A DNA stretch of 60,114 nucleotides, counting the filler, from Hausera hauseri (taxonomy: Eukaryota), in the NCBI GenBank assembly GCA_046269625.1. It is 11 parts of 11 records of this genome, joined end to end, with 100 filler letters (N's around TTAATTAATTAA, not from the genome) between each part and the next. Parts side by side here need not be neighbours in the genome. Positions count along the whole stretch, not along the records: positions 14,381 to 20,601 come from JBJURY010123651.1; positions 20,702 to 24,650 come from JBJURY010864520.1; 9 more parts are not named here. One strand, given 5' to 3'. A program made the position numbers and the translations under genes. This document shows, one piece after another, positions 1 to 60,114 of the stretch (position 1 is the stretch's first letter; every line of letters starts with the position of its first letter). The notes under the pieces are model-generated. The model was not told the DNA's origin. It saw nothing but the letters and a program-made list of their open reading frames with translations, and did no database searches.

Positions 1-1379
1 ACATCAGCTTCATCGGACGTACCTTTGTAACATTTGACTGATTCCAAAACTTTATTATATTCAAAAAATACTGCTAATTTTGATAGACTGTTTTCTTGGC
101 ATAATTTGTCGGATTTTGATCCATTTTTCACATTTGTCGATTTTATTTTGGGACTTTTAGTTCTTGATAAACTTCATGATTTGAATATTTTCTCAATATC
201 TTTCTCGGTGATAATGTGAAGAATTTTCGTTTACTATTTTTGATTTTGTAGGTTTTTCTGGTTCCGATATGAAGTCGATATCATCCGTTGAATCTACGCA
301 TTGTTCAATTGGAGTATCGCATGTTTCATCGATTTTGGATCAAGTATAGATATTTCTTCAATAATAATTTCACAGAGAAAAGCTTCTAATGGCGGAATTT
401 CTTGGTGTCTTGGCATGGAAGATCATCGCTTAGTTTTTTATCTTCCACATTCTTTTCCGTGAATTCCTTTTGTAATATTAATGTTTCCGGATTATTAAAT
501 TCAATTTGAAATGTTTATAATGGGAATTTCTTTGGATTCTTTCACCGTTGTTTTAATGGTTCTTTGAAAATCACTTCACAAATACTGGCATTGTCGGAAT
601 ATTTTACGAATGTTGATCCAGTGTAATCAACGTTAATGTCTATGCACTCCGAGTTTGGTATTTAAGAATGCGCTTCGTTGGTGTTATTTGCCATGTTGCT
701 GTGAGTATATGGTTTGGTTAGACTTATCGTGTTACTGCTATTGTTCGGTTGTGCACCTGACGATTTCGGTCGAACGTTCACCGTATTACCAATCATTGGT
801 CCCGTATGTAGTTCGCAGCTGGGCCCTACGGGGTCATAGTTATAGAACTCGTACGGGTTGTAAAAGTGCTGTACAATTGTGGATTACTGTACATATAGGA
901 ATAGAAATAATCCTGGTAGATATATGGCAACATGGTGTACGGATAATACAGACTAGAATTCGGTAATTTCCAGCCTTTGGTACAATTGGTCTTGTCGCGC
1001 GGAACGGCAATTTGAACTTCAAATCGTTTCCTGTAAGTCCATTACTGATTTAAATGTTTCGCGAACAATTTCATCTTGAGGATTCGCTTGCATGTGTCCT
1101 CCTACTTCCCCAATTTGTATATCATCTAATAAAAGGTCAAAGTCATCCCAAAATTCATCAGACATTAGACTTCAAAAAAATATAAGCAAATATTCTCAAC
1201 GCGAGGAGTCGGACCCGACTATTGATCCGACGGAGCGACAGCGGACACCCGGCCGTACTCGACCAAATGGACCAAAGGGTACCGGCCGCGATGGGCACCA
1301 CACCTGGTCCGTTATGATGTGACGTGGTGAGCCATAACGGCTGACCCATATCTTGATAAATGTATCTGCTATTAAGTCA

Positions 1380-4206
1380 GTGTTGGTTGATCGAAGCGGA
1401 ACGGCCTACGGCTAGCGAGAAGCACGATCAATCATGGATAAGATATATTGGTAGCCGTTATCGGATGGTAAAGGACCGACAAGATCTAAATGAACAGTGT
1501 CAAAACTTAATGTGCAAGGGAAGTGGTAAAGTGGTGGTTTGAAGTGTTTGTGGATCTTGTATTGCTGGCATACTGCACATCCATTAACCCAGATTTGTAC
1601 ATCTGTACGCATAGTTGGCCATACAACGTGGCGTTGCAGTAGACGAAATGTGGATTTCGAACCCGGATTATGAAGAGAGTGAAAGTGAGTGAAAGCTGTT
1701 TTTGTAACGATGGAGCAAGAATGATTTTGTTATTGGTCGAGTTGTATGTGTCGTAGGCGATACCATCGATGATCTCAACAAATTTAAAAGCTTGTAGAAT
1801 ATCAGATGATGGCTGATTACTTCTTAGGATTTCAGAGAAAACTGGCTGAAGTGTAACTGAGTTGACCGACCGCGACAGGAAGTCTGCTACTAAATTTTCA
1901 GTGCCTGAAATATATTTCATAGAAAAACTGATTATTGACAGGTATGATACTGTCCTTCTTGTCTGGGTGATGGCTGTTTTAACGTCATGATATGAAGTAT
2001 AGGCTTATGGTCGGTTTGGATGACAAATTGACGTGATAGAAGCAAATGTTTGAAATGCTTTACAGCTAAAACTATGGCCAGGAACTCACGATCGAATGTT
2101 GAATACTGACTTTCTGGTTGTGTGACCTTTCGGGAATAGAATTTTAGCGGCTCATCGGCAACATTGCATATTTGGTGTAATATCGCACCAGTGACTGTGG
2201 TGGAGGCATCGGTGGTTAGTATTAGTTCCGCGTTGTATTTTGGAAAAGCAAAGATTTCAACGGTTTTCAGACCTTCACGAAAGCGATCAAATTGGTTTAT
2301 TAGATCGGGAGTCCAGTGGATTAGTTATCTTTTCTTCTCGGATGAGAGGTGCATAAAAGGTGCCGTTAGTTCGGAGCAGTGCAGCACGTATTTGTGTATG
2401 AAATGCAGTGTCCCTAGAAAACTACTCATGTCGGTAGTATTAGTTGGTAATGTTACATTTTTTAACTGTTGTAAGCGATCAGGCTAGTGGGAATGACCAT
2501 CGGGAGTAATTATATGGCCTAAGAAATTGATGCGTTTGTGGAAGAAATTACACTTGGAGAAATTAATTTGCAAGTTGTTTTGATGCAATCTGTGGAAAAT
2601 AATTCGGACGTGCTCATGATGTTGTTTGATGGAGGTGGAAGCGACTAGAATGTCGTCTGTGTATGGATGAGCAAAATCAAGACCTGCGAGAACGGTATCA
2701 ATATGGAGTTGAAAGGTCTGAGATGTCATAAGTAGGCCGAAATTCATGAAAATGTATTCACAAAATCCAAATGGTGTGATGACAGCAGTTTTTGGTATGT
2801 CATCAGGTGAAACAGGAATTTCATGATAGGCCTTGTACAGATCAATGATATAATTGGTATTGGTATTATTGAGGTTATGAAGGATATCCTTAATGAGTGG
2901 TGGTGGATAGGCATATGTAATAGTCAGGTTGTTTAATTGACGATAGTTGCCACATGGCTTATAGGTACCATCTTTCTTTGCTGCTGCATGAAGAGGAAAA
3001 ACCCATAGGTGAATTCGATCTCCGAATGATGCCAGACTTTTCCAGTTCATTAAATTCCTGTTCCACAGCTTTACGTCTGCGTGACGACAAGGGTCTGACC
3101 TATTGTTTGATAGGCCTCTGATGCTGTTACTATATGATGATAAGTTGAGGATGGAGGCTTAAAGTTTATGTCCCTTTAAACTATGCGAAAGCAAGACGTT
3201 ATGATGTAAGATTTAAGATCGGAGTATAGAGGTAAGAATGGTTGAGGCATATTATCGAAATAAAAAGTTGCAGAAATTGACAAAAAGCAACTGGCATTGC
3301 CACTGTCAACATCCTATTTGGATTTTTGTTCTAAAATAGATTTGTGACTGTTATTCATAATTGAAGAAATTTCGACTTTATCGAAAGTTTGTCAATAATT
3401 GACGAGACGTTCAACATATATACACAGTAGTGCAATGAATTGCTAGCTAGATTGCCTGTGAGACCTTTATTTGGATTTGCGATCAAATTACTGCGCAGCA
3501 TACAGCCGTATTTACAATCAACTAACATATCGTGTGCGGACAGGAAATTGGAGCTGATTATGGGTATATTTATGTTAGCGATGAACTTCCAAACAAACTT
3601 GTCTGGTAAGTGACGGAAGGTAAAAGTTAGCTCTGTGGTGCCAACAATACGCAAAGGCTGTCCACTGGCTGTGAAGAGTTGAGGCGAAGAAAAATTGTTG
3701 GACGTTGTAGCGAAAGATAGCGGTAAAGGGGAAAAGGCGGCTCTAAAGTCTATGAGAAAGTCTATATTTGATGAATTGTCAGAATATATTGCAGCTTTCA
3801 ACAGAAAGACTGCAGAGGTAGTATTAAGACGGCCAGAAGATTGCAATGTATTGCCTATACCAGAATGATTCGTGGAATATGGCGTAGTTATTTGTTTTTT
3901 GAAGGATTTGGAGAAAAAGAAGAATGGGAGGAAAAAAGAAGAAATATATATTTGTAATATTTGCAACCATGCACACATGATCTGGCCTGTAATTGATACT
4001 TATTGTGGTAGATGCAAATAGGGTTGTCCACAGAGTATCGCTCGCTGTAGAACCGGCAGACCAAGAAACATTTCCTTACATCCAATAGAAATTTCGTATA
4101 ATAGAAGCAAGCCATGCGTCCGCCAGGTGAAATGGATTGCCATTTTTGAATAGGTTTTCGACCATGACGAATCGATTGTCAACATCGGATTCTTTGAATT
4201 ATGCAC
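1380..4206 (-). mobile_element. Decayed Ty3/Gypsy LTR retrotransposon (CsRn1/Kabuki-like), gag-PR-RT-RH-IN fragments
   Basis: Gag CHCC-like motifs (CIYHNKYQLQARSCVHGC); protease remnant FLIDFRAAFS; RT (PLH..KKDG..PCGNYRQLN, TPFG, YTDDIL); RNase H (TTDAS, FDRE, TDHKP, NLVADFLSR); integrase HHCC and VHLDLVGPLP. Many stops and frameshifts. Confidence 0.9.
2484..3050 (-). pseudogene. Reverse transcriptase fragment of the Gypsy element
   Basis: ORF with DIPKTAVITPFG, YTDDILV, SKCNF...FLGH. Confidence 0.9.
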
Positions 4207-4278
4207 ACATCATTGAATATTCGAGTTCAAATAGCTAATTATTCGAGTTCGAATATTCTTTTTGATCATCTAACTTCA

Positions 4279-4378
4279 NNNNNNNNNNNNNNNNNNNNNN
4301 NNNNNNNNNNNNNNNNNNNNNNTTAATTAATTAANNNNNNNNNNNNNNNNNNNNNNNNNNNNNNNNNNNNNNNNNNNN
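4279..4378. other. Artificial contig-joining spacer (first of ten)
   Basis: N-run + TTAATTAATTAA (stops in six frames) + N-run, 100 nt. Identical spacers at 9195-9294, 14281-14380, 20602-20701, 24651-24750, 33504-33603, 38415-38514, 42776-42875, 49427-49526, 53609-53708. Confidence 0.98.
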
Positions 4379-4394
4379 GTACCATAAATGAGGG

Positions 4395-4985
4395 ATTTTA
4401 CTGTAAATATGGGTCATTTTTATAACAAATAATCAGAGACATGCAAAATATAATGCTGATTAATAATATGAGAAAGTTGTTAAAAATACGAAAAGCAATT
4501 TATCGAGTATGTCAAATAGCCCATTCGGTGCCTTTAAATATGACAGAATTTCACACTTTTTCAAATTCCCCCCTGAATTTAGGTATTTTGAACTTTGACA
4601 AAATTTTCTTTCCTTTTCTCGAACTAATATTTTATTTAATTCGATTTATAATGTTTTCTTCATGTTTTTCATAAATAAAAAATTCGGTCTTTAGTTTAGA
4701 TTTATACATGAGAGAATATGCAATTATTAAAAAGACAAATAAATTTTCTATTGACAATATTTCCAGAAAACATCATAAATCGAGTTAAATAAAATATTAG
4801 TTCGAGAAATGGAACGAAAATATTGTCAAAGTTCGAATTTCCTAAACATAGTGCGGAAAATTTTGTCACATTTAAAGGCTCCAAATGCCTTTTTAGGGTT
4901 CCTTGGCAAAACATTTTTTCGAATTATTAATCAGCATTATATTTTGAACATCTCTCTGACTATTTGTTACAAACAGCAGTAAAAT
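4395..4985. repeat. Long imperfect palindrome (MITE/foldback, ~590 bp)
   Basis: Arms match in inverted orientation (AAAATATAATGCTGATTAATAAT / ATTATTAATCAGCATTATATTTT; 4590-4660 vs 4766-4838). ORFs 4441-4674(+) and 4702-4914(-) share PFLELIFYL.RF.MFS. Confidence 0.85.
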
Positions 4986-6559
4986 TCGTTTCCTTGTGAG
5001 AAAGTATTTCTTGCTTGTATTTATAACTTTTTTACTATATCGATATTTAATATCGTGTTATAAATATAATACACACCGAAGGAGGGGGGTTAATCCCCTC
5101 CAGCCCATGGATATTATTTCATTGAATTTATCGTCCAACTTTTTGTACCTTATTCATTTTGAGAGCCACATATGCAAAAGCGTATTTTATGATGTAATAT
5201 AACTAAAATAACTAGTATGTTAAGCCCCATTTGGAAAAATCCTGGTCACGAAACGGACAATTTTTTATGAAAATGACCAAATCGCCAAATTTTTCGAATT
5301 GTACAACACTCACGCTTGGTAAATACATCAATCTAAAAGCGATTGAATTTTGACTAAAACGATTGATTCATTCGGATGATATAAATTAGACTCAGATAAC
5401 GGATAGAGATCAGATTTCATTAAATCGTTTCGAAAAACAAAACGAAATTCGACCGAAAAAAATTTTTTGGCAGTTTTTCTGCCTTTTAAAAATTATTCAA
5501 ATTTCCTTAATTCAGGCAGTGTTGTGGAAAGAAAATTTGGATTGAACCGGGTTAATCATGAGTCATATCACGAACCAGTCAATATTGATAAGTCAAGGCA
5601 ATTAGTTAATACTTGTAAACCCGTAAATCTTTACATTTTCTGACATTTTCATTACGACAAAAATATAGTCTCACCTCTGGAAACTGAAAATCTAATTGGA
5701 CACTGTGTATCGTGACTGAAATATGGTAAAAATATGAATTACTTTTCTTGTTTTTCTTTCTTTGTGTTATGGAAATAGTCACACGACTTGTTACTGAATT
5801 TGGAAAAATTTCGAAATATGTGCACGGAAATATCATGTTTTAACAGAGCTTTTGTGCACAGTTTCCGAAAATTGTATATATATTTTGTGAAGTAATTTAT
5901 TTAGGTTTCCAATTGAAAGAAAAGTTATATAAAAAGAGATATACAAAATACAATGATGATTAATAAAAAATATTCGGAAAGAAAGCCAAAAACAACTCAA
6001 TTAAAATCAGTATTATTTTGCATAGATAACGTGCGCACTATCTACAAATACAGTAATAACGTATGCATCAAATACCTGATAATTTGAGTAATTGATCATT
6101 TTTTGTTCGCGATAAATAATTACAAATATATACACAATTCTTAGTTTCCAGAAACATTAAACATTTTACCCCAATAAATAATCATAAAGGCATTTTTCTG
6201 ATCGGTTAAATAAATAAATTAAGAATTAAATATAAATTATATAAAAAATGTAAATTAAATAAATGTATCAAAACGTACTTTTATTTCTTGCATTAATTAA
6301 TCAACTGATTCACATTCAAAATTTTGTTTTTATATATGGTAAGATATATTGACCAATGCAGTCCACAGTCTCAAATAATGGACCTGGAGCATTGTTTTTG
6401 TGTCCAGTTTTTAGACCCAATTTGGTCGCAATTATTCGATTGAAAAATATTATTGTAATACAACTGGGTTTATTCCCAGACAAAAGTATTTGTGTTGATA
6501 TTAGTCAGTATTAACCGCTACTAGCGAGACTCCTATTGATATGATTTGGAAACATTGTA

Positions 6560-7095
6560 CGGAATTTTACATGTTCTACAAATACATTTTATGCTGATTA
6601 ATCATAAGAAAACAATTGTTGCAAACAAAACTAAAATAAGGTAATATTGACTTCTAAATGTTCCGTCATTTCGCACTTCTTCAATTTCCTCCTGAGCCAT
6701 TTTCGACTATTATTATTTGCCAAATTGTGTATTGTTGATGTTTTGTCGACCTAATAAATATCCATCTAATATTTGACTCATAACATGTCATCATTCATGT
6801 GTAAAGGTAATATTTATATAGAAGAAATATTTATGATGTAAATAATAATTAGACGAATACATTGTACTTTGACACAACATGAACGACAAACTGGAAATCC
6901 GCCCTAGGATAAAAAAGAAACGAATATTTGATGAAATTTTGAAATTCTTCTGCATTTAAGGGGGAAAAATGAAGAAGTACGAAATGGCGTATCATTTAAA
7001 AACTCGCTTTGCATAATCTTTAGTTTACTTGCAAAATTTTTTTCGTAGTATAAATTGTGTATAAATTGTGAACCTGCAGAACGTGTAGACCGTCT
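6560..7095. repeat. Diverged inverted-repeat element (MITE-like)
   Basis: CTAAATGTTCCGTCATTTCGCACTTCTTCAATTTCCTCCT (~6654) is the inverted copy of AAGGGGGAAAAATGAAGAAGTACGAAATGGCGTATCATTTA (~6958); boundaries approximate. Confidence 0.6.
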
Positions 7096-7916
7096 TCTAA
7101 CGACAAGAAATGTTGTCTAAAACTTTTCTCGAAATAGATCGTAAAAAATCTTATTCAACTTTGACAAGGCCGTCAATGTTTTTGGTGCATGTTGGCACTC
7201 CAATGATGGCAAATCTCAGATCTGGAACGTTGAGATCCGGGCTACTAGGAAGTGGGAAAAGAAACAAAAATGTTACACACATCTATATGGCATTTATATG
7301 TTTTAACTTCATCTTGAAGGTTTGAATAAGGTCGTGAATTAACATGTTGAACGCAGATATCAATTTTTGAATGTTTTTATCATTTTTGTTCAAAATCCGT
7401 AGATACAATCCAATTTGTTCAGCCTGCCTTATTTATGATTCTGTAATCAGATTTGGTGAACCATAGTATGCAACTATCGAATCAAAATAATGATAAGTTA
7501 TTGACTAGGAAAGGTTTATTGACGTTCAAAAGATTCCAATTCAATTGAAATAATTCACTTATTGTCTAACGGAAGTGTCAAAAAACAGCATTGCAAACGA
7601 TAATAGATAAAAAATGAAACAAGTAGACAAATGGGCTAAATGCGGATTTTAATGAAGTGATATACAATTACAATTTTTACTCATAAAAGTACTGCAGACT
7701 AAAAATGGTAATTCAGAAATCTAAATCGTTCGGCATTCATTACTAACTATAGCCCAGAAGGTGTAGAAAATTGCTCACCGGATGAGAAACTTGATGGAAA
7801 ATACGTATTGATATATGTTAATGACTATTTGAGTGACAATCATTATGCAATGGGCATAAAAATATCAGCAACAAAATTGCAATCAGCAATTTAATGCTTC
7901 TAAGTTGGACAGATTA

Positions 7917-9194
7917 CAGCGTGCGTCATAAATTCTCATACAAAGTTCGTTTGCATGCCAAAGATAACGCAAAGTTGGCTACATGCCAAATTTGTAAGCA
8001 ATAATACTATTGAAGATTGGTGTGTATAAATATACTAAATATTTGTTGTTTTCATTTTTAGTTGAGAAATGGCATCGATACAAAGTAAGATAGGTACCGT
8101 AATGGAGTTGGTAAATCTTGGATATTCATTTTCACATATTTTTAAGTTGTTGAAGTTAGTTGGTTATAAGCGTGATTTTATCTACCGCAGTATCAGACGT
8201 AATAAGGAGATTGGTGGTATTGCTGATCGCAAGCGCAATGGCCGCCCAAGCTGTATCCGTACCAAACAATTGATCCGAAATGTGGAGTCGCGAATATCAC
8301 GTCAGTAACGTCGGTCTGGGAGAAAGTTGGCTACAGATATGGGTGTATCTTAATCAACAGTGCGGTGTGTTATCCAAAAGGACCTTGGCTTGATTCCACT
8401 TAAAATGAGAAAACGTCAATTTCTCAGTGATCGCCTAAAGGTGGTCAGAAAGGAAAAATGTCAAGCAGACTTTTTCGGATCAGAAACTTTTCAACGTGGA
8501 AGCCAAGTGGAATGCTTAAAATATGAGGGTTTATGGTAAAAGTGTTAAAGAGTTGCTTGAAGGTGCTAATAAAATTCTGCGTACCTCCCACCTAGCATCA
8601 ATGATGGTATGGGCTGGTGTAAGTGCTAAAGGTAAGACATCGCTGGTATTTGTCGATCAAAGTGTCATACTCCGCTAAGACAATTAAATAAGTGATATAC
8701 TCAGACCTCATTTATTGCCTCTTGGTGCAACTATGTTCTCCAGTCGACCATGATGTTTCCAGCAGGATTTGGTGCCGGCGTACAAAGCCAAACGTATTCA
8801 GTCATGGTGTCGTGATGATTTATCCGGATTCATTACATCTGCTGAATGGCCTGTTTCTTCCCCCGACGTGTGTCCTTTAGATTACTTTGTATGGTCCAGG
8901 CTAAAGCAGATGGCTTGTGCTAAAAACCACAAAAGTTTGCCGGCGCTAAAACGTTCCCTTCTGAAGGCATGGCAGGAGTTACCTATGGATGAGGTGCGTT
9001 CTGTGATACACAACTGGAAAGACAGGCTGAGGGTATGTGTCCGAGCTAGAGACAATCACTTTGAAAAATAACTATAGTTTTTCATAAGGTACTTTATATT
9101 TTGTCATTTCATGTACTATCTTCGTTAGCTAATAAAAATAGTTCATAATGTGGTGAAGTTTTGGTGTAAATCAATTAACATCGCTCATTAAATT
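7917..9194 (+). mobile_element. Tc1/mariner superfamily transposon, DD37D (maT) family; right end cut by contig edge
   Basis: TA|CAGCGTGCGTC TIR-like start; transposase remnant inside. Confidence 0.8.
8069..9071 (+). pseudogene. DD37D transposase, disrupted
   Basis: HTH with RNGRP; FSDQKLF (D1); MVWAGVS; FQQD (D2); SPDVCPLDYFVW (D3). 37 residues between D2 and D3. Internal stops and frameshifts. Confidence 0.9.
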
Positions 9195-9294
9195 NNNNNN
9201 NNNNNNNNNNNNNNNNNNNNNNNNNNNNNNNNNNNNNNTTAATTAATTAANNNNNNNNNNNNNNNNNNNNNNNNNNNNNNNNNNNNNNNNNNNN

Positions 9295-12200
9295 CCAGTT
9301 TCAATGTTATTTCTTTCATGGACTTTCTATCATCAGGGTATATCTTCATCGACATAATCATAATTATTCGAATAACGTGTGTGAGGCATGTTAACCGATC
9401 AAGCCTTTCCTTTAATACACGTCCTGTCACATCAAATGATAAACCTTCTGGTTTTTTCTTATGTGGAAATATCGACCAGTCCTATGAATTATTTATTTCT
9501 TTGCGAGAATTTGTCCACCTTCTTTCGCAATCACCCGCAACGTCTAATGATTCTTTTGATTCAAATTTGGATTGCATTTTTATTATCGTTTTATTAACGT
9601 CCTTTTCGATATCTCCCAAAAGTTCAGGCTTGCAATTTTCATGATTTATCCCCTTTGAATTTACTTTTCTCCTTGATTTCTTTTCGGTAATTTGTGACTT
9701 TTCTTGTTTTCCATTCAAGGAAGACGATTTTGAATGTGTTGTTGTAGTATCTTTCTTTAACTTATTATTTTTACTTTCTTGATTTATACCATCACTTGAA
9801 AATCCTTGTTTCTTTGATACACATGACATTAATGTTTGTGATGGATCCCTTGATTGAGCCGAACCACTACATTTTGATTGATCTACTTGGGACAATTTTA
9901 TGTTGTCGATCAAAGATAATATTGATTCTCCTTTTCCTTTCGGAATCTGAACTTCTTGAATTTGAAACTTCCTCGATCCAACTTTGTAATCGGTTTCTGT
10001 TGATCTATTAACAACTAATCTGAATTCCTTTTGGTACCGTTGTTCTAACTCCCATAATCTATTTCCACTCTTGTGCGTTTCTTCTGCCCGAATCCAAAAG
10101 GATCTTATGAAATTGCTATTTGTTTTTCTTTCCTTTTCTTAACTTACCTCCGCATGTCCATCCCAATGGAGTAAAGCGTGCCACCGGATCTCCCAGCCTA
10201 CCATATACTTCCTTTATTGCACAGTGGAGTTCTATATAGTTGGCTCCGATAATACCATCTACCTCTAATGTATGGGACATTGTAGTAAACCTTAAATTCT
10301 TTAGATGGGGCCACTTTTGTTTTTCAGTAGACCAGTTTACTGCCTTCATCTTTCCGGTTGGACTCTTCATTGTCAATGCATCGAACTGAACATCTATTGA
10401 ACGGTCCATGCTTAGCAATTCCATTTTCACCCTGTCTACCATCATTTTGATTTTTCTCCCTCCAACAACCGTCACCTTCTGACTTTCTGTCTTCTTATCA
10501 ATACCTAATTTATTACATAGATTCGAGTTGATGAAGCTTTCTGTGCTTGCATTGTTTAGCAGCATTATTGCTTTTCTCATTTTATTCCCATTTTTTAACA
10601 ACACTGTCACTGTTCACAGTGCTATCAATTCTTCTTCGTTTTTTTGGCTTTGGTAACTCTTGGTTGGCTTGGCCATTGATCTTCCGTATTCTGGAGAAAT
10701 TCCGGGCCATTCCACCACTCTGTTTTACTTTGGAGTTCCTCGATACCTAACTTTCTCGATAGGTAGTCTGCCGGGTATTGTTCCGACTTCACGTAGTACC
10801 ATTGCCTTCCAACTGACTCCTCCTGAATATATCCAACTCTATTCGCAACGAACGTTTTATAATTTTTGCTACACCCTTTAATCCAATATAGCACATTCAT
10901 ACTGTCCGTCCAGTATCGTATCTCATCCTTACTCTTACCTAAATTCCTTCCCACTTTCTTTCCCAATTTAATTTCTATGCAAGCCGCCATCATCTCCAGC
11001 CTAGGTATAGCGACGGACTTTACTGGCGTCACATTGCCTTTTGAACATATAATCACCACTTGAATTTTCTCTTTTACAATCGACCTCAAGTAAGCAACCG
11101 CCCCATATCCCCATCTTAAGGCGTCATAAAATATGTGTATTTTACTGCTTCCGTCTTCTTGAAACTGTAGATTCCTCAAAATTTCAATTATACTTAATCT
11201 CTCCATTCCCTTCACCAATGTTTTTATCTTCTCGTTCAAATCCTCCGGAACTTTCTCATCCCAATCTACATCCATTTTCCACAGTTTTTGTAAGTACATC
11301 TTGCCTAACAACGTATAACAATTAAGAAAACCCAGCGGATCGAAAACCTTTGCCAGAACACTCAACAATGTCCTTTTCGTTATTTCCAAACCTTGCTTAT
11401 CTCTATCTTCAAATTCGAATTCATCATCTTCAACCCTCCACTTCATACCTAACGTTTTGGTAACTACTTCCGTCTTTTCCACTATATTGAATTCTTTTGC
11501 TCGACTTGAAATGGGTATTAAATTTATCAACTCGTCAGAATTCGACACCCATTTATGAGGTTCCATTCCAGCTGTTTTCCAAATCTCGTTTAATTTGTTA
11601 TACACAGATACAGCTTCCTTTTCAGTACTGACTGAGTCGATGCAGTCATCCATATACGTAGAACATTCAATTGTTTCTACAGCTCTTGGGTATTTATCCT
11701 TAAACTTTTCGGCATTATATCTTGAAATTAACTGCGCCAAAAACGGGGAAGCATTCAAACAGAATACCAACCAGTTGAACTTATACGTCTTGAGTCATCC
11801 ATCCTTATACCATAGGAATCTCAAGTATTTCCTATCTTCTGGCTTTACCTTAATTCGCAAAAACATTTCTTGAATATCACATATTACTAACCATTGACGT
11901 TTTCTCATTCTCAGTAGTATATCCACAATGTCCAGTTGCAATTTTGGACAAGGTTCTAGAAAGTCATTTAGACATTTTCCCCGATATTTCGAAGTGGCGT
12001 CGAAAACTATTCAACATTTTGTGGTTTCCCTGTCAATTTTCATTACAGGGAAATGTGGTAAGAGCCAAGCCGATTACCGTTCCTCATGCTCTTCAACCAC
12101 TCGAATATATATTTTTTCAGTATGGGCTTTTATTACCTTATCATAGGCCATCTTAGCCTTTTTATCCTTACCCAACTTATTCCTTAGAATATTTAGTCGT

Positions 12201-14280
12201 TTAAGCACCAACCATTCATTTGTTTCGATCTCAGGTCGTCTTCCCTCTTTCGAGAGTAATGGTACGCAATACCTACCTTCTTCGTAGGTCCTGTCTTCCA
12301 ATATCTGTCCTATGATCTCCTCTTCTTGTAAGCTTCTTTCGGACACTTTTGAGTCAAAGTTGAACTCAATCACCCACAATAGGTTCAAGTCGTTTTGGAT
12401 CTCTTCGGCTGTAGACCAGAAGGTCTTCACAAAATTACTATTTATATTCTTCTTTCCCTTCTTTATCAAACCCACACAGGTCCAGCCCAAGGGGCTTAAC
12501 CGTGCCACTGGTTCACCTTTTTTGTCACAGACCTCCTCGATTGACTGGTGTAGCTCTATATAATTCGCCACTATGATGCCATCCACTTGCAACTTGCGGG
12601 GTATTATGGTGAATTTCAGATTCCTTAGATAAGGCCATCTTTGCTTCTTATAAACCAGTTCACGGCTCTCATCCTCCCAGTTGGATTTTTCATGGCCAAC
12701 GCCTCGAATTTAATATCTATCGATTGGTCTATACTTATCAATTCCATTGTTACTCTGTCAATAGACAGTTTTGTTTTTTCCCCGACAACGGTTACCGTCA
12801 GTCTCTCCGTTTTCCTATCAACGTTTAATTCGTCGCATACCTTTAAATCAATGAAACTTTCCGTGCTTGCATCGTCTAACAACATTATTGTCTTTTGTCC
12901 TTTCGTTCCTTTTTTCAGCGACACTTCCACTGTCCTCAGAGCTGCGACCTCTTCTTCCTCATTTATCTTCTGAAAGCCTTGAGTTACATAGGTCCTAACA
13001 TCCTTTTGCTGATTCTCGACCTGTCCTCTGTCTTTCTCCTTTAACGCGCCGAGCAACGACACCTCTGGGTCTTCATCCGCTATTCTTTCATAAGGCTTTC
13101 TGACTTCATGCTCCAGTCTATTTCTGTTACCATTGCTGTTATCATTATCTTTTTTGCCAACATTTTTGTGTTGGAACTTACAGTTATTTCCATACCTACA
13201 TCTTCCTTTTCAAAGTAAAAACATATCCTTTCCTCATCGTGTCTACTAGATTCGTGAGAATATTTGCAGTTATCCCCGAATTTATATTGTTTATTTTCGT
13301 CATAGTTCCAACATCTTTGGAACCGAGCTCCTAGCTCTGTATTGGGTTGACTGATTTGTGTCCACCTTTTGTCATCTTTATCCTTTTTTTAATTGTAACT
13401 TTCGAACTCTCCCTTTTCTGTCTGCGCTTTCTTTGTGAAGTATGATGGTTCATCTCCTACTGTCGCATATCGGCCACTTTGATCCATATTACACGTTTCT
13501 ATTCCTCTTACTCTTTTAATGACGTTTCTCCTGACCATCGCTTCCTTCTCCACCCAATTTTTCAATTCTTCAACGGTTTTGTCTAACTTCTTCTCTATGA
13601 CATTTCTTTCCCATAGTAATACAATTGACTCTGGGAGTTTCTTAATAAGGTTATGATACTACAAAACTCCACCAAGTTCTACTGTTCTCCCTAGATTTTT
13701 CAACCTTACTATTATACCTTCTAACAACGCCACGAACTCATCCAGCCCGATGATGTCTCCTTCTTTTGTCGTCTGGAACTTTATAACATCGGTCATAAAC
13801 GTCGCATAGGAACGCTATTCTCCACCATAGTAAGTGTCCAATTTTTCCATGGATGCTCTGTATGCTTCTTCTGAAAGATCGAAATTTTCGACCAGTTTTT
13901 TCGACTCCCTATACAAATATTGATTTAACTGTAGTTGTTTATATATGCCCGACATTGAAGTTTTGTGGATACACGTGTCAAAATTCCTTCTCCATTTATT
14001 GTATTCTTTAACTATTCCCAAACTTCGGCAACTCGAATTTTTGTAACTTTGGCGGGATTACCCTTTCATTTCTTTCCTCATCCGATCTTCCGTTGATGGT
14101 CATCATTTTATTTTCTCTTGAAGTACTTTCATAGATGATCGCGTTGATTTTTTCATTCTGATCATCTAACTTCTCCATATCGTTTTCCAGTAACGTGATG
14201 TTCTCCTTCTTCTTCAACTTTCTTGCCGCGGTAGCCAATACACACAGCTCCCCTTGAAGTTCGTTGTAAGCTTTGTCGTA
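9295..14280 (-). mobile_element. Decayed BEL/Pao LTR retrotransposon (gag-PR-RT-RH, then a second PR region; no integrase seen)
   Basis: Gag PKLQKFELPKF / W..FDTCIH; PR LLDDASTESFI and PVARLSPLGW; RT YMDD; Pao RNase H/peptidase A17 region (TKRTLLSVLAKVFDPLG, IPRLEMMAA, WTDS, FVANRV, PADYLSR, WWNGPEFL). Confidence 0.92.
10625..11770 (-). pseudogene. BEL/Pao pol fragment (RT C-terminus + RNase H)
   Basis: 381-aa ORF with YMDD and Pao-specific motifs. Confidence 0.9.
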
Positions 14281-15420
14281 NNNNNNNNNNNNNNNNNNNN
14301 NNNNNNNNNNNNNNNNNNNNNNNNTTAATTAATTAANNNNNNNNNNNNNNNNNNNNNNNNNNNNNNNNNNNNNNNNNNNNTTCTTCAATGCAGAAGTTCA
14401 CCATGCCATTCAAAATCGCCGACGGAGACTCCAAATTATTACCAAAGGCAGACAAGCGAATCGAAAGAATTTCCATCAGTCCAGAAGTCATCCAAAAACT
14501 GTTTCTTTGGCGATTCAAAATGACACATGAATTCCGATTTTTCTTTTTTTGGTTTATTTTATTTCATTAGTTATTCTGTGCAATATTTCCGATGAAATGA
14601 CTTCTGGATACGTTCCTGTTGCAGGTTGCCAATGGGATGACTAGAATTTGTTGAGTCTACTTCTCACATGGTTTTTAGATACGTGAATAAATATGATTTG
14701 TTGTTGTTGCACTAAATAATACTCACTAATCGATTGTGGTTCTAGATGAAAGTAGCTTTTAAAAGTGAAGATGCAATAAAAATTTCACGGATTCACTATT
14801 TTAAAGTACTATATGATATAATAAATGTCATTTCGATGGATATTTTGTTAGGCATTTTGTGATAAATGCAAACTTTGTAAAATTCGATTAGAAAGGTCAT
14901 TTAAATAATACACGTGACGTCAACATTTTGATATCTGAAAATTTTTCACTTCAAATTTCATATTTGAATGGTAAAATCAATATAAATATTGAATTTTATA
15001 AATTGTTATTAATGAATGAAAATGTTGTTGGTTGTTTTAATTCAATACAATAATTATCATGTCAAGGTCAACAATTGTACGTGACTAATGCCACTCATGT
15101 GACTATTTTACAGAAATTGCACTTTAAAACAAATGTTGTCATATCAAATAAATTATTCTTATCAAATATTGTTGACTGAACTATGTCTATGAGATTTACA
15201 AATGTTTATTAAATTAATTAAGCTGAAATTTTATGAACCACATCTGAAAAATGTAAACAGCAAAATTTGGAGTATTTTCCAAATTAAATACATATTTATT
15301 ATTTCATCAAATTGAGCACCGTAATGCATTACGTAATATTTATTGATTTCCGTATTGACGAAAGGGCAAAATAATATATTTCATCTGATAAAAAATTCTA
15401 AAAATAAAATCTGGAATATT

Positions 15421-16885
15421 TCAATTCATGAGTAAATCCGTGAAGGAACCAAATTCCATCAAATAATTCTGTACTTCATTATGTTCATCATAAAATCGAT
15501 AATTCGTGCCTACCGATTCTAACTGGACATCGGACTTCATATCGTAATTCAAACTCATTCCACTGTCGTTATCCATTTTAATTTCCTTCTTCATTGAAAC
15601 GTTCTTAGCCAAGACCGGTTCCAATTTCATCGATTCTTCTTCTTTAACTTTTCTAGGCCGACCTTTCTTCTTCGGCTCAATGTCAGCGATTAAAATTTCG
15701 CCTTTTCTCGGTCTTCCACGCTTCTTCTTTTCAACAATAGTATGCTCAGATTTCACATGGATAACATTGATCGTGTCACAGATTCTCGGTCGACCACGTC
15801 GTTTCGGTGTGATGTCCACCAATCGTTCATCGGGTTTGACATCATAGATCTTTTCATAGTTTTCAATACCCTTATGGCCACATTCATGTTTCGCCAATGC
15901 AATTTCGGAATTGGTTCGGAAAACACAATTGGAATGTCGGCAAAATAGTCGACATCCTTCATCATTGGTTTGATGTTTGTACCTTTTATCGGCATGATCG
16001 AATGCCACGTGCTCATCTCGCCTGTATTCGTCGTCGAATAGTATTTCACAATAGCGGCAGACAAAACGGCGATTGATTCTCGAATCGTGGACTTTAGATA
16101 AGTGGGAATTAAATTTTGTCTTGTCTGTGAATAGCTCAGGATTATCGACACAAAATGGGCAAAGGAAACTGTTTCGATGTTCTTTAACGTGGTTTTCTAA
16201 CTCGTTGAAATCGAATGCGATCCGATTGTAACAATACTGACAAGCGAATGGCAAATTCGCAGTAAAACAATTATTGCAGGAGACTTCAACATGATTGATT
16301 ATTGACTCCATGGAGTCCAGAATAACACCGCATACCATGCACTGGTACATGACCTACAATCATCAATTTAAACAAAGCAGAATTTATCGGAATGCCAACC
16401 TTGTACATTGCAGCAATTCTATCGGCAATGTAGTGTTCTCGCGTTTCCAAATGTGACAAATAAGTGTCGAACGAGTTGAACTGTTTATCGCAAATTTTAC
16501 AGCCGAACTTCTCGTCCTTCAGAATATGTCTGTGATAATGTGTTTTCATGTTTGACTTTTGTGTGAATCGTTTTTCACAAATAGTGCATGAGTATGGTTT
16601 AATATTAGCGTGGGATCGCCAATGATGCTTCATTAACCCGCCGTTGTCCGTTTTGTAACTGCAGAAGAATAAAGGACATTTCCATTTGCATTGTTTTTTC
16701 AAATTTCGATCCTGCTTTGGATGGATTTCTCGTGCATGAAGGAACAGCGCTCCGAGTTCGCTGAATACCATTGGGCATTTGCCACAGACGCTGACAACAT
16801 CTTTGTGTACTTTTTTCATGTGTTTCTTCAATGGTTCCCCCCGGTTGAATGTTTCTGAACACTTTGAACAGTTGTATTCGACCAT
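15421..16885 (-). CDS. C2H2 zinc-finger protein with three AT-hooks; two exons (16885-16400, 16353-15421)
   Basis: Multiple CxxC..H..H fingers incl. KPYSCTICEKRFTQKSNMKTH; AT-hooks RRGRPR, KRGRPRK, KKGRPRK. A 46-nt GT..TAG intron at 16399-16354 joins the two track ORFs in frame (AMYK|VMYQC). Confidence 0.88.
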
Positions 16886-19219
16886 TTTGAAATTTCTTTT
16901 CAATCGATATTACGAGCATATTTAAACAAAAATTATTAAAACAAATTTGGGCAGTGTTGGTCGATTGATTTTATGTTACCCATTGAAATTTTATTTTGTT
17001 GTCTTTGTTACTCAATATTCAAACAACTTTGTAAATTTGGTAATGTCTATATTGATTTAGTAATCATGGGGATTGGCTGTATGATTTGGTAAATAATATA
17101 CATCCCTGATCATAGAATTTTTCACACCATTTTCAACTCCCTTTGCAGCTTGATTGTATTTACAAAATTTAAGACCAAAAAGAACGGCTGAATCCCATTT
17201 TGAAACATAAGGCACATATTAATTTGACTATAAAATGGAACCCAATTAAAATTAGTTGTACAAGTACAGAATTTTATAATAATCAATAATTAATAATTGG
17301 CAATTGTATAGTATCCTCCGTTTCGAACAAGTATTCTTATACATTCCTAATAGTTCTGCGGCCTTAATGCAACATAGATTTCTTTCACCCTCGAGTGCAT
17401 CAACACACTCATAATGCCATTTTGATGAAATTCATCATCAAATAGACGATGCCGTCACTTTTTGGTTAATATAGGAAAGTCTTAATGACGTTTTCATATT
17501 GTGGTGGGGAAATGAAACAAGTGCCTGATATTTTTTTTCCAAAAACTTTCATAAATATCATAAACATTTTAATTTTACAAACTAATTTTCATTAACATAT
17601 CAGTTTTGTATGGAAATTCAGCGGTCCATAAATAATTTCACAAATATAAGTAAATTTAATAATATAAAGAATGTCTAAATTTTACTTAAATTTGTGAAAT
17701 TGTTGTCAATTTTAATTTGTCAACAAATTTTGAAGATTTCAAACTGTCCTGTCCATTAGCGTTACGATTCATTTTGGATTGAATATATCTCGAGATGGAA
17801 CTAGGATAGGATATTGTCTTGGTTAATATTTGAATAGGAACTCGTAAATTGATATGAGGGTTTTATTTAATGCCGGTTTGGTCCTCTGTGATCGAATTAG
17901 TAACGTTAGTATCGTAATCTTTGATAAGTAATTTCTTTAATTGAATAATAACAATCGTCATAGTAACAATTGCTGAAGGTGCGTCATCGAAATGAGAATT
18001 TCTGATGACTAATTATTATTGTGTTTGATAATGGTGATAACAGCTTATATACTGTCTACGGATAAAAATATGCGTCGTACGTGGAGATTCAAACAAGGTT
18101 GATAATTTTGAATTCCATTTTTCTGGTCGTGTGTGGGTTTTCATTTCTGGCTGACTTTTCGGGAAATCGCGGCGAATTCATATCGTTTTGAATTTCGGCG
18201 TATGATTGACGGTTGGTATTTTAAATTTGAAATGCTACCGTTCATTTCTGTTATAGCTGGAATTTATGATTTTGTGCGCTTGTACTTTTAAGTAATTAAT
18301 TAAAATAGTGTTTGATTTTATTTGTGTTCGGTTTCGATTTAACTATTTAATTTGAATTATGTAATATATCGTATTGGTACTTGTGTATTTCGTCTTTTAC
18401 TTTGAATATTAATTATTTAATTATTATTTTGCCGCCCTGGATAGCAATATTTGTGTAGAATGCAGTAATGGTGATGACACCCATCAGATGGTTTAACAAA
18501 ATTAGACAAGACGACGTTTAAATGTATATACAAGGTTTATTATTTATACAGAAATATTTGCAATCATGTCACATGTTCACAATATTAAATTGTTACAAAT
18601 TAAATATCATTGTCAATTTTCTCCAATGTTTGAAAGTCTCTGGAACATTTGGAGTTCGGTCTTTGACTCGGTTTGATATGATAATGAGAATTTTGATTTG
18701 AATTGGAATTTTGAATTATCTGGATATTTTGGGCTGTTTTATTTAACGAACTCTGAAACCAATATGATATTCTGATGTTAATTATTTGTAATAATATAAT
18801 ACATATAGAGTATTTCGTTAACATATTCAGTGAGCATTATGATTACTACATTTGAATTCAAAATTTTAGATCAATATGTATTAGATATACAATCTTTATT
18901 GATTCTCTTCAATATCAACTTGTTTTATTTTTTAAACTATATGGCGGCATTACGTTTTAAAAAATAACAAATTAAAGTAAAAATAAAATAAACACCTTTA
19001 ATATAATGTCCAACACAGTTCAAAACAATACGATCAGAGTTCAACGTTTTAAAATTGTAAGTTTGAATTTACCCGTATGAAATATGTTAACAGAAAATGG
19101 ATTAAAATTTGTTAGGCGAAGTGCTGAAAATATTTCAAGCTAAAAAGTTCATGGATTGTTTGAGATCAATAGTGATTGAAACTGACTGAATTCTTTCATT
19201 AACATTATTATCGGTAATG

Positions 19220-19475
19220 TGATTGGCAATGGTGCCGTTAGGCATCGCTGCTGTGCACATTTTTGCACATTTCACAATTCGATAACTGCACATTGTACAA
19301 CTAATCGAATCGATCGGAACAAAGTGATAATCGATATTGCACATTAGTGCTCATGGACTGGTGCACAGAGCAGGTGCATTGCACATGTTCAAGTGTGCAA
19401 AAATCAATAATATCGGATTTCCGATATGTCCAATATTGATGAATAGTACATGGCACCGATGCAATCGATTGGAAA
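19220..19475. repeat. Palindromic MITE-like element with TGCACA subrepeats
   Basis: GATTGGCAATGGTGCC...GGCACCGATGCAATC inverted ends; repeated TGCACA/TGTGCA; boundaries approximate. Confidence 0.45.
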
Positions 19476-20761
19476 TACGATGCACTATATGCATGTGCAA
19501 TTAGAATTTAAATCGATCGAGTGGATTTAGAATAATATGGATCCAAAGTGCAACTGGTGCAGACTTCCCATAGTTTTTTTAGGTCTCAAGGAGTCAAAAT
19601 TTGATACAAAATTTAGCGGGAACAGACAGGAAGTGTCACATTGTAACCCGGATCTTCCATCTCAGATTTCCGAAATTCGGTGCACAACTCGAATAAATAT
19701 TGATTTTCACCGAATAGTATCGATTATCTTGACATCTATAAATTTTTTTGAGAAATCTGACAACGCTAATCGATTCCCCATGTTTCCGTGCATCTATATA
19801 GCACTTTACAGATGTTTCGCAAATGTGTAGTGTGCTTTAATGAATAATAACGGTTTCCCGATAAAACGTTTGAAGTTGATTTTAGCACACAAGCAAATGA
19901 AGATCAAAAAATGTAAAAGAGCACACACATAGAAACTAACATGTGCTCTATCCGATTATGACACCAGATATCCGAAAACTCGAATACAAGTCGAACTTTT
20001 CGAATAATTGATATTCTATTCGAATAGAAATAAAAATCGAAAAATCTAAAAGCGTGGAGAGATAGAAACCCATATATGGAGAATCCGAATATAACGTCAG
20101 ATATTTGAAAAGGGGCTTAAATAAAAAAGCAGATTTTCCGATCGAATTTGAATATTTGAATATGACCATCGGATTCCGCACGTCCAAAAACCTTTGTAGA
20201 CCAAAAATTGGGTGTGCAAAGTGTTTCGAACAGTCACGAAATGAATGAAACATTGAGAAATTCGATAATATTTCGTCCAGAAGAAATTATTGGAATAATC
20301 TGATGACGCCATTTAATTGCTCATGTATGAAAATCTTGTTCAAATTTTAAATATGGGGCTATGAAATGTATGCAGTTGATGCATTAAAACAAAATGTTTT
20401 AGAATATTTGAAATACGATATATATTGCCTTGTTTACCTCGCTATATACGTTTATTTATACGTTCTTGTTGGCGTATATCTTAGCATTCTGACGTTTAGT
20501 GACTTTTTCTCAACGGTCTGGACCTGACGTTGGTGGGGGAACATACCATTCTTTACTTATCTTCCTGCCAAAGACAACTTCTGCTGGGCTCACCCCAGTT
20601 GNNNNNNNNNNNNNNNNNNNNNNNNNNNNNNNNNNNNNNNNNNNNTTAATTAATTAANNNNNNNNNNNNNNNNNNNNNNNNNNNNNNNNNNNNNNNNNNN
20701 NCTCCCGGAAAAATTTCATTCTCTCAACATTTATGACATTACGGGAAAGTTTCAGATCAAA

Positions 20762-21727
20762 ATGAAAAATAGTAAAACCAACCAGCAGGAAGACCTAATC
20801 AATCTGGACCCGAATCAAGGTATGTCACTGTCATACCAGATAGTAAAGAAGAATATACTGAAGATACGAACACTAACTAGCCGCATCATGCTCGGAGTGG
20901 AACTAATCAAATCAGAACCAGTATGGAAAACGCCCCCTCAAGGAAAATGCTTCAACTTAATAGAGCCCGATTATCTGAAATATGTTGACAAACCCTATCG
21001 ACGGGTTTCGCACATTTCTGAGGAAGATATCGTTATAACCGCAGTCAATTTGGCCTATGATCAGAACAATCAGCTCACCCCCATAGAATGCTCCGTAATA
21101 AACCTGCAAGGAGATGTTTTGTTTTACACAATGATTACCCCTCGGCAAAGGATCAATAACTTTGATTCACACATTACCGGACTCACAGAAGGAAATATTA
21201 ATAATCAAATGGACGCTAATGTATTCTATCAGAAAATCTCCGCCGTCCTTAATGATAAGTTAGTGGTTGGAGCCGGAGTTTTGGAGATGCTACGGAAACA
21301 TCTCCTTTGTCCGTTACGCCGAATTATGGGTGTACGTGATGTATTACATCACGAAGACATAATTCGGACGTACAAATTAGAAGCAAAAACATATAAGGAG
21401 TTGGCTAAGAAGTTTTACGAGATGAAAGGAATGCCACTCCGCAGTATGGCATTGGTACAATGTTACCATGCCCTCTACAAAACCTTACGATGGGACGATG
21501 ACATAATAGATGAAACGACGGCCTCCGATAGGGTCCTAACAAGACCAAAAGAACCTTCATCAAAGAGAAGAAGAATCGAAATAGAAGAAGAAATATTAGT
21601 GGATGGCGAAATTTACGTTCCTGATGGCCTTCGATACAAGTCTCCTTCTGGAAAAACCATCTTTCGATCTATGGCGTTAATTAATGAAAATTCGGGGCAA
21701 TCTTCTTCGAACCCCCATCGGAATTGA
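20762..21727 (+). CDS. DEDDh/REX4-like exonuclease-fold protein lacking catalytic residues (retroelement accessory ORF); frame is open back to the contig start at 20702
   Basis: IECSVINLQGDVLFYTMITPRQRINNFDSHITGLT...LNDKLVVG...VRD matches the REX4/REX1 pattern; ExoI DxE is replaced by AVNLA; homologous to 39441-40649. Confidence 0.75.
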   Translation: MKNSKTNQQEDLINLDPNQGMSLSYQIVKKNILKIRTLTSRIMLGVELIKSEPVWKTPPQGKCFNLIEPDYLKYVDKPYRRVSHISEEDIVITAVNLAYDQNNQLTPIECSVINLQGDVLFYTMITPRQRINNFDSHITGLTEGNINNQMDANVFYQKISAVLNDKLVVGAGVLEMLRKHLLCPLRRIMGVRDVLHHEDIIRTYKLEAKTYKELAKKFYEMKGMPLRSMALVQCYHALYKTLRWDDDIIDETTASDRVLTRPKEPSSKRRRIEIEEEILVDGEIYVPDGLRYKSPSGKTIFRSMALINENSGQSSSNPHRN

Positions 21728-21930
21728 TCAGTCCACCAGCTAAATGAAAAATAAATAATGACAAAATGAAAAGCAAATAACAACAATGTTACCCAGTCAA
21801 TTTCCAGACACAAATCTAAATGAAAAAGAAATCATAATAACGTTAAAACAATAAAATGCAATTACCTAATCCATTATCTGACTGATTGATATTCGCTCTT
21901 ACCCATTATCCAACTGGACCTCAATATTAT

Positions 21931-22542
21931 TGTAATAACTGACATATTTACCTGGTGAAATGATTTATTTATTTAATGTAATGGCCTAAGTGTAGGCAAG
22001 TATAAATATTGTACATTTTTGTGGTAAATTCATAACTGAAAAACAGTTCTGACGACTTCATTCTTTGAACTCTACTACTTGACGATTACGTAAGTGTTTG
22101 CTGTTCTAAGATTTTTATTTGAAACGTTTGGTAACCGTTTGTTTTATTCTTTTATGGTTATTCATTTTTGTGAAATAGTATTTAATAGATTATATTCTTC
22201 GTATCCTTATCATTCTATTGTATTCAATAATCTAAGTAATTAATTAACTCTTCAATAATTGGTTCAAAGCCGTCCAGGTCTACCCTACCTGACGGCGTCC
22301 TGTTTAATACTAAGTAATTTTAGAGTCAATTAAACCTTAGTAAGTAATTATTTAATATCCGCCTTCGAGGCCACACCGACCGCACACATCACCTATAGGA
22401 TAGTGATAGGTAAGGTCCTTGTACCTGTCTTACCCACATATACCACTCAAACAATATAACCCGAACCATCTATTGTTCTCTTCACTAATTTGAACAAAGC
22501 TTTATTAAGTCTCTCCCCATTCAAATTGGTGCAGATTGAACA
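21931..22542 (+). mobile_element. Putative 3' LTR following the pseudo-exonuclease ORF
   Basis: TGTAAT start candidate, TATAAATA (~22001), TCATT initiator (~22058), GTAAGT donor (~22090), ends TTGGTGCAGATTGAACA. No clear PPT and no second copy to confirm. Confidence 0.35.
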
Positions 22543-25161
22543 ATTAATTTGTCATTAAAATACAGTTGTATGATGTTAATCACGTGTCTTTGTATTGGAT
22601 AGTATTAACATATCGGGTATAGATTTCAAGGTCGATGTGGCACCCTTTCAACTTATCCTATCACACTGGAATTTTGTACTTTTTAGCTTCTAATTACAAA
22701 GAACAAAATTAGAGGGTAAGACTTTTACATTTTGAAGAAAAAATTTTTGGACCACCCTGATATATATATATATATATACATTTTAAAAGGTTGGGTGAAT
22801 AAGATATGTGGATATATATACATATTGATAACGGGCGGGTAAATTGACGGTGCACATTATTTTATTTTGAATAGTAACATTTATTTATGACATAGTTGAA
22901 CCAGCCTTTCCACGACATTGTGACACAATTTTAGTTCAGATTCATCCCAATTTTGTGCGCTATTCACAATAAGGTACACGAAATCTGTATTGGTAAGATG
23001 AGATAATAAATCCAATTGATAAGTAACATTTCTTGATATGTCGATTAGACAGGATTGATTGTTATCCATTTTAACAAGGAACTCGGAAGAATTCTATCTT
23101 TCTGAAAAATCGTTGGGGAATATTCACGGATTTCTGTATTTAAAATAGTTGCCAAATAAAATAAAGTTATTTAACAATTCGGAATCGACGGCTTTTGATA
23201 TTAAAGAATTCGTTCTCGATGTAATTTGACATTGCAAAAAACTAAACTTTGTTTCATTTTTGATATCTTGATATGAGAAATCAGTTTCCTTAAAGTTGGA
23301 TGCTGTCGACCTCCGAATACTTTCGACAAAATTACTTCTTTCTTTAATGAATGTGGTATTTTGAAAGAGGTTAATTTATTTTTCTTTTCTCAAATTGATG
23401 ATTGTAACTCCTTTAATAAAGCACCTGTGCTGACATCTTCTAATTTTTTTACAAAATAGCTTACTTGAAAACTTATCGCCAACATTAAATAATTTATTAG
23501 TTCTATTAGATGATTTGGAAAACTTTGAAATGGTTTCTCTTGTAAACATCTGAAGTTCACAATGAAAAGGTTATTTGTTCATATTTTTGTTTTTGGTTCC
23601 TTCTGGAGAGAAATGTGAACATTTGGTTGTTTTAAATTGACCAGTTTTGTCTTTATTACAGGTTTTCTTCCTGATCTGTCTGGAGCCAAATCTCTAAAAA
23701 CGAGCATTATGCTGCCACCTCCGTGCTTTAGCATAAGGATGATAGCAGGGAGAGACAAAGTTCATAACTCGTTTGTTCAAGCCACATGACTGTGTCCTGC
23801 TCATCATCATGTCTTACGAGGACAATTATTTCTGCTGCACAGCATGATTTCCCCGCATGCAATAGAGTCAGACAGCACATAATTCTTATAAAAATATCAC
23901 AAGAAGTTTCTGTATGTTTTAAATGAGAAAAACATTGTTGACAAAGCTAAATATTTTTAAAAAGTTTAAATTCCCCAATACCATAAGTCACAGAAGGAAT
24001 GTCCTGAATGAGCCGAACGTTTTGATATATGAATTGTTGAAATAGAACAAAAATTGTGGAATGAGATTAGTGCCGAAAAATGTACAGAAGAAATCAGGTT
24101 ATGTTTAATCTCCCCATGGAGCAATTTGTGTTACAGCTAGCAGGAATTGAAAACATTCATCAACAATAAATACCATAAAAACTATCATGGTATAGGCATA
24201 TCTACTACATATCTACTAACACACACACACAACACTCAGCAAGAAGTATTTAAAAGGATGATAACAAAAATTAATTTTATGTACAACTTAAATACAAGGC
24301 GTAACAAATTTTACAATAAATAATACTACAAAATACCCGACAACTACTGCTGAGATAATTCAATTATCTCTAACAAATCTCGAACAATTCAACGTTTGAT
24401 AAGGAAATAATTACAAACACGCACGGCTAGCTAACACTAACACTAATTTTCTTTGACTTGCAAGTACCAGAATTTTGATTTTGTTGATATTACTGTAGTT
24501 TTGTATAAATGCATCACATGGCTGTTTTCTGGTTTTTAATATCGCTATTGTATTTTGTATCTTGGTTCAGTGTTTACTAGTTTCCATCTTTCTCCAGGTT
24601 AAAGCTTTCAGATTTTTCTGTCCAGATATTTAGTCCTTCCTGCCAGCTTTNNNNNNNNNNNNNNNNNNNNNNNNNNNNNNNNNNNNNNNNNNNNTTAATT
24701 AATTAANNNNNNNNNNNNNNNNNNNNNNNNNNNNNNNNNNNNNNNNNNNNTTCGAATATAACTTTATAAATATAAAGCGCGTAAAGACAGACGGCCAGAA
24801 CAATAGAAAAGACTGACTAGTTAGATCTTTTAGTTTCTTTCTATGTATTTACTTTTATATTTTAGTTAACATTTCTATATTATTTGCCACATACATTTCT
24901 TATGTCTATCATCCCAAGTGTATGTTGGGATTCATACTTAATAAAGATTACCTATTGTTATTGAGGTGTGTTCTTTCATACATGTTATACGTATGTTGTT
25001 CTTGTTATAGATAATTAGTTGTATTATTCCAGGAACTCTGATCTTAATAACTAATCCAGGAGATCACCCAGGGAACCAACATATCGCGAAAAGAAAAAGC
25101 TACCACTATAGATAGGAGGATATACTAAGATCCAAGAAACCCTCTGACATACCATTAGATT

Positions 25162-25226
25162 TGGTGCCGTATCGCAGGATTCACATTCCTGTGACAACTT
25201 GTTATTTGGTGACCGTGTCTCAGGAT
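25162..25226 (+). promoter_or_regulatory. Two tandem tRNA-His-like primer binding sites
   Basis: TGGTGCCGTATCGCAGGAT (25162-25180) and TGGTGACCGTGTCTCAGGAT (25207-25226) resemble the tRNA-His PBS TGGTGCCGTGACTCGGAT. Confidence 0.55.
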
Positions 25227-25655
25227 TAATCCTATAGGGGGAAAGTTCGAATAGGACTGGCACACCGAAAAGGATTAAGCAAGGAACCTGGAGATTAGAA
25301 ACATTGAGACTTCAAGAGAGAAAACTTAGTTATAATAGGGTTGACATACAGGTGTAGGGCATTGAATGTTTTGGAGATTGTTTTAGTACACAGGGTGTCA
25401 CTATATTTTTTTGTTGCATTGGCACTGATGATAAAAAATTTATTTCAGGTGTATTTGGTATTGACTGCAGGTGAAGTACTAACATATTTTTTTTTCAGGA
25501 ACATTGTAGACGCAATTTTTTCAGGTTAAGTGCTCGATTGGGCACGGAAGGAAAATTAGTTTGTTCTACTAGGGGAAGTTTCACAAATAATAATAAAGAT
25601 ATTGTTTTGGGCTGGAAAGATTAACCTCTAACGGGTAGGTAACGTAATTACAATA

Positions 25656-26822
25656 ATGGAACGAACAATGCAACAGGCACTAAATATACCACTACCTGAG
25701 GACATACAACAGACACAATATACAATAGAACAGCAGATACAACTCCTTCAGCAAGAACTACAACATGCACATCAGCAAATGCAGCAGGCAGAACAAAAAC
25801 TACAGTTAGCACAACATCATATACAACAAACCACACAACAGAATGAAAGTTCAGTACAAACAGCACTCAATACTCTAGGACACATGGTAGAAAAGTTAGA
25901 TTGTAATAGCCGCCAACAAAACATAAGGGCATTTGTGGATACATATAGGGGCGACCCAAAACACTTTAGAGTCTGGATAGCACAGGTCGAGAAATTCGTT
26001 TTCCTTTTAAAAGGGACTTCGGTAGACTACAAAAACGTGGCATTTATTTCGGCAGATGGTTTTGTCTCGGACTTTTTGAAAAGAAGATTAGAAAGTCACC
26101 CGAATGAGACTTGGGCAGAACTAAAGAAGGAACTAGCGCAGAGATATGCCGATATAACCGACCCACAATATGCAGTGTCAATGCTGCGAAAGATAAAACA
26201 GGAACGTTCTGAAGGAATTCAAATTTATGCTGACAAATTATTGAATGTAGCTGAACAAGCCTTCATTTGCCAGGGACCACCACAAGAAGAACAAAATAAA
26301 ACTTTGATACCGATTTTTATAGATGGGTTATACAGCACGAAGATGAGGCTGAAATTAATGAGAGAAAACCCAGAGGATTTTTACAAAGCTGTGCAAATCG
26401 CCATAGATGAGGAGAATCTTATGCGAAGATTTAATTTGAGACTGGGGATAAATAGTCAGGAGGAACGGACGGAACGTATGGAAGTAGACCATAGTAGACC
26501 CAGGTGGAGGAGGAATGACCGCCCTCCAGAACATAGAGCTAGGCAGAATTACCAAGGGAACCCAAACCGACCCGTACAGGCTGTAGCTAGGGATGTTGAC
26601 CGGTGCGCCAGGTGTGGAATAGGGGGTCATAGTGCGAGAGAATGTACTCACCCGATCCAATCGCGCGGCCAAAAGCTATGCTATCGATGTAACCGGCCCG
26701 GACATTTTGCACGAGATTGTTCCGATAACTGGGTAGGTGAAACTCAGAACTATAGGGGAAGGGGGTTACCGAATACCGCTAGAAACTCGAGGGACCAGGG
26801 AAACGGATCCACGGCTCAGTAA
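25656..26822 (+). CDS. gag: Gag (N-terminal Gln-rich coiled coil, capsid, two CCHC knuckles)
   Basis: CARCGIGGHSAREC and CYRCNRPGHFARDC; FIDGL; MEVD. Confidence 0.95.
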   Translation: MERTMQQALNIPLPEDIQQTQYTIEQQIQLLQQELQHAHQQMQQAEQKLQLAQHHIQQTTQQNESSVQTALNTLGHMVEKLDCNSRQQNIRAFVDTYRGDPKHFRVWIAQVEKFVFLLKGTSVDYKNVAFISADGFVSDFLKRRLESHPNETWAELKKELAQRYADITDPQYAVSMLRKIKQERSEGIQIYADKLLNVAEQAFICQGPPQEEQNKTLIPIFIDGLYSTKMRLKLMRENPEDFYKAVQIAIDEENLMRRFNLRLGINSQEERTERMEVDHSRPRWRRNDRPPEHRARQNYQGNPNRPVQAVARDVDRCARCGIGGHSARECTHPIQSRGQKLCYRCNRPGHFARDCSDNWVGETQNYRGRGLPNTARNSRDQGNGSTAQ

Positions 26823-26861
26823 AGGGTTCATACTGGAGCGGAAAGGAATATCACAGGACCC
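26798..26861 (+). promoter_or_regulatory. -1 programmed ribosomal frameshift signal (G_GGA_AAC + putative pseudoknot)
   Basis: Heptamer at 26798-26804 in the gag frame; -1 frame is open into pol; stems GCTCAGTA/TACTGGAGC and GGGTTC/GGACCC. Confidence 0.75.
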
Positions 26862-26887
26862 AAAAAGACGAGAGTAAAGAAGGGGAA

Positions 26888-29800
26888 TTGGGGAGAGGTA
26901 GGAAGCAAAAAGAGAGACCGTACCAAGTTAACTTAGCCGAAGATCCCAGCTCATGCATAGTTGAGATAGGTCGAAGAAGGGTAAGATCGCTGGTAGATAG
27001 CGGAGCGGAAATCTCGTTGATTAAGGAATCCCTATACCGTTCACTGAAGAATAAAGGGAATTGGTTTAGCAGAAAGGCAAACCTCCAATCAGTGTCAGGA
27101 GAACCATTGAAGGTAACGGGATCAACCAACCTTTGGATTAGGATAGGAAAAACAGAGTTAGAACATCCGTTCTTTATTGTCAAGAACATGAACCGAGGGA
27201 TGATTCTAGGAAGAGACTTTCTCAAGAAAAATGGAGTAAGGCTTTACTTCGATTTACAAAAACTGAGGATAGGGCAGGAATATGTTGATCTTCAGGATGA
27301 TATTCACATCGCTTCAGTGTTAAGAGTGGGCAAGAAAACGGTACTAAAACCAAACTCGGTGAACATAATAATGGGTAAATTGAGGAAGACTCCCTATTTT
27401 AGAGAAGGGCAGACAGTAGGAACAATTGAGATAGAAGGCGACATTATTAACGAACCCGGTCTGATAGTAACCGAGGGAATAGCCACAATAAGAAGAAATT
27501 TAGATATACCGGTCATGATTATGAATAGCACTCAAAAGACAGTCGCTTTACACACGGGATGTGTTATCAGCCGAGTAGTGAAATCAAACGAAGTGATTGG
27601 ACAGGAAGTAATGGGGGAATCCCCCGGGCGAAACTCCATCACGGAGGGGAAAATAGATCAAGCTCCCAGTACAGGTAGGGATAATAAAAATATGTGTCGT
27701 AACGAGCGGTTCTCGAATAGGGACAAGAAAGGGTACGGAAACCGCCAAGTTAGAACAATTGGTGAAACTAGAATTGGAAAAAGGGACCACCCTAAGGAAA
27801 ATAATGGTAGGGAGAAACTGAAGGAATTAGATCCTCGGAGTGGAGATAGAATACAAGAGTTATTAAGTCAGTTAAAGACGGAAGGTGAATGCAGAGGTAT
27901 GATGGAAGACTTTGTCAAAAGGCATGCGGATGTATTTGCCTTAAACGATTTAGAACTGGGTCGGACCCAGACAGTGACTATGGAAATTGACACAGGGGAC
28001 CATCCTCCCATCAGCCTGAAACCGTATAGGACTCCGCTGAAAAATAGGGAAATCGTGGAGAAAGCCATCGAGGACATGTTGGAGGCAGGGATTATAGAAA
28101 GAGTGAGGTCAGAGTGGTCATCGCCTGTGGTCATCGTCACAAAGGCTGATGGCGGACATCGTTTTTGTGTTGATTATCGTGGGCTGAACGGCGTTTCGGC
28201 GGATGTTTCTTATGAGATGCCGCATATAGAATACGTATTGGCTCTCCTCAATAAATCCGATTTCTTCACGACTTTAGATGCGAGAAGTGGATTTTGGTGC
28301 ATTCCGATGTCGGAGGAAGCAAAACGGAAAACCGCGTTCTGTACACATGTAGGTAGCTTTGCCTGGAACGTTATGCCGTTCGGACTAAAAGGATCACCTG
28401 CCACCTACATGAGTCTTATGGATAGAGTTTTGGAGGGTATGCAAAAATTCGCACTTGCATACATTGATGACATTTTGATCCATACCTCTGGAACTATAGA
28501 AGAACATTTGAGACACGTGGAGATGGTGTTCAATAGACTTAGGGAACACTCCATAAAATTGAAACTAAGCAAATGTGAATTTGCAAAGAGAGAGACCAAA
28601 TATCTCGGTTTTATTATCGGACGAAATGGGATCAAACCAGACGGTGATAAAGTCAAAGCCATCCGACAAATGCCGGCTCCTAAGACTGTAAAACAGGTGA
28701 GGGGATTCATCGGTACCTGTGGGTACTACCGTAGGTTCATCCCAAATTTCTCACAGATCGCAGAGCCACTTATAGCTCTCACGAGAAAATATGCTAAGTT
28801 CAAATGGGATGATGATTGTCAGCACGCGTTCGACTACTTGAAAGATAGTCTTACAAGGATTCCCTTGTTAGCTCATCCCGATCTCAGTAAAGGATTCATT
28901 CTGTACTGCGACGCGTCAGACCGATCCATAGGAGCAATCCTAGTCCAAGAGGGAGACGAGGGTGATGAGGGCATCATGCCGGGCACGAAAAATGAAAAAC
29001 CGATTTATTTTTTGTCCCACAAATTAAGTCCATCTCAACAAAAGTGGGGGACAACCGAAAAGGAAGCATACGCTATCTACTACGCGGTGCAGAAACTCAA
29101 TTTCTATTTGCATAATGCAAGCTTTGTGATCAAAAGTGATCACAAACCTCTAAAGAACTGGCTGAAAACAGGGGTACAAAACCGAAGGATTCAAACGTGG
29201 GTTCTAAACCTACAAGGGTACAGTGCACGCATAGAATATATCCCTGGGCCAGAAAATACATGTGCGGACTTGCTATCTAGGATCCCATACCCGGAAGTAA
29301 AGGCCGAAGAAGAAGAAAATGATAGCATGCCGGAGATCGATGACCGGACGTGGGGAATAAATGTAATAAACTCGGACAGACCTCACTTATATGACATGGA
29401 GAGCAACCATGATCAGGGAGGCGAAAGTCCCGAGTCAGAGGATCAAATGGGGATGGAAGGGGATATGAGAGTGGAGCAGGAGAGAGACGAGAACATAAAA
29501 CAGATAAAAGTAGATCTGAAATCTGGGACAGAAGAGGCTCGAAGTAAATGGAAACATTTCATTGTTTTAGCGGATGATGACGAGGTGTATCGAATAGCCA
29601 AGGACGAAGGGAGGCTCCAGAAATACATACCCAACCACCTAAGAGCAAGAGTATTACGGCAGTTCCATGACGAGAACGGACATATGGCTAGAGATAGGAC
29701 TTACGGGGTGATCTCGAAAAGGTACTACTGGCCGAACTTATATAAAGAAGTGATCGAATACGTAGGGCAGTGCGAAGTGTGTAAACTGAGAAACATGAAA

Positions 29801-31759
29801 CCTCTCCGGGCGCCGCTGCAGGAACCCGACCGACCGGATTACCCGATGCAGAAAATTAGTATAGATATTACCGGACCCCACCCAGTCACCCTGTCGGGAA
29901 ATAAGTATATTTTACATGTAGTTGATTGCTATAGCGCCTGGCCAGAAGCATACCCATTACCCGATAAGACCACGGACTCAATTATACATGTATTAAATCA
30001 GGAATTCATCCCTAGACATAGTTGTCCGGCTTACTTGGTTTCAGATAACGCCCGAGAATTTACTAGTGAGGCCTTCGAAAATACTCTTAGAACCTTGAAT
30101 ATCAGACATATAACGACCACATTTTTTAACCCGCAAGCTAACGGCATTAATGAACGATCCCATGCTACGCTGTATTCAATAATTGCCAAATACATACAAG
30201 GCAGACAGAATGACTGGGACTTGTACCTAAATCATGCCCTAGCATCCATTAGGACAAACGAGAACGGTAGCACCAAACACTCGCCGTTCGAATTATTGTA
30301 CGGGAGGGAAGCAGTTTTCCCCATGGACCACTTCCTAAAGCCATATCCGAAATATTTGGGCGAAGATTTCCACAAGATCCAATTACAGGAAATGCACCGG
30401 ACTCACTTAACCGTCCATAGGAATCTGAGGAAGGCGTTCGCGAGAGAAAAGCGAAGACTGGACAAAACCGCCGAAATGCAGGAATTTACCACTGGGGATA
30501 GAGTCTATTACAAGCGCCACAATAAGGACTCAAAATTTGATAATCGTTGGTTAAAAGGGTATGTAGTAATTAGGAAAACGGGAGCAGTTAGTTACCGAAT
30601 TATGAACCAGTTAAACAGACGAGAAATTAAAGCAAAAATCTCGCAGTTAAGGAGAGATGTTAGTAGGTGGGAGGAACCGAGAAGACAGGAAGGGGAAAGG
30701 AATCTTAGGAAAACCCGGTACGTGGTAACACCTAGAACAACTGATAAGGATAGCTCAAGTGAGGAAGGGAGAACCACACTGTCGCGATCAGAAAGCGAAG
30801 CTCTGCCAAGAGGTGGGTATACACCCCAGGTGCAACCACAAAATACCCCAGTGAGAGAGAATAATGATAATAATGAAGAGGGAAATAAAGAAGATACGAG
30901 TAGTGAGAGAATCGGGACAATGATGGAAAGACCAACGGTGCCAAGCGATCATGACGGGCCGAACCAAAATGAGGAGCTTTCTAGTGTGGATACGGCAGGA
31001 ACAGGAAACCCCTCTGAAGAATTGTCCACTTACCAAGAGGAACCCGAGGATGCTCCCTTTCGGAACACTAGGGCAGCAACTCGAAGACGAAATGAAGTAG
31101 CCAAAGAGCGACAGATAAGACATAATAGGAGAATACGGGAGCATTCATCTAACGAAAGTGATATTCCCATACCCGAGAGACAAATGAGAATGGAGGATAG
31201 AGAGGAGAGGCGCCAACGAGAAGAGATTCCAATAGGATCACAAGAGAGAGATTTTGGGAGTGAAACACGAGAAGGCCTAGACGAAGAAGAAGAGAGAGAA
31301 GCCGAAGAAAGGGAATTATTAAGCGGGGAGTCTTCATCGATTAGAGAGAGTGAAGATGCTGAAGAAAGGGAATTATTAAGAGGGGAGTCTTCATCGATTA
31401 GAGAGAGTGAAGATGGGGAAGAGAAGGAGGCAGAAGAGGAATCGGAGGAAATGGAAACAGGTAGGAACGAAGCCTATAAGCGACCATATGTAGGTGGTAG
31501 TAGCGATAGTGAAGGTAAGAATGCGCCGAAGCATTTAAGGCCGTCCGCCATAACGCGGAAACTGGAGGAGAAGAGGAGGAAATCCTTGACCGAAGGGAAG
31601 AACATGGTGGAGGTAGGACCGAGCATTGGAGAGAAAACGCGAGTTACGGAGGAAATGGACAGAAATCGCGAAACGAAACAGAGAGAAGGAAAAATAAGGG
31701 GCGCGAAAATAGGGCAGAATATAGTTAAAGCTTGGCGGGGATTATGGAAGCCAAGGTAG
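26888..31759 (+). CDS. pol: Pol polyprotein (PR, RT, RNase H, integrase, long acidic tail); translated as Gag-Pol from ~26804
   Basis: LVDSGA; RFCVDYR, YIDD; CDAS, SDHKPL, ADLLSR; HHCC (H..GH..C..C); IDITGP, SDNAREF, NGINER. Confidence 0.96.
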   Translation: MGRGRKQKERPYQVNLAEDPSSCIVEIGRRRVRSLVDSGAEISLIKESLYRSLKNKGNWFSRKANLQSVSGEPLKVTGSTNLWIRIGKTELEHPFFIVKNMNRGMILGRDFLKKNGVRLYFDLQKLRIGQEYVDLQDDIHIASVLRVGKKTVLKPNSVNIIMGKLRKTPYFREGQTVGTIEIEGDIINEPGLIVTEGIATIRRNLDIPVMIMNSTQKTVALHTGCVISRVVKSNEVIGQEVMGESPGRNSITEGKIDQAPSTGRDNKNMCRNERFSNRDKKGYGNRQVRTIGETRIGKRDHPKENNGREKLKELDPRSGDRIQELLSQLKTEGECRGMMEDFVKRHADVFALNDLELGRTQTVTMEIDTGDHPPISLKPYRTPLKNREIVEKAIEDMLEAGIIERVRSEWSSPVVIVTKADGGHRFCVDYRGLNGVSADVSYEMPHIEYVLALLNKSDFFTTLDARSGFWCIPMSEEAKRKTAFCTHVGSFAWNVMPFGLKGSPATYMSLMDRVLEGMQKFALAYIDDILIHTSGTIEEHLRHVEMVFNRLREHSIKLKLSKCEFAKRETKYLGFIIGRNGIKPDGDKVKAIRQMPAPKTVKQVRGFIGTCGYYRRFIPNFSQIAEPLIALTRKYAKFKWDDDCQHAFDYLKDSLTRIPLLAHPDLSKGFILYCDASDRSIGAILVQEGDEGDEGIMPGTKNEKPIYFLSHKLSPSQQKWGTTEKEAYAIYYAVQKLNFYLHNASFVIKSDHKPLKNWLKTGVQNRRIQTWVLNLQGYSARIEYIPGPENTCADLLSRIPYPEVKAEEEENDSMPEIDDRTWGINVINSDRPHLYDMESNHDQGGESPESEDQMGMEGDMRVEQERDENIKQIKVDLKSGTEEARSKWKHFIVLADDDEVYRIAKDEGRLQKYIPNHLRARVLRQFHDENGHMARDRTYGVISKRYYWPNLYKEVIEYVGQCEVCKLRNMKPLRAPLQEPDRPDYPMQKISIDITGPHPVTLSGNKYILHVVDCYSAWPEAYPLPDKTTDSIIHVLNQEFIPRHSCPAYLVSDNAREFTSEAFENTLRTLNIRHITTTFFNPQANGINERSHATLYSIIAKYIQGRQNDWDLYLNHALASIRTNENGSTKHSPFELLYGREAVFPMDHFLKPYPKYLGEDFHKIQLQEMHRTHLTVHRNLRKAFAREKRRLDKTAEMQEFTTGDRVYYKRHNKDSKFDNRWLKGYVVIRKTGAVSYRIMNQLNRREIKAKISQLRRDVSRWEEPRRQEGERNLRKTRYVVTPRTTDKDSSSEEGRTTLSRSESEALPRGGYTPQVQPQNTPVRENNDNNEEGNKEDTSSERIGTMMERPTVPSDHDGPNQNEELSSVDTAGTGNPSEELSTYQEEPEDAPFRNTRAATRRRNEVAKERQIRHNRRIREHSSNESDIPIPERQMRMEDREERRQREEIPIGSQERDFGSETREGLDEEEEREAEERELLSGESSSIRESEDAEERELLRGESSSIRESEDGEEKEAEEESEEMETGRNEAYKRPYVGGSSDSEGKNAPKHLRPSAITRKLEEKRRKSLTEGKNMVEVGPSIGEKTRVTEEMDRNRETKQREGKIRGAKIGQNIVKAWRGLWKPR
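31304..31415 (+). repeat. In-frame 57-bp tandem duplication in the pol tail
   Basis: EERELL(S/R)GESSSIRESED twice, copies starting at 31304 and 31361, nearly identical. Confidence 0.95.
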
Positions 31760-32424
31760 GCCGTGAGAAGGAAGACGGGATTAACCTCAAAAAGGTACAG
31801 AACTTTTGATTATGTTAATGAGATCCCGGTGTAATAGTTTTAGAATCCCTGTTACTATAAGACATACAGAGGAAAAGTTAAGGTTTAAATCTAGTTAGGA
31901 CCAGATTTTTGGTTTAGGTCACAGACAGCCTAATACATACCTGAGTTAAGCACACATTAACATCTGCTAGTGAATACCCACAACAGTAGACTAAAATAGG
32001 TCACAAGCAGAGGGGTTTGTGATTTGTACTTACTGAAGAAGGAAGGGTTGTTAAAATAATTTTGTGAAACCTCTTCAGCAGAACTCGACACGGAAGAGGA
32101 AGGTTTTGATTGGTGTTTGTAAAGAAATATGCTAACACGTCATTGCCATTGGTAGGAAGTTTTGTATATATTTTCCCAGGTGTTGTTAAGGGAAAGATTT
32201 TGAAGTATACTTGTAAAAGTAGCCATGAGGATTGAAGGTATTTGAATAAAACTGAGCATTTTGTTGTGGAGATATCATATTAAGGTTGTTTATTTGGTAT
32301 GGCTGAGGGAAGGCCATAGAGAAATGTATATTTATGTGAACTGGACTTTTGGGGTCAGTTAAACCAGTCTAAAGAGACAAGACTATAGGTTTAGTCTTTT
32401 GTGATACAAGGTGTATGTCCCAGA

Positions 32425-32583
32425 CAGTGGCGGACTGGTCAGTCTGGTATTTGGGCAATGCCCGGTGGGCCTATTTTGTTCTATAGGATTTGTAAGACGT
32501 GTTGCTACCGTAGGCCTATTTTAGTGAGAAGGGCCGTTCTGTAAATAATGCCCGGGCCGCTTTAAAGCTCCAGTCCGTCCCTG
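32425..32583. mobile_element. Short hAT-like MITE (~160 bp)
   Basis: TIRs CAGTGGCGGACTGG ... CCAGTCCGTCCCTG; no intact 8-bp TSD. Confidence 0.6.
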
Positions 32584-32659
32584 CTCACAACATTCAACAT
32601 AACATTTCTAACTATATCTTTCTCATTGTTACATCCTATTACTTTAACTATATTACACT

Positions 32660-32812
32660 GGCATGCAAGGCAGAGGTTGATCACGACGACGGTGGACATG
32701 ACATCAAAGAAATTCTGAATATGAAATTGAAACAGCTGGTAGAAGACAGAGAGTCTTCTAAGCGGGTTGTGACGAGGTGACTATCTGCAAGTGAAGTGCT
32801 ACATGATGATGA
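32660..32812 (+). mobile_element. 3' end of an RTE-like LINE
   Basis: GRQRL..DIKEILNMKLKQLVEDRE-like remnant ending in a (TGA)n tail. Confidence 0.4.
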
Positions 32813-33289
32813 CCTAAATTTCTTTCAACATAACACAAGTGCCACTCCAGCGCTGCCTCTGATCTTAGCACAATGGCCAAGTTTCCTAATGACATTCAAG
32901 ACACGCAAAGACCCTCAGTTAAGGAGCTAGCCAATCGGTCTGCCGCGTCATTTCTCTTTAAACGAGCATGACTCTAAATGTATATTTTCATACAGGCGAT
33001 ACGTGGTTATATAATGATGCTCCCACACGAGCTTCTATTACTGGGTCGGTGCGATGCTACGGGTGGTTAGATATGAAAAGTTTATAAAAAGCATTTATCT
33101 CCCTTGAAGCCCAAAGGCCTATTTTGATAAGTATCTTGTGCACATTAAAATTCTCCAGGCTGTTGTAAATGCAAACAAATACGTTGGATGAGATCGAATA
33201 AACACTTCGTGACTGAATTCTTACCCATCACTACATCGATTGTCCAGAGTGTCGCGGAGTTGCTACTCAACTAAGGCCCTTCTATTTAT

Positions 33290-33503
33290 TAACATACAGC
33301 AGCAGTCTACCATGTTTAAACGACGAACTGGACACGTTCAGCCCATATATAATAATAAAGACTAATACAGCCTCAATATCCTTCATATGTCCACTTTGTG
33401 ATTATGCATATGAAACAGTAAACCATCACCTGTTTGACTGCCCAGCACTTGATAACATCAGAGCCACTCTTCTTCCTCTGAGACCAGATAGATACCAGTA
33501 TAA
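33290..33503 (+). mobile_element. Non-LTR retrotransposon ORF2 C-terminal fragment
   Basis: CPLCDYAYETVNHHLFDCPALDNIR, the C-terminal CCHC of LINE ORF2. Confidence 0.65.
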
Positions 33504-33603
33504 NNNNNNNNNNNNNNNNNNNNNNNNNNNNNNNNNNNNNNNNNNNNTTAATTAATTAANNNNNNNNNNNNNNNNNNNNNNNNNNNNNNNNNNNNNNNNN
33601 NNN

Positions 33604-33677
33604 GCTTAATTATTTGCGGTTGTAGATCAGTGATGTGTGGAAATTATAGGGGGCGGCGTTTCTTTTGAACATACCTG
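33604..33677 (-). mobile_element. Tc1/mariner-type TIR inserted at TA in polB
   Basis: Minus strand TA|CAGGTATGTTCAAAAGAAACG; polB similarity stops exactly here. Confidence 0.5.
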
Positions 33678-34690
33678 TATATGACTGTAACTCAATATAA
33701 TTCAGTTGATACATGCTCAACTTGGAAAGATCAAGTACAGCCTGGCCGATATATGAGGGTCTATCTAATGTCACAATGTCTTTACCGAGAAGAACAGCAA
33801 CAAGATCATCGAATATTATAATACTCTCTTTAAACTGAGACTTACTAGCATATGTAACAAGCTTTTTAACATTGTTACATAGTCTCAAGTTTGACCTTTT
33901 TAAGAGGTTTTCAACTGTTTTACCATATAAGTTATTGTTCTTAAGCTTAAAAAAGTCTTTGTCAAAAGGATTTTTTGCTGCAGCCCTCTTAGCAGTGTTT
34001 AGATCAATGTAATCCTTAAAGACATAGCCTTGGTCAAACTCAACACCCGATGAACTTTTCAACTATAGCACCTAACTCCATGCACAACTGAAAGAGCCGA
34101 TAGTGAACAACATAGTTGGACTTACGCTCATGTGTCAGTAACAATTTCTTTACTTTTGAACCTGGCGGACATTGGTTGATTGGGGCTAAAGGAAGTTGGT
34201 CCAACTTATCATGTTTGTCTGCCGAAATGCTTATGTCCACTTCAAAGACTAAGCCTCGTTTCTCCTTAACACAGTCAATGTAAGGTATTTGTTGGATTAG
34301 ACTAGCCAAGACGTCCTCATCGTAAATCCGAGTTAGATTTGCAAATGGCAATGGTTGAGATAAAGCCCAGCCATATAAGTTATTTACATCTATATACAAG
34401 AGATTTGTGCTTTCATATGTTACAACCCTATGCTTATTTACAAAAGTCATGCCACCACGAATACCCGACTGAAAGAAGTGATACATCTCAGGATCCTGGA
34501 TGAGCTCAATCTTACAAGGACTGGTTTTCAGTGCTGTAGCCCAACTTAAACCGGAAATTGAGACAAAGTTAGCGGCTTATAAGCCTTCATGCAACTTAAC
34601 CTCCTTTCTAAACCGCGCAAAGACATCACTTAACAAGTAGACGTCGAGCTTTATATACACCAACATATAATCTAACTCATTCTGACAATT
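33678..34690 (-). pseudogene. polB: Polinton/Maverick/adintovirus-type family B DNA polymerase fragment
   Basis: DYMLVYIKLDVYLLSDVF, GIRGG, YIDVNNLYGWALSQPLP, FFKLKNNNLYGKTVEN, RPSYIGQAVLDLSK; frameshifted. Confidence 0.85.
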
Positions 34691-34779
34691 GGGACGTTAG
34701 TTTATGCATTCCAGCGTCTCACCAAATATTTATTTGCAAATGGAACAACTAAATTTGTTATAACTTCTTTATTTTCGAC

Positions 34780-35000
34780 AGTGAGGTTAATATGTTTTCG
34801 AACGTAAACTCGATCGTTTTCGGAAATAAGATCATCATTATTGTTATCGAATTTCAAATTTTTTCACTGGCGATAATTTGGAAAATAGTTTCGGTAAGAC
34901 CGTTGTCTTTTCCAATTGAAGTAAACATTCTTCTGCTGGTTTTCGAATTTCATTTAACGGGGACGTTGATGAGTCCAAACATAGGGATAATTGGTTAATT
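34780..35000 (-). pseudogene. Importin-beta family (CSE1/importin-7-like) N-terminal fragment, decayed
   Basis: LSLCLDSSTSPLNEIRKPAEECLLQLEK / NGLTETIFQIIASE / DLISENDRVYVRKHI across frameshifts, resembling the IBN_N region. Confidence 0.45.
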
Positions 35001-35100
35001 GCATTCGATATTCTTAATGACTCGATAAAACACTAATTCAACTTCAAATGAATTTAATTTTAATTCAAAATAAACAAAATATATTATTGAACCATATCTT

Positions 35101-35296
35101 TGTACGAACTGCACTCATTGATTGGTTGAGCTGTTGCAGTTTTAATGAGATATTCCGGCACGATGATATAAAACACCCAAAACGCATCAATTCGTCGGCA
35201 GTTGCAAAATAAATAACAATTGAAGAGGAAACAATAAAATTGTATGTACAAGCAAAGAAAAAAAATCAAGGAAACACAACCTCGTTGGGCACAACA
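35101..35296 (-). repeat. Putative 3' LTR (~196 bp)
   Basis: Starts TGT directly after the PPT and ends at a candidate ACA; distal boundary uncertain. Confidence 0.5.
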
Positions 35297-38200
35297 TCAC
35301 CCTCCACCACATGGCAAAGCAAAGACTACCGAGGTAAGAAAATATAAAATGAGTTGAAACGGTACAGGCAGTGGTATTTGTGTGGGTAAGACGTTGTACT
35401 TCTGCAGTATTAATCGCCTTACTGTAGGTACTAAATGTGACTGATTTGTGAATTTTCAATGTTTTTGAACCTGCTTGTTGAGGTGATAGAGATACAACAA
35501 AGTCGGGTTTGGTCGTGTTAGGTGTTATGTCATACAAAGACGGTGAAGGAGATGGAGTATAAGATGTATGAGAAGAGGGAGTAAAAGTTGTTAGGGTAGT
35601 AGAATTGGAGATTGGAAGAGCTTCTGGTAAAGATGTAGAGATAGGGGTCGGCATGGAAATGGGACCAGATGATGGAGGAACTGAAGGAGGAAAAGGTGGA
35701 GGAGTCAAAAAGGGGGTAGAAGATTCACTTTGGGGGAGCGTATCATCTACGAAAAAGCAGGCTTTACGTTGTTGATATGCACAGCTAGTTCTTTACCTTC
35801 TTTTGAAATAATGGCATTGTGGGAATGCAATTGAACGAGTTTGTAAGATCCCAAATACCGTGGTTGAAAATCGCACGGCGTCTAGTTTTTCAGCCAGACG
35901 AACTTTGCCGAATGTAAATCCTGCGGTAGGTACGTTTTATTGTTATTTATGATCTTGCAGAATAAATCTTTACTGACTGAGACAAAATGATTTTGTGCCG
36001 TTCGGATAGCTTTGTCTGTAGGTGTATCTTCAAAGGCAGTTAACTCAAATAATGAACGTACAGGCGTTCGGAATAGGGCTTCCGTAGATGAACAACTAGT
36101 AAAAGTAAAAGGGGTGTTACGCCAACCCAGAAGAACCAACGGAAGAAGAGTTGTCCAACTGCTATTGGATTCTGCGAAGATTCTCTGACGTTTTTATTGT
36201 TCTATGGAATCTCTCCAGAAGACCATTCAATTGGGGGTGATACGGTGATGTGTGTATATGGCTGATTCCTAATAGGTTAACCAGGGATTTAAACAAATTG
36301 GACTCAAACTGAGTACCTTGGTCTGTAATAATGAATCTAGAGTATTCAAATCTGCTAATCCAAATGCGTATGAAAACATCGGCTATTGTGTCCATGTTAG
36401 TACTCTGTAGTGGACAGCTTCTGGCCAACGTGAGTAACGATCCATCATTGTCAAAATGAATTGATGACCGTTGTCAGGAAGAAGAGGGTTAAAGAGATCA
36501 ACACGAACAGACTCTAAACGTGATGTGCAAGGGAATTGATATAGTGGTGGCTTCAAATGTTTGGTGATTTTGAATTTCTGGCAAGCTACGAACTCCTTAA
36601 CCCACGCTTGTTCATCAGAACGCATAGTCGGCCATATTACTTGCCGGTGGAGTAAGCGAAAAGTTGCCTTAGCACCAGGATGGTGCAGTGCATGTACACA
36701 GTTAAACGCTTGCCGTTGTAAAGGTGGTGCGCGAATTATTACGGAATGACCTGGCTTGGAAGTGCCTAAAGCCACGCTGTCAACAATTGTGTAAGACTTA
36801 AAAGAATTAAGCATGCCCTGAGGTGGCTGGTTCTGTTGGAGTTGTACTTGAGCGAAGATTGGTGAAAACTTAATCGAAACAACCGTCCTAGATAGGAAAT
36901 CGGCAACCAAATTATTAACCCCGTTAATATGTTTAATATCGAAATTAAATGTCGACATATATGATATCTGTCGTTCTTGGCGTGAGGAAGGATAGTCATG
37001 GTGTTTAGCAAGGGCTTGTGATCGGTCTGTATGGTAAAACGGCGAGCGACAAGTAGGTGGGAGAAATGCTTTAAAGAAAAAACTTTGGCCAATAATTCTC
37101 GATCGAACGTTGAATATCGAGTTTCAGGGGATGTAACTTACGAGAGAAAAATTCTAGTTGTTCGTTTTCTCCTTTGTGTATTTGGTGAAGCACAGCACCT
37201 ACCGCAGTGGTTGAAGTGTCTATAGTGAGGATGAGTTCCGCATTAGGCTTGGGGAAAACCAGAATGTCGACGGTCTTAATTCCTTGACGTAGCTTATCAA
37301 ACATATCAACCAGGAAGGTGTCCACTAAATTGACAGATGTTTTTTCCACCGCTTAAGTGAGCAAATGGTGCTGTAAGTTCAGAGCAGTACGGCATATACT
37401 TGTGAACGAAGTGCAAAGTTCCCAATAAGCTCCTCATTTCTGTTGTTGTTCGGGGTAGTTGTATACTTTTGAGAGCTTCAACACGTTCTGGCTGAGGAGA
37501 ATGACCATTTGCCGAAATGATGTATCCGAGAAAGTTAATACGCTTTTGGAAGAAGTGACATTTCGTAAAATTAATTTGTAAATTATGGTGGTTAAGTCGT
37601 TGGAAAATAAAACGCAGGTGTTCCTCATGCTGTTTGGTTGAAGACGATGCCATCAAGATATCGTTGATATATGGATGCGCGAAAGTGAAATCCGAGAGGA
37701 TGGAATCGATATGACGTTGGAAAGCCTGTGCAGCGTTGCGTAAACCAAAAGTCATATAAATGTATTTGTACAGGCCGAAAGGTGTCGTAACGGCGGTTTT
37801 TTCGATGTACTCGGGTGCTACAGGAATTTGTTGATATGTCTTGTCTAAGTATATGGTTGAATATACTGTAGTGGGATTAAGCCGGTGCAGGATATCCTTA
37901 ATTAATGGTAAAAGGTATGTATCCATAACAGTCAAAGTGTTTAGTTGACGGTAATCACCGCATGGTCCGAGGGATCCATCTTTTTTTGGACAACGTGTAA
38001 AGGCAAAGACCACGGCGATTCAGATCTGCGTATAATCCCGCAGCGTTCAAGGTCTAGAAATTCCGTTTTTACAGCTTGCCTTCGACGAGGTGACAAAGGA
38101 CGCACCTTTTGGCGAATAGGTCTTTGGTGTTGCGTTATGATGTGACGGAAAGTGCTGTTTGTAGGTGTGGAAGTTCGATCTTTTTGAATTAATTGGGGGG

Positions 38201-38414
38201 GGGCATGAATTGTGTATGTATTGCCGAAGACATTCAGACAATTTCAAGAGATTGTATGATGGTTGTGGTGTTGAGTCAATATGTGCCGTTAATAAGGAGG
38301 CTTGCGAGTTATTGAAATCAAGAAGAATTTGGTGTAGTATAGTAGTATTAAAAATAGTGTTTGAAAAAGTAATTTTGTCTTGCGAATGTACTGAACCAAC
38401 ACAATCGTAGTTGT
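35101..38414 (-). mobile_element. Decayed Ty3/Gypsy element (CsRn1/Kabuki-like, related to 1380-4206) with PPT and putative short 3' LTR
   Basis: RT (PCGDYRQLN, TPFGLY, YINDIL), RH, IN (ITDQGTQFES, YHPQLNGLLERFHR), GSY module; PPT GTGGTGGAGGGTGA followed by TGTTGTG at 35296. Confidence 0.9.
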
Positions 38415-38514
38415 NNNNNNNNNNNNNNNNNNNNNNNNNNNNNNNNNNNNNNNNNNNNTTAATTAATTAANNNNNNNNNNNNNNNNNNNNNNNNNNNNNN
38501 NNNNNNNNNNNNNN

Positions 38515-39440
38515 TCTGAGTTCGCATTTGACTGAGTTTCTCGGAAATTCGTCTCCAATTCATAGCAGTAATGGGGTTTTATCCGAACCACACGAGTGTA
38601 ACTACCGTTCGAAAAGTACTTCAGTTCAGTAGCTTCGGCTCTACACACCGGGCAGGTGGTTTTGCCGTTATCTAAGGTCCATTTCTCTAAGCAATCTCGG
38701 CAATATTTGTGTCGACAATCACGGTTATCCAATATAACGTATCCTTGACCGAGGTTCGCCTGGCATACGGGACATTCACTTTCCTCTTTATCCCACTTTT
38801 CATCATTTAGATCCACTCTTATTATGAGCTCTATAGGTTTAAATATGAGACCATCCTTGTCTTGGTATAGGTATCCGTGGATTCTTTTTTGTTCATGGTT
38901 CACAGAACTCTTTTTAGGATCACAGCCTACTGTCACTAGGATCCAATCTGCGATAGTATCTCGATCTAAGTCGGGAACTTCGCCATCCGTTTTATATTTC
39001 TGATACTGCTTTTTCAATAAAGCTTTCATTTGCTTATCCACGGGTAGTGTTAGCTTGCCGTTTCTTTTCAATCGAAATACTGGTGCAATATACTTTCCTA
39101 TTTTAGGGTTTTCCCAAATATAGGTGTTTTCATGTACTTCTCGTGCTGGTGTAGTCTTAATAAAAAACATCGCTTCTTTGATGGTTTGTCGACTATAGTG
39201 TTCGGTAGTTATTGGCATCTTAGGATAGTCTTTAGCGGTCGCAAAATGCATATTCTCTCGGGAATTCTTGTTTCTGAGGATGTTAACCTCCGTAAACAGT
39301 TGTTGGAATCCACTTTCAGCGCTCGTAAGTTTTCTAGGTATCTCTGGGATTGTAATCTGATTATCTGCGGACGTTGTGGGGATTTCTCTTGTTGAACTTT
39401 CGGGTCCTTTATTCACTTCATTGATTCGGTTCTCTTGAGC
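38515..39440 (-). CDS. RING-finger (C3HC4) protein, in frame with the upstream exonuclease ORF; 3' end cut by contig edge
   Basis: CPVC...DCRHKYCRDCLEKW...TCPVCR; only the TAA at 39443-39441 separates it from 39441-40649. Confidence 0.8.
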
Positions 39441-40649
39441 TTAATTTGAGCTTGTCTCTTTGTTTTTCTTTTGGAATAAGTAATCAGTGAATATACATTT
39501 CCTCTTAATCGGGGAATTTCGCGTTTCATCCCTTTCCTGTTGCGGTGGTACTTTGAATGTCTGGATTGCTTCTTTTTCCTTAATTGTAGATTTTAGTTCT
39601 GGAATTGGTTTAACGCGGGAATTGTAACTGGTGCTGGGCCTGTCGGCACTCGATTGATCTGATTTCCAAATGGTTATTTTGATATTGTTTTGCCCCATTG
39701 GTTCCGCGACTCTACATGGTAAATATGAACGATATTGCTTCCGATGCTTTTTATTGATAAGTTCTGGGTCGGATGTGTTTCGTAAATTTTGTTCTGGGTT
39801 ACTAGGTGTCCACTCATGGTCCCATTTTAACGCTACATAAATATCGCGTAGGTATTGAGTGCGTTGACTTGCGGTTAAAAATTTACTAATCTTAACATGT
39901 TTGCTATTTATGGCGTCTACCATCAATTTGAAATAGGCGTCAATAACCTTTGGTATAGGGTAATTTCTCTCTCGTAATATTCGTTTACTTTGTTCGGCGA
40001 CTACTGGATGTGTCCCTATTTCGCGCATTCCTGTGATGCTTGTTATGGGTATTTCCAAGAGTTCGATAATACTATCGATACGATATCCAGTTACGATGTA
40101 ACCATATAAACAATGCTCTAACTCGGCCTGAACAAGTTTGATGTCTTTACCTCTTGGACATGTCTCCTTACGAATTCCTGTCATATTGTAGTGGGTCTCA
40201 AAAACGCGTTTTCTTGGGCTAATAATCGTACAGTGTACTTCTGTTCCGTTTGTTTCTCGAACGGAGACTTCGATGGGAATCATTTTCACGTCATCCCCTT
40301 CTCCACAATTGATCGCTATGATTCGAGTATTTCTGGCGTCTTGCACTAATCTATACGATCGTAAGAATTTGTCCAAATCTTTTTCTGACGGTTTCTGATA
40401 GAATTCCAGGGACGGCAGTTTGATGTAAGGAGGATCGGCATATGTGACTTCGAACATTAATTTTATGGGGAGGGCGGCTACTCTGAATTCTAATTCATAA
40501 TTCTGTAAATCTTGGCTGCAGAGACTGAGAATACTGAACCTGTATTGTCTTCCGCTGCTGGTGTTCCATTCTTGGTCTTTGAACCGGTAGTATATCTCGC
40601 CATCTGCCAGGTGAATATAAATGTTCTGGTGAGTTTCGTATGTGATCAT
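39441..40649 (-). CDS. DEDDh/REX4-like pseudo-exonuclease
   Basis: IIAINCGE (cf. AIDCEM), PIEVSV, TIISPRKRV, MTGI, VQAELEHCLYGYIVTG, MREI. Confidence 0.75.
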   Translation of the reverse strand: MITYETHQNIYIHLADGEIYYRFKDQEWNTSSGRQYRFSILSLCSQDLQNYELEFRVAALPIKLMFEVTYADPPYIKLPSLEFYQKPSEKDLDKFLRSYRLVQDARNTRIIAINCGEGDDVKMIPIEVSVRETNGTEVHCTIISPRKRVFETHYNMTGIRKETCPRGKDIKLVQAELEHCLYGYIVTGYRIDSIIELLEIPITSITGMREIGTHPVVAEQSKRILRERNYPIPKVIDAYFKLMVDAINSKHVKISKFLTASQRTQYLRDIYVALKWDHEWTPSNPEQNLRNTSDPELINKKHRKQYRSYLPCRVAEPMGQNNIKITIWKSDQSSADRPSTSYNSRVKPIPELKSTIKEKEAIQTFKVPPQQERDETRNSPIKRKCIFTDYLFQKKNKETSSN

Positions 40650-41118
40650 TTGTTTGAGTGAATACGCTTAGGCATCCTTGTCTTCTCTCATGGCGTAAAG
40701 ATAAATAATCTTATTTTCTTCGGTTATACCCTTTAAGTTATTAGGAATTCTACTGGTCCGATTATACTTCACGAAGGTTCTATCATGTGATTCGTTGTTA
40801 ATTTCTCGAAATATCGATTTAGAATTTGGGAGAAAAACAGTGGCGTAGTTCTGTAAGAATTCGTCGATACTAAGTCGACGTTTTGACGATTCATCGATAC
40901 TACATCGTTCTCATCCTTGGGTAAATCGCGATCCGTCGATCCTAGGTCGTCCGGCATCCGTTTTCGTAATTCTCTCTGATCATCGGTCTAAAAAATAAAC
41001 AGTAATGGTTAATCTTACAGCACAGAATGGTTTTAAAATGAAACCAATTCTTGGTTTGGTGAAAGAATAACCCAATCTGTAATTGTCAAGTTATTTTATC
41101 GTAGACGTATTTTTGGGG

Positions 41119-42399
41119 TTACCATACCCTTAATTCCCGTTTTACGATTTTAGAGCGCTTAGTATGACAATTTACGTCAATTAATCGAAATATCGCGATA
41201 CATATTATAAGCACAAGCGTTGACAAACTTACACTCAGTATTATAGTCAGTGTACTCAACTTCTCAGATTCCGTAATCGTTGCTCTTGTTGTAGTCTCTG
41301 GTCTTGTGTTTTTGTCTACTTGGGGTGCTATTCGTATTTCTTCCTATGTTTGTATTGTGAAAGTTTGGCTCTGTGCATCTTTTGCATGTATTTGTATTAT
41401 GTATTCTGTTTTAGGTATGAGTGAATCACATTCGGTGTGATATGTGTTCTTGTGCAGTGTAGTTTTTATATGCTGGTACACAGTGCGGCAATTTATCTCA
41501 ACATCGTAGCTGAGCTTCTCTTCCACTGAGAAGACTATTTTACGTGATTGTCTCCAGTATTTTACAGGAATCCTGAGTAATTTTCCTTTACTCGTTTTCT
41601 GAGTTATAGTAATTTCGGAAGTGGTACTTATCGGAACGATTTGTCTCGTTGAAGTTGTTTCGACTGCAGTGTTCCAGATCCTGCTGTCTGGGTGATATCG
41701 TCCTAAGTAAGTACTCGACTTATTTTGCTGAATTCCATAGAGGTCAAAATGAATCCTATATTCATGACCTTCTTAAATTTTACAACATGTGCTAAGATCT
41801 TCAATTTTTAGACTGCAATATTTAGGCATTGAGCTTAACTCCTTTATTTTTGTGAATAGAACTGAAATCTCTTGTCTACTTTGTAGTCTTCCTTTCGTGA
41901 TTATTTGGATGCATTTGTCTTGCTTGTTTTCTGAAATAGTAACTATGTCTCCGAGTTCCGTTGTGTTCCCTCGCTCTTTAGCGGGTATGACCAACTTTAC
42001 TTGTGACCTTATTACTCCTTGTATACGTTCGTACATTCTGTAATACATTCGTATTGTGAAGGTGTAAGTGTCTCCATAATTCACGACACAACAATTTTCT
42101 TAAGCTCCATACGGAAAATTACAATAGGTCATTACTCGTTGTTTCGCATTCAATATGACTACTTGATATCTCACTGATTTTCTAACGGGTCCGTCCGTCT
42201 TAAATGACATGCAGTCTCGTTTGGAATCTATGCATTGGACCTTAAAACGGTCCAAGGTACTTAAGTCGTTTCTTTTTGTCATTATCAATTCATTCTTTAT
42301 TCATTTATTTAGTTGCTGAATTAGTCCTCCTTGAGCGCTTGCTCTAGGAACATATGAGGCTATTAATGATAGTGCTAAGACTATCTGTATATAGGACAT
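41119..42399 (-). pseudogene. Type-I membrane protein in the env position (signal peptide, Cys/FN3-like repeats, Thr-rich stalk, TM), four premature stops
   Basis: One reading frame continuous with integrase; MSYIQIVLALSLIASYVPRASA signal; DSLIPKTEYIIQIHA; TM LTIILSVSLSTLVLIICIAIF followed by a basic tail. Confidence 0.7.
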
Positions 42400-42775
42400 A
42401 GGTCTAGTGACTATAGATGAGGTTTTGACCTTCCTACATTTTGTTCTCTGGTTCGCTTTCATATCCTTGCTACGTAATTGGTATCGTTTATCTGGTCTTA
42501 TTTCTGTTTTTACCACTCGTTGTATTGACACTACTTCCTTTTTTCCGTTTTTATTAATATAGACTGTAGTGGGTGTTACTCTGATAACTTCGTACGGTCC
42601 TCTTCCGGTACGCGTGAGCTTCAATGATGTGCCTTTCTTAGCTACTGGATAGTCACATAAACCTAATCTCCGTTTCTTAAATCGTGTGGTTTCGCCTTTT
42701 TGTCATATTGCTTCTTAAATCCTTCTTGATATTCTAAGGATAGCGTCTTCGCTACTTCCCAACACTTTTGTAATC
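42400..42775 (-). pseudogene. Ty3/Gypsy integrase C-terminus (GPY/F module)
   Basis: KLTRTGRGPYEVIRVTPTTVYI...VVSIQRV. Confidence 0.8.
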
Positions 42776-43208
42776 NNNNNNNNNNNNNNNNNNNNNNNNN
42801 NNNNNNNNNNNNNNNNNNNTTAATTAATTAANNNNNNNNNNNNNNNNNNNNNNNNNNNNNNNNNNNNNNNNNNNNTTCGAAGGACCGTATCAAATAATTC
42901 GACAAATTTCGCCGCATCAGTGGGAGTTGAAAAACATGGAAGATGGTAGAATAATTCGCAGAAGAGTGGAATGGTTGAAAAGAGTAAACAAGGATCATAA
43001 ACGAGAGGGGAAAGTAATGGAGCAGCAAAAATAAATAATAAGCAAATTAATATTTATTTTAATTTGTTTAAATTTTGGATAAATAAATACTTTAAAAAGC
43101 TCTTTGGACTTATTTCAACTATGAACGAAAACAAAGCAGATGAACTCCAGGATTTCGATCCTCCGACTTTGCCCAGCAAAGTCTTCTTTACTAGTAATGA
43201 AACGATTT

Positions 43209-44594
43209 TCACGTGTTGTGAACATCAAATCGAATGAATATTGTATCATTTTTGCAAAACATATCTTTTGATAGAAGTTTTTCCATTGCAATAAACTTTG
43301 GAGAGCCCGATGCTGTGTTATACTCTGATGTAGGTTGTAGATAGCACATAATATCCGCTTTGGGTTTGAACGTTTCTCTCAGATCTTTTCCAATATCTAA
43401 CTGATTTATAAGACTTATGGACACCTTTTGGTCGAATGGCCACGTAAGAATATCGTCATATTCTCCTTTCATAACGGCAAAAAACACGGATAAGTGAGAC
43501 CCTTTACCGAGTCCATCTCCATCAGGATAGACTTTCAAACACAATCTGTATCCAAATTGCTTGGAATAAAATGGATCACTGATAATATACGGCTTTCGAC
43601 CATTTTCTGCTTCTAATTTCTTTCTCGAAAATTCTGGAATCCTCCATACAAAACTCCCGCAGATGTAAGGTACATAGGATGGAATCGATAAATCCATTTG
43701 TAATTTCAGTGAATTCATATCATTTTTCAGAGAATTCAAAAAGTCTGTAGAACTTCTTTGAATTGACAATAACTCTTTTACTAACACTTCCTGTTGACTT
43801 ATTTTTGTTGTCAAATTATTTACGGTATGATTTAACTTGTCTATCTCCATTTCCATGGAAGATACGATAGAACCGTATCCATTCTGAAGATGGTAAAATG
43901 CCTCCAGTTTAGACATCGCATTAATGTCACAATCAAAATTGTGGAAGGGGCATTTTATTTTTTGTTTCTGGCACATTTGTCGATGACTGTACCAATTAAC
44001 TGGACCTGTGACGTCACATTTATTAATACAGAGTCCAACAAGCAATTTGCACAGTCCATCTGCATTGATATTTCCATGCACCTCATCGAATTCCTTTGCA
44101 GTTAACGACAATCCACAAGCTGGACAATTGGTGGATCTCATAGAGCACAATTCACTTTTGTGTACCATCTCATCGACAAATGCGTACGGTTTAGCACATT
44201 TACCACACACGACTGGACGATTGATGCAATTCACCAGATGGTTAGAAATATCCTTTAGAACGCTCTGAAAATCACATAGACGGAAAGGACATTTAACCGG
44301 TAAAAGAGATATTTCTTTATTAATCGCGTTATCCACGAATGTCTCCTTCTCATTGTCAGATAATTTATAATTGCACTCACTAAGTCCACTTGGACATCGA
44401 GCAGTCCCTGCCTCGATTTCCGATAAATACTGTTGACTACACGAATTGCACATTCGGCAACCACATGAGATCTGTACTGCATTGTTGAGAACATTTTTGC
44501 AATATACACATTTCAGTGTATCCTTTATCTCTTCAACGAATGTAATATCATATTGATGTCTGGTTTTAATCATATTCTGTATGATTTTATTCAT
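43209..44594 (-). CDS. TRAF: TNF receptor-associated factor (TRAF2/3/5-like), intronless
   Basis: RING, TRAF-type zinc fingers, coiled coil, MATH domain (FVWRIPEF, SDPFY, GYRLCLKVYPDGDGLGKGSHLSVFF, LTWPF, ASGSPKF). TATAAA at 44652-44647 and TCATT upstream; AATAAA downstream. Confidence 0.95.
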   Translation of the reverse strand: MNKIIQNMIKTRHQYDITFVEEIKDTLKCVYCKNVLNNAVQISCGCRMCNSCSQQYLSEIEAGTARCPSGLSECNYKLSDNEKETFVDNAINKEISLLPVKCPFRLCDFQSVLKDISNHLVNCINRPVVCGKCAKPYAFVDEMVHKSELCSMRSTNCPACGLSLTAKEFDEVHGNINADGLCKLLVGLCINKCDVTGPVNWYSHRQMCQKQKIKCPFHNFDCDINAMSKLEAFYHLQNGYGSIVSSMEMEIDKLNHTVNNLTTKISQQEVLVKELLSIQRSSTDFLNSLKNDMNSLKLQMDLSIPSYVPYICGSFVWRIPEFSRKKLEAENGRKPYIISDPFYSKQFGYRLCLKVYPDGDGLGKGSHLSVFFAVMKGEYDDILTWPFDQKVSISLINQLDIGKDLRETFKPKADIMCYLQPTSEYNTASGSPKFIAMEKLLSKDMFCKNDTIFIRFDVHNT

Positions 44595-45099
44595 GTTTCA
44601 ACAATTAAATGTTTAGTCGCAATGAAATTAACAAAACAACGCTTCATTTATAATGCAGTGATTATCAAACCAAATTTTTAAATCGTAGTTACTAATTATA
44701 GATTACGATGACTTTTGGATAAAAATAGATTTCATTGACTTTGGAATTTAGCAGAAGTGTATGTTGGCCGCGGACGTATCCACGCCGCCCATATCATCGC
44801 CCAGCTTGGGTAGGGTTGGAAAATCCCCGCCCCCTGATATGTCCGCTAAGGCGGAATTTGATCGTTTGTAATTACTCATTGCAGAGTTAACATCAATTGT
44901 TGAAATTTTTATTGTCTCTCAAAATACTCATTTGGAAACAAATTTTTCGAAATTCCAAAATTAAATTATACTTCTAATATTACATTTTTAAATTAAATTT
45001 TTAAAATTTAAAAATGTTTCTAATTTAAATTTAGAATTTCGGTTCTTGATTATATCCTCACATCCCCCTTTTTTAAGTATCTTCGTAGTTTCTACGTTT

Positions 45100-47180
45100 C
45101 TCTCCAAGGTTCGGCCATCTTTATGTCGTAGTATGTATCGGATTCTGGATGAAATATTTTGTTGCATGGCACAACACAAAGTGCTGTCATTGACATACAA
45201 GTTTCACAGGAGTAGAGAAACTCTTGCGATGTCCTTGCTTGAATCATACCACACATCTTCGTGCAACCACTGCTTTACTTGGGTTGGCTAGAATTACGTT
45301 CAAGAAATACTGCCCACGCAATTTTGACAAATCGGATGCTGTGTGATGCAGAAAGGATGTGCCTGCAGCTGTGAGTTCTTCACGGTCTTCTGTCTTGAAT
45401 AGTTCTGTGATTACTTTTGTACGAAATCACATTTGTCTGTGGGCACTACGCGTCTTCTTGTACAGCATATAAGAATTTGTCAATGCCATGTCAATGAAAT
45501 GAACGACGACTTTCTTGTACCAGTGTAATGTTTTCCAGAGAGGACAGCAGTATGAAGTCAGCTGGTCTGTTTTATCAACAACACATTATATTGTTGTAAC
45601 TGATGGTGCAATCTGGTTTTCTTATGGTCTCGCCTTTTCTGTTTCTCGCTTGACTGTCCATCATTCGACCAGGATGAAATGTAGTCAGCATGAGAACTTC
45701 ACGTTTGTCATGCCATTTCAGGATGACAATCCGGCCAAAACGTTGTCTTTGTTTGGTAGCCATTTCCTGTTACGGCGTAGTGTGCTTCCTAACAGTGTTT
45801 TGTTTTTCAACAGTTCTTGTGCAAGTGGTATGGCAGTGTAAAAGTATGTCGACACAAAATTCATTTCAAAAACAAAGACACTTTTCCATTAGCTTCATCA
45901 CAACAGCCCATGCCGCTGATGATTTCTGTTTTGCCACAGTAAACAATAGCATTCCATACGTAGCCACTGAGTTCACATAATAAGTATAACTTTACACCAT
46001 ACTTGTGTCTCTTTCCGGGTATGTATTGTCGAAATGTCAAACCGTCACGCCACAGTACCATTGTTTCATCTATGGATAGTTCCTTTGTGGATGTATACAC
46101 TATTTGATAATTAACGATCAAAGCGTCACACGCACTTCGTAGCTTGTTAAGCCTATCTCCTTTTTTGCTGTCGAATTATCAACAAAATTCCAAAACTTTA
46201 TCAGCAGTTCAAATTGGTTTCTGGGCATTATGCTGTTAATGACGGGGGCGGCAATAACAGGATCTGTTGATCAGTAATTCTCAACAACTGGCTTTTTGAC
46301 AATTCCCATTATCCGTATCAGACCCAAGAACTTTTTCATTTCAACAGCATTTGGTGGGTTCCAGTCATGCATCCTGCTTCTTGGTTTCAGTTGTTTTTGC
46401 TGTAGAATCTGTTCAGCATATCGATTAGTTTCTGTAACCATAATCTGAATTACATAATCTGTCATGAACAATGTGAAAAAGTCTATTGGCTGTACGTCAT
46501 CTGTCGACGCTGTTACTGAATGTGATATACATGAAACAGCAGTGATCGCTGTCAGAAAGTGGCATTTAGCAGTCAGATACATGTTGCCAGACATCAGATT
46601 CAGTTTCAGCCGCCACGTCACAATCCTCTGTACCCTATGTATTGTCTTCACAACTTTCCACCTCTGCTTCCACGTCTGATTCAGCAGGTGTTGGATCTGG
46701 AGCCATTGAAGATGTGTTACATTTGCTTATTTCTTTTTTTTTCTGTTTGGAGTTTACAGTAGACTGGATCCTGGATGCTCCCAGGTTGGCTGTCAGGTTT
46801 CCTTTCGGTAGCCTGGTTTGAACGAAAATCATATTCATCTGGACATTCATGATCACTTAGTCCGGAACTTTCTCTATCAAAATCATCTGATTCAAAAGAT
46901 TCAGACTCAGATCCTGTTGCCAACTGCAGTTCTAACACTTGTTTTTTGTTATATTAACGCTTTGCCATTATCGTCCTAAAGTAAACAAATGTGCACTAAA
47001 TATCAATGATACAGAAGAGCCAGTAGTAGTCGGTAAGTCAGTAATAATTTCAAAGCCAACATGTTATATTACTACCATGTATGCCTTCATACATCAGCAG
47101 AAACTTTACCTAAGCGCCGGACATCCAATTATGCACCATATAGTGACTGATGAGTATACTCGTCAGTAACGGACAATGTG
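45100..47180 (-). mobile_element. piggyBac transposon (PGBD4-like transposase), decayed
   Basis: TTAA|CACATTGTCCGTTACTGACGAGTATACTC terminus at 47180; SIDETMV, QYIPGKRHKYGVK, WHDKREV, KPDCTISYN; C-terminal RRCVV..CETC..LCVVPC cysteine-rich domain. Other end not identified. Confidence 0.9.
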
Positions 47181-47888
47181 TTAAAGAAATTTACATACTG
47201 TTGTATTAATGTTCTACTTATTAAAAATAAATTTGAAATAGTTATCACAAGGTGTAAGTATTGTAATTTTGTTTTGGCATCAACTAATAAACAATAGTCA
47301 AATTTTCGATACTGTTACGTAATTGGCACATTACGGGTCACCAGCTGCAACAAAGTAGGGAACAAACAGCTGGGATAAATGTAAATAATATCAAACTTTT
47401 TACGTATGATGTTTATGCGGGCAATAAAATGAAAATACAGCCATACGATTTTGGTTAATACAAGTACGTAGACAATTTGAATTCCATACAGACAAATTAA
47501 CCATATATCACTTTGAAAAATTTTTGCTGTTTAGTGTGAAAATAGGGTAGAGTTTAATGATGGTTTTAAATTTCTATCCATATATTTCCATAAAGTACTT
47601 CAGAAACTTCACAGCCTACATCGATCAATAATTTTATGAAAACGTTGGTCTAAAATTGCATTTGAGCTACTACAAATCAGCATATAGGTACTTAAAATGA
47701 AAGCAATATGTTGAACAGTAGAGTTTCAAAGGTTAATAATGTCTTGTGTTACACGTTTATTGAAATATCACTCAAACAATATTTATTACCACGTGCAGAT
47801 ATAATTATCATGTAAACGTGATTGGTGTATTTGAATCGTTGTTAACAGTCGTCATATGCAGAGCGTACAACATGATGAAAAACTAATA

Positions 47889-48942
47889 CAATACAACTTG
47901 TCTTTCCGATCGCCTGCATATTCCGACCGCAAATTTTGGATCCGAGAATTTGTCCATTGCATTCTACATAGTAGTTCCGACTACTTGCCTAATGTGTATT
48001 GCGATCACCTTCATGAGATCCCATCATTGGAGTAACCTGTTTATTGCCATCACAATACATGCTCAAACAGCAATTTTTCAAATTTAAAAAAACAAGCCTA
48101 GCCTAAATACAAAAACAGATTTTTTCGATATAAACAAATTTTATTTATATTTACTAACTAATTGATTTTTAAATTTTTAAATTTAAAAATTTTCCTTATG
48201 AAAATTGTCCTTAAAATCAAATCACTTTTCTTCAAAATTATGGAGAATATTTAACTCTAAATTTGTTTAAAAAATCCAAAATGTAGCCCCAAAAAATAAA
48301 ATCGTTTTCTTTCAAAAAGCTTAATCATTATAGAAAATGACCAATAGAAATGAATTGACTCTACAGGACAAACTGGACTTGACTCGACAACATGACGAGG
48401 AAGGGAAAAGTCAAGATAGCTTGCTCAGCAGTTTTATTGTAGCAAGACACAGGTGCAGTCCATTCTATAGCGGAAACGCTTTTGAAAACAACTGCAGCTT
48501 AACTTGTAAGCGCATCAGCTCATATGGATAGTATAATGCTGTGAATACGAAGACTTGGAAGTTGTTTTAAAACATGCGCTCGCTGAACATGCCTGTATCT
48601 GGTCCAGTGATACAAGACCCCAGTGTCCTAAATTTAAAGCCTCTAAGGTCTAGCGACAGAGCTTCAAAAATCGACGTAATGTAATGTGCAAAGTCATTTG
48701 AGGTGAGGGAGGCAGTGTGAAAAGGCAGAGGAAGAAGTGCAACATCATGCCTTGGAATTGACAATGCATGGTAAGCAGTTGACATTAGACAATTTCGCGC
48801 AAAAGTTGTAACTGTACAAAAAATAAATGTTAATTGTGTTTTAAATGGGTGTTAAATGTTAAAGCTGTCTAATCCGACCACCTGCATATTACGACCAGTT
48901 ACACTGGGAACCAATGGTGGTCGCAATGGGCAGGTTCTACTG
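47889..48942 (+). mobile_element. Internally deleted Tigger/pogo element
   Basis: TA-flanked TIRs CAATACAACTTG / CAGGTTCTACTG; subterminal CCGACCACCTGCATATT repeats; psq/CENP-B HTH remnant (LTLQDKLDL, MPVSGPVIQ) from 48337. Confidence 0.75.
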
Positions 48943-49612
48943 TAATTGATTTACATTAGCATTCAAATAAAACTTTAAATGTTGCTCAATTAATTCGACA
49001 ATTCTGGTCATTAATGTGCCTTACAATCCCATTCATCACCTTTATCCTGATACTTAAAACATGTTTATTTTTTTCTCATCTTTTCAGAATCTTATGTGGA
49101 TGCCATTGACGTTTGCCTCAAAGGGCAGTTTCTGGTGGTTTGTGAAAGATCTTTTTTACAGATATATTCAATTTAATTTTGATGTAGTAACATGGTGAAT
49201 CTATTTCCAACAAATTCACTCTTTTGCATTCAAACAATCTGATGGAGACTGTGTTCATTGCATTAAGTATTTAAAAGCAAATTGTTGCGCAGCTTGATGG
49301 ACACTGAACGATTAATACTCGGCGAAATTAACGACGAGCTTTAATTTTCATAGAATAACCAACATATACGGATACATGCTATCTTTGTCTCCGACATACG
49401 CAATATACATTACCAATTGGTCCAGANNNNNNNNNNNNNNNNNNNNNNNNNNNNNNNNNNNNNNNNNNNNTTAATTAATTAANNNNNNNNNNNNNNNNNN
49501 NNNNNNNNNNNNNNNNNNNNNNNNNNGGAAAAAATTATATAAAATGTAAATGTCTAAATCTGCTGACAAATTTAACAGTAGTTTATTTGTGAAATTACTT
49601 ATAAAATTTGCA

Positions 49613-50052
49613 AAATTTGACAAAAGTTAGACCTTCATTCAAACGTGATTTTTGACTGAAATATGCTACTTTTAAGCCAACTTTTTTACAGTGTGTAGAG
49701 GACGGAATGGGCTACAAGATTCTGTTATCGCTACCAAGTTAGCATGATCAGAAACATGAAAAATCGTGTTCAAAAATACCCCTAAATTCGTCTAAAATTT
49801 CACTAATTTTAGAAATTTTGACAATTTAGAGGTTCATTCGAATCAATGTTGTGACTGAAATATGCAACTTTTAACCAAACTTTTTTTACAGTTTATAGAG
49901 GAGGAAGTGGGCTACAAATTCCATCTAGTCACCAGCAAGTCAGCATGATCAGAAATATGAAAAAAATCGCATTCAAAAATATCCCTAAATTCATGTAAAA
50001 TTCACTAATTTTAGAAATTTTTTACAAATTTGACAAAAGTTAGACCTTCAAT
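49613..50052. repeat. Tandem repeat, ~205-210-bp unit, ~2.1 copies
   Basis: TTTGACAA..TTAGA..TTCA recurs at ~49613, ~49817, ~50029; AGCATGATCAGAAA occurs twice. Confidence 0.8.
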
Positions 50053-50548
50053 CAAGACCTCATTTTCTTGAATAAAACAATTTTTAACATATTCCTACTC
50101 CTCGCATAACGAAAAGCGGCAACATTTGACAATGAAAAACCGAATCAAATCTCATAAATTCGTAATTTTTTCAAATGATTTTATGGAGTACTGTCATGAA
50201 GTACACAAGTATTAACCAAAAATAGAAGTATGGTTGATGTTAGCAAACTACACAAAAATAAATGTAATTACTCAGAAGTTAGGAATATTCCTATTAAAGT
50301 TTCGTGAAATATATTATCGAAAACGCATTTCTTGTAAAAATGTGATAAAATGTCAATATTCAACAAAGGTAATATAAAATATTACTGTTAATTGGAGAAA
50401 CCACAATAATCCATGCGTTCAAAATCAATTTCAATGGTCATTTGAAAATTATTTCGAACACAAAGTTCATTAAAATACAAACATGACAATGACAGAAGAT
50501 AACTCGAATGACAAAAATCCCAATTAAATATACAAGAAACATCTATTC

Positions 50549-50871
50549 TCAGTCCACCAACATTAATTCCTCAACTTTCCAATCCTCATAAGCACCACCC
50601 GGTAAATATCGTCGGATTATAAATGGAATTTTGCCGACACACAGTTCTTTTTCGACAATTTTTAATGGATCCCGCTCTCCATCTAATTCTACCATAATTG
50701 GAGCACATAATGAAATTTGATTTACCCGCATGCCCAACACTCGCGCACGTTCGTATTTCGTTAAATATGGAGTTGTTTTGCGTTTGTTTCCTTCAACTGT
50801 AAACATCTGAGACGCATCTTGTGGTTGAGTGCCACTGGAAATGACGGCATTCTCTTGCTCGTTTGTTTCCG
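50549..50871 (-). CDS. RPB6: RNA polymerases I/II/III subunit RPABC2 (RPB6), last exon, divergent
   Basis: [34 protein letters not shown]...[16 protein letters not shown]; TTTCCAG acceptor before 50871; 5' exons unresolved. Confidence 0.9.
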
Positions 50872-52107
50872 CTGGAAATATAGGGTTACATCAACAAAAA
50901 ATCAAAACTCAACAATTTGTTCATTGTCTGATCCGTCTTGTGTGTGGCAAAAAGTCTAAAAAATTATATTTTCAAAAATAATTATCGAAACAATTCTGAA
51001 GCAAAATACAGGAAAATTGATAGTGTGCAAAGTTTAGCTTAATTTTATATAGATTGATTCTAAAATATAAGCATTTACACGAATGACAAATTCTATGTGA
51101 AATGTTCACAACAGGAACAGTTAATCAAATAATATGACACAAATAAGTTGTTTACTGACATGGAAACATTACATCACCAAACTAAAATTTGCTACAGGGT
51201 GATAAACATAAGATGGGATATTCGTTTATTTAAAGTTTATTACATTACCTTGTTTTCGTTGGTAAATTAATAAATATTTACTGGACATCTCTTCAAAAGA
51301 TGTTCAAGTAATGTTCTATGGATATTTAAGAAGCAATTAATCAAAACGTTAATATGCATAATTCAAAGAACGAACTGAACCTAAATTTAGTAACTACTTT
51401 TCCAACAAAATTGATACACGACCGGTGCAACACAGAAATTATACGGAATGTTCAATGCCTAATAGTGATCTAACCGGATTGTGAATCATTGTTTCAGAAC
51501 ATTATCATCAGCAGCTGGTTTATATGAAAATATATTCATATTGACGAATTAGAATAATCAAATTTAAGTCCACATAATAGTACTAGTAGGTACGTGTTGT
51601 ATTAAATAATTCCAACAACGCATTTTATACGTATTTACATATGAAATCCAATTTGACCTAGGTAATTTAATGGAATAGGATAAATATCCAATCAGAAATC
51701 GGAATCGAAAATAGTCATTAGAATTACACAGACGTACTAACTGTGCAAACAATTTTATGAATGCTCACTTCACCTCCAATATAAAATCAAAACAAACATT
51801 GCAACAATCAAATTGGAAAACATGACTGTAAATCTACAATTGATTTAACAAACGAGTGAGTAATATTGAAATATTCCCTTTCAAAAAACGTATAAACGGA
51901 TAATTAGTGTCAATATGTAAACAATAAAAATGACGCTAGTTAATTTAATGTTCTGTGTGCAATAAATCAACTATATAGAATAGTGAAAAAACGGCTTAAA
52001 TTTTTCAATACTAAAATTTCTTATATTACAAATCTGTTAAATTACGTAAAATTACTTAAACTGTATAAATCAAAAGCACTAACATAAGACGATACATTCA
52101 AAATTTA

Positions 52108-53229
52108 TTAAAAATAATTATTTTCAGTAAAATTGCAATGTTGGTATGTAGGTGCACCAAAGTACTGAATATCGGTCTGCATACCTTTTTCCTCTGTACA
52201 CTGTCCCAAGTTGAGCCCATTTTCGCTAGTAATCTTAAATAATGAAAATAAATAATGTTAAAAAGAAGTAAGATGTACCTCATTGTCTGTCTGCGTCTCC
52301 TTCACCTGACACATATCCATTAACGTATTAGTTTGTGTAGAAGCCGATTTTTTTACTTTCCTAATTTCACTGATAATTTGACCTTGCCTTCCCATCACCT
52401 TTTGCATATGGGCATTCTGTTGTTTCAACTGTTCATTCTGCTGCCTCAGATCAGTATTCTCCTTCTGCTGCACTTCATTTACCTTCTTCAGATCAGCTAT
52501 CTCCTTTTCCAACTGCGGTAGCCGTTGCTCAGTGTTCGATTTCTTTTGAATTTCAAATCTCATATTGAGATTTGTATGCAAACTGGGATTATTTACGTTA
52601 TCCAGTTGCATTGTTTCCAATATCTCTTTTTCACCCAATTTCGATCTGAGACGACTTTGCCGACGCTTTTCGGTTTGACACTTCCATTTGTCTACTAGTT
52701 CATCCCGAACAGCAATACGTTCCTGCGTATTGTTACAATCTTCCTGTGCCTTTGCCAACTGTGCCAACCGATGCTTAGTCATTTTCACTTGTCCGCTAGG
52801 TGGAAGGATAAGTCTTTTAATAGGTGCAGTCCGTTTGTTCCCACTTCCTTCGCACATATCTGATTGTCGGCTACATGACTGATTAAATTTCTTTATTGGT
52901 ACAACAGTTTTCTTTTTCTCAATTGGTGCGGCTTGTTCCTCATCAGACAAAAAATCGTCATCATCCGACAAAGTGACAGATAAATCCTTGCGCAGTTGGT
53001 CAATATCCACAGGCAACTGTCTGGCAACTGTCCCTGATATCTGTTTCTGACCTTCTGACAATTTTGAGCACTCTTCAATCAACTCCTGCGTTAATTTTTC
53101 AGTGGGTATGTAGACAGGAACATCATCTGGTACTTGTATATTGTAGTCTGTTCCATCCTTCCGCTGCTGCTCCAGTGCAGCGACCACTAAGCTTTGCTTT
53201 TCAGCATCAGAAAAAATTGTTTTTGGCAT
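52108..53229 (-). CDS. Uncharacterised coiled-coil protein with three LC8-binding-type QT motifs; two exons (53229-52279, 52233-52108), 358 aa
   Basis: TATATAA (53269-53263) and TCATT upstream; 45-nt GT..AG intron at 52278-52234; stop overlaps AATAAA; motifs KSASTQT, VKETQTD, EKGMQTD. Confidence 0.75.
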
Positions 53230-53569
53230 TGTAAATTAATGACAAAATAATGACACAGTTCCTTATATACTCTACGTAATATACCGTAACGTAATATGTA
53301 TATTGTATTACAATACATTAAATGTGAAATATTAACAAATGGTACAATTTACGTTGCGGAATATTAAATAAATTGTTCAACAAAATCTTGCGTTATGACA
53401 ACACTTTTATGCAAAATAACAAACAATGAAATAATTTATTAAATTTTACATTTGAATAAAAATTTTTCATAACAATGATACACCTATTACAAGTCCGATG
53501 ACAATCTTTACAACAGTAATATGCCCTGATTAGTATTTTTATATAATATGTTAGAGGATCAATATATCG

Positions 53570-53608
53570 GGTTATAGGGTAATCAATAGGGTAACCAATA
53601 GGGTAATG
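53570..53608. repeat. Short 12-bp tandem repeat (ATAGGGTAAYCA) at contig end
   Basis: ATAGGGTAATCA ATAGGGTAACCA ATAGGGTAAT. Confidence 0.7.
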
Positions 53609-56600
53609 NNNNNNNNNNNNNNNNNNNNNNNNNNNNNNNNNNNNNNNNNNNNTTAATTAATTAANNNNNNNNNNNNNNNNNNNNNNNNNNNNNNNNNNNN
53701 NNNNNNNNGTTCCGTCAAATCAGAATTGTAGTAAAAATTCGAGTAGATCGAAATCACCTATAAATGAAGACGGTCCACAGAGTCGGCAGAAATGGTAATC
53801 TAATTTGTTACATATGTGGACAAGAAGTACACGTAGCAAGGTCCTGTCCAAACCCACGAAGTGTTTTGTTTGTTGAACATAGCAAAACTATTGTAATTAA
53901 AAATGAGAATTTAGAAGCGATATCCGTAATTATACGAGCATGATTATCGAAATACAAGATTTACGACGTTTTTTGAAGGGTCAGCCTGATACTAATGACC
54001 CCGAAGTCTTAATGGCTAGGAATGAGTATGAGCACAAGTTGCGACTACTGGAAGTATATCATGGCTCCCGTGAGCCAGAAACTGAATATGAAGACTCAAT
54101 ATCCCCGCCAAAACTCATTGACATGGCACGAAAAAAGAATGTTCCTGCGATTACTAAGGTGCCAGGGAAACCGAATGAACTGAAAATTTTGGATGAAGTA
54201 GATTTAGATGCGGAACCTGAATATACGTTTGAAAAAGTAAATAAATCTAGAAGTTGATGAAGAAAAAGAATTTATGGAACCATTAATACTTAAAATTACG
54301 AAAACCGAGGCCGTAACCCTTCGTTAAAGCGAAAACGTAAGGATCGTTTGCGATCTCCTATGACTAAGGAAAATGTAGACACAGCGAAAGACTGAAATAG
54401 CTTTAGAAAGCGACGTAGAATTCAGTCTGAATACACCTGAGGTTGATTTAGCTTCACCTGTCGGAATAAAAGAATTAACTGAATCAGTAAACGAAGTAAA
54501 CTATATATGTCCAGTACCTGCTAGTGAAGAAGAGAAAGAACAAAGTGAGTGGTTTAATCAAAAAGGCTGGAAAATCAGACATTCGTGGAAAAATGCGGAT
54601 GAAGTAAATAAAATGCGAAGTAATTGTCTTGATCCAAGTTTTACAGCAAAATTTAGAGAAACTTAAAGAGATGAGCGAACAAGTAGACATTTCTGGTAAG
54701 GAACAACAATTTGTGGAAATATTGTACACAAATTGCAATTACGTAGTGAAGGGAAGCTCAGCGAAGAATTAGACTTAGAACAACCTGAAAAAGTATCACC
54801 AGAAACGTTGGCAAAATGGAAACACGAGTTAGAATCGTGGATAAAAAGTGGAATCAAATTTCCAGAAGAATGGGATAGATATACCGAGGATGTCGAAGTA
54901 ATAGTGGAAAAAGCTCAGACATTACTGACTATGTAACTTAGAGCGTGTTATGGATGGAATTAGTTTTGAAATGGTTGAGCGACTCAGAGAAAAAAACGGT
55001 TAATAAACGAAAATAATAAACGCAAATTTATAATTTGAGAAGCAGAATTATGTATGCGAATAATTAGGAAACAGAATATAATTAAGGCCTGTATCCTTGA
55101 ATTCGATGAGTACAAAGATGAGTTCAAGTATGCCAAGCAGATTATAAAAGGCCCTGATGACGAATTGGAAGACGCTTACAAAACGCTAGACAAAGCAATA
55201 CTGGCGAAAGCTGTAATAGGTAATCAACTAAGGGAATGATCCGGATTAATATGGAGACTGAGTCTGGTAGCGGAAAACCGGATAAAATAGTTCCCAGAAA
55301 GTGAACCAATAGTGAAGCCACAATTAGGAGAAACTTCATGAAACTTTGACACTATGAGGGCAGAAGCAGATATCCGAACGAATTTAGTGAATTGAGACCG
55401 TTAGAATTTATGAGTAAAACGAAAGAGATGACTGTCCTGAGGGAAATATATAAAATGATCGAAGAAACGGACTTTGAGTTGAAACGAAACTTGACATGCT
55501 AACTCTACCCATGCATTCGATGGCTTCGCCTAATAGGAGTCAAAAACTTAACGGAAAAGCCCTTAGGCGATTTTACAACGCAAGAACTGCAAATGTTATG
55601 AATTTTTTCAGATCATGAGAACTTTATTGTAGATGCGTTAAAGTTGTTGCACAATCCAACTAATTGGGTACTTGGAATGGATCAAAATTGGCACGCTACA
55701 TTGGCAGAAATAATGGAAGACCATCGACTTGGCGTTGAAAAAACAAGCTTCGTAAAGCAATTGATTGCAGAGATCGATACAGATTATAAAATCTTAGAAG
55801 AGATAAGTAAGTTGGTCCTATTGTTATTCGAAATGGCCAAATGAATGATGAAAAGATAAGACAGCTACAGACCCGAATATGCCAAGTTCGTGAAATGCAA
55901 ATTTGCACTGATCAGAGAAAAGCAGCAATAGATGAATTAACCCAAGAATTGGAAATTTGTCGAAATAAATATGCTATTACGGAGACAGAAATAGCTGACA
56001 AATCACAATTTGTGCAAAGATGACAAAGGGACGTAGCCTCTGAACTAACTAACTACGAAGAAAAGGATTGATCCAAGCCGACGAATTATGCCAGTTGTTA
56101 ACGTTATTGCGTCAAACTTCAGTAAATGGACGTTGTTTCCGAACGACATAAATTGTTAAAATACAACAAAAACTACGCGAATTGAGAGAATCGATACGTG
56201 ATACGAACGCAGTTTGACCAGCGGATATGCCAGTAATTGATTATAGATCGCCAGAGAATGAGTACGATCCAGAATGGGATGCGTACGTAGATGCAATGGT
56301 TTCCGAAAATTCGAAAACTCTTGTACATTTTTACGAAAAGGAGACGTGCTCACAGGATCGGAGATTCAGTGAGGAAATGCTTCTAGATTCGACGCAGACT
56401 GAAGATTTAGGTAACTTAATTAATGTAAACATCGTAGAAAATAAGTTAAGACAGTTCCTACCATTACTAAATTATCTACCGAAAGTATAGTGTATAGCGC
56501 CATGCCAAAACTTTTATTAAAGGAATATGCTAAAATCTTAAAGCTAAACCCGAAGAGGCGATTAAAGTAAGGATGTCGTCTAAATGGATGGATGAAAAAA

Positions 56601-57509
56601 GAAGAGTTTAATACGCGCTCTTTCGTAAGAGACGTAAAACAGTGGCTAATAAATAAGCAGTGGTGGTGGAAACGAACTGAATTATATATTCTAATTTAGA
56701 GGTAGAATATTATACGAATTGCAACAACTAACAGATGTTGGGATCATCCCAGATGAAATAAATCATATACTAGCAACGGTCACAACTGAGGAAACGAAAG
56801 AAGTCTCTCGAAAGGCTAAAACTAATCAATGTGTAGGACGGGTTATGGAAGTTCGAGACGCAGCAATGTACTTCGAATACTTGCAAACAGAAGACAAAGA
56901 ACAGTACGATAAAAATTTACTACCACCTAGTGAAGTCATATCAGTTACGACGAAACAGAAACGTCCTGTCGGCAGACCACGTATGATACAGGAAGAAATC
57001 GATTATAATGGAGACTTGTTTAGAGAACTAAGACAGATGTCCATACCTACCTTCAGTGCTTAGAAAAATTTAATACTCATAGTAAATCTCTCTTGTCTCC
57101 ACAGCGATGTACTAGATGAGAAAGAAAAAGCTATACATAATGCAGCCAGGACGATGAGAAATTTCCGTTTTCGAATATCAAAAATCACTCTAACCGATGA
57201 GACACTGATCGAGAAAATTATGATAGAGAATACCGTAGAAGAGTTAAGAAAAGTATTACTATATTTGACCAGTAAAACAAATCCGACTCGAGAAAACGAA
57301 TTTAAGAGCCACTAGCCTAGCGCGGAAAGCCGCCAGAAAATTACCTCGAGATGTAAATTTGTCGAAGCTATTTGAAAAAGAACATCAAAATATGCCCTCC
57401 TCTAGCATTAGTAACAGCAGACTTGAAGACAAGGTACGAAATTTAACCGGGAATAACCGAGAAAACGAGTCCAACTGACTAATTAACTTCCTAACTGTGA
57501 TGATGTTAA

Positions 57510-59350
57510 TTGGCTAATTAACTTCCTAACTATGGTGATATTAATAAGGCAAATGGGAGCTGTTACAATGTATGACTGAAAAATTCAAACTTGGTCAAGA
57601 TATTCATTAATGCATTTAGAGATGTACGAAGATGCAAGACCATATAAATTAGAGACGAAAGAGAAAAACTACGTACTGTATTAACAACGTGAGTGAGTCT
57701 CATTAGATGGAATAGAATGCATGCTGCGACGATCTCGCAGTATCTTCCATTGTGGACTAATCCAGACACTCCTCCATAATTAAGCCTACGACCCCACCAA
57801 TCCCAATGAACTTAGAACGCCAGCATTGTAAGCAAGCTAGAGAAACAGGTAGACTACAATGGGATGGCATGGAACTTGAAATGCAGCAAGGGAAAATAAT
57901 CAGAGCATTTAAAGTAGCAGCAGGAAAACTAGATATGCACAAGGGACACTTTAACGGCGCTGAATGATACTTGTAAGAGAATAGAATCAAACATAGTGGT
58001 TGTTGATTTCTACGAAACCGATATGCGAACACGAAAAGTGATGTTTCATAATGTTACTAAACTTGACATTGAAAACCAAAAGTCCCATATTCAAGACGGC
58101 ACTTGTGCTTTTAGAAGTTCAGTAGTAATTTGGGAACCTCCAGCCAAAACCGATTGCAATTTTATCAAAATTAAAGAATTAAAGTTTAATAAAACGACAA
58201 GAAAACTATATGTAAATAGTATATATTCTAACTCGAAAACAAGAGAAGACGTAGCTGAACAACCTACACCTATTATATAAATTTCCGATACTCATGAACT
58301 AAAATCTGTGAAGGACGTACTCACACGATGTGATGTAGTAATGTATGCCACTAATTATGAAGCATTTTTGTAGCTGAAACAGATAAATGCCAAAACATTC
58401 AAGCTTGAGACTTAAGATATACGAATTGAAGATTATCTGAAAAATAGAGATGACTATTTCTATTACAAAGGACAAGTCGGAATAACCGAACTGTACCACA
58501 AAATGATGACGAACGACTGTAAATTAGATTCGGAAATTATTAGAACTAAACTGGTTTTAATATATGCCAACCCCGAGCTAGCATCACCGAAAATTTCAAT
58601 GAAGGAAGGTGTTTTTGGCCGAGTGACCGGAAAAGTTTTTCTGACCTCAGTACGAAAAAAGAGATGTGCATATTAGTGTTGAAGAAAAGAGATGCATACA
58701 AGAACTTCCGGTATTATGTCAAGATAGACCGTGATTAGTGACACCTATTACTAGAATTTTACTGGCAAACTCAACTCAGCCAACAATTTTGAAGGATTGT
58801 AAACCGAGTCTGGGAGAACCAATGTTTAGACGTAGCGAAACTGATGGGGTAAGTCTACCAAACGGAGTTATAATCACTCCACCCATAAAGCTAACAGGAA
58901 CAAACTTAATAAAAGGAATAACCGATGATAAATTTAAAGACACCGCAGTCAAAGGCATTTATAGACCAAAGAAGTTGCAGTATTTAGATAATTTCTTGCT
59001 TTTCCGTGCCAAAGGAAGCATGAACTAAACCGAGCTATAACGATATTAGAGGATACGCGTTATCAAGCGAAATGGAAATCACTACTTGATGTTAACCATT
59101 ACCAAAGAGTAACCACAGAATTATTGTATAAAATTTGGGGAAGATTTTTAATTTTCAGTTAAGCCGCATCTGGATTTTTAGCAATTTATTTCTTAATCAA
59201 TCTGGTTAAAGCCGATTTTCGTGTAAAATTCTAACGGCTATTGTCACACCATTTGGTAAATTCCTAAAAGCTTACGCAGAAAGTAAATGGAAAGCGGACG
59301 TTGAACGGCATGTTGGTTACTACAATCGTAAAGGTAAAAGGAGAAATATT
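57510..59350 (+). pseudogene. env: Chuvirus-G/herpes-gB-like (class III) envelope glycoprotein
   Basis: Signal peptide, then MYD*(C)...YSL; EC...IFHCG; CKQARETG; DGTC...VIWEP...DC; GVFGRVTG; CIQELPV...VTPITRIL; pre-TM/TM WGRFLIFS*AASGFLAIYFLINLVK. Confidence 0.75.
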
Positions 59351-59961
59351 TAATTACAAACGGAAGATTATTAACATGAAAACGGGAAGAAATGTTTCTG
59401 ATGATGACGAGCCTAAGGAGAAGACGCCATCTCCAATATAAGTGGACACAAAAATTATTCCATTATAAAACCAGCGTTAACCATATTACCGCCAACTGCG
59501 CCTATATATGAATATTGTTAGAAACAATCTGAGTTCAAATCAAACGGATATCTATAGAAAACCGTTCAGCCTTGAGGATCCTTATGAAGGCACAAGACAC
59601 TACGGTGTATTACGCAAAGTACACGAAACTAAAAGAACATCTGCTCCATATCGTCGTTCAGCAGTTGACGACCACGGAATACTTTATTCACCTACAATAC
59701 TCAAGACGAACGAAATACGATAAACATTTTCAAGAGACCACGAAAGGCAGACTTAGGAACCAAGAAATGCAGTCACCAGTTAGAAGTCATGAAACAGAAA
59801 TCGTCAATTGCGCAAACAATGAGCTGTATCCAAATGGAGAACTAAGACGGTTAATGGTTCAGCCAGTTGCAGCCACAGAAGTTAGAATTAACGGATATAA
59901 AGTATCAACAATTCTGCATCCAAAAATAGCACAGAATTACTATGGTACGGTTATTGAAGGT

Positions 59962-60114
59962 AGACCCTTCGCGAAAATTCAGTTCGAAGATTAGGAAGTT
60001 TACGCACTGATAGACACCGCATCCGAAATATCGCTGACAAAGCATGACTCAATACCGCAGTTTGTACGGAAACAATTATATCGACCTTCAACAACAGATC
60101 CAGGAAGTATTTGA
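59962..60114 (+). pseudogene. Retroviral-type aspartic protease N-terminus (start of pol)
   Basis: RPFAKIQFED*EVYALIDTASEISLT. Confidence 0.7.

Follow-up and report, generated by a model that had tools for sequence, protein, structure and literature searches.

ORF A, an intronless open reading frame of 341 amino acids at positions 20702..21727 (+ strand), encodes a two-domain protein in which part of a double-stranded beta-helix domain, probably of the AlkB/2-oxoglutarate type, precedes an ISG20/REX4-type DEDDh nuclease domain that lacks all five catalytic residues. The beta-helix domain defines the family to which this protein belongs, and the dead proteins form, by their sequences, one branch or several within a family of which about half looks active. 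The explanation favored here, to which we give an even chance, is that ORF A belongs to a Ty3/Gypsy-like LTR retroelement of an invertebrate, as an accessory gene coding for a non-catalytic adaptor.

The window, by which we mean the whole stretch of Hausera hauseri DNA that was analyzed (60,114 nucleotides), is made up of 11 unlinked contigs of 3.9-8.8 kb each, joined by 10 identical 100-base linkers. One of these artificial assembly linkers (N44-TTAATTAATTAA-N44, 20602..20701) ends directly before ORF A, whose first base is base 1 of its contig, and a second (24651-24750) separates this contig from that of the neighboring Gypsy element at 25632-31759. A link between ORF A and that element is rejected because their contigs differ. 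The other ORFs in the window include TRAF, C2H2 finger and Gypsy sequences, together with remains that, by their motifs, look Bel/Pao-like, piggyBac-like and DNA-polymerase-B-like. This content points to an invertebrate animal genome. No tRNA genes were found in the window.

The start of ORF A and its upstream DNA are missing, and the 5'-truncated frame is the 3' three-quarters of its gene, corresponding to residues 120-439 of a full-length relative, P0001 (60% identical). As an open frame it is real and far beyond chance, with a probability of about 1e-11 for 341 codons at the contig's stop frequency. P0001 is the one close full-length relative of ORF A, an unbroken ORF of 447 amino acids, and the identity between them is 65% in the nuclease domain (63-65%) and 42% in the tail. 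A homology noticed by eye in the original prediction, between ORF A and a second frame at 39444-40667 (- strand; hereafter copy B), is borne out by BLASTP (43/182 identical, 24%, E 4e-9) and by a local alignment score of 108, compared with 38 +/- 6 for shuffled sequences, none of which equals it in 500 trials. No Pfam family is found in P0001, and the combined AlkB-like and DEDDh architecture is invisible to Pfam. In the ESM Atlas, ORF A falls with RNase_T clusters at 0.91-0.93.

The ISG20/REX4-type DEDDh fold occupies amino acids 109-267 of ORF A (21026..21502, + strand), as placed by profile, alignment and a model of P0001. Single-sequence matches are weak: the RNase_T family PF00929 matches ORF A at E 0.0064 and 17.5 bits, under the curated cut-off of 24 bits, and ORF A alone matches ISG20L2 at E 0.023 and ISG20 at E 0.025. 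Among the aligned family members, 19 of 52 match PF00929 at E<=0.1. A profile built from three sequences (ORF A, copy B and P0001) matches ISG20L2 at E 4e-7. An AlphaFold2 model was made for P0001 as a stand-in for ORF A, using 52 aligned sequences (mean pLDDT 87), and residues 228-386 of this model superpose on ISG20 (1wlj) with Z 17.4 and rmsd 2.5 over 155 aligned residues. ISG20 and ISG20L2 are the closest solved folds, at an identity of only 15-22%, and Exuperantia is also among the structure matches (Z 9.9). Foldseek agrees with both of the folds assigned to P0001, nuclease and beta-helix. Together the profile and the model place an RNase H-like DEDD fold in ORF A, as had been predicted.

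The five catalytic residues of an ISG20L2-type DEDDh nuclease are D, E, D, H and D (PMC10899777, in the part consulted). When ORF A is aligned with canonical REX4-like sequences, these positions hold A114, N116, M196, L246 and L251, and in copy B they hold A, N, I, L and R, the first two being A112 and N114; the assignment of the ExoI columns is more certain than that of the ExoII and ExoIII columns. The ExoI Glu and the ExoIII His and Asp are missing from both copies, in agreement with the original prediction. Its placement of Asn at the first catalytic Asp needs correction, since it is the ExoI Glu that the Asn replaces (N116; N114 in copy B), the Asp being replaced by Ala (A114; A112 in copy B). 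The unbroken frames of P0001 and of a second relative, P0002 (870 aa), carry a dead ExoI identical to that of ORF A, and the lost nuclease residues are not made up for by an acidic cluster elsewhere. From its sequence, ORF A is without any of the five catalytic residues and its catalysis is predicted to be lost.

Some features of canonical RNA-end binding are also absent from the domain. The RNA contacts of ISG20L2 include R226 and W229 (PMC10899777, in the part consulted), and these residues align with D155 and I158 of ORF A. The net charge of the nuclease domain is +1 in ORF A, and averages +1.6 in dead, +0.3 in intact and +5.4 in REX4-like sequences. The near-neutral domain and the contacts that are not kept disfavor canonical RNA-end binding, so RNA binding, if any, would occur through a family-specific surface or through the beta-helix domain.

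Amino acids 1-72 of ORF A (20702..20917, + strand) form the C-terminal half of a double-stranded beta-helix (AlkB-like/cupin) domain, as judged from the P0001 model and a family profile that matches ORF A at E 2e-8; with the contig starting midway through the domain, the first half is missing. Both this domain and the position of ORF A at base 1 of its contig had been overlooked in the earlier reading of the sequence. Residues 36-191 of the P0001 model superpose on ALKBH6 with Z 13.7 and rmsd 2.8 over 148 aligned residues, followed by ALKBH7 (Z 12.9), Ofd2 (12.1) and ALKBH5 (12.0), whereas cupins reach Z <=10 over about 99 residues. For P0022, a catalytically complete member, the N-domain was modeled independently (17 sequences, pLDDT 88) and gives Z 11.5 to ALKBH6 and Ofd2 over 123-126 aligned residues (rmsd 3.0 at 126), tied with cupins at Z 11.0-11.3 over 94-97 residues. 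In a Foldseek search with the same domain, cupins rank top by E-value and Ofd2 has the best query TM-score, 0.63 versus 0.34-0.47. The AlkB type is favored over the cupin type by its coverage (123-126 versus about 95 residues) and its TM-score (0.63 versus 0.40-0.47), and both models show a double-stranded beta-helix core with an N-terminal extension. The N-domain is thus a double-stranded beta-helix, probably of the AlkB/2-oxoglutarate type. The N-domain profile detects no similarity to the sequence of E. coli AlkB (hhalign 0.1%), and the domain has no significant match among PDB sequences and no match in the ESM Atlas.

The ligands expected of an iron-dependent AlkB enzyme are not conserved in this domain. 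With strands assigned from the secondary structure of the model rather than by residue-level superposition, HxD/E is present in 2 of 49 rows, a distal His on strand seven occurs in 7 of 52, and the last strand lacks a conserved Arg (RxxxxxR). Conserved instead are an IPN-LK motif, an Arg, a third-strand His (43/52) and a last-strand Glu (42/52); the third-strand His is a Tyr in ORF A and P0001. The N-termini of P0001, P0002 and P0003 start with Phe/Leu-rich runs, and that of P0001 could be a signal peptide or, equally, a translated splice-acceptor pyrimidine tract like the one before copy B.

The three-sequence profile (ORF A, copy B and P0001) finds 132 proteins among 1.84 billion representatives, and these matches plus ORF A and copy B form a working set of 134 rows. 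The family appears to be eukaryotic. A profile of the upstream region, made from sequences within this working set and taken through one iteration, detects the N-domain in 60 of the 134 rows at a cut-off of E<1e-3 and in none of the canonical, DCEM-type REX4-like rows; the other 74 rows probably include some N-truncated members. The 60 rows comprise 29 with a full nuclease site, 23 that are dead (ORF A and copy B among them) and 8 too incomplete to score. Thus the catalytic residues, which the original prediction took to be absent throughout the family, are kept as D-E-D/E-H-D in 29 of the 52 members whose domain is complete, 18 of them D-E-E-H-D, with Glu at ExoII, and 11 D-E-D-H-D. What stands of the predicted family of dead proteins is a dead group within it.

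Despite a mean pairwise identity of 23%, versus 36% for intact rows, the dead rows share a set of non-catalytic positions. None of the five catalytic residues is left in 20 of the 23, and P147 and R148 are kept in all 23, G137, D171 and G210 in 22, R212 in 21 and Y259 in 20; this count is to be read with the caveat that the search profile was itself built from dead proteins and so favors apparent conservation among them. R148, D171 and G210 are specific to the family, being found in 5, 7 and fewer than 6, respectively, of the 18 REX4-like rows. The structural residues kept at 23% identity, together with the higher identity of the nuclease domain than of the tail between ORF A and P0001 (65% versus 42%), argue for selection on the dead fold, and the dead DEDDh group looks, from these sequences, to be under such selection. 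The selected non-catalytic role put forward earlier gains from the residues retained in dead rows; canonical RNA-end binding as that role loses from the contacts that are not.

All trees of the family are quick trees. When rooted on the 18 REX4-like rows with the catalytic columns included, all 23 dead rows lie on one branch (support 96), and when seven columns of the motifs are left out along with four rows on long branches, 18 of 19 dead rows remain together (support 83), with ORF A/P0001 as sister to copy B/P0002 (support 93). In these trees the dead rows, which have long branches, nest inside the intact rows. A tree of the N-domain with 52 rows instead requires the state to change 6 times, with at least 2 changes forced, and does not join ORF A with copy B, suggesting that catalysis was lost more than once. 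With one branch in the nuclease trees and six changes in the N-domain tree, the trees do not establish that the dead state arose only once.

The tail of ORF A carries a basic cluster, KRRR, and a small beta-rich module (21563..21676, + strand; from the P0001 model and a tail comparison). KRRR is, by its sequence, a possible nuclear signal. The module is common to ORF A, P0001 and P0013, a member with a complete catalytic site (E 1.7e-4 in a comparison of 43 tails, with 0.47 for the best reversed control). A resemblance of the C-terminus to the segment before the RING finger of copy B had been proposed, but its local score of 25 is equalled by 267 of 500 shuffles, and two-sequence profiles of the two segments give no reciprocal match (hhalign probability 0.6%). 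The frame is followed by a non-coding 3' flank (21728..22600, + strand) with AATAAA at 21750 and 21850 and TATAAA at 22001. The LTR-like region that the original prediction placed here is not confirmed: there is no polypurine tract in 21728-23000, although the same scan fired on the Gypsy contig (contig 6), no second copy of the flank in the window, no Rfam family and no informative repeat. Proof of an LTR requires a second copy. TGGTTC at about 22260 was considered as a tRNA 3' complement and, by eye, does not match tRNA 3' ends.

Copy B supplies the context for the family that ORF A, at its contig edge, cannot. It spans 38515..40910 (- strand) and encodes a beta-helix domain, a dead DEDDh domain, a long tail and a RING finger in a single frame with two in-frame stops (40670-40668 and 39443-39441), and at its 3' end it is truncated where the contig stops. 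The frame is colinear with the unbroken P0002 (38% over 811 columns). Copy B is a decayed pseudogene copy, and its two stops make it unusable for an argument from open frames; of the two frames once described as open, only ORF A is unbroken, and the argument can draw on ORF A, P0001 and P0002. The RING finger (38640..38777, - strand; PF13639 E 1.6e-9) is present in only copy B and P0002 among the family.

The place of env, upstream of copy B, is taken by a decayed membrane-protein ORF (41119..42399, - strand) with four internal in-frame stops, a start that by eye resembles a signal peptide (42399-42334), a weak fibronectin-III-like segment and a transmembrane-like end. Its matches to PF00041 (E 0.051) and PF16656 (E 0.006) are under cut-off; Pfam detects no fusion-glycoprotein family (F-type/gB-type), and the fibronectin-III-like matches are weak. 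Farther upstream, at the contig edge, is a frameshifted sequence (42586..42707, - strand) with the motifs YDKK..GD.V and then KL-x5-GPY-x-V, which look like those of a Ty3/Gypsy integrase C-terminus. The window contains a single instance of either pattern, with 0.005 expected per shuffled window, the first pattern having been composed after the sequence was seen. This segment has no significant Pfam or PDB match, and a tblastn comparison with the window's own pol gives E 2.9. A pyrimidine tract followed by AG in the gap between the membrane ORF and copy B (40988..41010, - strand), read from the sequence, may be a splice acceptor for copy B. The integrase tail, the overlapping membrane ORF and copy B thus follow one another on one strand of one contig within 1.8 kb. 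This context is the sole retroelement link found; it is at the level of motifs, not significant in Pfam, and genomic context is in hand for 1 of the 60 members. To that extent the claim that the family is retroelement-borne may hold for copy B.

The retroelement accessory reading draws on this gene order and on the intronless state of ORF A and copy B; retroelement genes are typically intronless. A precedent is found in the exonuclease ORF3s of LTR elements (PMC5408684, in the part consulted). The reading is weakened by the missing upstream DNA of ORF A, by the failure to confirm an LTR after it and by the lack of fusions to retroelement domains, which are found in 0 of 52 and 0 of 28 members checked. 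When the N-domain profile was used to look for fused or extended versions, it returned 4 of 6,097 candidates, all seeds, which is weak evidence of absence, and a word-indexed search with copy B returned 0 of 1,438. In the proposed course of events, the ancestor would have joined a beta-helix domain to an exonuclease that was still active, and several lineages would then, judging from the trees, have lost catalysis and kept the fold. The dead form would most probably serve as an adaptor on the RNA-protein particle of the element, using a family-specific surface to bind RNA or a host protein of RNA decay, with tails that would be interchangeable: in copy B and P0002 a RING ubiquitin ligase, and in ORF A a basic cluster with a small beta module.

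Several other explanations account for parts of these data. ORF A might be a host gene or a domesticated copy no longer in a mobile element, as the failure to find a polypurine tract or LTR pair after it and its unbroken frame, whereas copy B and neighboring sequences have decayed, would suggest; we consider this unlikely given that no intron interrupts its 1,023 nt, that its sister copy lies behind integrase-tail motifs, and that the two differ by 77% in one window, as expected of paralogues on different element families. The carrier could instead be another mobile element or an endogenised virus, with copy B behind an integrase tail by chance. A single context is known, the window holds further element types, and the DEDDy ORFs of bdelloids are common to unrelated retroelement classes (PMC5408684, in the part consulted), but the compact array on one strand speaks against coincidence and the top 50 viral structure matches are no closer than generic DEDDh or AlkB folds, so that the chance of another carrier is very slim. 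Neutral decay of a once-active nuclease without function has in its favor the pseudogene state of copy B, the long branches and low mutual identity of the dead rows and the six state changes in the N-domain tree. It is nevertheless very unlikely in view of the unbroken frames and identical ExoI replacements of ORF A, P0001 and P0002, the structural residues kept in rows that have mostly lost all five catalytic ones, and the confident P0001 model.

The dead protein might also act as a decoy that poisons host REXO4/ISG20/ERI-1-type nucleases through mimicry. ISG20 and ISG20L2 are indeed the closest solved folds, and catalytically inactive ISG20 still complexes with RNA and YTHDF2 (PMC7046284, in the part consulted); with identity to these nucleases so low, however, with the best-kept residues of the dead rows (R148, D171 and G210) specific to the family rather than REX4-like, and with half of the family active-looking, mimicry seems quite improbable. 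Active sites have relocated in some Maelstrom domains, and an enzyme of this sort, or a beta-helix domain with its own chemistry, would make sense of the conserved His, Glu and IPN-LK motif of the N-domain. We regard this as highly doubtful because the conserved His is a Tyr in ORF A and P0001, the HxD/E and distal His ligands are rare, and no acidic cluster stands in place of the lost nuclease residues. The adaptor reading is the one retained here.

Comparison with known systems sets the family apart from each of its nearest counterparts. With the ISG20, ISG20L2 and REXO4 nucleases (PF00929), ORF A shares fold, topology and sequence similarity (E 4e-7), but it is without their five catalytic residues and the R226/W229 contacts (PMC10899777, in the part consulted), is fused to a beta-helix domain, and has active-looking relatives with Glu at ExoII in 18 of 29 cases. 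Bdelloid Juno and Vesta LTR retrotransposons and Terminons carry, according to the portion of the description consulted (PMC5408684), an intact RNase D-like DEDDy ORF3 after pol that replaces env. Like the present family, this is a captured 3'-5' exonuclease serving as an extra ORF after pol, and its change from DEDD to DEED recurs in the 18 of 29 complete members here; the present family differs in being DEDDh, two-domain and often dead, and copy B follows a membrane-protein ORF. The N-domain resembles the AlkB family (ALKBH6, ALKBH7 and Ofd2) in having a double-stranded beta-helix extended at the N-terminus (123-148 residues aligned), and capture of such a fold has a precedent in orchid Ty3/Gypsy elements, whose ALKBH5-like domain is described as intact, with HxD/E...H and RxxxxxR kept (PMC9289625, in the part consulted); neither motif is conserved here. 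Maelstrom, EXD1 and Exuperantia have a DEDD fold without canonical catalysis and are described as still RNA-binding (PMC5408684, in the part consulted). Compared by fold only, they differ from ORF A in being host genes of other DEDD subfamilies with no beta-helix partner.

The Burro giant Gypsy elements of planarians have RING, MATH/TRAF and other ubiquitin-related accessory domains, and the part of their description consulted mentions no exonuclease or AlkB-like domain (PMC6431247). The words 'exonuclease', 'AlkB', 'fibronectin' and 'RING' are absent from the main text of a metazoan errantivirus survey (PMC13524379). No description of a retroelement protein combining a beta-helix with a DEDDh domain was found in the open literature; a prior record is possible in supplements, repeat databases and subscription journals, which were outside the scope of the search. 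On the favored reading, the family would be a new form of enzyme-derived LTR-element accessory ORF, a kind already known.

A more far-reaching reading, speculative and improbable, can be drawn by analogy. The disarmed AlkB-like domain would read modified nucleotides (m6A, m1A) and steer an ISG20-like exonuclease; the dead branch would repeatedly have become a non-cutting RNA clamp, in some members with a RING that removes host RNA-surveillance proteins, and the family would be a widespread accessory of invertebrate LTR retroelements. It is suggested by the two folds and by the analogy to YTHDF2-guided ISG20 (PMC7046284, in the part consulted). If true, the protein would be an element-encoded, single-chain version of the YTHDF2-type pairing of a reader with ISG20.

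The two-domain architecture and the mixed active and dead membership of the family are of more interest than deadness itself. LTR retroelements rarely fix extra domains. Since nature supplies both active-looking and dead proteins built on one two-domain scaffold, in pairs, both the gain that an exonuclease brings and the retention of its fold after catalysis is lost become testable.

A Gypsy-type element has open gag and pol frames at 25632-31759 (+); two TGGTG motifs that resemble primer sites precede these frames, and a purine tract lies at ~32034. The element's pol extends beyond the integrase as an acidic, low-complexity tail of 400 residues, within which lies a 57-nt tandem repeat (31297-31410). 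Copies of a single LTR-element pol occur on separate contigs at 1424-3126 and 36437-38132; both are decayed, and they share 64% identity across 1,722 nt. Element remains at 9482-13209 (-), which we take to be Bel/Pao-like, contain an internal duplication of ~550 nt at 69% identity. Broken DNA polymerase B-like fragments of the protein-primed type at 33610-34576 (-) are, judging by their motifs, presumably Polinton-like. The window also holds an imperfect palindrome of 555 bp that is 67% self-complementary (4419-4973) and two C2H2 zinc-finger ORFs side by side at 15421-16909 (-), one of which has, by eye, AT-hook-like GRPR repeats.

The ORF in the env position upstream of copy B, the decayed dead-DEDDh frame, has been decayed by stops (41119-42399, -); it has fibronectin-III-like segments and a transmembrane end, and does not resemble a recognisable fusion protein. 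At 42876-44597, an integrase-tail-like GPY segment on the plus strand (PF24626 SH3_Tf2-1, E 0.14) lies at the contig start and is followed after <200 bases, on the minus strand, by an unbroken, intronless TRAF gene of 462 aa (MATH E 7e-36). This arrangement may represent another retroelement with a captured TRAF, similar to the giant Burro elements of planarians.

Six proteins matched by the three-sequence profile (P0009, P0042, P0045, P0046, P0068 and P0070; 478-804 aa) carry two to four REX4-like domains in tandem, with degenerate active sites in several of them and without the N-terminal beta-helix domain of the ORF A family. They constitute a pseudo-nuclease group separate from that family.

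Follow-up and report, generated by a model that had tools for sequence, protein, structure and literature searches.

The 60,114-nt stretch of Hausera hauseri DNA analysed here (hereafter the window) carries, at positions 38515-42775, part of a Ty3/Gypsy element, namely its 3′ portion in a decayed state. This portion fills one whole contig of 4,261 bp, and its integrase tail is followed by a predicted membrane protein in the same frame and by an accessory gene combining a predicted AlkB fold, a DEDDh exonuclease fold in which none of the five catalytic positions keeps its residue and a C3HC4 RING finger. All the coding parts are on the minus strand. The element, likely a flatworm one, is probably of the envelope-bearing, GAG-ENV-POL kind. 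The features are collected in Table 1, and our confidence in this anatomy, i.e. the frames and the order of the domains, is very high.

Table 1. Features of the element portion and of a second member of the accessory family; positions count along the window
Positions	Strand	Feature	Evidence
42400..42775	-	C-terminal integrase tail, running off the contig end, that contains the GPY module (42600) and a basic linker	tblastn
42334..42399	-	Predicted internal signal peptide, in the integrase frame	hydropathy 1.43
41250..42333	-	Predicted ectodomain, rich in Cys and in beta structure, in which at least one FN3-like module lies (about 41517-41386)	Pfam, HMM
41119..41249	-	Predicted transmembrane helix followed by a short, basic cytoplasmic tail and the stop of the polyprotein frame (41121-41119)	hydropathy 2.87
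40988..40995	-	TTTTTTAG, likely a splice acceptor, within the spacer ahead of the accessory gene	sequence
40440..40868	-	N-terminal domain, predicted AlkB/2OG-Fe(II) oxygenase fold without the conserved HxD	P0004 identity, P0004 model
39810..40325	-	ISG20/REXO4-type DEDDh exonuclease fold, five catalytic positions all replaced	model, profile, alignment
39170..39809	-	Low-complexity linker, probably disordered	pLDDT <50 in the matching P0004 part
38810..39169	-	Conserved beta-rich domain ahead of the RING, fold without assignment	within 45% identity block with P0004
38643..38774	-	C3HC4 RING finger, eight zinc ligands all kept	Pfam zf-RING_2, E=1.6e-9
20702..21724	+	Second, divergent accessory-family member on another contig; catalytically degenerate, without RING, 5′ part missing	23% identity, E=1.6e-6

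Integrase tail and membrane protein

Of the pol region, the contig contains the integrase tail alone; reverse transcriptase (RT), env and LTRs are absent from it, and the upstream chassis was borrowed from a relative, locus L015, in which the order protease, RT, RNase H, integrase is present. The GPY/F module that marks the integrase C-terminus in Ty3/Gypsy elements (Metaviridae) was found at 42600. The tail was matched in two frames by the integrase tail of L015 (tblastn, E=4.6e-10 and 2.9e-4), whereas an ordinary Gypsy tail taken from the window gave only E=0.87. No LTR is visible because the contig stops on both sides, its ends falling inside ORFs.

This copy is broken, a point absent from the first-pass annotation: the integrase has one stop (42665-42663) with a frame break close by, the membrane part has four stops, all in the ectodomain (42303, 42102, 41775 and 41346), and in the accessory frame stops are found at 40913, in the AlkB-fold domain (40670-40668) and in the linker (39443-39441). 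The frames are nevertheless much more open than the neighbouring ones, with 4 stops in 527 codons (55 and 35 in the neighbours) and 2 in 784 (47 and 62). Read-through of the stops under an alternative code was rejected, since all three stop codons are present, a frame break exists and the homologue P0004 is continuous. The first-pass annotation had described co-oriented coding after the integrase GPY module, and this was confirmed for the integrase tail, the membrane stretches, the DEDDh region and the RING. Its three coding units are instead two, the membrane protein lying in the integrase frame without a stop and the exonuclease and the RING sharing one frame.

A type-I membrane protein had also been proposed. 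The predicted signal and transmembrane stretches agree with it (mean hydropathy 1.4 for the signal-like stretch from 42399 and 2.9 for the strong transmembrane stretch from 41247), but the protein is not a separate gene, as it continues the integrase frame. The distance from GPY to the signal peptide is 70 residues in the window copy versus 84 in L015. As regards the FN3-like character of the ectodomain, the module is common to the relatives by HMM, but the Pfam fn3 match (E=0.051, 14.2 bits) falls short of the cut-off of 25. Precisely, an HMM of six modules from L013 and L015, two of which failed leave-one-out and whose FN3 anchors were picked after the sequences had been seen, placed the window ectodomain segment top of 2,088 (E=1.4e-4, the next being 0.49). 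This likeness was detected by profile only, a direct tblastn of the L013 and L015 membrane modules giving no match in the window membrane region. A membrane ORF lies ahead of the accessory gene in all five loci with a long upstream ORF visible (L001, L002, L010, L013 and L015). The membrane protein is a polyprotein tail and, in our view, probably not the env, because L015, the intact relative, carries its class III fusogen separately, ahead of pol.

Accessory gene: layout, folds and catalytic residues

Judging from the reading frames, the exonuclease and the RING are one ORF, because the homologue P0004 (870 aa, unbroken, 38% identity) reads both as one protein; in the window this ORF runs on past the RING to the contig end at 38515. 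The acceptor TTTTTTAG reported at about 40989 is present at 40995-40988, and its bin ranks second in both runs by the summed depth of related contigs. In 9 of 13 related loci, an acceptor-like YAG stands 0-3 nt ahead of the first ATG. Of the spliced accessory genes formerly envisaged, the exonuclease-RING gene does look spliced, and we regard its splicing as likely, but the membrane protein is a polyprotein tail.

An AlkB-fold domain is present in addition to the exonuclease and RING of the first-pass annotation (48% and 43% identity to P0004 in the window copy). Residues 50-207 of the P0004 model matched Ofd2 (Z 9.8), ALKBH1 (8.9), ALKBH6 (8.9), FTO (8.4), ALKBH5 (8.4) and AlkB (8.2), i.e. 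an AlkB double-stranded beta-helix with N-terminal extension, over 133-146 residues with rmsd 3.5-4.5, Z-scores of 8-10 being middling by the tool's own note. Two prolyl hydroxylases were matched as well, and plain cupins likewise match the P0004 N-terminal fold in Foldseek. Judging the iron triad from sequence alignment, we found no conserved HxD in 19 aligned AlkB-fold domains and HxE only scattered among them.

The DEDDh region of the window was assigned to RNase_T in the Atlas (0.93) and gave profile matches to ISG20L2/PolC exonuclease (E~1e-5). The P0004 model matched ISG20 with Z 17.6 and rmsd 2.4 over 158 residues, and the family profile matched ISG20L2 with E=8e-31. A PDB search with the single sequence gave 0 matches, and a two-sequence AlphaFold model was unusable (pLDDT 34). 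For the domain ahead of the RING, pLDDT was low, and neither a confident model nor a usable Atlas match was obtained.

In the alignment, motif I of the window copy reads A-x-N where D-x-E is expected. The DEDDh residues are also replaced in the second window member (20702-21724), P0003 and P0004, only one close homologue covering all five positions. The full D-E-D/E-H-D set is kept in 31 of 56 family sequences, while 19 of the 50 fully scored ones lost catalysis, a state that needs at least three changes on the family tree. The dead exonuclease of the first-pass annotation is borne out in this sense: from the catalytic columns in relatives, the loss is at the level of the lineage and is not decay of this copy.

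The P0004 RING has the same zinc-ligand pattern as the window RING, and such a C3HC4 RING would act as an E3 ligase. A RING was found in just 1 of 46 family hits, so it is not the family's core function; from this distribution it is best described as a lineage-specific addition.

Copy number and relatives

The cassette belongs to a multi-copy retroelement, as had been supposed, thousands of diverged contigs being found in run X1 and the same gene order in related loci. In run X1, whose source is possibly the same as that of the window, 2,593 contigs were on the cassette stretch, 2,494 of them less than 99% alike, with depth in 30 of 30 bins. Among 30 differences listed in stop-free ORFs, which are taken from the 40 rows with the best support out of about 1,096 and are not a random sample, 17 were at third codon positions (p=0.007) and 16 were synonymous, against an expected fraction of 0.28 (p=0.003).

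In L015, which is open at its 5′ end, the order is fusion glycoprotein (PF24664, E=5e-94), three proteases, RT, RNase H, integrase, in-frame membrane module and DEDDh gene; its exonuclease is intact and of a distant subfamily without RING. The same gene order recurs in independent loci. In 6 of 15 related loci, which come from two assemblies only and include near-duplicates, the gene is followed after 39-895 nt by a likely polypurine tract (PPT) with TGT start (expectation per shuffle 0.007, with a pattern picked after the sequences were seen); no paired LTRs were seen. There was no PPT match in the 440-816 nt of downstream sequence of L014, L015 and L001/L002. NLS-like basic motifs, whose pattern was picked in the same way, were found in 19 of 35 tails versus 4.5 expected; the window copy's own linker fails this pattern.

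The contig at 20702-24650 carries the second family member (60% identity to P0003 over 20702-21724) with no pol visible, its 5′ side being missing. A decayed class III env (E=1e-19) is present on another contig of the window, and in the contig at 53709-60114 a zinc knuckle lies upstream of env.

In a quick tree of 92 of 108 domains, with 16 short rows dropped and long branches, a long branch (SH-aLRT 100) lies between the family and 26 rows of stand-alone exonucleases. Pfam RNase_T was found in only 14 of 36 family members, and genes of this kind have therefore probably escaped annotation in flatworm-type genomes. A word-indexed search with the exonuclease ORF matched 0 of 1,161 candidates, and P0004 as a query retrieved itself only among 6,495. 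The family profile retrieved 10 metagenome proteins among 8,000 scored, and scans of a viral contig collection and of a genome contig collection found no match.

Possible function and comparison with known systems

We tentatively propose as the most likely function, although at somewhat less than an even chance, that the accessory protein is a nuclear counter-silencing factor; the first-pass annotation had compared its possible role with that of Vif or ICP0. Both dead folds would serve in RNA binding, the ligand being possibly methylated RNA or small RNA, which catalytically intact relatives might trim; in the RING-bearing dead lineage the protein would hold the RNA while the RING ubiquitinates a bound host silencing protein. 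The membrane module may be released from the polyprotein by signal peptidase and serve as a surface partner or decoy alongside the separate class III fusogen. In the accessible parts of the respective reports, the DEDDh ExoN of arenaviruses suppresses innate signalling (PMC7968707), the AlkB of an orchid Gypsy element is proposed to act against m6A surveillance (PMC9289625) and planarian transposons are under nuclear PIWI control (PMC8532177).

The main rival to counter-silencing, which we consider rather unlikely, is a Rev/CERV-like nuclear factor that binds the unspliced RNA of the element and aids its export or stability, catalysis being dispensable and the RING secondary. Export of unspliced RNA is obligatory for any spliced element, and CERV of Cer1, as far as its report could be consulted (PMC10309623), is spliced, nuclear, built on a captured G-protein-like fold without catalytic residues and required for genomic RNA export. 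The loss of catalysis in 19 of 50 fully scored sequences, by at least three changes on the tree, and the enrichment of NLS-like motifs fit such a role; the full catalytic set in 31 of 50 is odd for a pure export factor, likeness to CERV in sequence or fold was not seen, and a RING fusion would be superfluous for export. We regard as improbable a replication helper, i.e. a 3′-5′ exonuclease that trims ends of the element's RNA, primer or cDNA and whose dead lineages are structural remnants, even if its nearest folds, ISG20 and ISG20L2, are structured-RNA trimming enzymes and an equivalent role was proposed for the bdelloid DEDDy ORF3s (PMC5408684, accessible part). In fact, the dead versions have a synonymous excess, 38% cross-lineage identity and an added RING, and therefore a maintained non-catalytic role is indicated.

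Very improbable, in our judgement, is a host gene or separate insertion that adjoins an integrase remnant by chance. It would suit the absence of a visible LTR in the window, the family member without visible pol at 20702-24650 (5′ side missing) and the link of the RING-bearing subfamily to pol in the 38515-42775 contig only. However, the gene is intronless, on the same strand and A-rich in composition like L015, thousands of diverged related contigs exist, some of them across spacer, acceptor and AlkB domain, the gene order is repeated in independent loci, and the stand-alone exonucleases are set apart (SH-aLRT 100).

The boldest form of the counter-silencing reading would be a new complex lineage of enveloped invertebrate retroviruses, with a single polyprotein that includes a class III fusogen, several proteases and FN3-like surface proteins, and with a spliced accessory gene in which a pseudo-AlkB reader of methylated RNA serves a captured ISG20-like exonuclease; in some lineages this would have been turned into an E3 ligase guided by RNA, with PIWI-pathway or m6A-surveillance proteins as the targets to be destroyed. 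We think it unlikely to hold as a whole. The family provides one definable protein in both catalytically active and dead versions, so that whether animal retrotransposons actively suppress piRNA or m6A surveillance can be tested with ordinary biochemistry. To our knowledge, few invertebrate LTR elements carry accessory genes of the retroviral style, and an anti-host function is known for hardly any of them. No description of the accessory gene was found in the literature searched, although Repbase or the original Burro report may describe parts of the cassette, and neither an AlkB-fold and DEDDh fusion nor an integrase-fused membrane protein was found in the searchable literature.

The chassis is similar to that of Burro and of the GAG-ENV-POL errantiviruses known from flatworms. 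The HSV/gB-type errantiviruses of Platyhelminthes, Bryozoa and Nematoda (Chary and Hayashi, PMC13524379) have a class III-type fusion env upstream of PR-RT-RH-IN, as in L015, whose env resembles by eye the Smed_errantivirus_1 env row of their supplement; L015 differs in having two additional proteases, a pair of membrane modules and the accessory gene. The words exonuclease, fibronectin, RING, AlkB and accessory do not occur in the main text of that paper, nor do exonuclease, fn3 or fibronectin in its seven searchable supplements. Troyka/Kuafuorterviruses, defined by having no GPY/F and no env (PMC12440569), were discarded, as here GPY is present and L015 has an env. Burro/GYPSM1, a giant planarian Gypsy element of more than 30 kb, is alike, in the accessible part of its description (PMC6431247), in having a single very large polyprotein, where a mononegavirus-like env sits in frame between gag and pol, and ubiquitination-linked accessory domains; its extras there are MATH_TRAF, BIR, BCL2, ankyrin, SUMO-like, dUTPase and an AIR1 RING-type motif in ORF1, with no exonuclease and no post-integrase membrane module named. 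The Burro dUTPase lies between PR and RT, where Pfam (E<=1) found none in L015, the published call being by HHpred, which is more sensitive.

The bdelloid LTR elements Juno and Vesta also have a separate, typically spliced DEDD exonuclease ORF after pol, but this ORF3, in the portion of the report available (PMC5408684), is of DEDDy/RNase D type, catalytically intact and replaces env, whereas the window family is of DEDDh/ISG20 type (His conserved in intact members), AlkB-fused, often dead and additional to env. A large orchid Ty3/Gypsy element likewise has an AlkB-fold domain in an extra ORF; as reported in the accessible text (PMC9289625), it is a recent capture in a plant and a stand-alone, active m6A demethylase, while the AlkB fold of the window is highly diverged, without the conserved HxD, and fused to an exonuclease fold. 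C. elegans CERV is similar as a spliced nuclear accessory protein with a captured enzyme fold stripped of catalytic residues; on the available part of its report (PMC10309623), it differs in its G-protein-like fold with a Cys loop, no homology being detected, and in that its RNA export is demonstrated.

Contig anatomy and the accessory protein

The cassette considered here makes up exactly one of the 11 short contigs that N spacers separate in the window; most of the others carry pieces of eukaryotic transposons or eukaryotic ORFs without introns (see the table). The integrase-tail frame continues into a hydrophobic signal-like stretch, uninterrupted by a stop, and the integrase-membrane frame has 4 stops in 527 codons, versus 55 and 35 in the alternative frames. 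The accessory frame has 2 stops in 784 codons, versus 47 and 62. The window copy is decayed: its integrase has a stop and a frame break, and further stops interrupt the membrane part (four) and the accessory frame (three). The first-pass annotation had described three separate co-oriented units after the GPY module: they are indeed on the same strand, but the membrane part shares the integrase frame and the exonuclease and RING lie in one frame.

Features of the window and of related metagenome loci
Source	Position	Strand	Feature
Window	38515-42775	minus	contig with the cassette
Window	start of contig 38515-42775	minus	integrase tail with GPY module; contig begins inside the integrase
Window			membrane part, integrase frame: signal-like stretch, ~360 Cys- and beta-rich residues, transmembrane helix, short tail
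Window			spacer of ~130 nt between polyprotein and accessory frames; contains TTTTTTAG
Window			accessory frame, ~800 codons after the spacer, reaching the contig end
Window	53709-60114		decayed zinc knuckle, Monjiviricetes-type fusion env (E=1e-19 to L015), weak membrane-module match
Window	43209-44597	minus	intronless 462-aa TRAF-like ORF: RING, zinc fingers, coiled coil, MATH (E=7e-36)
Window	25632-31759	plus	intact gag (two knuckles) and pol frame (1,658 aa) of an ordinary Gypsy; the integrase is followed by a long acidic tail that contains a 57-nt tandem duplication
Window	33610-34576	minus	fragment, by eye like Polinton-type DNA polymerase B
Window	9482-13209	minus	fragments, by eye like BEL/Pao elements
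Window	45861-46726	minus	fragment, by eye like piggyBac transposase
L015	1-9657		open polyprotein frame
L002	3-1679		protease directly followed by Cys-rich, mucin-like type I membrane protein, then exonuclease gene; no RT/integrase between
L001; L010	2-973; 1-1245		same end of L002-type membrane ORF
L013; L012; L015	1773-3058 (duplicated); 588-1166; 11607-12041		short coiled-coil ORFs adjoining exonuclease gene
L006; L007; L009; L011	2787; 2829; 3191; 1110		conserved palindromic block before likely PPT

The window exonuclease ORF and a divergent homologue of it on another window contig were combined in a profile, which retrieved 98 proteins among 1.84 billion representatives. The intact homologue P0004 (870 aa) is collinear with window 40868-38553 in a single frame at 38% identity and has the RING: the exonuclease-RING accessory gene encodes one protein. 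The P0004 structure model, built on a 43-row alignment and for the most part confident in the RING and at roughly residues 55-430, matches ISG20 at residues 243-417 (Z 17.6) and AlkB-family and related 2OG oxygenases at residues 50-207 (Z 8.2-9.8). The DEDDh fold and RING of the earlier domain list thus stand, but the list had overlooked the N-terminal AlkB-fold domain seen in this model. That domain, in which no conserved HxD motif was found, occurs in 46 of the 98 profile matches, one of these 46 having a RING. The nuclease is of a type close to ISG20 and SDN1. NLS-like motifs were found in 19/35 accessory-protein tails (4.5 expected), being absent from the window's own linker, and the protein is probably nuclear.

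Catalytic DEDDh residues were counted in 56 partly redundant family sequences (46 profile matches, 8 locus ORFs and 2 window ORFs), being kept in 31, lost in 19 and incomplete in 6. The window ORF, for which the first-pass annotation had already called the exonuclease dead, its paralogue, P0004 and a further homologue, P0003, all lack them; since the loss is shared, it is a lineage trait. A quick tree, including 92 of 108 domains, set the accessory family apart from 26 stand-alone exonuclease rows.

Linkage to a retroelement and copy diversity

A profile of intact family members recovered 15 metagenome loci, which come from two assemblies. L015, an intact relative, has one open frame of 3,219 residues that encodes, in this order, a Monjiviricetes-type fusion glycoprotein (class III env), two proteases, one signal-ectodomain-transmembrane module and a third protease. 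RT, RNase H, a GPY-bearing integrase and, still in frame, a second membrane module come next; the DEDDh gene and a coiled-coil ORF follow. With its class III env, three aspartic proteases and two such modules around RT-RH-IN, this frame is remarkable. The window contig has the same gene order (integrase, in-frame membrane module, accessory gene). Its integrase tail is similar to that of L015 (E=4.6e-10) and not to that of the ordinary Gypsy on another contig of the window. When a profile of six L013/L015 modules, whose anchors were chosen by eye, was scored on 2,088 segments, both real and reversed, the FN3-like segment of the cassette contig came out first (E=1.4e-4).

In the public run X1, which may be the source sample, we found 2,593 contigs on the cassette contig, most of them <95% alike; exact-match contigs had a depth of 6-8. 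Summed depth, which for related contigs is no copy number, reached thousands at the integrase, likely splice acceptor, exonuclease and RING, with its minimum in the linker and the membrane part. Joints in diverged contigs connect the integrase tail with the signal stretch, and one contig of run X2 covers the spacer together with the acceptor and the AlkB domain. Among the 30 listed differences in stop-free ORFs, third codon positions and synonymous changes were over-represented. The gene order of L015 and the thousands of diverged related contigs in X1 bear out the proposal that the cassette is part of a retroelement, and we take membrane module and accessory gene to be element-borne.

A YAG lies at most 3 nt from the first accessory-ORF ATG in 9/13 loci (a raw count, without control). 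In 6/15 loci a conserved CCCC-GAGA-TGT block follows downstream, which can be read as a short PPT plus the beginning of an LTR. L006 and L007 share 99% identity over a 909-nt segment that ends at TGT and are unrelated past this point, which suggests exchange of LTRs or an element end that prefers certain targets. The L002-type arrangement would be either a non-autonomous form that arose by deletion or a lineage with a rearranged order, and the coiled-coil ORFs are putative further accessory genes. Window 53709-60114 probably represents, in this genome, the 5′ half of an element of the kind described here.

Proposed role of the accessory protein

Beside the observed anatomy, residue loss, copy diversity and linkage in relatives, we propose that the long RNA would be translated into a single polyprotein, which the proteases of the element and signal peptidase would process. 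Its post-integrase membrane protein would be an auxiliary surface protein and not the fusogen. A spliced RNA would give the accessory protein, probably nuclear.

We tentatively favour an action in counter-silencing, against host RNA defence, because fast divergence, an ISG20/SDN1-like nuclease, the AlkB fold and RING gain fit a conflict with that defence. A Rev/CERV-like RNA export factor would account equally well for dispensable catalysis but leaves the 31 intact enzymes unexplained, and we regard it as rather unlikely. Counter-silencing and export both fit better than a replication helper, which seems improbable, and better than an unrelated gene that happens to neighbour the integrase, which we consider very improbable.

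Comparison with known elements

In the portions of the full-text literature searched, including PMC11410931 and PMC8532177, we found no description of the AlkB-fold/DEDDh fusion, of its dead RING-bearing form or of an integrase-fused FN3-like membrane protein; an earlier annotation of cassette parts is possible in Repbase, the original Burro paper or the nematode paper cited there. Troyka was excluded as the identity of the element (PMC12440569; PMC11673190).

A catalogue of GAG-ENV-POL Ty3/gypsy elements whose env is of the gB type covers flatworms, bryozoans and nematodes (PMC13524379). A flatworm host for this kind of element is suggested by the match, judged by eye, of the L015 env to a Schmidtea supplement row. 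Burro carries its env in frame along with extra domains related to ubiquitin and is reported with MATH_TRAF domains (PMC6431247), so a mobile origin is possible for the TRAF-like ORF of the window. DEDDy ORF3s are reported in bdelloids (PMC5408684) and an active AlkB in an orchid Gypsy (PMC9289625), and DnaQ-like exonucleases are described as well-known LTR accessory domains (PMC6338049).

Follow-up and report, generated by a model that had tools for sequence, protein, structure and literature searches.

A decayed retroelement fragment of Hausera hauseri with a gB/chuvirus-type env between a Gag zinc knuckle and a putative protease

The window analysed here, a stretch of 60,114 nt (filler included) from the Hausera hauseri assembly GCA_046269625.1, consists of contigs of 4-9 kb, each separated from the next by the same 100-nt spacer, a 12-nt linker flanked by 44 N on either side, and the retroelement locus is its final piece, a contig of 6.4 kb at positions 53709-60114. 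Because the spacers delimit this contig, the CCHC knuckle, the long region that we call X, the env gene and the protease are all located in a single contig and on its + strand (Table 1). The parts follow one another in the order gag (CCHC at 53806), env (57508-59230) and pol (protease from 59956), and strand and purine bias run unbroken through the locus. The window stops 100 nt past the catalytic Asp, inside the protease, so that the reverse transcriptase (RT) lies outside the view and the visible part of pol is the protease start only. A repeat search rendered no LTR-like repeat within the contig, which covers the internal region of the element alone. Adjoining contigs carry gypsy, Polinton-like polymerase and piggyBac sequences, a BEL/Pao element was recognised by eye in a neighbouring contig, and animal-type genes are also present in neighbouring contigs; from this content the host is presumed to be an invertebrate animal. 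A TRAF gene on one neighbouring contig matched distant relatives only (26-47% identity), those with names being from vertebrates or rotifers.

Table 1. Features ascribed to the retroelement locus (positions along the window)
Feature	Position	Strand	Basis or remark
Gag nucleocapsid CCHC zinc knuckle	53806..53847	+	Pfam zf-CCHC, E 3e-4; remaining gag upstream of contig start
X, decayed coding region of ~1,200 codons (~3.65 kb), no recognisable domain	53850..57480	+	Position of the Burro accessory region
35-nt tandem duplication, copies 86% identical	57473..57542	+	Within the env signal region; one frame break of the copy
Internal env signal peptide (putative)	57508..57561	+	Hydropathy peak at 57514; small residue three positions before M-Y-D
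Chuvirus G/herpes gB-type class III fusion ectodomain	57562..59135	+	PF24664, colinear
Pre-TM motif and transmembrane anchor	59136..59230	+	PF24664 517-565, E 1e-6; hydropathy peak at 59139
Cytoplasmic tail/linker, about 730 nt, probably coding	59231..59955	+	No LTR, PPT or gag
Retropepsin-like aspartic protease, N-terminal part (putative)	59956..60114	+	Asp at 60013; protease HMMs of relatives; cut by the window end

The zinc knuckle, with the spacing CX2CX4HX4C, is the sole CCHC that a motif scan detected on the + strand of the contig; it scores 21.2 bits against a Pfam cut-off of 20.8, and in tblastn it matches the knuckles of two relatives of the env gene, P0052 (E 1e-4) and P0054 (E 0.002). 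One knuckle is visible, gag being truncated by the contig. The region X that follows can be read through with 25 breaks, whereas 100 shuffled versions needed 49.8+/-3.8 and never fewer than 41. X also has a coding score of +63, where the highest of 60 shuffles reached -29; a non-coding control stretch scored in the same test like its own null. For the helical character that the preliminary description had given to this region, the sole support is a set of weak Pfam matches to coiled-coil families around 55830-56100, among them Nsp1_C at E 0.006, under the cut-off. No Pfam family was found above cut-off in X, nor any match to RT, RNase H (RH), integrase (IN) or Gag HMMs. Since the same RT, RH and IN models find frameshifted pol in other contigs of the window at 21-226 bits, a hidden gag-pol-env arrangement is ruled out. 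A Bcl-2-like HMM made from four relatives scored below its null in X, and no Pfam match to a ubiquitin/SUMO-like or MATH domain was found there, decay lowering the sensitivity in both cases. Comparison of X with 24 long relatives by tblastn rendered no clear homology beyond the knuckle, the only match outside it being a weak one to P0059 (30 aa, E 0.007), and X differs from relative to relative. The distance from the CCHC to the env motif is about 1,254 codons here and 248-918 codons in the CCHC-bearing relatives with a located env motif.

The env span is read in five frame pieces with 9 stops. Two hydrophobic peaks only were detected, at 57514 (signal peptide) and 59139 (transmembrane segment, TM), and they bound the env pieces, four of which (single-frame, 57514-59210) match the Monjiviricetes fusion-protein model PF24664 of Pfam colinearly (model positions 5-88, E 0.037; 265-377, E 4.6e-7; 392-494, E 5e-4; and the C-terminal piece in Table 1). 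The M-Y-D that follows the signal corresponds to an [AG][YF]DC motif of the relatives, a small residue occupies the presumptive -1 register in this copy, as it does in 20 of 21 relatives, and residues 111-140 of P0001, its pre-signal segment, align to 57416-57508. The fold was checked on a natural relative, P0004, which is 27% identical to the window env core (AlphaFold pLDDT 72.7, pTM 0.42). In a structure search this model matched chuvirus-like G (best E 1.6e-38) as well as VZV/HSV gB (E 6.5e-13, with a TM-score that is low, at 0.26-0.29), and the Atlas puts P0004 with PF24664 clusters (0.96). The colinear PF24664 matches and the resemblance of the P0004 fold to chuvirus G and gB bear out the earlier assignment of this gene as a gB/chuvirus-like env.

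Downstream of the TM, the tail region is crossed with 4 breaks, against 8.1+/-1.7 in shuffles, a coding signal that is marginal because the shuffle minimum is also 4. Neither a CCHC nor a significant Gag HMM match was found in this region, no polypurine run of at least 13 nt lies between env and protease, and a CCHC scan and Gag HMMs detected no second gag before the protease on the contig. The repeat search, the purine-run scan and the break counts are in agreement with the preliminary description, which had noted no LTR, PPT or obvious non-coding gap between env and protease. The pre-TM Trp and the first catalytic Asp lie 292 codons apart, compared with 131-669 in 22 relatives.

The protease piece comprises about 50 codons, and its DTA motif, with Ala at the site of the Gly of the relatives, has no second example on the + strand of the contig. 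A full-length HMM of the proteases of relatives ranks 59956-60075 at the top and above every shuffle (7.3 vs 6.1 bits), as do three further full-length protease HMMs (11.4 vs 1.9, 9.6 vs 5.5 and 5.1 vs 3.7 bits; 200 shuffles each), the clearest result, 11.4 bits, being that of the last protease before RT in the relatives. On the other hand, no Pfam or PDB match was found for the piece, and a half-length protease HMM scored below the null at this site (-2.1 vs 2.7). There is modest support, drawn from these comparisons, for considering 59956-60114 as the start of a retropepsin-like protease, which makes it the weakest part of the locus. Pfam also gave a match to CE2_N at 59860-60020 that did not reach the cut-off (E 4e-4) and was put down to chance, and a degenerate candidate for a protease start at 59866-59916 was discarded, its HMM score being below the null. 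With this modest support for the last part, the succession that had been reported, of a CCHC knuckle, a decayed ORF, a glycoprotein from signal peptide to TM and a protease motif on one strand of one contig, was recovered by Pfam, shuffles, hydropathy and the protease HMMs of relatives.

An exhaustive HMMER protein search, for which a single frame of the env region served as query, rendered 35 matches, 34 of them env proteins; P0035 was spurious and is not an env. A word-indexed search for homologues of the env core, run on proteins of 435-2000 aa, found nothing among 463 candidates. Eleven of the 34 env relatives reach at least 200 aa past the pre-TM motif and, in this unbiased search, all eleven continue into a DTG protease; five others end within 61-120 aa of the motif, and 18 are fragments or do not carry it. 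The env of P0001, searched against proteins of 1,570-4,997 aa, rendered 16 proteins, 12 of them new; this second search is biased to fusions because it was limited by protein length. In all 12 new proteins env is followed by a protease, so that together with the first search the count is 23 of 23, the second part being length-selected. Nine proteins of 2,627-4,057 aa (P0006, P0052, P0055-P0058 and P0060-P0062) carry CCHC-X-env-PR-RT-RH-IN, where PR is the protease, in one sequence. P0056 (4,057 aa) and P0057 (3,761 aa) are encoded on contigs of at most 12,631 and 12,004 nt, respectively, which they nearly fill, leaving little room for introns; this argues against spliced gene models. The env family occurs also in another order, since in P0025 RT-RH lies upstream of a partial env. 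Regarding accessory domains, a Bcl-2-like domain precedes env in P0004 and P0054 (Pfam, below cut-off), a BH2-like motif does so in 4 of 21 relatives, and P0056 carries ubiquitin/SUMO-like and ankyrin domains.

The preliminary description had proposed that the gene order is the trait of a lineage, to be checked by whether RT-RH-IN follow the protease and by whether full-length relatives are gag-pol-env. Both points were looked at in the relatives, where the nine full-order proteins show RT-RH-IN behind env-PR and the eleven long env matches of the first search continue into protease, and the proposal is upheld. Judged by these comparisons, the gag-env-pol order is inherited and is not a local rearrangement.

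The window env is 22-30% identical to its longer relatives over the env core. Most same-order relatives score 80-108 bits against this core (P0014, 67 bits), and P0025, P0027, P0028 and P0031 score lower, at 41-63 bits. In a maximum-likelihood env tree of 32 rows the window env is a long branch outside a 92/91 group that holds the relatives, a position to be read with a warning of long-branch attraction. The first env tree, a quick search on 34 rows, suffered distortion from two partial rows; P0025 and P0033 were absent from the second, and 13 short fragments from both. Neither tree placed the window sequence in a well-supported clade, and its branch is long in both. The low identity and the long branch point to a distant cousin, with no well-supported nesting among the sampled relatives.

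The order found here has precedents. Burro, or GYPSM1, designates giant gypsy elements (>25 kb) of dugesiid planarians (Grohme 2018 and Jurka 2007, as cited in PMC6431247), and Burro ORF1 is described as a polyprotein of 4,873-5,140 aa whose env lies in frame, after gag and before pol (Arkhipova & Yushenova 2019, PMC6431247). Its parts, according to the same description, are a Gag with CCHC knuckles, accessory domains of the MATH, SUMO-like and BCL2 types, an env matching mononegavirus fusion proteins, and then PR-RT-RH-IN; decaying Burro fragments are reported from Dugesia japonica (PMC6431247). Like Burro, the present locus has a Gag CCHC, a long accessory region, a mononegavirus/chuvirus-like env and a protease, on one strand and with no non-coding gap, the original frame being obscured by decay, and relatives of its env carry Bcl-2-like, ubiquitin/SUMO-like and ankyrin domains. 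Unlike in Burro, X itself gave no match to a Bcl-2-like, ubiquitin-like or MATH domain, and because of this difference in accessory domains the locus is filed as Burro-like and not as Burro. The likeness was judged from the published description of Burro.

GAG-ENV-POL elements with a gB-type env have also been reported from Nematoda, Bryozoa and Platyhelminthes, where they are non-monophyletic (Chary & Hayashi 2026, PMC13524379, which cites Sacco et al. 2022 for the nematode elements). The supplement to that work gives 10 bryozoan and 9 flatworm elements, with 72 term matches for Nematoda, and up to 215 copies for the GAG-ENV-POL elements of Schmidtea; for six env domain sequences of Schmidtea, the six pairs given there are 32-64% alike (PMC13524379). 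The lower identity of the window env can indicate a more distant branch, or a divergence inflated by decay. The Schmidtea envs resemble, by eye, the database relatives of the window env far more than do the bryozoan, nematode and branchiopod rows of that supplement (PMC13524379). The locus shares with the GAG-ENV-POL errantiviruses described there both the order and the env class, but those elements are intact and often multicopy (PMC13524379), whereas the window copy is decayed. The locus has the class III env, along with its signal peptide and TM, that such errantiviruses require, and its env relatives have the PR-RT-RH-IN required of Ty3/gypsy GAG-ENV-POL elements. Identity with Troyka, which is defined by a CX2CX8-10HX4C knuckle and has no env (PMC12440569), was rejected, since the window knuckle is CX2CX4HX4C and an env is present. 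The novelty of order that the preliminary description implied did not stand, in view of the in-frame env of Burro (PMC6431247) and the gB-type env of GAG-ENV-POL elements (PMC13524379); the order is not new, with accounts in print from 2019, 2022 and 2026, and what the present copy contributes is one divergent fossil in a group that has been little studied.

By order and env class, the locus is a decayed, divergent relative of Burro and of the GAG-ENV-POL errantiviruses. In the Anakin elements (BEL/Pao) and in arthropod gypsy elements, env is said to be 3' of pol, an order that P0025, with RT-RH before env, shows within the present env family; P0025 scores far lower against the window env core (41 bits). 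What these elements share with the locus is an env of the chuvirus-G/gB-like class, reported as a chuvirus-like glycoprotein (Dezordi 2020, as cited in PMC13524379).

We consider with good confidence that the locus is a dead piece from the interior of a GAG-ENV-POL element, a gypsy-type LTR retroelement that is Burro-like (an errantivirus of the HSV/gB type), in an invertebrate genome, and that its ancestor most likely encoded one polyprotein. The copy is pseudogenised and functionless today. The single polyprotein that had been suggested for it was very probably of the form Gag-X-signal peptide-Env ectodomain-TM-tail-PR-RT-RH-IN, as indicated by the relatives that hold CCHC-X-env-PR-RT-RH-IN in one sequence.

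It could also be the case that the order was the same but that each of gag, env and pol had an ORF of its own, env being expressed from a spliced or internally initiated RNA. PMC13524379 presents GAG-ENV-POL as arrangements of ORFs, and its main text does not use 'polyprotein', 'fused' or 'single ORF'; moreover, decay in the present copy hides the original continuity of the frame. However, Burro is one ORF of the length given above (PMC6431247), all parts are in one sequence in nine relatives, and at the locus coding-like sequence reaches the signal peptide, the stretch upstream of it aligning to the pre-signal segment of P0001. Separate ORFs are in consequence improbable.

Still less probable is a composite locus, in which an EVE derived from a chuvirus-like glycoprotein gene, or an env from the 3' end of a gag-pol-env element, would adjoin an unrelated retroelement, so that the order would be an accident of nested or tandem insertion. 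The unusual length of X and its lack of a clear match to any relative would fit such an origin, as would the env branch, which is not nested among env-PR relatives, the example of P0025 with this env family 3' of RT-RH, and a decay so heavy that short LTRs could have eroded. However, X holds no trace of RT, RH or IN although the models detect decayed pol in other contigs, the 730 nt before the protease are free of gag, LTR and PPT, strand and purine bias are continuous, the spacing from TM to Asp agrees with that of the relatives, and the same-order relatives give the best env core scores (80-108 bits in most of them, vs 41-63 for P0025, P0027, P0028 and P0031). The least probable is that the DTA motif does not belong to a protease and that a non-autonomous element, gag-X-env, ended with env, since the missing Pfam and PDB matches, the half-length HMM below its null and the Ala in the third motif position are outweighed by four full-length HMMs that choose 59956-60075 above all shuffles and by the place of this unique motif at the site of the first protease in 22 relatives. 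The points counted against the GAG-ENV-POL reading were the position of RT outside the window, so that the pol class and the in-frame continuity of this copy are judged indirectly, the modest protease support, the 22-30% env identity, the long env branch, the long X with no clear homology to that of relatives, the order in P0025 and the lack of a Bcl-2-like match in X.

In the GAG-ENV-POL ancestor, release of Env by signal peptidase, as had been suggested earlier, is plausible and fits the sequence. With a putative internal signal that has a small -1 residue, followed by a TM that would return the chain to the cytosol, excision by signal peptidase would be the best candidate mechanism. Gag-X would be made in the cytosol, the internal signal would direct the ectodomain to the ER, and there it would be severed by host signal peptidase from Gag-X, which may stay tethered to the membrane by the signal stub. 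As the TM would stop transfer, the tail and PR-RT-RH-IN are proposed to re-emerge in the cytosol attached to Env. The protease of the element would then free Pol and mature Gag, so that Pol would reach particles by way of the Env tail instead of a Gag-Pol frameshift, and a trimeric class III fusogen would permit spread from cell to cell. It might be speculated, in addition, that repeated protease domains let membrane-tethered Pol dimerise its protease intramolecularly.

A tentative extension, which we hold to be unlikely, is that the locus represents a deep, separate GAG-ENV-POL branch with an accessory region of its own of 1,200 aa, perhaps from a host phylum other than flatworms, nematodes and bryozoans, and that the group may use an undescribed packaging of Pol on the Env tail, with tandem proteases self-dimerising without a Gag lattice. 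The locus touches on the question of how a Gag-Env-Pol polyprotein would pass through the ER and be cleaved, and on the role of repeated proteases; a literature search rendered no test of either the threading and cutting of such a polyprotein or the repeated proteases of the relatives. The intact relatives, rather than the decayed copy, are the material for the ER-threading question. Two protease domains precede RT in 8 of the 14 relatives that reach RT, with up to four in P0007, and an extra protease domain follows the integrase in 8 of 13.

Retropepsin domains are repeated in many of the database proteins related to the env of the decayed fragment, including P0001, P0002, P0007 and P0051-P0060 as well as others. 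Two such domains lie between the env transmembrane anchor (TM) and the reverse transcriptase in 8 of the 14 relatives that reach the latter, P0002 and P0007 carry three to four in this interval, and a further one is located 3' of the integrase in 8 of 13. Repeated retropepsin domains are not mentioned in the part of the published account of Burro, the planarian giant gypsy element, that was consulted (PMC6431247).

Many of the relatives P0006, P0051, P0052, P0055-P0058 and P0060-P0062 end, beyond the integrase, in two more hydrophobic segments, of which one is a second signal-like stretch and the other a TM. The domain that they flank is presumably luminal, so that segments and domain together would presumably constitute a second membrane protein within the same polyprotein. 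P0006, an animal-type retroelement polyprotein, is labelled in the database as coming from a Flavobacteriaceae metagenome-assembled genome; its contig is probably eukaryotic and mis-binned.

Other mobile-element pieces and further ORFs were found elsewhere in the window (see table). The large minus-strand gypsy-like 3' end contains an integrase C-terminus that matches relatives at 30-52%, a signal-like stretch and a segment of fibronectin-like character (Pur_ac_phosph_N, E 0.006). It also includes an ORF of 408 aa, judged by eye to resemble DEDD exonucleases, and a RING-finger ORF. This region possibly represents the tail of a related giant element. The env-less gypsy element ends in a long acidic C-terminal tail, and the RNase_T-like ORF is similar to accessory genes of large retroelements.

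MATH_TRAF domains are reported for Burro (PMC6431247), and no connection between these and the TRAF/MATH gene was found within the window. The Rpb6-like and coiled-coil ORFs sit in the contig preceding that of the fragment.

Transposon-derived and other features elsewhere in the window
Feature	Position	Strand	Evidence or remark
BEL/Pao-like pol pieces	9482-13209		identified by eye
ORF, RNase_T (DEDDh exonuclease)	20705-21727	+	weak match, E 0.006
Env-less gypsy element, gag + pol	25632-31759	+	seemingly intact
Type-B DNA polymerase fragments	33610-34576		Polinton-like
Another large gypsy-like element, 3' end	38515-42775	-	components given in text
TRAF/MATH gene, intronless	43209-44597	-	only distant database relatives, 26-47% identity
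piggyBac transposase fragment	45861-46726		
Rpb6-like ORF, divergent, single-exon	50549-50890	-	PF01192, E 3e-6
Coiled-coil ORF, 325 aa	52258-53235	-	adjoins Rpb6-like ORF
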